From Chrysochromulina tobinii (Eukaryota), in assembly GCA_001275005.1 (NCBI GenBank), contig JWZX01001982.1, positions 1 through 36,143 of the forward strand: a DNA stretch of 36,143 bases, in the 5' to 3' direction. Every line of letters starts with the position of its first letter. The first letter of the stretch is position 1. The notes below the pieces were generated by a model. It was not told the DNA's origin and did no database searches. It saw only the letters and a list, made by a program, of their open reading frames with translations. The translations under genes were made by a program, and so were the position numbers. Shown here one piece after another: positions 1-36,143 of this stretch.

Positions 1-189
1 TGACCGAGGGGAGCGGAGCCGTCCGTCGAGACGGTGGTGGAGTGAGCGTGGGGGGACCGCGAAGAAACTGAACTGAACTGAACTGAAGCTCTCCAAATTT
101 CATCCTTGTTCTCCCCATGGAAAGTTTGCGTCCCGTTTTGGGAAGAAGAAGAGTGCAACGCGAGCTCCATCCACACAGATCGGCCACCT

Positions 190-885
190 ATGAGGGCGTG
201 CACTCGAACTCCACTCCCACTCCTAGAAGGCACGTTGTACAAGGTGCACAACTCGGCACATGGCTTACATCGTGGCGGTAGCCGCTTTCTCGTCGTGGAC
301 GACTTTCACTCCACGCTCACTTACTATCAGGGCACTAAGGCATATGATGCAGAGAGGCCCTCGCGCTCTCTTGGCCTATCAACCGTCACCGCCGTCGACT
401 CGCTCGACGACGATTGCAGCTTCCGGATCATTGCGGCCGCCCGCACGCTCACCCTCCGCGCGCACACCAGTGCCGAGCGCGACGAGTGGGTCGAGGGCCT
501 GAGGCATAGGATCGGAGGCGCCGGCCGTCGTGCATCCTTGCCGGTGAGACCACCAAGCTTGCTGAGAACGGCTCCGCCGGAGGCGAGCGGCTCGGGGGAG
601 TTGGTGGATGCGGGGGAAATGGAAGAGCGTGTCGATGCTTTCTTCTCCCGGCGACGCGGCGAGGTGCCCGAAGAACATGATGAGCCGAAGTCGCCAGTGC
701 CCGGTGCAGACGCCGCGACAGCCGTTCACGTGACCGGTGTCGGCAGCCCACGAACCTCACCACCAGGTAGCGCTCGCCGCTTCTCCTTTGGCAGAGGCAC
801 TCTCATGTGGAAGGCAAGTGCAAGGCGCGCTGCGAGGGACCCGCCGTCGAGGTCGACCGACCGTTGGCGTGGCGTGTACGCGTAG
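190..885 (+). CDS. PH-domain protein
   Basis: From ATG 190: LEGTLYK...RFLVVD...LTYY...SFRII...RTLTLRAHTSAERDEWVEGLR is the PH-domain pattern with the C-terminal Trp helix, followed by a low-complexity tail. Confidence 0.8.
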   Translation: MRACTRTPLPLLEGTLYKVHNSAHGLHRGGSRFLVVDDFHSTLTYYQGTKAYDAERPSRSLGLSTVTAVDSLDDDCSFRIIAAARTLTLRAHTSAERDEWVEGLRHRIGGAGRRASLPVRPPSLLRTAPPEASGSGELVDAGEMEERVDAFFSRRRGEVPEEHDEPKSPVPGADAATAVHVTGVGSPRTSPPGSARRFSFGRGTLMWKASARRAARDPPSRSTDRWRGVYA

Positions 886-1345
886 TCCCGGTAGAGCGCG
901 CGTGTAGCTACAATTGTACTCGTCGAACTACCGTCGACTACGTTTTTTTCGCATTTCGGAAAATCGAACGTCGCGTACTCGTCGCGTACGGCCGCTTCGC
1001 GACGCGAAGAAACGAAAGGGGGTAATCGACGAAACGGGGCGGCCACGAGCACCGCATGCCGCAGCGGCGCGCGGCCGCGCGACGCTACTATAGCCGACAG
1101 TGTGAAACCAGCGAGTGCGCCTGACTTGAATAACGGGCCACGCATACCGAGCTACAGTCGACAGTGAGGCCCGCGAGTGTGCCTGACTTGGCACTTGCGG
1201 GCTGGTCGTCCTCCCCTCCTGCCCAACCTCTAGTCGAAGCGGTCGCCATGGCGTGCGGGACTTGACTTGACTTGACTTGACATGGCGTGCGGGGCGTGCC
1301 GTGCCGCCCTGTCCTCGTAGAACAATCGAGTAGAACCGTGCCACG

Positions 1346-3197
1346 TCAGCCCGCGGCCGCGGCCTTGGCCTCCTCTAGCTTTGCGTTCTCGGCCTTCATC
1401 ACCTTGAGATCGGCCGAGATGCGTTCGATCGCCTCCGCCGTGTTGCGAGCGGTGAGCTCCTGCACCTGAGCTTGAACCGTCCCCTCCTCGGCGTTGCAAT
1501 TGGAGATCTCCTGCACGTGCTCAACCAGCCGCCCGAAGGAATCATGCAGCGCGGCCACAGCCTTGTAGCACTGCTTGGACGACGCGTTCTTCTTCGCGTC
1601 TTGGAACACAATGTCATCTGTGGCGGCAAAGGAGCGCTGTACCGTCTCCGAGAGCCGGTTGACTTCCATTCGGCTCTCGCGGATGTCGGTCAGGATCTTT
1701 TCGATGCCCACCTTTTGCTTGCGCAGGTTGCGCACCACATCTTGAATGCGATCCGTGTAAGTCGAGCGTACCGCCCCCTTGGCCTTCGCGAGCTCCTTAT
1801 TGAGGCGTACCGAAGTTTCGTCACGCTCGGTGAGCTCGGCCACGATCACCTTCATCTCGGCACGCAGCTGCTTGACTTGCGCCATCTTGAGCACCGACCC
1901 CTCCCGGCGCTTCTCGCGTACCCGCTGCGCATCCCTGATCCGCTGCAACAGCGGCGCGCGGTGCGCCTCCCACTCCTCTGCCAATTGCATCAGAGCCGCA
2001 GCTGTCGTCGCGGAGGCCTTCGTCAGGCGCGACCGGGATCCCTCGGGATCCGTCGCGAGCTCGAGTGCCTTGGCGCGCGACGCGTGCGCCGCGCCGCGCT
2101 TCGCCGCCTCTGCCGCCTCGCGCGCCACTTCCGCCTGTAACTGACGGATCGTGCCCGTCAGGGCCGCCTCGGCCTCCACGGCAGCCTCGTGTGTCCGCCT
2201 CTGCTCGTCGATGGCACGGCTGATGCTCTCGAGCTCCTCGCGCACCTGCGGCAGAGGGGATGGGGGGGGGAGGGGAGGGGGCGGGGCACATTGGAGATAG
2301 GGGGTGGGCCTCGAACAGGGAACAGGTGGGCCAGGGGCTTCAATCAAGGGGAGGTCTCTGGTCTTGAGGCCTCCTTGTCGACTTCGTCACCTGCAGGAGC
2401 TTGTCACGTTCCGCGCGCTCGGCGCGCTGGGCGGCCGTCTCGGTCGCAGCTGCCTCCGACGACACCGCCTCGGTCGCCACCGACGACTCATGACTGAACA
2501 TCGCCGCGTGCGCCACCAGTCCGCCCTTCGATCCAATGATGCTGATGCCTGCGACCGCGGGCCACACCCACTCGGCCCTGCCGAAGCCGCCTTCCTTGGC
2601 GTTGGAGGCGCCACCCTTGCCGCCGGTCAGCCGCGCCTCGGCGGCCGCCTGCCGCTCTGCCTTGCGCGCCGCCGCGAGCGCCGAGGCCGCGAGTGCAGTG
2701 CGCAGGTGTGACGCGCGCTCGGGCTCGATGGGCTTCCGTGCACTCCATGCGGGTGGCGCCCACGGCTGCTCGAGGCCGCGCACGAGCGCCTGACGAAGCT
2801 GCTCGTCAAAGCTCAGCACGCTCAACCCACCCATGTCCCCTTCGCCGTCACCATCCGCCTTTGGCATCTGGTCGATCAGGAAGAGCAGCATGTTGCGCGT
2901 CTCCTTCTCCGACGGGTAGAGGAACTGGTTGAAGCCGATCTCGCCATCAAAGCCGTTGGCAGTGATGGCCGCGGCGAGCGCGGTGCACGCGCGGAACCGT
3001 GCGCCCGGGTTGCGCGGCAGCTTCACGGGCAGCCGCTCCACTTCACCCTTCTCCTGCGCAATCGCATTCAGACAGGTCGCACACGCTGCCACGAGCACCT
3101 CGGTCTCGAAGCCGCCGAGGTTGGAGGTGCCGACGGGGATGTCGACGCCCGCCGAGCGTAGGAAGGTGATCACCATGTCATCCGTGGTCTCCGCCAT
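1346..3197 (-). CDS. CCDC22: Coiled-coil domain-containing protein 22 (CCC/Commander complex subunit), 2 exons, about 568 aa
   Basis: Exons 3197-2391 and 2245-1346, with a phase-0 GT-AG intron at 2390-2246. The N-terminus (ARFRACTALA...IGFNQFLYPSEKETRNMLLFLIDQMP) and C-terminal coiled coil (RSTYTDRIQDVVRNLRKQKVGIEKILTD...TDDIVFQDAKK) match CCDC22. Confidence 0.88.
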
Positions 3198-3419
3198 TCG
3201 CGCGACGCGGACTTCTGGTGCGCCCCACGAGCCGCGACAGTCGCAATCGCGGCGTTCCCGACAAAGCGGAAGTTGCGAAAGCGAGGCGAGTTTCTGAAAG
3301 GCGAACTGTCCTTTTCAAGGCTGTGATCATACGCTCGCTTTGTCACCGGGGCGAGCTTTCGCGCGCTGTGGAAAACTGTCGCGTCCGCGAGCGCGTCCGA
3401 GCAGCACAAGGTCGCGTCC

Positions 3420-5274
3420 ATGTCGCTCTTGCAGCCGATCCCCACCCCCCCGCCAGGCCCAGTATCACCTGACGTTGACGATCCTACGAGTCCCTTCGCT
3501 GCCGTGAGTTCAAGCACCGACCTCTGGGCGATGGTTCTTCAGCATGTGCCCCTGCTCGACCTACCCCGTTGTGCTTCCACCTGCCGAGCCCACCTCAGCT
3601 TAATGGAGGAGCTCACACGCCACATCACTCATCTTGGGTTGAGTCTCGCACACCGATGGGCGAAGGGCGAGCCCATCTCCTCGTCAACGCCATACGTGTG
3701 CCTGATCCCCGCTGAGAGTGCCAACGACTTTGTGCGTGTACTTCCGCCGCAATCGTTCGACAACTACGTCAGCATCTACGATGGGCGTGGGCTCGTGCGG
3801 CCCATCTTGCCACGGGTTACGGCGATCATGCCCCATCTCACCCATCTGTGCATCGACCTGACTCTTGGCCTGCCCGAGCAGAAGGGCCAAGGTGCCTTCC
3901 CGCCAAACGAATTCAATCCGCAGGACTCAATCGACTATATTCGTCGCTTGAACTCGGAGGTGGACCATCTGCTCGAGGGGCTGAGCTCAACTGCGCCCCA
4001 CCTTCACGCGGCCCGATCCCCGGCGGAGACTGGTCCTGAGCCCGAGGCGATCCTGCCGATGCGCACGCTCACGCACTTGGCCATCACGGCCGAGGCGGGC
4101 TGGGAGTGCAAACGTCGACGGCAGAAAGAGACTAACGAGAAGCTCGTGGGCATCTTCCTCTCGTGTGCGATCGGCTCGCAGCGCACCCTGCGGCATCTCG
4201 ATCTGACCGGCTTGGGTCCGGCGCTCATACATGGGCTTGAAGGCCTCGAGTTGCCTAATTTGGAACTCTTGCGGGTCGGTCATGAAGCTCCAGGTGTGGA
4301 AGGGAAGCCGGGGCCAGCATTTGCCTGCATGTGCTCACCACGTCGCCTCGCTCTTCCCCACAGGCCAAAGGGAAGCCGGGGAGCTCCAGCGTTTGCCTCC
4401 GAACGCGTTGTCGTTCCTTGCCAAGAGTTTCCCCACACTCACCGCACTCGATGTGGGCTATGCGAGCGTGCAAAGAGGGGTCTCCTTCGAAGAGGTCGAT
4501 CTCCTGTGCCGGCGGTGCGACCGGCTCCGCCACTTGGACCTCTCCATGGTAATGACCTACGTCGACTTCACGCCGTGCCTGCTCACCTTGAGCAAGCACG
4601 CGCCGCAGCTCGTCTCTCTCGCCATCCACGGCCTCGAGATGCAATCGTTCGCCCTCTTGGCGTTTGGCATCGGCTGCCCGCTGCTGATCCGTGTCTATTT
4701 CAGGCACTGTGAACTCGCGCCCAACGGGCTGCTCGCTTTCCTGCGCGTGGCACGCAACCTGCGCGAGATTGATCTCTCCAACGACGTCGCTGGGCACGAA
4801 GAGCCGCATGATGGCGTTCACGAGCCGTTCATCGTGCCCAACGACCTCATCAGTAACTGGCTCGACGAGGCAGCGGCCGACCCTACGAAGGGCGCCCAGC
4901 TTCGATGTGTGTACGGCACGGCCATCGGAGACACCGAAGCTGTTTCAACGCACCCGGGTACTGATACGCAAGTCAAGCTCGTGCCCGCCAAGTGGCAAAA
5001 TGTGCGGCTGCCGGATGTACGACTCGAGGGTGCCATCATGCAGGCCAGGCGAAATGACCCCAAGACGTCGAGGGATTGGTGCCTCAAGGCGCTCTACGTG
5101 AGGTCCGGGCTGTTCCGGCTCTTCCACAACATTGGCGAGGACCATATGCACCCCGGCTCGCGCGCCGGTGGCGAGCAGCTGCAGCCCTGGAGTGGCAAGC
5201 GGATGGTGGCCCCATGGCACCTCCTCTATAACATCGCCGAGGGAATGAATGAGCATGCTCAGCAGAGGGGCTGA
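3420..5274 (+). CDS. F-box and leucine-rich repeat protein, 2 exons
   Basis: F-box-like DLWAMVLQHVPLLDLPRCASTCR, and LRR units LRHLDLTG, LTALDVGY, LRHLDLSM, LREIDLSN. A 70-nt GT-AG intron (4294-4363) joins ORFs 3420-4712 and 4231-5274 in frame. Confidence 0.8.
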
Positions 5275-6022
5275 GCCCTAGCCTAACCCCTATACGCCAG
5301 GGCTCAGTAGGGGATCCGGCCGAAAGTTCGATGCAAGCACGATGCACCCCTCCATGGAGCATCTGGTCCAGTCCTGTACGGTGTCCGCTCCGTGTAGGGA
5401 AGTGTAGGGTTAATGTTCGTGCTCCATGTCGTGCTCGTCGCCGCGACGTCGTCGGGGTTGTCCGGGTCTCCGGGTGCGTGAGAGGTGAGTGATGAGTTCT
5501 TGTCCGCTCGTCACCACTCACCGGCAGCGTCACGACCCCGCCCCAAGGCCAAGCACGGTTCCAGATTCCAGTTGGCGCGGGCCGGCGGGTGCCGGCTTTG
5601 ACCGCTCGACGAAGGGGGAGTGTGTGTGTATAAGTGCTAAGTGGCTGCCCACAACCCTACACCTGTTAGAGACGATACTCGATATTGAAAATGTAACGTG
5701 TAAGGTTGGAGAGCCGGGGTGCCTGTGGGTCATCCATGCTGTCAGCTTTTTCAGTTACTCGTACTTACTCGTACAGCACATGCGATGTTCAAACCACGCC
5801 ACAGCAGCGAGGTACATTGTAACCCGAGAGGCACGAGCGGGCGAGGCAAAGGCGAGGCACCCGCGCAGCCGCGCTTGCGGGCTTGGAGGTTGCAGGTTCG
5901 CGCGCGTGTACCAGGAAACCAGGGACAAGTGCCCACCTCACGCCCCGCGCGCGGCCCACGGGCACTTCACAGACGTTGCTCAAAACGTTTCACAGAGGGC
6001 TTCCAAAAGTTGGAAAGTCAAT

Positions 6023-9000
6023 CCGTTACATAAAAACTTGCAAACCCCCAAAGTTTTCGGACAGGTAAAAGTCAATGCCAATGGTGCTGGACGTGAGTTC
6101 GGCAATCCCTCGTGCGGGCGCGCATTACCCAATGCCCTCGTCGAGCCCGATGGCCTGCTTCGCCCGCTGCTTCGCACGCCCATACCACGCTGCTCGGGGC
6201 CTCGGGAGACAGGCGTTGCGGCAGCCTCGACTGCGCGCCGTGGTCGCTGCGAGCGTTCTCGACGCGCCCTCGCGCCACGGCCGCCGCGGCCACCCGAGCT
6301 CCGAGGGGCGTGTGGGCGCGCTGCATGCGCGCCGCGACAGAGTGCGCGCCGCCGCCTCCCGAGCGTCACAGCGGAGCCGCGCGTGCCCCCCCCGAATGCG
6401 CAGGTGTCCGAGCGGGCAAAGGCTTGTAAAGCGCGGCGGACGCGATGAGCGACTCGATGGGCAAGGCCGTGTTCGAGGCCGCAAGGTACGGCAACGAGGC
6501 GGAGCTCACGCGGCTGATCGGCCTTGGAGGGAACGTCAACTGGCGCAATCCTGATGTGGTGCGCCGCCGCATGTGCCTCGCGTGGGCGCCCGCGTCCTCG
6601 CCGCCTCTGCTGCTTTCGCCGCCCGAGACGGCGCCAGTTCCCCAGAGCTCGCTGTACAGCGCGCTGCGGCGCTGGCTGCGCCGCCACCCCGCCGCCCCGC
6701 CGAGCTTGGCACACGCGTCCTCGTCGCATGGCGCGCGCCGCACCCCCGCGTGCTCGCCCACGCTCCTCGCGTGCTCTGGCATTCGATGACTCCGCGTGTG
6801 CTTCATTTGCCCAGCACGGAGGCACAGCTCTGATGTATGCCTCAATCAACGGGCACGAAGGGTGCGTCTGCATCCTCCTCGCGTCCGAGGCGATCGAGGT
6901 CAACGCCACGGTAAGCCTCGAGCATGCCCTCCCCCAGCACATGCGATGGATCCGCTTCCATGGTGTCATGTCATTCTTGGCCTCTCTTTTATCTTCAGGA
7001 GGTCAACCGTTGGACAGCATTGCATTACGCGGCAATCGAAGGCCGCCTCGCGATCGCCAAGCGCCTCCTCGAAGGGGGCGCCGATCCGACGCTTGGAAAC
7101 AATGTCGGCATGACGGCCCTCGACTACGCACGGCGGGAGGGCAAGAGGGCGAAGAGCGAGGTCGTGGCCCTGCTGAGCGAGCCCAGGTACGCGATGAAGA
7201 CCGAACGACGGAAGCGAACTCGAACGCAGCGGCCGCGCCACAGACAGCGCCCCGACGCACGCTCAGGCGCGCGCTCAGGCGCACTCTGGCGCACTCAGGC
7301 AGCACTCACAGGCAGCACTCAGGCAGCAATCAGGCAGCACTCACGAGCAATCACGAGCAATCAGTAGCACTCGGTCGACCCACGCCGTCGCCCCACGCCG
7401 TCGCCCTCGGAGAGGGCGCTGCTGCCACCACTGCCACTGACTGCCTTGCCAGCTTCACGATCACCCTTCGCAAGCCCTCGCGCTTCCTGATTGCATGCGA
7501 TGGCGCGCCGTGCTGGGCGCCACTGCACAGCGCCAACTGCGTGCGTTCCCCGTGCGCTTCGAAACAGGGATTGGAAGGCGGAGGCGTGCTGGAAGGCGGC
7601 GGCCAACAAGGCGAAGGCGGCCTTCGCAAGGTATGGCTCGGGGCTCGGGGTTTTCTCGCATTTCCCTCCCTCCTAACCCCTGTGATGGCCTTCTGTTCCT
7701 TCCTAAGTTGACTCCCTCCCGTGACTCATCTCGGATGGGCTGCCCCCGCTCCCTCATCCCATCCATCTCGCGCATGCAAGTGATCACCACGGCGTCTGTC
7801 TCCCTCCTCCCCTCCCCCTCTCGCTCCCATCCCTGAGGGCCACTCTAAGTGCTGTGTATCCATCCCTCTCGCGCAGGCTCGGCTTCGGCCTCGCCATTCT
7901 CTATCTCTTACATATGGCTCGCATCGCCGTGGCCCCGCCTGAGGTATCCGCCACTGCGGCATTGTACCAGGAAAGAGGGGGAGGCACGGCCCCTCGGAGC
8001 CCTCCTTTTCCTCCGTTTCCTCCGCCGCCATCACATCCGCCACCACCACCGCCATCCCCATCGCCTCCGCCATCCCCATCGCCTCCTCCTCCAACAAGGC
8101 CAATCCCATTGCCTCCTCCACCGCCTTGGCCTCCCCCACCGCGGCCATCTCCACCTTCGCCTCCACATGCACCATCACTATTCGCGCTCTTCGTCTCCGA
8201 TGACGCTGGCCTTGTTTCGGAGCAGCTAGAGGATGCGCTGCTGGTCCTCATGGTGCTGCTTGCGGTGTGCTTTTGCTGCGTGTCCTTTGCGCTCAGCTCC
8301 TCTCATGAGGTCGAGGCAACGCCGCGCAACGACCTCCCCAAGCCGGCCGTCCTCCCCGAGCCGCGCAACGGCCTCCGCGGCTACGCGCCGCTCGAAGAGA
8401 AACATGTGATACAGGTGGAGGAGGACGGCTTCGCCCTACGGGCTCTTCTGCCGGATGCCGATGCACTCTTGCTACAATCGCTCGAGGCGCTGCTCCAGAC
8501 AGAGCACCCAGAGTGGCTCGGAAAGGGCCAGGACGTGAAGAAAAAGTACGGCGAGTACGACTCGCTCAAGCTCGCGTGTGCGTGGAAGGTCGACCATCCA
8601 AGCAACCTGAAAAAGTACACGACCGGCGTGGAGCGCGTGCAGGAAGAGCTCAAGCGGCTCCAGAAGAAGGGCAAGAATGTCTCTTATGTGCCCGGCCTGC
8701 CCGTGAAGACGGATCGTGCGCGCGGCTTCACCCTCTCGCAGGCTTGCAATGAGGTCATCCTCTTGCATGGTGTCAACCCAGATCGGCTTCTAGACCTGCT
8801 GTCCACGGGCCTGAACGAGCACTTCTCAGGCACCGGCGCGGGCACCGCCTTCGGCGACGGCGTCTACCTAGCGGAGGACGCTGGCAAGACGGATCAGTAC
8901 GTCGGCCCCGACAGCGCGTACGACCCAAGCAGTGAGCTGCACAAGTGGCTGTACAGCGAAACCGTGCCCCACCCGGAAGACGTCCTCTACGTTCTCGTGG

Positions 9001-9522
9001 TGCGCGCGGCCCTCGGCTTCCCCGTGCGCACGCAGCGTACGCTGGACAATTCGAAAAAGGCAAAGACACATGACCTTCGAGCCGGACGGGTCAAATCGAT
9101 GGACGATGGTGCGCGCATCTTCCCCGTCAACTGCCGTGAGCTCTCGGCGGTGCCGGGGGTCATGCCACCAATCTTTCACCATTCGCTGATTGCCGAGCTG
9201 GGCAAGGATCTCATGCGCTACCGCGAGTTTGTTCTCTTCAACAGCAACTACGTGCACATCGACTACGTCATCGCATACCACCGCTACAATGGCGGCCAGA
9301 AGCTGCGTATGACTGACAGTCCCGTATGAGGCTCACAATCAGGCATAGCAAGTTCTGGACGCCGGCCAGCTTACGCGTGCTGGCGAGGAAGCCGGGAGCC
9401 GGGCATGCGGTCCATGGAGCCAGGGGGGGTACGGGGGGGGGCGTCTCGCGGTCGTCGCGTGTACGAGTGAATCGAATTTATCCAAAACGGAGCCGAGCTA
9501 CCCTGATCCCTGTTAGTGTTAC
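6023..9522 (+). repeat. Dispersed duplication, copy A (paralogous to 29541-34373)
   Basis: Alignable by eye from CCGTTACATA.AAACTTGCA (6023/29541) through the upstream region, exons, most introns and 3' flank to GAATCGAATTTATCC...GTGTTAC. Confidence 0.95.
6445..9329 (+). CDS. Ankyrin-repeat / TM / Pro-rich / TM / PARP-like ADP-ribosyltransferase protein, copy A (5 exons, about 637 aa)
   Basis: Predicted exons 6445-6558, 6815-6910, 6999-7186, 7568-7630 and 7877-9329. All introns are GT-AG with compatible phases (0,0,2,2), and the splice sites are conserved in copy B. Ankyrin motifs TALMYASINGHEGCV, TALHYAAIEGRLAIAKRLLEGGADP, TALDYA. TM ALLVLMVLLAVCFCCVSFAL. PARP signature LLHG...FGDGVYLAE...YREFVLF. 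Confidence 0.75.
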
Positions 9523-10741
9523 GCATAACCGCATAACGGCATAAGCGTCTTCGTCAACACGTACTTCTCGCCGTACCGTACGTCCGCTCCCGGGCGCCCT
9601 GAGCACAGGAGAGGGATTGCACCCTCACGGTCGGGTCTCCGCACCCGGCACCGTCAGGGGCGGCGGGGGTGTCGGGTGAGTCTGTATTTTAATCCGTGTA
9701 ATCTACGTGTAATCCGGCCCGTCCGCCGTCGCGCGCGTCGGCTGCTGCGCTGCTCTTGCGGCCCGTCTCGCGAACTCGCCTGTGGCGGCGCTCGCCGGGG
9801 GTCGCGACTGCGCACCACGGCGTCGGCGCCCCCCGCGGGCAGCCGGGGCGTGGGGGCGTCCGGCTTGCGTCCAGGGCGCTCCGCGCGGCCGCGGGCGGGC
9901 GCGCTGGGCGCGCTGGTCTTGCGTCTTTCCCGAACTTGCCTGACGCCTCCAAATAAAAGTTAAGTACTTAACGCGGTTAGAAATTCCTATGAGAGGGAAG
10001 AGGGAGGTGACAAACGACTAAGGCTACCCAACGGGCTACTCTCAGGTCACTCACTGGCCACATTAACAGGACCGCCGCCCCCCCCCCGCAGCTGGAGCTA
10101 TGTCTTGCGCGTTCGGAGTAACCTCGGTAAGCCGCGCTCGCGCTTACCGTTTCAAGAGTCGACGAAACCAGAGCCACCGTAGATCAGAATCATCCGCCCT
10201 TTCGATGGAGTCAGCCCAGCGTCTCTCGCCTCAGTTAATCAATCGCCCTGTCACCCTTCGCCGCACCTGTGTTCATGCATGAAGCATGATAGGGGGTACG
10301 GGGTACTAGAACGGGTACATATCATCTTGCTGTGATAGATTGTAACCGGGCATGACAGGCGTCCGCCACGGTCCACACGCCAGCCAGGCGAGGTGGTTGC
10401 ACGGTCGTCGGTCCGTACCGTGTCCGTGGGGACTACAGGTCCTGCCCGGGGTCGCATACGCGATACGGTGAGGGCGTGAGCCGTGAGGCCCGGCCACGCG
10501 CGAGACGTCAACGGGTGACGAAACTCGGTTTCATCAATGACAAAACTCGCGCGGCGGCCCAACCCACCGTCATCAGGAGGTATTCATGCTAATCAAGAAC
10601 TATGAACAACCGACTCTGACCATCATAAGACGTCTCGCCTCTCCCGTCTCGCGTCGGTCGGTGCGAGGTGTGTCCTCTTGGGTACATGTAGAGCCTCATC
10701 GACTTTCCTGACATACTACTCGTTCGCAAATCGGCATTCAG

Positions 10742-11368
10742 TCACCGCACAAAACCACTAAATCGCCTCGGTCTATTATCGCTGGAGGTACGCACATCCC
10801 CAGTTGCTCTGCCGGGACTGCTCTCGTCCGTCTCGAACTCGATCTGCGGCGCAAGGGAAGCCCAACAGACCGACTCATACTTACGCGTGAATTGCGCGGC
10901 GCGCTCCCCACCACTGACTTGCTTGGGCTGGTCTCGGACACGCGTTTGGGTTGCCGCAGCTGCGGCTGCTCTTGTTGCTGGGCGCAGCGTCGCATTCATC
11001 TGCGCCTCGAGCCTCTCAGCGACCGAGCGCCTTGCAGGTATAGCCTTACGGGTGAGCATGTCACGCCGATATTTGACGTGGCGGCCCGAGCCAGTGCCTG
11101 ATTGACGGCCAGCTCGCCAACTCGGAACCAAGCTCGTCGGAAGCTGTGCGCGCTCCTCCTCCTCCTCACTACGTGCCGCCTCTAACTCGACAAAAATCGA
11201 GCGCTGCTGCTGCGGCGCATCTGGTTGCAGCATATTGGTTGCAGGCGCCAGTGCAGCATCGGCCACACGATCGAGTGCGTCTCCAAGCCGTTGCTGGGCC
11301 CGCAGCAGGCTGCTCGGAGACGGCGCGAAGTTCGAGGCCAGCGAGAGACCGAGCCACGCTTTCAGCAT
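10742..11368 (-). CDS. Hypothetical protein
   Basis: 208-aa ATG-initiated ORF, head-to-head with the ARM gene, with no recognisable domain. A GTAAGT donor at 10884 suggests the 3' end may be spliced. Confidence 0.4.
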   Translation of the reverse strand: MLKAWLGLSLASNFAPSPSSLLRAQQRLGDALDRVADAALAPATNMLQPDAPQQQRSIFVELEAARSEEEEERAQLPTSLVPSWRAGRQSGTGSGRHVKYRRDMLTRKAIPARRSVAERLEAQMNATLRPATRAAAAAATQTRVRDQPKQVSGGERAAQFTRKYESVCWASLAPQIEFETDESSPGRATGDVRTSSDNRPRRFSGFVR

Positions 11369-11591
11369 CTTGGAAGCGAGGAGTGAAATTGATGTGTGAA
11401 ATCATGTTCTTCTCTGAAAACATTGGGCATATGCTCGCAGAGCGGGAGATTCTCGTTTCGGAAGACCCCGAATTTCGCAAGTTTTCAGGGCGACGCTTGT
11501 GTGCGCGCGGGCCAAAACAAGCTTCAGCTCGCCTCCGTCCGCGCACGCACGGTCGTGCTGGGGTGTAGGCGCGCCGCTGCCCGGAGGCAGT

Positions 11592-14500
11592 ATGCCGCCT
11601 GCTACTAGTCCGGCAGGCAAACGAGCTCAGCAGCCCGCCGCTCATCTACCTGGCGGAAAAACTCAACCGCGGCAAAAGAGCGTCCAGGGGAGCATTCCGG
11701 CCGCACGCCCAGAAGAGAATGTGAGCTTGCCGCCCATAAGAGAGTATGACACGGCCATCGAGTTCAATGATGCCGATTTTGGGTGGGAGCCTCGATGGGT
11801 TGCACCAGTGAATGGCTCGATCATTGATGGGGTGCCACGATCGTGGATGAAGCCATACACGCTGCCATACCAATTGCCGTGTTCCATTCCTCCGCTCGAC
11901 ATGGTTACCATCAGGAAAACATCTATGTTCGTGTTGAGTCCAGGAGCGCTTGCTTCGATGTTTCGACTTCCCGAGAGTGGGACTCCTGTCATCGGCCCAT
12001 CCTGGACGTTTGAGGTGTTCCCCGACCCCGACAATCCTGATCCCGTGAACAAGCCGGAGGACGGCGAAGAGAAAGAAGAAGAGAAAGTACATGAGAAAGC
12101 AGAGAACGGAGCGAAAGATAAGGGGGGTGAGAAGGGTGAGAAGGGCGAGAAGGGTGAGAAGGGACCCGCCGAGGCGCCGGCGGAGGCACTCACAGTCGCC
12201 AATGCATCGGCCGACGGCAGCGCCTCCGAGCCGGCCGACAAGGCAGCTGAGGCCACAACGACATCGCCCGAGCTGACGCAGGCCGATCTCAAGCTTCTGG
12301 ACGAGAAGGCAGAGAAGGCGAAGCACGCCACATCGGCAAAGCTCGCAAAGCAGGCCGCAATGAAGGGTGACCTGAGAGCGAAGAGGCAGTCAGCGCAGCT
12401 GGCCAAGGACGCCAAGGCCGCCGCCGTTGTTGCGCTCCGCGAGGAAAAACGGAAGATCCAGGCCGCCACCCGCATCCAAGCTGTCCAACGCCGACGTGTT
12501 GCAAAGCAGGAGGTGCGGAGCATTCGGAGGGAATTGTGGGCCCGCGGCGTCTTGAAGAAGGGCATCATCCTGTGGCGAGAACGAGGCAGGCGCAGGCTCG
12601 AGAAGCTAGCGAAAGAGCAAGAGTTGGAACGGCAACAACGTGAGCGACGGGCGCAGGAGGCGGAAGCGCGTCGTTTGGCAAAGGAGGAGGCCGCGAGGCA
12701 GAAGGAGGAGCGTGAGAAGGAGGAGGCGGCTGCGCCAGGTGGCGCACGGAGGAAAGCAAAGTTGAAGAACATGATCGACCGAACCCTCGAGGAGCAGAAG
12801 CGGCAGAAGCAGCGCGAAAAGACCGCTCTCGCTGCAAAGGATGCGGCCAGACGTGCGCAGGAGGAGGTGATCGAGGCAATGAAGCGCCAAGTAGAGCTGC
12901 GGGAGGCGGCGCTTCGCAAGCAGGAGGAAGATGCGAAGCGGCAACAGGATGAGAAGATAGCCAGGGAAGCGCAGGAAGCGCAGGACGAACTCGTGGCCTT
13001 TGAGGAGGCTACGGCCGCCATTCACGGCTTTGTAAAGGGCCTTCAGTCCATGGCCTTTATGGGCGATGAGCAGAGAGAACAAATACGCGTTGCCGGTGGC
13101 ATCCAGCCCCTCGTCTCGATGCTCAGCGATACCAATAACGACCAAGCCGCGGCCGTGGCCCTAAGCCACGTCTGCCAGGACAACCAACAAAATTGTGCCG
13201 TGGTCCTGGAGACCGGCGGCTTTGCACCGCTCTTCGCGCTCGCAGACGAGTCTCGAAAGACCCTAGCAGGGCACGGCGAGATGGGGGGCAAGGAAGGGCG
13301 CAAAACTGGTCGCAAGACGGGTCGCAAGACGGGCCGCACCACAAGCCGAAGTAGCGGGGGAGCAGGGGAGGTGAAAGTAGATCCTGAGCAGGAGCGCCGT
13401 GATCACAAGCGTATCATCATCGCGGCCACCAACATCGCGCGCTGGCCAAACCGGAAATGCCAGGACGCTGTTCGTGAGGGCGCCGGCATTTCGCTGCTCG
13501 TGAGTTTGCTGCCGGGTGGGCCGGACAATGATGTAACAGCCGCGGCCATCCAGGCTCTGCGGCAGGTGACCTTCGAAAATGTGGCCAACAGCGACGCGAT
13601 ACGAGAAGCTGGGGGCATCCGTTGGTTGATCTTGCTTCTGACCGCGAGGCATGCGCATCCTGTCGCGATCGATGCTGCAGCAACGCTTGCCCAAATCTGC
13701 GTCGGCAACCCTACCAACCAAGACGCAATTCACGAGGCCGGTGGCACTCGCTCACTGATCGGATTCCTCTCGGCAGACGTCAAGTCTCAGGGCCTCATTT
13801 GGGCTGCACGTGGCCTTGCAAACCTGTCGCGAGACAACAGCACCAACCGCACCTACATCTCGGAGCAGCAAGGCGTCATTGCGCGGCTTGTGGACTTGCT
13901 GAGCGTGGGCCCAACATCCGAGGGCGCGCATTGCGCGGCAGATGTTCTGCGCTGCCTCATGACTGGTCACGATGATCGTGTCGCCGTCGCAGTACTCGCA
14001 GCGCTTCGTCGACAGGGCGTGGGCCTGGGCCCTGATGCTACGTTCGCCTTGTCCGAAGCGTTTCCCGAGCTGCTTCAAGGCCTGGCACATGCTGTAGAGA
14101 TGAGGCTTGCGGCGTCCATGAAGAGAGGCACCGATCGAGCTCTTGTTCAAATGGCCTTGAACGACGCATTCTCTCTGGGAATGCCAGAGGAGATGTTATC
14201 CCAGGCACAGCAATGGCTGGACTCAATGGAGGCCGCGCGCGCTGAGGCCATCGCGGCACGAAAGCTGCTGGCTCGAGTCAAGAAGGATGCGAATAAAAAG
14301 GGTGGAAAGAAAGCGGGTGACAAGGACAGGGCGGCAGGGCCGGAATCGCCTTCCAAAGCCGAGATGGACGGATCTCATGGATCTCGGGGTGACGAGCAGA
14401 GTACGCGCCAACCACCACACGATGAGCAGCAGGGCGCGCCAGGAGAGAACCCCAAGGATAGCGACGCAATGGAGGGCGGCGCAGGAGAGGATGCAGGAGA

Positions 14501-14978
14501 GGATGCAGGAGAGGAGTCGGTGCAGGAGAGGAATAAGGGCCGAGACAAAGAAGGCAGGACGAAAGACGGCGGCTCGAAAGACGGCGGCTCGAAAGACGGC
14601 GGCTCTGGCACTGGCCTCCAGCAGACCCAACCAAACGTTGCGTCGTCCGCCGCGCTGACAGCACTTCTGGAGTCACAACAGCGCCTCGCCGCCGAGTTGG
14701 CTTCCCTGCAGCTCGCGGCGGCCGCGGCGCAGCGTGCCGCGCGCGTGGCGGCGAAGGAGCGCAAGGAGCGCTCACGCAGTGGTCACGCCATTACGCCGAG
14801 TCAGCGGCGGGAGCGTTTGGCGACAACGGTTGCCGCCAGAAGCACCCGCCGAGGCAGTGTCGAGTCAGCTAATACGGGCGACGATCTCCATTCTCAGGTG
14901 GGCGACGAGTCTTTTACGTTGCCGTCGTCCCCCGAGAAGATCTCTCCAGGTGCTCAGACCTTTCTGTCTGGTATCTAA
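11592..14978 (+). CDS. IQ-motif, coiled-coil and armadillo-repeat protein (about 1128 aa)
   Basis: Uninterrupted ORF with IQ-like AATRIQAVQRRRVAK, an E/K/R-rich coiled coil, and ARM repeats (IRVAGGIQPLVSML, VREGAGISLLVSLL, IREAGGIRWLILLL, IHEAGGTRSLIGFL). Confidence 0.85.
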   Translation: MPPATSPAGKRAQQPAAHLPGGKTQPRQKSVQGSIPAARPEENVSLPPIREYDTAIEFNDADFGWEPRWVAPVNGSIIDGVPRSWMKPYTLPYQLPCSIPPLDMVTIRKTSMFVLSPGALASMFRLPESGTPVIGPSWTFEVFPDPDNPDPVNKPEDGEEKEEEKVHEKAENGAKDKGGEKGEKGEKGEKGPAEAPAEALTVANASADGSASEPADKAAEATTTSPELTQADLKLLDEKAEKAKHATSAKLAKQAAMKGDLRAKRQSAQLAKDAKAAAVVALREEKRKIQAATRIQAVQRRRVAKQEVRSIRRELWARGVLKKGIILWRERGRRRLEKLAKEQELERQQRERRAQEAEARRLAKEEAARQKEEREKEEAAAPGGARRKAKLKNMIDRTLEEQKRQKQREKTALAAKDAARRAQEEVIEAMKRQVELREAALRKQEEDAKRQQDEKIAREAQEAQDELVAFEEATAAIHGFVKGLQSMAFMGDEQREQIRVAGGIQPLVSMLSDTNNDQAAAVALSHVCQDNQQNCAVVLETGGFAPLFALADESRKTLAGHGEMGGKEGRKTGRKTGRKTGRTTSRSSGGAGEVKVDPEQERRDHKRIIIAATNIARWPNRKCQDAVREGAGISLLVSLLPGGPDNDVTAAAIQALRQVTFENVANSDAIREAGGIRWLILLLTARHAHPVAIDAAATLAQICVGNPTNQDAIHEAGGTRSLIGFLSADVKSQGLIWAARGLANLSRDNSTNRTYISEQQGVIARLVDLLSVGPTSEGAHCAADVLRCLMTGHDDRVAVAVLAALRRQGVGLGPDATFALSEAFPELLQGLAHAVEMRLAASMKRGTDRALVQMALNDAFSLGMPEEMLSQAQQWLDSMEAARAEAIAARKLLARVKKDANKKGGKKAGDKDRAAGPESPSKAEMDGSHGSRGDEQSTRQPPHDEQQGAPGENPKDSDAMEGGAGEDAGEDAGEESVQERNKGRDKEGRTKDGGSKDGGSKDGGSGTGLQQTQPNVASSAALTALLESQQRLAAELASLQLAAAAAQRAARVAAKERKERSRSGHAITPSQRRERLATTVAARSTRRGSVESANTGDDLHSQVGDESFTLPSSPEKISPGAQTFLSGI

Positions 14979-15108
14979 ATCGTGGTGTTATAATCACCCA
15001 TTCTACGAAATAGGATCTCCATGACTCAAACAAAGAAGTACTGAGAGAAGAGATACAATCATTGCTGTGAATGTGAAGCCATCGCGTCGCCCTGGGCAAC
15101 ATCCTTGG

Positions 15109-15885
15109 ATGGCCGACAATGAGGACAAGCTGGGCGAGCTGAAGAGCCTCCTTGCTTGCACGAAACCTGCCGGCCTTCCGTGCCTTATTCGTGCCTTTGG
15201 ATCGGTGGATCGCTGCCTCCGCTGCTTCCTGCGCGCCATTGACGGTAACGCTGCCAAAGCAGCTGCGCGCATTGAGAGCACGCTGGCCTTTCGGAGGGAG
15301 CAGCGCCTCGATGAGTATGCGTGCAGGGCCGACTTGGAGAAGGCCTTTGAGTCGCACCCGCTGCGTGGACACCTGCCAGTGGCCTTTGCCGGCACGGCTC
15401 CCGATGGCACCATCATTCAGTATGCGCGGATGCGAAGTATGAACATGCGCGAGCTCGTTGCTGCGTCGAATGAGGGCGAGCTGCGCCGATTGGTGGCCCT
15501 CTGGCTCGAGTGTGCGCTGCAGCTGCAGGGCGAGAGCACCCGAGAGCGTGGCGAGCCTTGCAAGGGAACGTACGACGTCTACGACATGAAGGGCACGAAT
15601 ATGTGGAGCCTCCTGTGGGATGCGAAGGAGACGAGGCATGTCATCGGGCCCGTGCTTACGATGGGCGAGGCGCACTTTCCTGAGAACCTGTGCAAGTGCT
15701 TCGTCATCAACGCCTCCTCCCTCTTTGGCGCGATCTGGAAGATTGCGACGCCCTTCTTGTCACAGCGCACAGTGGACAAGGTGTCGATTTCGTCCAGCGT
15801 GCCCACGGAGCTGGTGAACGTTCTCGGCGGGCCTACCAAGGTGCACGAGATGATGGCGAGCGTGCCCGAGAGCAGCGGCGCCTGA
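15109..15885 (+). CDS. CRAL-TRIO (Sec14-like) lipid-binding protein
   Basis: LRCFLRAIDGNAAKAAARIESTLAFR (CRAL-TRIO N-terminal domain), then VYDMKG...HFPENLCKCFVINASSLFGAIWKIATPFLSQRTVDKV. Confidence 0.9.
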   Translation: MADNEDKLGELKSLLACTKPAGLPCLIRAFGSVDRCLRCFLRAIDGNAAKAAARIESTLAFRREQRLDEYACRADLEKAFESHPLRGHLPVAFAGTAPDGTIIQYARMRSMNMRELVAASNEGELRRLVALWLECALQLQGESTRERGEPCKGTYDVYDMKGTNMWSLLWDAKETRHVIGPVLTMGEAHFPENLCKCFVINASSLFGAIWKIATPFLSQRTVDKVSISSSVPTELVNVLGGPTKVHEMMASVPESSGA

Positions 15886-16537
15886 CGAATTCGTCCTTCG
15901 CTGCGCCGTTAAACTCTCCGCGTTCCCTAAATATAATCGGTCGTCGCGTTCCACGTTGACGTTAGGCGTACTGTTCGCTTTACCTGACGCTTTACCATTA
16001 CCGGGTACGCGTATTAATACGCGCGCCCACGGACATTTCTTCACCACACGACGGACGACGCGCCGCCCCGGCCGATTTTCCGAAACGATAGACGAAGCGA
16101 ATACGCCACAAGCGACAAGGCCATCCTCGACGCTCGCATCAAGTGCATCATGCCCACAGCACATTCAATCAACCCCTCCCGCTCATGGTCTGCATTCCGC
16201 CTGACCGTTCCCCGCTCGTCGCTGCCATCGCCGCCTGCATCCGTCGCGGCTCGAGATCGCCCCTCGCGGTCATTCTCATCCGCGTCGACGCTCACCACGG
16301 CGCACTCGCTCACCACGGCGTTCGAGACCCAGCTGCTCCTGATTCGAGCGACGCCCTGTCTCCTCACAGGCACCCTGGTGCTTCCTGATGGCTCTTCCGC
16401 CCCCTCGCCTGCCGTCTCCCCACCACCAAATAGCAAAGTTTCGTCATTAGTACCGGTAGGCGCCGTCTCGGTGTAAGATAAAAGGTAAAAGGGGTGTGAC
16501 CCCTGCGCCCTCATCAAGGGGCGCCTCCCAAGCCGCC

Positions 16538-18824
16538 TCACTCGATGGGTCTCACCTTGTCGCCGCTGGCTGCGCTGGCAAGTAGCACCTCTGCGTCGGC
16601 CGCACGCCGGTCACGAAAGATGTCCTCATCGATCGAATTGGCGACGAGGAAGCGGTAGAGCTGCACCGTGCGGCTCTGGCCGTATCGGCGAACGCGCCCG
16701 ACTGCCTGCGTGTCGCAGGACGTGTACTCTTGCTGCGAGCCCACGAGCAACGGATGAACGAAGATGGCGTGCGAGGCGGCCGTCAAGTTGGCACCCGCTG
16801 CCGACTCGTCGCGCAGGTTGAGCAGCAGCACGCGCGGCTCTCCCGCCTTGAGCTCCAGCTGCTGGAAGTTGTCAATGATGCTCGAGCGCTGTAGCGGCGT
16901 ACCCACAAGCATCACGGCGGCCACCTTTTGCTCCTTGAGTGCGTCGGCCACCTGATGAGGGGGAGCGCAATCAGAGGCACTCAGAGGCACTCAGATGCAC
17001 TCAGATGCAATCAGATGCAGTCAGAGGCAGTCAGAGGCACACTCAGAGGCGCTCAGAAGCACTTGGAGGTACTCAAGGGCACTCGAGAGCACTCGTGAGC
17101 ACTCAAGGGCGAGTCGGCCACCTTGAGGAGAAGGTCTGGGAATTGAACGAAGATGAGCACTCGTTCCTCGGACGGCAGGCTCTTGACCAGCCGGACGATA
17201 GACGCAAGCTTCACTCCATACGAGGTCGAGCCTGCCTGCGCCGAGGCACCCTTTGCAGAGCTCACCTCGTTGCCGAGCTCCGCGACGGAGATGACACACG
17301 AGGGATGCGCGGGCGCCTTGCACCCGGGCTTGATGCACATCTGCTCGGCCGCCGCACGGAACATGGCGTCATACTCGCCCACGTGGCCGCAGCACGAGAG
17401 CACGCCCGTGCGCCTTGCCCTTGCCCCCAAACTTGGCCACGGCGTCGGTGGGATCCATCTGGAGCTTGCGCACATTCTCAAAGAAGCGGAGAGAGCGCAC
17501 TCGTCCGGTGACCTCTTTGGTGAGTCGTCGGAGCAGGTGCACCTGGTCGCGCGTCCACGCCATCTTGTCCTTGAGATTCTTCTCCTTCTCGGAGATCTTC
17601 ACCTGGGGAGAGGAAGGGGGGGGAAGCAATCAGATGCCATCCGAAGCCATCTTAGGCGCACACTCGGAGGCCATCCGAGACCATCAGCCACTCCAGATCG
17701 AGTCTTCGTCTTCATCGCACCTTCTTGTCGACCGCGGGTGCGAGGCCCTGCTTGACGAGAGGCCCGAGGAGCTCATTCGCCTCCTCGTCACCGCAGTCGA
17801 GGATCTCGGTGCTCTGCCAGAGCTTGAACGAGAGACCGGGCGAGCACCGAAGAGCGTATTCCTTGTGCTTGTCGCTCATGCCCTTGGTCGGGAACTCGCT
17901 CTCGAATTTCGCGATGCAATTGCGCGCGAAGGTCACCTGCTTGACGAGCTCGGCGGTGCATGCATCGAGCTGGTCCTTGCGCATCGCGATGATCGCGTCG
18001 CACGCGGCGGTGGCCGTCTTGGCCTTGCCCTCCATGTCGAAGTGCGCGCACCGCTTGAGCAGAGCCTCCTCGGGGCACGACGAGCCCGAGAGCACCTGCG
18101 CGAGGCGCGACTCGCGGTCATTCTCGGACTTGCACTTGGCCTTGATCGTCTTGTGGTTGTTCTTCATGTCGAGCGCCTCGAGGTGGTTCTGGAGCTCGAC
18201 GTAGAGCGCGCGCTCCGCCGCAGGCAGCGCGATGCGCACCGCCTGCTCGCGCCATGGGATCTCGTCAATCTCGGCGATATTCTGGCGCACGAAGAGGTCG
18301 AGGAACTGTTGGGCGGTCGCATGCCGCTCCGCGTACCACGCGGGCGTGTGCACGTCGCGAAAGTATTGGAAGCGCTCGACGGATGTGAGCGATTTGTTTT
18401 CAGACTTGGTCAGGTCGGTCGCGTCCGCCGATCCGAGGCGAAGCCCGAGCCACTGCGCCGTCTCATTGACCGCCGCGAAGCCCGAGATGTCAGGCGTGCC
18501 CGAGAGGACCCAGCGTGCACTCGCCTGGAGCCCGTTCACGATGGCGATCACATCGCGCTCCTTGTTGTACGTGTACTCATCCACCACGAGCCGATTCCAA
18601 TAGAAGAGCTCGAGGGGCGCCGCCTTGAGCGACGTGTAGTCCTTGTCAGCTTTGCCTTGGAAGAGGCCCCAGGGATCGGCCTCCTCTGCCTCCTCGATAG
18701 TCTTGGTGAGCTTGGGGGCAGCTGCCTTCTTCTTGGGCGGCGCCTTCTTGCGCTTCTTGCCGGCGCCGCCGTCCTCGTCCTCCTCGTCCTCGTCGTCCTC
18801 GTTGTCCTCGTCGTCCTCGTCTTC

Positions 18825-18872
<48 letters not shown>

Positions 18873-21800
18873 CTCCTCCTCCTCCTCCTCCTCCTCCTCG
18901 TCTTCCTCCTCAACCTCGAGCTCCTCGTCCTCCTCAACCTTGGCCTTCTTGGCGCCCGCACCGCCCGCCTTGGCCGCCTTCTTCTCGGCTGCATACGTGG
19001 CCTTCTTGCCCTTGAGCCCGACCGCCAGCCCGACGCCCTCGAGCTGCAAGCCCGAGGCCAGCCGCTTCTGCATGTTGCCGAGCTTCGCGGCGCCCCCCCC
19101 GCGCCCGCACTCGCGTGCCGCCTTGCGCCGCGCCTGCCCGCCTTTGACGGCCTGGCGTGCCTCAGCGACCCCCTGTGCGCCGGCCGCCAGACGCGCGGCC
19201 TGCTCCTGCAGCCGCTCAGTCGCGCTGGCGTACGCGGCTCCAAAGTGGCGCATGTTGGTCTTCGAATGTGGCAGCGCATCGGCCCCGGCGAGGTTGGCGA
19301 GGCGCGCAAAGTACAGGTCGTTCCGCAGGAGCGTGATCGAAGCCACGACCACGTCGACCGCCTGAAGGTCGCGGATGGACAGCTTGTTGATGTCCGCCAT
19401 CGTGGCGATCGTGACGCACTTGAGCGCGCCGCCCGAGAACTTATGCACCTCCTTAGGCCACTGCTTGAGCAGGTGGGACGGCGCGAGCACAAGCGTCGCC
19501 TTGAGCGGAATGAAACCGTCTGCGCGCAGCGGTGGCGGCGGCGTGCGCGGCACTCGCGGCGTGGCGTCGATGAGCGCGATGGTGATCACCGTCTTGCCGT
19601 AGCCGACCTCATCGGCCAGCACGCCGCCACGCACGACGCGCGGCATGCTCGCACGGGCCTCGAGGCGCCAGCGCAGCGCGGGAAGCGTCGACTCGGCCAC
19701 CTCCGTCTCCATGAAGGGCGGCACGTCCTCGGCCTCGCGCGCGAGCATCCAGGAAAGCGAGCGCTGCTGCTCGATCCGGAGCTGCAGCACGGGCAGACTC
19801 TTCGGGCGCCCCGCAAAGGGCCCAAAGTGCTCCGGCTGCGCGGCGGGCGGGTCGCGCTTGTTGGACGAGAGCCGAAGCAGCGGTAGGGCGATTGGCTGGT
19901 CCGAGTGCTCCACCAGACGCCACTCAAGCGTTGTGCGCGTGGCGAGGCGCGAGGGGGGAATGAGCGCCAGCGCGCGCAGCGCGAGCGCCATTGGGTTGGC
20001 GCTGATCCGGATCGAGCCGATGGCCTTGTCGTGGGCGTCCGCCACGTCGAGCATCGCGCTCTCGCCGCCCGCGACGGCGCCAATCGAGTCGGCACGCCGC
20101 TCGACGACGAACGCGGGCGGACGCCTCTTGAGCCGCTGCTCGTACGCCCCAGCTTGCACCGGATCCTCGACGGCGACGATCTTGGAGCGCGACATGGGGA
20201 CCCACTGAAGCTGCGGCATCATGGGCGCGCAGGCCTCGCATGGCGAGCGGCCGTTGGCCCACGCCGACAGCGCCGACGGGTGCGAGAGCTTCGCCCATTC
20301 ACGGCACGCGGGCGGGAGTGTGAGGCGCTCCGTGATCCACGCAATCGAGCCAAAGGTCATCTTGGATTTCGTCAGCGGGATCAGGCCCCACTGGCCGAAG
20401 GTCCATTCGGAAACCTCGGCGCGGAGCAGCGGCACAGAGCAGCGCAGGAGCGGCACCGCCGCCGGCCCCTCCGCCGGCCCCTCCGCCGCTGGCCCCTCCG
20501 CTGGCGCCGTGTTGGGCACATCGAGCACGAGCGGCTGGGTGGGCGCGGCGATCGTCGCGTCCGCAAAGCGGATGGGCGTGAGCGTGAGGGCGGGCGCTGC
20601 CTTCCACAGCCCGCGCACCTGATGAGGGAGGCCATCAAGCTGATGAGGGAGGCAATCAAGCTGATGAGGGAGGCACTCACGCGCACCGTGGTGGGCTGAT
20701 GAGGGAGGCAATCAGCAATCAAGCGCGCACCGTGGTGTCCACCGCCTCCTCGGAGGGTCGGGGCTTCCCATGCTGGCGATCCAGCACGACCACATTCTTC
20801 TTGGACGAGCCGAGAGTCTTGCCGCCAGTGGCCGAATTCGCATCGCGGAGCTGGTCCTGTGGACCGGGCGTCGGTGTGGCCCACGGACGCCAATCCGAGG
20901 GTAGCTCGGCGTACACCTCGCGCGTCTCGCGATAGGGCAGCCGTTCAAACGAGGGCGCGAAGACGAAGTGGTCCTCATCCTCCTTGCCCGTGCGCGACGG
21001 GTCGAGGAAGAAGTAGCACTCCTTACCGTCTCCGCCCTTGACGCGCTTATGCAGAGAGCCCATCGCTCCTCCACACTGCTCGAGGAGCTCATACTCGCCC
21101 GACACGTCACCGTCGAGGGCCGCCCGTGCGCCCGCGCCGAGCGAGAAGGACCACGTGCGATAGCGTGAGTGGCCGTCCCAGGGACCGGTCAGACCGATCG
21201 TCGCCTGGTACGAGTCAATCGGAGTGCCGAGGGCGCCGACGACGATGGGCACAGTACGGATCGTAGGCAAACATAGTTCCCACTGACCCGCGAGCAGTTG
21301 CGCCGCGACGCCGCCGGTGCGCGCCGCGCGGCGGATGGCCGCGTCCGTCGGGTTGATGCTCATCCGTGCGACGGGCAGGCCGAGTAAGGTGCGAAGGTGG
21401 CCGCGCTGCGCGGGTTGGGTCGCGTAGAGCTTCCACTCAGCCTCCGTCGGTGTGAGCACCAGCTGCAGGGTGCCGTGCGCGCTCTTGTACCTGAGCAGGT
21501 GAGCCCTCGGCGGTCATCAGAGGCAAGCAGAGGCCATCAACGCCCATCAGCGGCCATCAGCGGCCATCAGCGGCCACCAGAGGCCATCAGCGGTCATCAG
21601 AGGTTATCAGAGGTCATCAGAGGTCATCAGAGGCCATTAGCGTACGTGGCCGTCCAGCGCTCGGCGCGCGTGACGCTCTCAAAGTAGAAGCGCGTGCTAC
21701 CAAGCTTGCGCAGGCTCTCTGCCCACGCGTTCCACAGCTGCTCCTCCTCGCTCAGGGGCGTGGCTGGCTTGCCGCCGCTCGCTTTGGAACGCTTCGAAGC

Positions 21801-22947
21801 GGCGAGTACGTTGCTCTCGTCGGCCGCCCCCTCGTCGCGCGTCGCTTTCTTGGAAGCGGGCGCTGCCATGGCCTCGTCCTCGTCCTTCTGAGCCATGGAT
21901 TCGTCGGCCTTGGGGAGCTCGAGGGGAGTCTCTACGGCAGCTGCAGCGGCTTTCGGCTTGAAGAAGGCCATCATGCCTACCTGCTTCATGGCGGGCTTGG
22001 CGGGCGCGATGGGAGATGGGGTCGCGTTCGCAGCCGAGGCCGCACCCTTGCCCTTTGACGAAACCTCGAGCGAGGCGCCCGAGGCCTCCGCCGCCGCGAG
22101 CGCCGTCTTGAGCGCCGCCGCCTCCTCCGCGTCCTTGTCGACGCGCGCCGCCGCGGGCGCGCTCGAGGTCGTCGGCGCGTCGGCATTCGGGGCCGGCCCG
22201 ATGAGCGCCGTGTCGGGCTTGAGCGCCTCGAGCGCCGCCACGTCCGCCAGCCCGCTCAGCTCGACGCACATTGGGAGCACTCTCTTGAGCGTCATCTCGA
22301 AGGTCGTCGGTGCGAGACGCGCCGTCCTGAGCGGCTCGAGGCACTTGTGTTCGGGCCAGCCGGTGCACTTTCGGGAGACGGTGCCGCCGCACGCGACGCA
22401 CTGCAGGATGTCGCTCGCCAACCCATCGCGCCCCTCACTCACGCACATGCGTCGAGACGCTCCCGCCTGCGCCAGCAGCGCGTCGAGATCGAGCGAGATC
22501 GCTGAGATCGCTGCGAGCTCGAGAGGCTCCGAGCGCAGCGCGTGCGCTCCCGTGGCCTCGCTCACCCTCGGCGCCGTACCGCTCACCCCATTGGACGTGA
22601 TCAACCCGCCCGCGGGCGAGCGCGGCAGCGCGGGCGACGAGAGGGTTTCGTCAGAGGGGCCTGCCTCCGTGCTCTTCCTCTGCTGACGCACGGGCGAGGC
22701 CCCACGGGCGCCGTCGCGGGCGCTGCTGCCGCCGCCGCTCTTCTTCATCGACGCGACGCCGCTCGTGCCCGCGACGGCGCCCGGCTCAGGCACGGCAAGG
22801 TCGAAGGCGTAGAGGTACTCCTTGCCAAGGAGCAGCGCGGTTAGGATGCACGTGCCCACGATGGTCGAGGTCATCGCATTGCCCGCGAGGTCAGCCATCT
22901 GGTCGGTCGACTCGCGAGTGAGCAGCAAATCGTCCACCGGGATCCCC

Positions 22948-22978
<31 letters not shown>

Positions 22979-25978
22979 CACACCTCCTTAATGACGGTCG
23001 CAATCAGAGGTCTTCAGAGGCCATCAGAGGCCATCAGAGGCGAATGAGATCGACGCACCTGGAGCGAGAGCACCTCCTGCCCGATCAGCGGCCCTCCGCG
23101 GTTCGTCACGTACGGCACCATGTTCGGCGTCAGGCACGGGCACACGCCCGGCTTGCCCGAGCCAGTCTCGCGGTCGACATTCTGCGACAGGTTCCAGATC
23201 TGCGTCTTGTACGCGCAGTCGATCCCCTTGGACACGTCACGCAGGTAATTAATGTCCATCAGGTCGAGCACCCGCTCCACCTGTGATGAGGGGGGCCATT
23301 CGCGCTCATCAGAGGCCATCAGAGGCCTTCAGAGGCCATCAGAGATCATCAGGGAGGCATGATCTCGAGTGGCGGCGCAGCGCACCTGCGCCGAGCCCCA
23401 GTCATGCCAGGCAAAGTCGGGCAGAGTCGCGTGCCCTTGGGAGACCCATCGCGTGAGCGGCCGCTTGTTGCCGAGGCACTCCTGCGTGCGCGCGCGCTCG
23501 TGGCGCGTGATACACCTTCCCCAATCGACGACCTTACGCTGGTCATTCTTGGGCTTCGAGAGCTCCATGCGGGCGCGATGCACGCGTGGGTCGTCGCTCG
23601 GCAACAGGAAAGCCTCGAGAGAGGACGAGGACGGGCGCGCCATCTCGTCAATCGACGCCTTCCACCGAGGGAGCTCGTTACAGCGCGCCCTGGTGGGCTT
23701 GGGGGCGAGGGGCGCCGCTGAGTTGCCCTCCTCGCCGCCGCCGGTGCCCGCCTCCTCGTCCGCCTCCTCGTCCGCCTCGTGGACCTTGGGTTTCGTTATC
23801 GCCTCCTTGGGCTTGGCGGCTGGTCCGCGCGCGAGGGCCGCCTTGAACCGATTGGGCGCCTTCATGTCGATTGCGAGCAGGTAGACGCGCGTGCGTGTGT
23901 GCGGCACGTAGTGGTTCTTCGTGTCGACGCGCAGAAAGGTTGCCGCGTAGCCCTCCAAGGCGTAATACTCCGTCATCTTCTCCCACGGGGCGCTGCACAC
24001 ATTCTCCTGGATGACGATGGGCGGTCGGTGGCGGCGCACCCATCCGAGCATCCCCCAGAACGTTTGGCCCGACTCGCCCTTCTGCTCGATGCCCTTCTGC
24101 TTCGTGTTCAAGTTGGAGTAGTCGACGCACGAGGTCCCCGCGATCAGCACGTCCACCTCGCCCGGCACCGGACGCTTGGCGCCGTACGCGGTGGTCGCGG
24201 CGTCGTTGCCGAGCTCGCGGATATCGCGGAAGAGCAGCGGCGGCGCAAAGTTGCGCTCGATGTACGCCTGAGAAGCAATCAGTGACGAGCAGTGACAATC
24301 AGTGGCTAGCAACGGCAATCAGTGGCAATCAGTGGCAAACGCTCGATGCACGCCTGAGGAGAAAGGCTCTCACGAACCATCAGCGGCGCTCTCAGCGGCA
24401 CTCAGGGGCTCTCAGTGGCAATCAACGGCACTCAGAGGCACCCAGAGGCTCTTGGGAGGTCATCGGGAGGTCCTCGGGTGGTCCTATCAGCAGCGTGCCG
24501 TCCTTTACCTGCTTGAACGGCTCGATCTCACAGGAGAAGACATGCTCCACGTTGATCGGCGTCCCGTGCTGCTCGTGCACCGCCTTGCAGATCAGGTCGA
24601 GCGCAAGCAGCGGCGACTCGGTCCCCGAGCACATCGTCGCCACTCGGATCGGCCGTCCCTGCAAGTCCATCGCGAGCCGCTTGAGAGAGAGACCCTCGAG
24701 GGCGCCGCCCTTGAGCTGCGCCTTGAGCTCCGCGTTCCTCACCATGTCGCGGAACATCTCGACGGGCTCGGTGATCACCGGCAGCTCATCCGACTGCTCC
24801 TCGGACATAGTGCGCGACGAGAGTTTGCGCGACGTGTCGCTCGCCGTCCACGTGGCCTGCTCCGCGCCCGGTGTCTGGCCCTTGAGGAGCGGTGCGGCTG
24901 AGCTCGCGGCTGATCTCGCGGCCTGCCGCTTGGCCGATTGGTCCGCGGCCGCCTTCGACTTGGACGCTGCGGCGGCGTCAAACGCTCCACTCGAGTCCTG
25001 CGAGCCCTTACCGGCGCGCTCCTGATCGCGTTCGCCCGCCGCATCGCCCTTGTCCTCGTCGCCGCCGTCCTCGTCGCCGTCGTCGTCGTCGTCGTCCTCG
25101 GGCGCCGCTGCCTTGGTCTTCTTCGGCGCCGCCTTGGCAACGCCCGCGCCCTTACGCGACGCCGCTGCCGCCTTCTTGGGCGCGGCCGGCGTCTTCGCCG
25201 GCGGTGCGGCAGGCGTCTTGGCCGGCGGCTTGGCCGGCGGCTTGGCCGGCGGCTTGGCCGGCGGCTTGCGCGAGCGTTTCTTTACGGGCTCTTTGAAATC
25301 GTCGTCCGAGTCGTCGACGGCCGCGGAGCCGTCCTCATCGTCCTCCGAGTCCTCATCGTCCGAACCGGACTCTTCAAAGCTCGCCGAGCTATCGTCCGAG
25401 TCCGACTCGACCTTCTTCTTGCCGCCGGCGCGCTTGGGGCGCGACGCGGCCGCCGCCTTCGAGGCTCCCGCCGCTGCCTTCTTGGGCAGCACGTCGTCCT
25501 CGTCCTCGTCCTCGTCGTCCTCTCCCGAGAGTTCCATATCGTCGAGTGCCTTCTCTTGCTTGGCGTAGTCGACGACCGGCCGTGCGCGGCGCGCGCGGCC
25601 ACCCGGGCTCTCCTGCGAGGATGTGCTCTCCGACGCGGCTTCGGCACTTGCGGCTTGAACCTTTTTGACTTCCTCGCTCGCGGCGTCCGCAACTTGCTTG
25701 ACGTTGTCGCTGAGGAGCTGGATGTACTCCGGCTCGACATCCTCCTCCTCCTCGCCATCGTCGTCGTAAAGGATGTTGAACGTGCCGTCCTGATTAACCG
25801 AGGTCACCGTGCCCTCGTACCATTTGGTCGCCTTCTCTGGCAGGACGGAGGCCATGTAGCGGGCCTTGACCCGGGCACCGGGCTTCAGCGTGCCACTCAC
25901 TGGGGCAGGCGTCTTGAAGGCGCCGCAGCCCACGTCACCAGAGGCCTTGGCACTGAGCGTGGGGGTGACCGACGACAT
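16538..25978 (-). CDS. DNMT5: DNMT5-type C5-cytosine methyltransferase / SNF2 ATPase with N-terminal Tudor-like domain (8 exons, about 2800 aa; apparent frameshift near 17410-17460)
   Basis: Exons 25978-24509, 24267-23386, 23280-23059, 22946-21646, 21490-20731, 20618-17721, 17602-17122 and 16951-16538, all GT-AG. MTase motifs ATMCSGTESP, SCEIEPFKQAYIERNF, AGTSCVDYS, QENV, PHTRTRVY, LAGNAM. SNF2 motifs GGVLADEVGYGKT, VVDEY, LSGTP, VLIFVQF, QAVGRVRRYGQ. RING-like remnant LSCCGH...C...C. Confidence 0.9.
16952..17121 (-). repeat. DNMT5 intron 7, filled with about 10-nt tandem satellite (GCACTCAGAG-like)
   Basis: The + strand reads tcagaggcac tcagaggcac tcagatgcac tcagatgcaa tcagatgcag...; GT-AG ends are on the - strand. 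Confidence 0.85.
18772..18935 (-). repeat. Coding trinucleotide repeat giving an Asp/Glu tract inside the SNF2 domain
   Basis: (TCC/TCG/GTC)n on + encodes EEDEELEVEEEDEEEEEEEEEEDEDEDED... Confidence 0.9.
20619..20730 (-). repeat. DNMT5 intron 5, built from tandem acceptor-like units
   Basis: Four copies of CTGATGAGGGAGGC on + (GCCTCCCTCATCAG on the sense strand). Confidence 0.85.
21491..21645 (-). repeat. DNMT5 intron 4 with (GGCCATCAGC/GGTCATCAGA)n decamer satellite
   Basis: About 12 decamer units at 21511-21640. Confidence 0.85.
24268..24508 (-). repeat. DNMT5 intron 1 with GGCAATCAGT/GGCACTCAG decamer satellite
   Basis: Units such as gcaatcagtg gcaatcagtg and ggcactcagg, ggcactcaga. Confidence 0.8.
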
Positions 25979-26176
25979 GTGCGTCGAGCGCCCGCAAACG
26001 ACGGTACTCGTGGTGATACGCGCCAAAAACGAATGTCGAGAACACGAAAACGTCGTCGCGGGCGTTCGATGACGCGCCGAAGTATACAGCAAGCCGCCCT
26101 GGCGTTCGCAACCGTGTTCAGAAAGTTTGGGGGCTTTCTGCCGATAGTTTCGTCACGAGACGCGACCTTCAGCAAT

Positions 26177-28929
26177 ATGCCGGCCGATCCAGGCAACACC
26201 TACCGTTCGATCGAGGCCTACCTCAAGGACCTTGAGGTGCGCCAGCAGCTCGAGAAGGCGCCGTGCGCCGCCGTCTTCATGCTCGGCTCGGAGGAGGTGC
26301 TCTCCATCCGGTACGGCAACCACCCGTGGATCGTGCGCGTGCGGTGTGAGCTGCCGACGCGGCCGCTAGGCCCGGGCGGCATGGAGGAGCCCGTGCGCGC
26401 GACATACATCGGCGCCAACTCTAACGAGGACACGCAGCGCTTCGCGGCCTTCGTCGAGGCGATGCGCACGATCGACGTCTTCTCGTGCGTGCACCTGAAG
26501 CTGGCCAAGCCGTCCGCGCGTGCGCTCGCGCACCTCGAGGAGTCGGACATTGTGTGCCTCGGCGACGGGCCGCACGTGCTGCAAACATGGAGGATGCTCT
26601 CCTTGAACGAGGAGTGCGTCCTCGAGCGCGTCAAGTGGCGCTACTACACAGGCGCCGTGCTGATCGGGCTGGGCACGGGCTGTCAGTTCCTTGGGCAGCG
26701 TTGGTGGGTGGGCGAGCCACGGCATGAGCTCGAGTCGCGCGAGGCGGCCAAGGCTGGTCAGCCCGACCCGCACGCTCACCAGCCGATCGAGGCGCGCTAC
26801 TGGGGCGAGAAGGCGACGGAGATTGTGCCGTGCCTTGTGGCGATCGACGATGCACAGGCGGAAGCGCTCGCGGAACTCCAAGGCGCGGGTGCGCTCTGCA
26901 TCGTGCTGCCGCCCAAGGGGTCCCTCATCTTCAACGTGGACGGCTGCCTCGAGCCGTGTGGCGCGCTGCTCTGCGAGTACCGGTATGATTGGAAGGCAAA
27001 GGAGGTGCGGATGGCAATCCTCTCGCCTCCGGATGAGACGACGAATGTGCTCGCATGCCTTTCGTTCCTCGAGCGGCGGACGGCACGGCGGCAGGCTCGT
27101 CGGCGCAAGGCGATCGGGCTGGTGGAGGACGCGCCGCTGCCCGAGGATGCAGCCGGTGATCCCCAGGAGGAGGGCGAGGAGGAGGAGGGCGAGGAGGAGG
27201 AGGGCGAGGAGGAGGAGGCGGAGGGCGAGGAGGCGAAAGAGGAGGCGCGCCGTGCCGAGCGCAAGGCGCGCGAGGAGAAGCATCAGTGGCGCGCACAGCT
27301 CGACAAGCGCAAGCGCGCCGAGGCCGAAGCTGAGCGTCTCACAGGTGTAACGGCTTTCAAGGCGGCGGATTGGGAAGGAGCTCTAGACGCCTTCACGAGG
27401 GCCTCTGAGCTCGCGCCCGACGACCACCGCGCTCACCTGAACCGGTCCGCTTGCTTACTGAAGCTGGGGCGCGAGCGCGAGGCCGTTCTCGCCGCCGACG
27501 TTGCGCTCCACCGATGCAAAGGCGCCGACGCGAAGGCTTGGTACCGTCGAGCGTCTGCATGGCTCGCTTCGGGCGAGTTCAACGAGTGCCTTGCGGACTT
27601 GGAGATAGCTCGGCGCATGGAGCCCGCGGATAAGGCTATAGGGACGCTCAAGGCCAAGGCTGAGGAGGAGCGCGAGACGGCCACGTTTAGCTTCTCAGTC
27701 GACCTCAAGCTCGCCCAGAATGAGGACGCCCAGGCTGCAGGCGAGCCAGTGCCGCACCCAAACCAGCTCCGGATGGGTCTGAAGCCTCGAGGCGATTTAC
27801 GCGCCGTGCGCACCATGAATGCAATCGAGGCTTTTGACGGGGCGAGCTTGACGTTGCGCGACGACACGCTCATCTTGGCGCACGCGCCGAGCCGAGCGCT
27901 CTCCGACGGAGCGACTCGGGTCCTCGCCCCGGCCTTCCTCGACCATCGCGCCCTCTTCTCTCTCGAAGCGTGCGCCAAGCGATCGTCGCTCGAGACGCTC
28001 GAGCTGCATGGCGTCGTGTTGGGCGCCTGGGGCGCGGCGTTCCTCGCGCGCGGTGCACGCCTCCAGGGAGGTGCGGGGCTCGAGCGCCTCTCTCTGGTCG
28101 AGTGTCGGCTGCGCGATGAGGGCGCCAGGTCGATTGGCTCCCTGCTCTCGAGGGGCAGTCGGCTCGTGGAGCTCGAGCTGAGCGCGAATCGAATCGGGGA
28201 TGAGGGGCTGCTCGCTCTCGCCACGGAGCTCGGTATGAATGAGTTCTTGCAGGTGCTGTGAACGGCTCGTCCCTGTGAATGCTTCTCGTCCCTGTGAACT
28301 GCATGCGTGAGCCTCACGCCTGCCTTTCCCAAACCTTCTTGCAGGTGCTGCTGCTTGCACGCAACCGGATCGGCGATAAGCGCATGGGTGCCTTGGCGAG
28401 GGCTGTGGGGCGCCACAGGGCGCTCCGATGCGTCGACCTCTCGTGCAATGCGATCCGGTTCCCAGGCGCGTGCCATCTCGCAGAAGCCGTGCGTGAGTCG
28501 GCCACGCTGCAGAAGCTGAGCCTGGCGGGCAACAAGCTGCGCGCCGATGGGGTCTTCCGTCTTGCACACGTGGCCATCGGGCACGCGAGTATGGCCGTGC
28601 TGGATCTGCGCGGTGTCGAGCTGCGCAAGGCAGACCGCCGGAAGCTCGACGGGCGCACGCGCTACACGCGGCTCACCTTTCTCATCGATCAGGGCGCGGA
28701 GGCGGATCGGGGAGCCTGGCAGGGGCGTGGCGGCGCGACGGCCCCTGGTGGAGGCGGCATGGTGATGGAAGACGAGTGCGCGCCGCCGCTGCCGCCGCCG
28801 CTGCCGCCGCCGCCGCCGGCGGCAGTGCCGGCCAGCGACGGCGCGATAGGGTCGGATGAGACGCCATCCAAGCTGAGCGTTGCAGCCTGGCTGGCCAGAG
28901 TAGGCAAGGCGGACGTAGCGTTGTATTGA
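26177..28929 (+). CDS. Peptidase-S51/class I GATase-like domain + TPR + RNI-like LRR protein, 2 exons
   Basis: ATG 26177, with intron 28253-28344 (GT-AG, phase 0). The N-domain ATYIGANS...FVEAM...LEESDIVCLGDG...RYYTGAVLIGLGTG resembles PepE/cyanophycinase-like folds. TPRs: GVTAFKAADWEGALDAFTRA, HLNRSACLLKLG, KAWYRRASA. LRRs: LERLSLVECRLRDEGA, LVELELSANRIGDEG, LQVLLLARNRIGDK, LQKLSLAGNKL. Confidence 0.8.
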
Positions 28930-29994
28930 GCAATTAGTACACGTTTCTGACGTTTCGTGTACAAATCCCTCCAAGTCGTGTATGTTAGTCGTGTGGCGTA
29001 TTAATAGACGAGAGTTCGGGCTTCGGCGTTTCAGGGGCTATTCTTGTTTCTCGTCGCTTAATAATTACGATTTCGGTATCTAGTATCGCCTATTCGATTT
29101 CGGGGTGCCCGCACGAGTAGTGCTTGGCGGCCTCGGCACCGCACGCACAGCAGCCGAGCCGCAGCGTAGAGCGTTTCGTGAGTTTTTCGTCGTTAGCTTG
29201 GTTGCTTTCATGCTTTCTGTGAAATTATAATATTATATTAACCAGTCGATCTGAAAACTCACAGAGAGACCGCGGGGAACCAAATCCTTACCGGATCCAC
29301 AGGCACGACATTGGCCCTTAACATGGCCCAGAACGCCTTGGTGTTCCGTTGCGCGTTAGCGGGCGGGTGCCGCTGCCCGGCTAGGCTATAGTTGACAGTG
29401 ACTCTGGTATGTGTAGACTATGTGTGTCCCGGCTCGGTAAGAGAGGCTTGTTAGAAAGAAACCATACCGGTCCGGCGGCTGGTCGTGCTATGCCGAACCG
29501 GCTCCCCCGGTGTCTTTTTACCGGTACCGGTAAGCACAGACCGTTACATACAAACTTGCAGAACCCCCAAAGTTTTCGGTGTACCATGGTACATTCGGAA
29601 CAGGGTAAAAGTCCTTGCCAATGGTGCTGGACGTGAGTTCGGCAAACCCTAGGCAAACCCCTCGTGCGGGCGCGCATTACCCAATGCCCTCGTCGAGCCC
29701 GATGGCCTGCTTCGCCAGCTGCTTCGCACGCCCACACCACGCTGCTCGGGGCCTCGGGAGCCAGGCGTCGCGGCAGCCTCGACTGCGCGCCGTGGTCGCT
29801 TCGAGCGTCCTCGACGCGCCCTTGCGCCACGGCCGCCGCGGCCACCCGAGCTCCGAGGGGCGTGTGGGCGCGCTGCATGCGCACCGCGACTGAGTGCACG
29901 CCGCCGCCTCTCGAGCGTCACAGCGGAGCCGCGTGCCCCCCCCCAATCCGCAGGTGTCCGAGCGGGAGAAGGCCTGTAAAGCGCGGCGGACGCG

Positions 29995-32900
29995 ATGAGC
30001 GACTCGATGGGCGAGGCCGTGTACAAGGCCGCAAGGGACGGCAAGGAGGCGGAGCTCAGGCGGCTGATCGGCCTTGGAGGGAGCGTCAACTGGCGCAATC
30101 CTGAGGTGCGCCGCCGCATGCCTCGCGTGGGTGCCCGCGTCGTCGCCGCCCCTGGTGCTTCGGTCGCCTCGCCGCCGACACGGCGCTCGCCCGACACGGC
30201 GCCATGTCCCCACAGCTTGCTGCACGGCGCGCGGCGGCGCTGGCTGTGCCGCCGACCCGCCGAGCTCGGCACACGCGTCCTCGTCGCATGGCGCGCGCCG
30301 CACCCCCGCGTGCTCGCCCACGCTCCTCGCGTTATGGCACTTGAGGACTCCGGTGAGGACTCCGGTATGCTTGTTGTGCCCAGCACGGATCCACAGCTCT
30401 GATATCGGCCGCAAACCACGGGCACGAAGGGTGCGCCCGACTTCTCCTCGAGTCCGAGGCGATCGAGGTCAACGCCACGGACGTAAGCCTCGAGCGTGCC
30501 CGCTCCCCAGCGATGGGTCCGCTTCCAACCTTCCATGTGTCGTGATTTCGTTCGTCTCCTCCCTTCTGTCTTCAGAACGGCGGAAGCTCAGCTCTGCATG
30601 GCGCGGCATACCACGGTCACCTCGCGATCGCCAAGCGTCTCCTCGAACGAGGCGCAGATCCGACGCTCCGAACCAATCCGAGGCTCGGAACCAAGCGCGA
30701 CTGGGGCAGCAAGACGGCCCTCGACAACGCAAAGAGGCAGAAAAAGTGGGAGGTCGTGGCCCTGTTGAGCGAGCCTAGGTACGCGGATGAAGACCGACCG
30801 ATGAAAGCGAATCGAACGCAGCGGCCGCGCCGTCTTGGGCACACGCCGTCGGCGGATTGCTGGCCGACGGCGAACAAACGGCGGCGACTCGCCATTGGAT
30901 GCGGCCGAGAGGACGCGACGGCCGACATGCGTCGCGTCAGAGTGCCTTGCAATTGCGCTTCCTTCCCAGGCGATGATTGATGCCGAGTGGGCGCGTGCCC
31001 AGCGCGCCGTGATGGGCACATCGGGAGTCGGCGGCACTGGCGGCCTGGGTGGCCACTCTCGTTGCGGCTGAGTTTGGCCGCACCGGCCGCGCCAAACGCT
31101 GCTGCCACTGCCTCTGGCTGCCTTGCCATCTTCACGACCACCCTTCGCAAGCCCTCGCGCTTCGTGATTGCATGCGACGACGCGCCATGCTGGGCAAAAT
31201 TGCTCAGCGCCAACAGCGTGCGTTCGCCCGTGCGCTTCGAAACAGGTGGGACACGGCGGCGGCCGCGAGAGAGGCGGAGGAAAGGGCGGCGGCGGCGGAA
31301 AGGGCGGCGGCGGAAAGGGCGGCGGCCGAGAAGGCAGCGGCGGACAAGGCGGCGGCCGACAAGGCGATGGCGGCCTTCCCTTGGTACGGCTCGGGGCTCG
31401 GGGTTTTCTCGCATTTCCCTCTCTCCTAACCCCTGTGATGGCCTTCTGTTCCTTCCTATGTTGACTCTCTCCCGTTTGCAATCCCGTGACTCATCTCGGA
31501 TGGGCTGCCCCCGCTCCCTCATCCCATCCCTCTCCCATCCCTCTCGCGCATGCAAGTGATCACCACGGCGTCTGTCTCCCTCCTCCCCTCCCCCTATCAC
31601 TCCCATCCCTGTGATGGCCACTCTAATTGCTGTGTATCCATCCCTCTCGCGCAGGCTCGGCTTCGGCCTCGCCATTCTCTATCTCTTACATATGGCTCGC
31701 ATCGCCGTGGCCTCGCCCGAGGTATCCGCCACTGCGGCATTGTACCAGAAAAGAGGGGGAGGCACGGCCCCTCGGAGCCGTCCTTTTCCTCCGTGGCCTC
31801 CGCCGCTATCGCCTCTCCCTTCGCGGCCTCCGCCATCGCCTCTCCCTTCGCGGCCTCCGCCGCCATCACATCCGCCATCACATCCGCCACCTCCACCGCC
31901 ATCCCCATCGCCTCCGCCATCCCCATTGCCTCCTCCGCCACCACCACCGCCATCCCCATCGCCTCCGCCATCCCCATTGCCTCCTCCTCCAACACGGCCA
32001 TTCCCATCGCCTCCTTCACCGCCTTCGCCTCCCCCACCGCAGCCATCTCCACCTTCGCCTCCACACGCGCCATCACTATTCGCGCTCTTCGTCTCGGATG
32101 ACGCTGGCCTTGTTTCGGAGCAGCTTGAGGATGGGCTGACTGTCACCGAGCAAGGCAAAGTTGCTGTCGGTGCGGCGGTCAGCGCGGCTACCGTTGCGGC
32201 CACGGCGGCCGTCCGCGCGGCCACCGTAGCGGCCACGGCGGCCACGCCGTACGTCTCCGCCGCGGCCGAGTCCATCAAGCTCGGTGACAACAAATCGTTG
32301 CTTGACGCGTATACGGGCATTCCGGCCGAATACCGGCCCGCTGTGGCCGTTGCGGTGCTCTTCTTCTTCTTCTTCTGTTTGCTACTGATGCTTCTGATCT
32401 GGCTGCCTGCGTGCGTGATGTGGCTTTACGGCTACGTGCGGATCGATCCCGATCCGCCGATCCCGATCCGCCGATCTAAGAACCGCTTCGCCGGCTTCGC
32501 CGTGCCACGCGTGATCACAATCGATATGTTGGAGGAATACAAGCGCCGAGTGAAATCGCTGGTTCCAAAAGGCATCAAGTACGAAGACTACTTCCCCCCA
32601 ATCGTTCTGTCGTATGCTTCGGGCCGCCGCCCCGACGATTGCGAAGGCTCCGGGCCCGGCGTGGTGTACGTCATGGGGCTGGCCGAGTTCCTCCATGATC
32701 GCGGCCTGCGGTGCTTCTCCGGGCTGCAAGTGCCCCCAGGCGTGGACTGGCAGACCTTTATGCTGCGCCTGACTGGCGAGAACGGGAAGCGTGAGAAGCC
32801 CAAGGTGCTCATCGTCCTCCTCACTGCGGCCTTGTACCAGTCCGAGCCCTGCCTGAAAGAGATTGACACGGCTATAAGGCAAGAGATACCCATCCTCCCA

Positions 32901-34055
32901 GTGCGTTTCGAGGATGATTTGCCCGGCAACACCGAGCAGTGGACAAATCTCAAGGGTGCGGAGTGGGAGATGCGGAAATTTCGAGTGCAGGAGAAGCTCA
33001 ACTCGCTCAACAACATCCCCAACCCCGGCACAGTGCTCGACAGACCCAGTGCTCTGGATGACATCATGGCGGAGCTCGATGCACGTGGTCTACCGGCATT
33101 GGCTGAGCCAGTGCCGGATGGCCAAGTGCAGGAGAACGGCTTCGCCCTCCGGGCTCTTCTGCCGGAGACCGATGCACCCATGCTACAATCGCTCGAGGCG
33201 CTGCTCAAGACAGAGCCTTCAGAAGAGCTCGGCACGGGCAGGGACGTGTCAAAAAAGTACGGCCCGTACGACTCGCTCAAGCTCGCGTGTGCGTGGAAGG
33301 TCGACCATCCAAGCAACCTGGACAAGTACACGACCGGCGTGAGGCGCGTGCAGGAAGAGCTCAAGCGGCTCCAGAATAGGGGCAAGAATGTCTCCAATGT
33401 GCCCGTGAAGACGGATCGTGTGCGCGGCTTCACCCTCTCGGAGGCTTGCAATGAGGTCATCCTCCTGCATGGCACCAACCCAGATCGGCTGCTAGACCTG
33501 CTGTCCACGGGCCTGAACGAGCACTTCTCAGGCACCGGCGCGGGCACCGCCTTCGGCGACGGCGTCTACCTCGCGGAGGATGCTGGCAAGACGGATCAAT
33601 ACGTCGGCCCCGACAGCGCGTACGACCCGAGCAGTGAGCTGCACAAGTGGCTGTACAGCGAAACCGTGCGCCACCCGGAGGACGTCTTCTACGTTCTCGT
33701 GGTGCGCGCGGCCCTCGGCTTCCCCGTGCGCACGCAGCGTACGCTGGACAATTCGAAAAAGGCAAAGACACATGACCTTCGAGCCGGACGGGTCAAATCG
33801 ATGGACGATGGTGCGCCCATCTTCCCCATCAACTGCCGTGAGCTCTCGGCAGTGCCGGGCGTCATGCCAACAATCCGTCACCATTCGCTGATTGCCGAGC
33901 TGGGCCAGGATCTCGTGCGCTACCGCGAGTTTGTTCTCTTCAACGACAACTACGTGCACATCGACTACGTCATCGCATACCACCGCTACAATGGCGACCA
34001 GAAGCTGCGTATGACCGACTCAATGACCGACTCAATGACCGACAGTCCCGTATGA
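29995..34055 (+). CDS. Ankyrin-repeat / TM / Pro-rich / TM / TIR / PARP-like ADP-ribosyltransferase protein, copy B (5 exons, about 983 aa)
   Basis: Predicted exons 29995-30105, 30384-30482, 30576-30778, 31246-31383 and 31655-34055 (GT-AG, phases 0,0,2,2). Ankyrins STALISAANHGHEGCARLLL, SALHGAAYHGHLAIAKRLLERGADP. TM AVAVAVLFFFFFCLLLMLLIWLPACVMWLYGYV. TIR IVLSYAS...LAEFLHDRGLRCF...VPPGVDW...KVLIVLLTAALYQSEPCLKEIDTA...IPILPVRFE. PARP LLHGT...FGDGVYLAE...YREFVLF. Confidence 0.78.
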
Positions 34056-34129
34056 GGCTAACAATCAGGCAGAGCAAGTTCTGGGCGCCGGCCCAGATTA
34101 CGCGTGCTGGAGAGGGAGTCTGAGAGAGG

Positions 34130-34295
34130 GAGCCGGGAGCCGGGCATGCGGTCCATGGAGCCAGGGGGGGCGTCTCGGTCGGGAGAGCCGCGGGAGCCGG
34201 GCATGCGGTCCATGTGGAGCCGGGGGGGGGGGTCTCGGTCGGGAGAGCCGGGAGCCGGGCATGCAGTCCACCAGGAGCCGGGGGGGCGTCTCGCG
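34130..34295 (+). repeat. About 60-nt tandem repeat (3 units) downstream of copy B
   Basis: GGGAGCCGGGCATGCRGTCCA..GGAGCCRGGGGGG.GTCTC occurs three times; copy A has a single unit (about 9388-9447). Confidence 0.85.
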
Positions 34296-34655
34296 CGGTC
34301 GTCGCGTGTGAGTGAATCGAATTTATCCGAACCGAGCCGAGCCGGCCCTGATGCTGTTCCCTGTTCGTGTTACACTAAGCGAAGTGACCAAAACGATAAC
34401 GGTGTGACCGGGTACCCGCGCATCCCGGATCCCCCGCTCCGCTTCCCGCGGGTGCGCGGGGACCTGACCGTCTGGGCACGTCGTGTGAAACCGTGTGATA
34501 TCGTATACGAGCGAAACACGTATCTATACGATAATCTAAGTTCACCACGAGATGGTCCCCGCGTCCAATGGGGCAATGCGCAGGGCGGGCGGGTAGAAAG
34601 TCGAGTGCACTGGTCCCACCAACTAAGGCTGGGTTGTAGTCTCCTAGTCTCTGAG

Positions 34656-35963
34656 CTACGTGGCACGGGAGGCGGGCCCTCGGCCGGCCTTTCGAATGAA
34701 CTCATCCAACCAGTGCACCAACTGAGGCCCCGCCTTCATCCACGTGTCATTGTGCGTGCCCTCGGCCACCTTGTGCATCTCGACGGCGGGCGAGGCGACG
34801 GCGGCTAACTCGAGGAGACGCATTTGGGCAGGCGGGACTATCTCGTCCTTCATGCCTGCGATGAACAGGAGCGGCACCGTCACGTGCGCGATGTGCTCGA
34901 TGCTGCGCCATTGCAGCCGGAGCATGTGCCGGCGCACAAGAGCCCAATCGAGCCACGCGAACTTGGCCCCTCTGTGCCGCGCCAGCACACGCGCGAATCG
35001 AGGCAAGGCAAGTCAAGGCAAGTCAAGGCAAGGCAAGGCAAGGCAAGGCAAGGCACACGCGCGAATCGAGCGGGCGGCACGGTGGAGTCGGTCTGCAGGC
35101 ATTGCTCGGCACACGATGTGAGAGTGCATGCGCGGATTCAGCCTCGCTCTTGGCAGAGGCGGAGGTAGCCCGCAGTGTGCATCGGTGTCCATCAGTCTCA
35201 ATCCATGCCGATCAGTGCCAAAAGTCAGTGGCCCTTCTTACAGCATAGCCTCGATGGAGGTGAAAGTGTTCATCAACACAACCCCAAGTGGGAGAGGGAG
35301 AGTCGCATCTTGGGACTTGGACTTGCAGAGATCGCGAGCGAGCTGGATGGTGACGGCGCCGCCGAGCGAGGAGCCGAAGAGCACAATGCGAGTCGCGTCC
35401 ACGCGAGACTCGCCCACGAGCCATCGCCAAGCTGCATGCGCATCGCGCATCAATCCAGTTTCGTCGATCTGGACCTGATCCGAATTGCCATAGCCACGGT
35501 AGTCGTAGCACAGGACGTTGGCCCGTAGGTGGTGGCGCAGCACCTCGATGAGAGGGAGACGCAGCGACATCGGGCCTGCATTCTCGTGGGAGAAGAGAAT
35601 GGTTGGCGCCAACTCTCGGTTTGCCGCGGGGATGAACCATGCGTGGCATTTGACACCGTCAGAGCATTCGAGCTGGACGTCTTCGAACTCTAGGCCTCGC
35701 TCGGTTGGGGATTTGAAGCCCTCGGGGCAGTCCTGCGGGCGCTTCATCGTGCCGCCAAAGGCGGGGTTGGATGGGTTTGGCAGCGCTGGCACGTAGAGGA
35801 TCGACTCTTGCCAATGCCAAATCGAACCGAGGAGCAGTCCTCCAGCGACGATGACGTAGATCGTGACCCGCCCGTACCATGGCAACCCAACATCGAAGAG
35901 GAAGCTGGACAAGCGGTGGAAGAGAGCGTTTCCGATGAACGCGAGCGCGATCCTCCAGTACAT
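34656..35963 (-). CDS. ABHD13/Bem46-like alpha/beta hydrolase, 2 exons (about 345 aa)
   Basis: Exons 35963-35242 and 34971-34656 (intron 35241-34972). N-terminal TM, WQESILYVP, FSHENAG, YDYRGYGNS, nucleophile GSSLGG, NTFTSI, PLLFIAGMKDEIVPP, GTHNDTW. Confidence 0.9.
35001..35055. repeat. (AAGGC/AAGTC)n pentanucleotide microsatellite in the ABHD13-like intron, flanked by a duplicated GCACACGCGCGAATCGAG
   Basis: Read directly. Similar short pentamer runs occur at about 66-86 (AACTG) and 1260-1280 (ACTTG). Confidence 0.9.
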
Positions 35964-36143
35964 GCGGCTCGCCGCGCCGATGCACGGCGGGTGCTCGTGT
36001 GGCGACAAGAGAGGGCCGGCTGTGGGAACATGCCTTTCAGGGCCGGCCGCGCGTTAACCCCACCGTGAAGAGGGGAAAACATGGGAAAAGAAGAGAACCC
36101 ACTTGTTACGAAGACACCCGGCCCGTCGCCGGGGCGGATACAG

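Follow-up and report, generated by a model that had tools for sequence, protein, structure and literature searches.

In Toll-like and other transmembrane (TM) TIR receptors the parts follow the order stalk, TM, TIR. In TIR domains with enzymatic activity, the helix that follows the third strand carries a conserved Glu. Tankyrases carry a long ankyrin (ANK) array in five clusters. Sensor/helper or decoy pairs are linked and typically head-to-head, with one partner disabled. For fungal NLRs, PMC4986451 describes a combinatorial assortment of near-identical modules; for tankyrase, PMC9712121 describes a SAM filament that activates the catalytic domain. TIR domains are known immune modules (PMC11249213, PMC9503650), and PMC9503650 also places TIR domains in algal giant viruses, among them one of Chrysochromulina.

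Here we report two genes, A and B, of Chrysochromulina tobinii, located in a 36,143-nt stretch of contig JWZX01001982.1 (the window). The predicted domain order of both is ANK, short coil, hydrophobic segment, proline-rich stalk, TM and PARP, with a TIR between the last two in B (Table 1). Compared with fungal NLRs (PMC4986451), the family has the same near-identical modules with varied partners, ANK repeats, TIR/HET-type effectors and paralogue turnover, but A and B are without NACHT/NB-ARC and have a predicted membrane anchor, a C-terminal PARP effector and a TM piece that is itself shuffled. Pfam gave no NACHT or NB-ARC match in the last exons or in the other exons scanned (all except exon 2 of both genes and exon 1 of B, each below 40 aa), and the models of 637 and 983 aa leave no space for a central NTPase of this kind. 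The first-pass annotation had proposed modular shuffling as seen in NLR-like families. Combinatorial domain assortment among close paralogues is indeed present, as in NLR/STAND receptors, and the module combinations described below make it wider than was claimed; the link to NLRs, however, is one of analogy only, since there is no NOD domain, and identity as NLRs was rejected. Tankyrase (ANK-SAM-PARP; PMC9712121) resembles A and B in its N-terminal ankyrins and C-terminal H-Y-E PARP, and B also in having a domain able to self-assemble before the catalytic domain. Unlike in tankyrase, this domain is a TIR and not a SAM, there are about three or four ANK repeats, TM segments are present and the similarity is too weak for orthology. 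No Pfam match to SAM was found before the PARP, where there is a TIR or nothing, and the ANK exons of A and B cover about 130 aa without a long array; identity as tankyrases was rejected on account of the missing SAM and the short ANK block. Without NOD and SAM, the family thus belongs to neither group; by analogy, it can be said to evolve like NLRs and may work like tankyrases.

With SARM1, the plant TIR-NLRs RPP1 and RPS4 and SPARTA TIR-APAZ, B shares the TIR fold and a conserved catalytic-type Glu, but its TIR lies just inside the TM, is fused to a second NAD+-using enzyme and is only 10-18% identical to theirs. The stalk-TM-TIR order of Toll-like and other TM-TIR receptors is found here too, and the relatives P0140 and P0162 have an LRR or a C-type lectin before the TIR; unlike Toll-like receptors, A and B are without an LRR ectodomain, B retains the Glu, and a PARP is fused downstream. 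We found no TIR-PARP fusion, no account of this haptophyte family and no tankyrase-like TIR switch in the open-access literature, where supplements of domain surveys could list the fusion. The shuffling principle is already known from fungal NLRs, while the modular TM-TIR-PARP family is apparently undescribed.

Table 1. Features of genes A and B in the window, with the basis of each assignment
Feature	Position	Strand	Basis
Duplicated unit A (upstream flank, gene, 3' flank)	6023-9522	+	blastn to 29541-34373
Gene A exons 1-3, ankyrin repeats	6445-6558, 6815-6910, 6999-7186	+	GT-AG model; Pfam Ank in exon 3, E 1.3e-10
Gene A exon 4, short Ala/Lys helix	7568-7630	+	In-frame GT-AG model, predicted
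Gene A exon 5 start, moderately hydrophobic segment, possible TM1	7877-7943	+	Hydropathy 1.8; also in P0123
A proline-rich stalk, in-frame GT..AG, possibly retained intron	7944-8225	+	Absent from P0123
Piece alpha: TM (about 8238-8291) and linker, fused directly to PARP	8236-8411	+	
A PARP-type catalytic module; His 8766, Tyr 8865, Glu 9225	8412-9329	+	Pfam PARP; tankyrase-1 alignment
Duplicated unit B	29541-34373	+	blastn
Gene B exons 1-3, ankyrin repeats	29995-30105, 30384-30482, 30576-30778	+	GT-AG model, Pfam
Gene B exon 4, Ala/Glu/Lys coil repeats	31246-31383	+	GT-AG model
B exon 5 start: hydrophobic segment and proline-rich stalk; 31722-32123 in-frame GT..AG	31655-32123	+	
Piece beta: Ala/Thr-rich stretch, TM (about 32340-32429), linker	32134-32477	+	
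TIR module with N-terminal helix; invariant Glu codon at 32859	32478-33122	+	Pfam TIR_2; model; fold search
B PARP-type catalytic module; His 33468, Tyr 33567, Glu 33927	33123-34055	+	

When the window was compared with itself by blastn, the whole gene proved to be duplicated, units A and B being on the same strand and 23 kb from each other, with no fewer than four unrelated genes in the interval. Agreement was lost at about 8235/32133 (DNA similarity extends to 8240/32138) and returned at 8412/33123, as the first-pass annotation had stated: a left block (8036-8240 against 31934-32138, 94%) and a right block (8412-9429 against 33123-34170, 89%) are shared, with no blastn alignment between them. 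The middle pieces measure 176 nt in A (8236-8411) and 989 nt in B (32134-33122), and their difference of 813 nt equals 271 codons, with the reading frames open across both, which bears out the claim that the frame is kept. As the best local DNA alignment between them is a weak 49-nt match (score 29), the two pieces are unrelated; each contains one strongly hydrophobic 19-mer stretch (Kyte-Doolittle peak of 3.0 in A and 3.3 in B), consistent with the reported single, unrelated TM per version. Pfam placed a TIR in B only (TIR_2, 4.2e-08) and a PARP in both (1.3e-10 in A, 4.9e-11 in B), again as had been read, and recognized Ank in exon 3 of each gene. The five-exon GT-AG models predict proteins without stops of 637 aa (A) and 983 aa (B). 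Both breakpoints fall within the last exon, in keeping with the claim of a single exon, the left one 10-15 nt beyond a possible splice acceptor (8225/32123) at the end of the in-frame proline-rich GT..AG stretch. This stretch (282 nt in A, 402 nt in B) may be a retained intron, since it runs from GT to AG and is a multiple of three in both genes. An independent gene model of Chrysochromulina parva (P0123) has the same order from ANK to beta without it, and RNA-library contigs cover it in B and cross its ends, in libraries where DNA is possibly present. Another RNA-library piece matches 31244-31382 (exon 4 of B), with other letters on either side.

Multi-copy flanks allow chimeras, and a difference of this kind could represent a misassembly, or cassettes that are spliced out as introns. 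Searching metagenome contigs with a 21-base pattern from the shared left flank returned six loci, five of which are A or B; L005 is a chance match and not a family member. L001 and L004 lie on one contig and L003 and L006 on another, with last-exon proteins of A and B identical to those of the window, so that the window is not misassembled here by the measure of two other assemblies. The contigs probably come from the same organism as the window, so their agreement checks the assembly rather than the biology. Upstream of A, an extra ANK block sets L002 and L006 apart from the window, which is a point in favor of an artefact. Read contigs were compared with B for 4 of the 21 listed runs, with the results among the 32 pieces listed: a contig of DNA run X1 spans the left join of B (31958-32262) with zero differences, and RNA-library contigs span the left join (X14, 31958-32228), the TM-TIR join (X15, 32294-32510) and the TIR-PARP join (X14, 33002-33165; X15, 33002-33308). 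Over 31948-32138, another X1 contig shows the same number of differences from B as A does (12), and then continues with 270 other letters. The join in A rests on the assemblies, on this X1 contig and on the relative P0087, which has the join of A at 91% identity. Because RNA-library contigs bridge all three of its joins, the B cassette is not an intron, and we regard an artefact of either kind as extremely improbable. On B, piece beta had a lower read depth than ANK and PARP, a pattern not to be read as copy number.

The closest named relatives are from Chrysochromulina, and relatives in general are mostly predicted proteins from short-read metagenomes. We found 86 homologues of the PARP module (439-1399 aa), for which the precomputed partners included kinase (24), ANK (6), ARM (3) and TIR (3). 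PARP similarity begins within a few residues of the A/B rejoining point in most of the 86, and the right breakpoint is therefore a module edge. Among cluster representatives, 317 proved to be related to the TIR module at E<=0.001; in the best 36 of these, which were scanned, partners included ANK (3), decapeptide repeats (2) and, in a single case each, kinase, LRR, C-type lectin, MORN, RanBP zinc ribbon, IIGP GTPase, GBP, DUF285 and PARP. In P0124, P0127, P0130 and P0132 the TIR module starts at a Met of its own, which coincides with the site of the alpha-TIR fusion; beta is fused a few residues further in than alpha. Judged by these alignments, both breakpoints are module edges. The viral contigs searched held no TIR relatives, and the phage collection searched held no PARP relatives.

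A search with the TM piece of A (alpha) returned five proteins, in four of which a TIR stands directly behind alpha. The combination alpha-TIR-PARP was found in P0001 and P0090, and alpha-TIR with another C-terminal domain in P0088 and P0089; alpha-PARP without TIR is the arrangement of A, P0087 and P0097, the last with an alpha-like piece and a different join. Beta-TIR-PARP is shared by B, P0091 and P0092, a coil stands between beta and TIR in P0100, and a third TM type precedes PARP without TIR in P0005, P0011, P0014 and P0099. No beta piece without TIR was found, with 4 matches among the 7994 candidates scored (352-1120 aa). For the alternative C-terminal domain in P0088 and P0089, Pfam gave no match and the Atlas gave haptophyte clusters only; from its motifs, it may be HET-like. 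Since alpha directly precedes the same TIR in P0001, P0088, P0089 and P0090, TM and TIR are separate modules, and A and B therefore differ by two events. On the evidence of these relatives, the TM piece, the TIR and the C-terminal domain each assort as a unit of their own, and a TM+TIR cassette is not a unit. The proposal of a single TM(+TIR) cassette swap is consequently not supported, and the accompanying claim of a replacement and not a simple deletion is correct for A versus B, but not for A versus a P0001-type gene, from which A looks like a simple TIR deletion.

It had also been suggested that A and B form a sensor/helper or decoy pair. Taken alone, with shared flanks, unrelated middles, a preserved frame and a place on one contig, the two genes suit the combined explanation that a single replacement exchanged a TM cassette for a TM+TIR cassette and that the products work as such a pair, and P0088 and P0091, for which the longest contig has one and the same length, give a hint that TIR-other and TIR-PARP genes can co-occur. 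However, TM and TIR come apart in relatives, the genes are arranged in tandem and not head-to-head, with 23 kb and the unrelated genes between them, and there are many other family members. Both PARPs keep H-Y-E, so neither gene is an obvious decoy. We consider this combined explanation very unlikely.

The simplest and most likely history for A and B, as their sequences suggest, is an alpha-TIR-PARP ancestor with two separate events. Taken as a whole, it is likely that A and B are paralogues of a haptophyte family with separately assorting modules, derived from an alpha-TM-TIR-PARP ancestor by an in-frame TIR deletion in A, which we infer to lie near 8405-8411, and by replacement of the TM piece in B. 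Among 58 proteins (at least 55% identity, match starting within the first 7 residues), the PARP starts with QV in 11/12 that bear a TIR and in 2/46 that do not, the two being A and P0087. These proteins are related rows and not independent events. In a tree restricted to 54 PARP modules (at least 59% identity and 280 aligned residues), a 98/96 clade unites A and P0087 with B, P0001, P0091 and P0092. A quick tree of 24 TIR modules puts the beta-linked TIRs next to P0001, within a 96% group to which three further alpha-linked TIRs belong. Recombination weakens both trees. Alternatively, alpha-PARP genes of the A type may be ancestral, with TIR inserted between TM and PARP once or more. The deeper branches of the PARP tree are all without TIR, including the TM-PARP genes P0005, P0011 and P0014, as this direction would predict, and the TIR module also exists with its own start codon. 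As the TIR-less P0097 and P0099 also lie within the TIR-rich PARP clade, repeated TIR gain is possible, and related rows together with trees blurred by recombination allow for TIR gain as well. The PARP start of A is nevertheless the TIR-linked form, and four separate clusters, with two different C-terminal domains among them, have alpha attached to the start of the TIR. Both points make an ancestor without TIR rather unlikely and favor TIR deletion from an alpha-TIR-PARP gene.

Relatives also showed traces of recombination. P0091 matches B over its first 151 aa and P0001 over its last 516 aa, and P0090, P0099 and P0098 have patchwork structure too; between A and B, identity is 96% in intron 4, 95% in the upstream flank and 82% in exon 3. 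Patchy identity and patchwork relatives are together the pattern that would be expected from crossover or conversion after rare in-frame joins. New junctions would arise from in-frame illegitimate joins in linkers, and would subsequently be passed between paralogues through crossover or gene conversion in shared TIR, PARP or intron sequence. Crossovers inside shared domains, such as those of P0091 and P0001, could be assembly chimeras; the alpha-TIR join appears less exposed to this risk, as four clusters have it, their alpha pieces being 75-87% identical to that of A. As to a DNA transposon-borne cassette, we found no terminal inverted repeats at unit or cassette ends among the longest 25 of 52 and 79 pairs, and saw no target-site duplication by eye.

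The ankyrin exons of A and B have a dN/dS of 0.94 with clustered amino-acid changes, and the PARP modules, which are 93.5% identical in DNA, have a dN/dS of 0.72 (40.5 N and 17.5 S changes), indicating weak constraint. Such values would fit diversification and weak selection alike. They would also be expected if these were young chimeric genes with little function, neutral by-products of a recombination-prone genome that are drifting or decaying, as would the many one-off joins and the apparently loose constraint on module order. Yet every join in A and B is in frame, with 637 and 983 codons free of stops, catalytic residues are retained with few amino-acid changes in the PARP core, and RNA libraries from five studies contain family members (a weak point, from contigs only). 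Neutral decay is, in our judgement, very unlikely.

The PARP modules score 41.6 and 42.9 bits against PF00644 (cut-off 26.7), their His, Tyr and Glu align with those of tankyrase-1, and the H, Y and E motifs are present in 51/55 near-complete PARP relatives. Tankyrase is the best PDB sequence match of the A module (E 7e-4). By these criteria A and B carry an ADP-ribosyltransferase domain of the PARP (H-Y-E) type. The TIR of B was modeled with a pLDDT of 95, and a fold search with the model matched the TIRs of SPARTA, RPP1, RPS4 and SARM1, all PDB matches listed being TIR-containing chains, with TM-scores of about 0.5 to the query and up to about 0.69 to isolated TIR chains. A PDB search with the B TIR sequence gave chance matches only. 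Its Glu (E130), invariant in 60/60 aligned relatives, lies in the helix 125-136 after strand 112-117 of the model. The B TIR is thus predicted to be an enzyme, with an NADase-type fold and a catalytic-type Glu, and the family is predicted to consist of membrane proteins that use NAD+.

We propose that the two hydrophobic segments would cross the membrane as a hairpin, leaving the proline-rich stalk on one side. The first segment is marginal by hydropathy. Given two membrane passes, ANK and TIR/PARP would lie together in the cytosol whether the stalk is spliced or not. The ankyrins may bind a partner or substrate; in B, clustering would lead to TIR assembly, NAD+ cleavage and activation of the adjacent PARP, as SAM does in tankyrase, whereas A would ADP-ribosylate without the TIR switch. 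Because versions with and without TIR exist naturally and have nearly the same PARP, control of a PARP by a fused TIR is directly testable.

The domains and their turnover suggest a role in defence, with giant viruses as the most plausible opponents, and we give this role an even chance. TIR domains of algal giant viruses were also among the structural matches; these are compatible with an NAD+-centred conflict but do not show one. More tentatively, and with less than even odds, Chrysochromulina-type haptophytes may possess recombining, membrane-tethered, NAD+-using defence receptors in which modules are exchanged in frame and TIR assembly is coupled to ADP-ribosylation. If so, ANK, ARM, CCCH and other domains would be the sensors, PARP or the undescribed HET-like domain would be the effector, and the TIR-PARP fusion would be a tankyrase-like switch. 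The resistance of bloom-forming haptophytes to giant viruses is poorly known, and the family of A and B provides concrete candidates for it.

Among relatives of the paralogous genes A and B (both ANK-TM-PARP, with a TIR only in B), the proteins P0088 and P0089 have another domain in place of PARP behind the TIR. A Pfam search gave no match for this replacement domain, which we consider an undescribed haptophyte domain, HET-like as judged by motif, and it was also found in P0135 and P0128. P0119, a near PARP relative, bears two CCCH zinc fingers N-terminally, a combination reminiscent of animal ZAP/PARP12.

Features of the window and domains of related proteins
Feature	Position	Strand	Remark
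PH-domain protein	82-885	+	ordinary neighbour
CCDC22	1346-3197	-	ordinary neighbour
Two overlapping frames	3420-5274	+	LRR-like text by eye
Proline-rich stalk, A	7944-8225		in-frame GT..AG
ARM-repeat protein	11418-14978	+	ordinary neighbour
CRAL-TRIO	15025-15885	+	ordinary neighbour
Tudor-like, C-5 DNA methylase, SNF2 gene	16538-26005	-	large
TPR/LRR protein	26174-28929	+	ordinary neighbour
Proline-rich stalk, B	31722-32123		in-frame GT..AG
Alpha/beta hydrolase	34656-36053	-	ordinary neighbour
Haptophyte domain, P0088	291-476		behind TIR
Haptophyte domain, P0089	279-464		behind TIR

Around A and B, the methylase gene is DNMT5-like in its architecture. The overlapping frames, for which Pfam returned no match, probably belong to a single gene that is interrupted by a short intron or shifted in frame. 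In the DNA run X1, summed contig depth was very high where the two duplicated units begin on their upstream side (6023-6060 and 29541-29663), a hint that this flank is common to many loci.

The ANK exons 1-3 of A are single-copy in the window (6428-7218), whereas two other assemblies carry an additional tandem copy upstream of A, joined in frame (L002:2683-3457, L006:6790-7564); this difference may represent an allele or a collapsed repeat. The proline-rich stretch is absent from the Chrysochromulina parva gene model P0123, and an exitron or alternative splicing is possible. At the beginning of beta, the TM piece of B, contigs from X1 and the RNA-library runs X14 and X15 contain a joint stepping back 131 nt (32138-32268), which suggests that this stretch is locally duplicated in a variant or in another paralogue.

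The longest contigs reported for P0088 and P0091 are equal in length, and therefore an alpha-TIR-other gene (P0088; alpha being the TM piece of A) and a beta-TIR-PARP gene (P0091) may share a single contig, perhaps another strain's counterpart of the A/B locus.

What the first reader, a model, noticed from the sequence alone, without database searches (positions are those of the whole stretch)
29995..34055. Membrane-anchored Ankyrin-TM-ProRich-TM-TIR-PARP fusion: a candidate NAD+-consuming immune receptor in an alga
Seen: the fragmented ankyrin ORFs and the 814-aa ORF splice into one frame through four GT-AG introns conserved in copy A. The product has about 4 ankyrin repeats, an Ala/Glu/Arg helix, a hydrophobic segment (LGFGLAILYLLHMARIAVA), a Pro-rich stalk and a strong TM. 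These are followed by a TIR_2-like domain keeping the alphaC Glu (PCLKE, codon 32859-32861) and a PARP-like domain with an intact H-Y-E triad (LLHG 33468, GVYLA about 33566, YREF 33927). Known: catalytic TIR domains (SARM1, plant TNLs, bacterial Thoeris) cleave NAD+, PARPs transfer ADP-ribose, and tankyrases couple ankyrin sensors to a PARP. Inference: two TMs would put ANK, TIR and PARP in the cytosol with the Pro-rich loop outside, giving a sensor plus two NAD+-consuming effectors in one chain. I do not recognise this architecture from any described family.
Basis: partly seen in the sequence, partly recalled or inferred. Interest (0 to 1): 0.92.

Follow-up and report, generated by a model that had tools for sequence, protein, structure and literature searches.

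The report
Algal ankyrin-TIR-PARP membrane receptor gene
A freshwater alga carries an intact spliced gene that joins fast-changing ankyrin repeats, two predicted membrane spans, a TIR domain and a PARP domain in one chain; it likely works as an immune sensor that spends NAD+ when triggered, and it is one product of a gene family that swaps such parts.

Summary
The gene is real. Five exons (29995-34055) give an open 983-aa frame, and RNA contigs of close relatives join all four introns. The TIR fold is confirmed (pLDDT 89.5; RPS4, RPP1, SARM1 matches). The TIR Glu and the PARP H-Y-E triad are kept family-wide. The host is Chrysochromulina-like. New here: copy A in the window lacks the TIR. TIR and PARP are separately expanded, shuffled modules; their tandem appears only in near-identical relatives (12 of 283 proteins). 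Ankyrin binding-face codons change faster than synonymous sites in 2 of 3 pairs, while PARP core sites are conserved (omega 0.15). The TIR has Pro at the WxxxE Trp, which argues for plain NAD+ hydrolysis or scaffolding rather than cyclic-ADPR signalling. Topology, enzyme activity, ligand and immune role are untested; no single transcript spans the gene. No printed TIR-PARP fusion was found. Verdict: new variant of shuffled immune-receptor families.

The parts
29995..30105 (+). Exon 1: start codon and first ankyrin repeat; in-frame stop at 29977-29979 upstream, no N-terminal hydrophobic signal
   Evidence: junction to exon 2 in an RNA contig of a relative
30384..30482 (+). Exon 2: one ankyrin repeat (99 nt, phase 0 on both sides)
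   Evidence: joint 30482/30576 GT..AG in run X3
30576..30778 (+). Exon 3: ankyrin repeats 3 and 4
   Evidence: Pfam Ank 1.7e-7; 467-base skip in run X3
31246..31383 (+). Exon 4: Ala/Glu/Arg/Lys repeat helix (spacer)
   Evidence: joint 31382/31654 GT..AG in run X1
31655..34055 (+). Exon 5: TM1, Pro/Ser stalk, Ala-rich stretch, TM2, TIR, PARP, stop
31656..31712 (+). Hydrophobic segment 1 (predicted TM or signal anchor; marginal; ends in an A-x-A motif)
   Evidence: Kyte-Doolittle 1.81; identical in copy A and in C. parva model P0238
31776..32075 (+). Pro/Ser-rich stalk (63% Pro, 19% Ser); lies inside an in-frame GT..AG stretch 31722-32123 that a C. parva gene model lacks
   Evidence: RNA contigs read through both ends; P0238 lacks it
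32157..32276 (+). Ala/Val/Thr-rich stretch, moderately hydrophobic; absent from copy A
32343..32399 (+). Strong TM2, followed by Cys and a basic flank (6 K/R against 2 D/E in 25 residues)
   Evidence: Kyte-Doolittle 3.26; charges
32595..33089 (+). TIR domain; catalytic-position Glu at 32859-32861, Pro at the WxxxE Trp position (32847-32849)
33129..33998 (+). PARP (ART) domain with His 33468, Tyr 33567, Lys 33588, Tyr 33600, Glu 33927
6445..9329 (+). Paralog, copy A: ANK-helix-TM1-Pro-TM2'-PARP, 636 aa, five exons (6445-6555, 6815-6910, 6999-7186, 7568-7630, 7877-9329), no TIR

Best explanation
This is an intact, spliced gene of a Chrysochromulina-like alga whose product is predicted to be a two-pass membrane protein that likely acts as an immune receptor, with a fast-evolving ankyrin sensor and a TIR-PARP effector pair on the cytosolic side. 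Shown: one reading frame, splicing in close relatives, TIR fold, retained catalytic residues, fast ankyrin-face change, module shuffling. Inferred steps: (1) the four ankyrin repeats bind a variable non-self or altered-self protein at a membrane; (2) binding clusters the anchored chains; (3) the TIR domains assemble and, lacking the WxxxE Trp, hydrolyse NAD+ to linear ADPR or act mainly as an assembly scaffold; (4) assembly brings the H-Y-E PARP domains together to ADP-ribosylate themselves or the bound target; (5) the output is NAD+ drain or target marking that limits a virus or parasite. The gene is one recent combination from a repertoire in which sensor, anchor and effector cassettes are exchanged between paralogs.
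For: Splicing and frame. TIR fold; Glu in 57 of 57 aligned sequences. PARP: Tyr, Lys, Tyr, Glu in 89 of 89, His in 88 of 89; best PDB match tankyrase-1 ART domain, E 6e-20, with the Glu aligned. Purifying selection where distant homologs are conserved: omega 0.15 (83 codons), 0.49 (78), 1.02 (137) over 9 copies. Ankyrin binding-face codons: pN 0.37, 0.35, 0.41 against pS 0.16, 0.23, 0.12 (p 0.0095, 0.11, 0.0003); control helix face pN 0.13, 0.08, 0.10. An allele of gene B in another assembly differs in ankyrin exon 1. The same TIR or PARP is fused to ARM, kinase, LRR, ankyrin, WW, GTPase, Hint and helicase domains. Independent TM anchors precede these domains in 35 of 180 proteins with 60 or more upstream residues, many with a basic C-flank. 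The architecture recurs with another linker: C. parva models P0238 and P0002 overlap by 26 residues and P0275 bridges TM2 to TIR-PARP. TIR genes, some with TM, are induced by virus in G. huxleyi (PMC12489294). C. parva has lytic viruses (PMC12085832 abstract start).
Against: No activity, ligand, localisation or infection data for this gene. No listed RNA contig spans the gene, and paralogs are mosaic, so junction contigs may come from different copies. Pro replaces the alphaC Trp in 52 of 57; the W-to-A change lowers or removes NADase activity in AbTir, SARM1, L6 and ROQ1 (10.1101/2022.05.07.491051), so the TIR may be weak or inactive. Copy A versus B dN/dS is 0.78-0.97 and the pairwise median for PARP is 0.90 over 36 pairs. 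One of three ankyrin pairs is not significant, the pairs are not independent, and ankyrin surface positions vary in any ankyrin family. TM1 is marginal and a third hydrophobic stretch could flip the topology. A C. parva model omits the Pro stalk. H-Y-E does not guarantee polymer synthesis (recalled: PARP3, PARP4).
Confidence: 0.5

Rival explanations
1. A near-neutral chimera: a very active duplication and recombination process joins expressed modules, and this particular combination has no role of its own, even if some family members do.
For: TIR+PARP only in relatives with TIR identity of 82% or more (12 of 283; 1 of the best 150 clusters). Mosaic nearest neighbours along the chain. dN/dS near 1 between copies A and B. 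Copy A lacks the TIR.
Against: Open frames in 9 of 9 PARP copies examined, omega 0.15 at core sites, ankyrin-face excess, and several linker variants of TM2-TIR-PARP retained. These show constraint on the modules, less so on this combination.
Confidence: 0.17
2. A cell-surface guard: the extracellular Pro/Ser stalk and TM2 sense damage or attachment, and the ankyrin part is cleaved off at the A-x-A site after TM1 or is only accessory; TIR-PARP signals inward as in a type I receptor.
For: TM1 is marginal and ends like a signal peptide (motif reading recalled). Pro-rich stalk-TM-basic flank-PARP occurs in L012 with no ankyrin in the sequence held. G. huxleyi has ectodomain-TM-TIR genes induced early in infection.
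Against: The fast change sits in the ankyrin face, not shown for the stalk. The stalk is a low-complexity region with no Pfam match. L017 has ankyrin and PARP with no TM.
Confidence: 0.15
3. A tankyrase-like housekeeping regulator: ankyrin repeats recruit host substrates at a membrane, the PARP marks them for turnover or traffic, and the TIR is only a polymerising scaffold in place of SAM.
For: ART domain closest to tankyrase among solved structures. Ankyrin+PARP arose repeatedly in eukaryotes (PMC4245714; PMC2964712). TIR lacks the Trp.
Against: Host-substrate binding predicts a conserved ankyrin face; it is the most variable part. TIR Glu is kept in 57 of 57. No one-to-one conserved ortholog was found outside close relatives.
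Confidence: 0.12

Closest known systems
Tankyrases (TNKS1/2, PARP clade 4)
   Same: N-terminal ankyrin repeats and C-terminal H-Y-E ART domain; tankyrase-1 is the best PDB match of the family profile.
   Different: [quoted passage not shown]
Catalytic TIR immune proteins (SARM1, plant TNL RPS4/RPP1, SPARTA TIR-APAZ, AbTir)
   Same: TIR fold with Glu in helix alphaC, joined to a repeat sensor.
   Different: No NB-ARC, SAM, ARM or Argonaute partner; Pro at the WxxxE Trp; PARP fused behind the TIR; membrane anchored.
Gephyrocapsa (Emiliania) huxleyi virus-induced TIR genes (PMC12489294)
   Same: Haptophyte TIR genes with conserved Glu, some with TM helices.
   Different: The paper reports no NBS or LRR partner domains; 'PARP' and 'ankyrin' do not occur in its main text. 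Orthology to this TIR family was not tested.
Ectocarpus ROCO-LRR and NB-ARC-TPR candidate receptors (PMC3341825)
   Same: Algal multigene families with repeat-per-exon, phase-0 structure, diversifying selection on repeats and gene birth and death.
   Different: Here the repeats are ankyrins, only exon 2 is a symmetric phase-0 single-repeat exon, evidence for repeat-exon shuffling is one partial duplicate (L017), and the effector cassettes are also exchanged.
Membrane-anchored and ankyrin-bearing PARPs (PARP16; sponge TM-PARP; clade 1-ank PARPs)
   Same: TM+PARP and ankyrin+PARP each have precedents (PMC4245714 passages).
   Different: None of the passages seen combines both, or adds TIR; 'TIR' has 0 occurrences in that paper and in PMC2964712.

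Membership tests
TIR domain superfamily | Flavodoxin-like TIR fold | tested here: met
   AlphaFold2 with 57 sequences, pLDDT 89.5; Foldseek top hits all TIR, TM 0.70 to RPS4; Pfam TIR_2 above cut-off.
Catalytic TIR NADases | Glu in helix alphaC | tested here: met
   Glu in helix 85-96 of the model, 57 of 57; equivalence to the catalytic Glu read from the motif, not from a residue-level superposition.
Catalytic TIR NADases | NAD+ cleavage on self-association | not testable with these tools
   Needs an assay.
cADPR-cyclising TIRs | Aromatic residue at WxxxE position | tested here: not met
   Pro in 52 of 57, Phe or Tyr in 2; rule from 10.1101/2022.05.07.491051.
PARP/ARTD family | PARP catalytic domain with H-Y-E triad | tested here: met
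   Pfam PF00644; alignments to tankyrase-1; conservation.
PARP/ARTD family | ADP-ribosyl transfer, mono or poly | not testable with these tools
   Needs an assay.
Tankyrase (clade 4) | 15-18 ankyrin repeats | tested here: not met
   About 4 repeats; definition.
Tankyrase (clade 4) | SAM domain before the ART domain | tested here: not met
   TIR occupies that place; no SAM hit.
Tankyrase (clade 4) | ART domain groups in clade 4 by phylogeny | not tested
   Only best-hit similarity; no tree with reference clades was built.
Toll-like receptors | LRR ectodomain, single TM, TIR (definition recalled) | tested here: not met
   No LRR in the long ORF or the stalk region.
NLR / TNL | STAND NTPase (definition recalled) | tested here: not met
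   No NB-ARC or NACHT hit.
Ectocarpus-type shuffled repeat receptors | Repeat-per-exon with phase-0 introns | tested here: inconclusive
   Introns 1 and 2 are phase 0 at equivalent repeat positions; exon 3 holds two repeats; one partial exon-2 duplicate in L017.
Ectocarpus-type shuffled repeat receptors | Diversifying selection on repeat surface | tested here: inconclusive
   pN above pS in 3 of 3 pairs, significant in 2; only three DNA copies.
Two-pass membrane protein | Two inserted TM helices, both termini cytosolic | tested here: inconclusive
   Hydropathy and charge only; no topology predictor available.

The most novel reading that the evidence does not exclude
Chrysochromulina-type haptophytes run a combinatorial innate immune repertoire: hypervariable ankyrin sensors are recombined with membrane anchors and exchangeable NAD+-consuming effectors (PARP, TIR, TIR+PARP), and in this member TIR assembly switches on a membrane-bound PARP, a TIR-to-PARP coupling in one chain for which no description was found in the searches made.
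Probability: 0.3. Interest if true: 0.87.

Novelty: new variant of a known kind. Interest (0 to 1): 0.66.

Why it matters
Antiviral mechanisms of microalgae are largely unknown; PMC12489294 states that TIR-based antiviral systems had not been described in microalgae. This gene gives a concrete, clonable candidate in a genus with cultured lytic viruses. It also joins two NAD+-consuming immune domains in tandem, which allows a direct test of whether TIR assembly can drive a PARP and of what a TIR with Pro at the WxxxE position produces. The natural pair of paralogs with and without TIR is a built-in control.

Tried and rejected
Single-sequence fold of the TIR failed (pLDDT 39.6). A joint TIR+PARP alignment misplaced the TIR-only rows and was dropped. 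Sequence and profile searches of the TIR against PDB found no TIR; only the fold search did. No relative of either domain in viral contigs; the best viral structural matches are TIR proteins of Tetraselmis virus 1 and Chrysochromulina ericina virus at 13-16% identity, so no viral origin is shown. A 70-residue domain in front of PARP in L017, L008, L014 looked SAM-like from recall, but Pfam, PDB and profile comparison with tankyrases gave no support. The domain after TIR in P0027/P0028 looked HET-like from recall; Pfam gave no such hit and the Atlas returned only unnamed haptophyte clusters. 'Separate genes' was rejected by the intron-4 contig. 'Pro stalk is an intron' was disfavoured, not excluded: RNA contigs cross both ends, but joint tables were cut. 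One search used wrong L017 exon-1 coordinates; replace it. The CpV genome paper's main text has no hit for macro domain, ADP-ribos, TIR, NAD, PARP or ankyrin. Four look-ups of earlier scan findings returned nothing.
Full report
Observation. The five exons proposed for the locus (29995-30105, 30384-30482, 30576-30778, 31246-31383, 31655-34055) are bounded by GT-AG and translate to 983 aa without a stop. An in-frame stop lies at 29977-29979, so the ATG at 29995 is the start and there is no N-terminal signal peptide. Pfam finds Ank on the exon-3 frame and TIR_2 and PARP above their curated cut-offs on the long ORF. A paralog at 6445-9329 (copy A) has the same four introns and an open 636-aa frame; it shares ANK, TM1, the Pro stalk and PARP, but has another TM2 and no TIR.

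One transcript? Eighteen runs hold parts of the stretch, none more than 31% of the words; six were laid. Poly(A) run X3 has joints matching introns 1, 2 and 3 at depth 38.3 in a relative about 91% identical. Run X1 has a contig that joins exon 4 to exon 5 at GT..AG, 59 bases on the short side; this is the junction that links the ankyrin part to the long ORF. Most of intron 4 has no cover in 4 of 4 runs while exon 5 is covered in 3 of 4. Near-identical RNA contigs tile much of exon 5, including 33002-33165 across the TIR-PARP boundary with 3 differences. No listed piece spans the gene, tables were cut, one contig starts 6 bases inside intron 4, and many laid contigs are only 90-95% alike, so the support is by overlapping pieces from a multigene family. 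L001 holds the gene with 0 differences in 4061 bases; L002 differs near the 5' end. These may be the same culture and are not independent support beyond excluding a single-assembly error.

Organism and spread. The closest named proteins are from Chrysochromulina parva and C. tobinii (84% over TIR-PARP, 94% over exon 3). TIR and PARP occur together in 3 of 114 hits, 1 of the best 150 of 1609 cluster representatives and 5 of 94 TIR hits; across 283 fetched proteins 82 have the TIR, 184 the PARP and 12 both, all with TIR identity of 82% or more. None had Ank, TIR and PARP in one entry, but most entries are unspliced gene calls. C. parva model P0238 runs ANK-helix-TM1-Ala-rich-TM2-linker and its last 26 residues equal the first 26 of model P0002, which is TIR-PARP; P0275 bridges TM2, that linker and TIR-PARP. 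The full architecture therefore likely exists in a second form; adjacency of the two models was not checked.

Shuffling. The same TIR or PARP is joined to ARM, kinase, LRR, ankyrin, WW, GTPase, Hint, EF-hand and helicase domains. Copy A's TM2 precedes PARP here, TIR-PARP in P0001 and TIR plus an unnamed domain in P0027/P0028. L017 splices to an open 689-aa ANK-helix-unnamed domain-PARP without TM. Gene B's nearest neighbour changes along the chain: 0-1 differences to P0267 in the first TIR windows, but 3 to P0002/P0268 against 12-13 to P0001/P0266/P0267 in the PARP N-terminal window, which points to recombination or gene conversion. Gene B is thus a recent combination.

Domains. With a 57-sequence alignment AlphaFold2 gives a five-stranded TIR fold at pLDDT 89.5; Foldseek ranks RPS4, RPP1, SARM1 and SPARTA TIRs first; the Atlas agrees. 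The alphaC Glu is invariant in 57 of 57, but the WxxxE Trp position is Pro in 52 of 57. Manik et al. (10.1101/2022.05.07.491051, passages) report that all cyclising TIRs have an aromatic residue there and that W-to-A lowers or abolishes NADase activity in several TIRs. Cyclic-ADPR signalling is therefore unlikely; hydrolysis to linear ADPR or a scaffold role remain. The PARP keeps His in 88 of 89 and Tyr, Lys, Tyr, Glu in 89 of 89; the profile matches tankyrase-1 best (E 6e-20) with the Glu in register.

Selection. Pairwise dN/dS is near 1 (0.78-0.97 for A versus B; median 0.90 over 36 PARP pairs), which alone fits neutrality. Splitting 298 PARP codons by conservation in 66 distant homologs gives omega 0.15, 0.49 and 1.02 (overall 0.59) on 9 DNA copies, namely A, B and 7 of 38 loci, the rest left out as duplicates, intron-bearing, partial or distant; recombination weakens this estimate. 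In 11 ankyrin sequences (A, B and 9 of the 28 hits, chosen as complete and spliced) the binding-face positions have mean entropy 1.60 bits against 0.23 in the framework; that position set was recalled from ankyrin design and chosen after seeing the A-B alignment. With the strict DARPin positions (recalled) pN exceeds pS in 3 of 3 pairs among A, B, L017 (p 0.0095, 0.11, 0.0003), while a control helix face does not. L002 carries a different exon 1 on an otherwise nearly identical gene B. Introns 1 and 2 are phase 0 at the same repeat position, and L017 has a partial exon-2 duplicate, recalling Ectocarpus receptor candidates (PMC3341825, abstract and passages).

Topology. TM2 is strong, with Cys and a basic flank after it; TM1 is marginal; gene B has an extra Ala-rich stretch. 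Independent TM anchors, often with poly-Arg C-flanks, precede the same TIR or PARP in 35 of 180 proteins (74 with short upstream parts dropped), which supports cytosolic effectors. Cytosolic ankyrins follow from the lack of a signal peptide. The stalk lies in an in-frame GT..AG stretch (402 nt in B, 282 in A) that P0238 lacks; RNA contigs cross both ends, so it is exonic in at least some transcripts.

Mechanism. Most likely (0.5) a membrane-anchored immune receptor: variable ankyrin face binds a foreign or altered protein, clustering drives TIR assembly, and NAD+ is spent by TIR hydrolysis and by the adjoining PARP. All functional steps are inferred. Rivals: near-neutral chimera (0.17), surface guard with the stalk as sensor (0.15), tankyrase-like host regulator (0.12). 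Context from print: G. huxleyi TIR genes respond to virus, some with TM helices (PMC12489294; abstract, passages, section 20, and a term search of 2 supplements showing only the first places); haptophyte giant viruses carry TIRs (PMC9503650, passages); C. parva has lytic viruses (search listing).

Comparison and novelty. Not a tankyrase (4 repeats, no SAM; PMC2964712 passages), TLR or NLR. Ankyrin+PARP and TM+PARP each have precedents (PMC4245714 passages; 10.64898/2026.07.25.740670 passages). Searches for 'TIR-PARP' (0 papers), TIR+PARP+haptophyte (1), Chrysochromulina+ADP-ribosyltransferase (1), PARP+TIR+Emiliania+ankyrin (0) and three broader queries (listings only, plus passages of PMC8195603) showed no such fusion; the library lacks most subscription papers, supplements of domain surveys were not seen, and InterPro could not be queried. 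Verdict: a real, new architecture within a known kind of phenomenon, lineage-specific shuffled immune-receptor candidates; interest 0.66.

Noticed in passing
L017:3713-6998: Paralog splicing to an open 689-aa ANK-helix-unnamed 70-aa domain-PARP with no TM, a partial duplicate of ankyrin exon 2 and an intron inside the PARP; the unnamed domain also precedes PARP in L008, L014 and 8 fetched proteins. SAM-like by recall only; tools gave no support.
   Followed up: partly
P0027, P0028, P0280, P0281 (C-terminal ~180 aa): Copy-A-type TM2 and TIR followed by an unnamed haptophyte domain (HET-like by recall, not confirmed) instead of PARP; P0028 and P0266, and P0281 and P0268, have contigs of equal length, hinting at two-gene clusters with other effector pairs.
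   Followed up: partly
L004:1-790 and L016:1-790: Two assemblies show a tandem duplicate of copy A's ankyrin exons 1-3 that is not in the window (collapsed or polymorphic).
   Followed up: partly
L002:3405-3700: Gene B with a different ankyrin exon 1 and intron 1, the rest nearly identical: allele, gene conversion or assembly mosaic.
   Followed up: partly
L027-L030: PARP copy whose two halves lie in opposite orientation in four contigs (inversion-broken copy).
   Followed up: no
window 33738-33798: A roughly 14-codon insertion in the PARP domain present in A, B, L005, L007, L008 and absent from other paralogs; the loop between His and Tyr also varies among paralogs.
   Followed up: no
P0198, P0202, P0206, P0216, P0221: Distant members of this PARP family are fused to SF1 helicase (AAA_11/AAA_12, weak ZNFX1 hits), and others to kinases.
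   Followed up: no
window 34000-34055 and 34130-34290: Short tandem repeat extends the C-terminus of gene B (three near-copies of a 12-base unit); repeated 50-60 base units follow the stop.
   Followed up: no
window 1346-2386, 3327-4712, 11418-14978, 17712-20711, 24914-28261, 35238-36053: Neighbouring ORFs are ordinary eukaryotic genes: CCDC22, F-box, ARM repeat, SNF2, TPR/LRR, alpha/beta hydrolase (Pfam).
   Followed up: no
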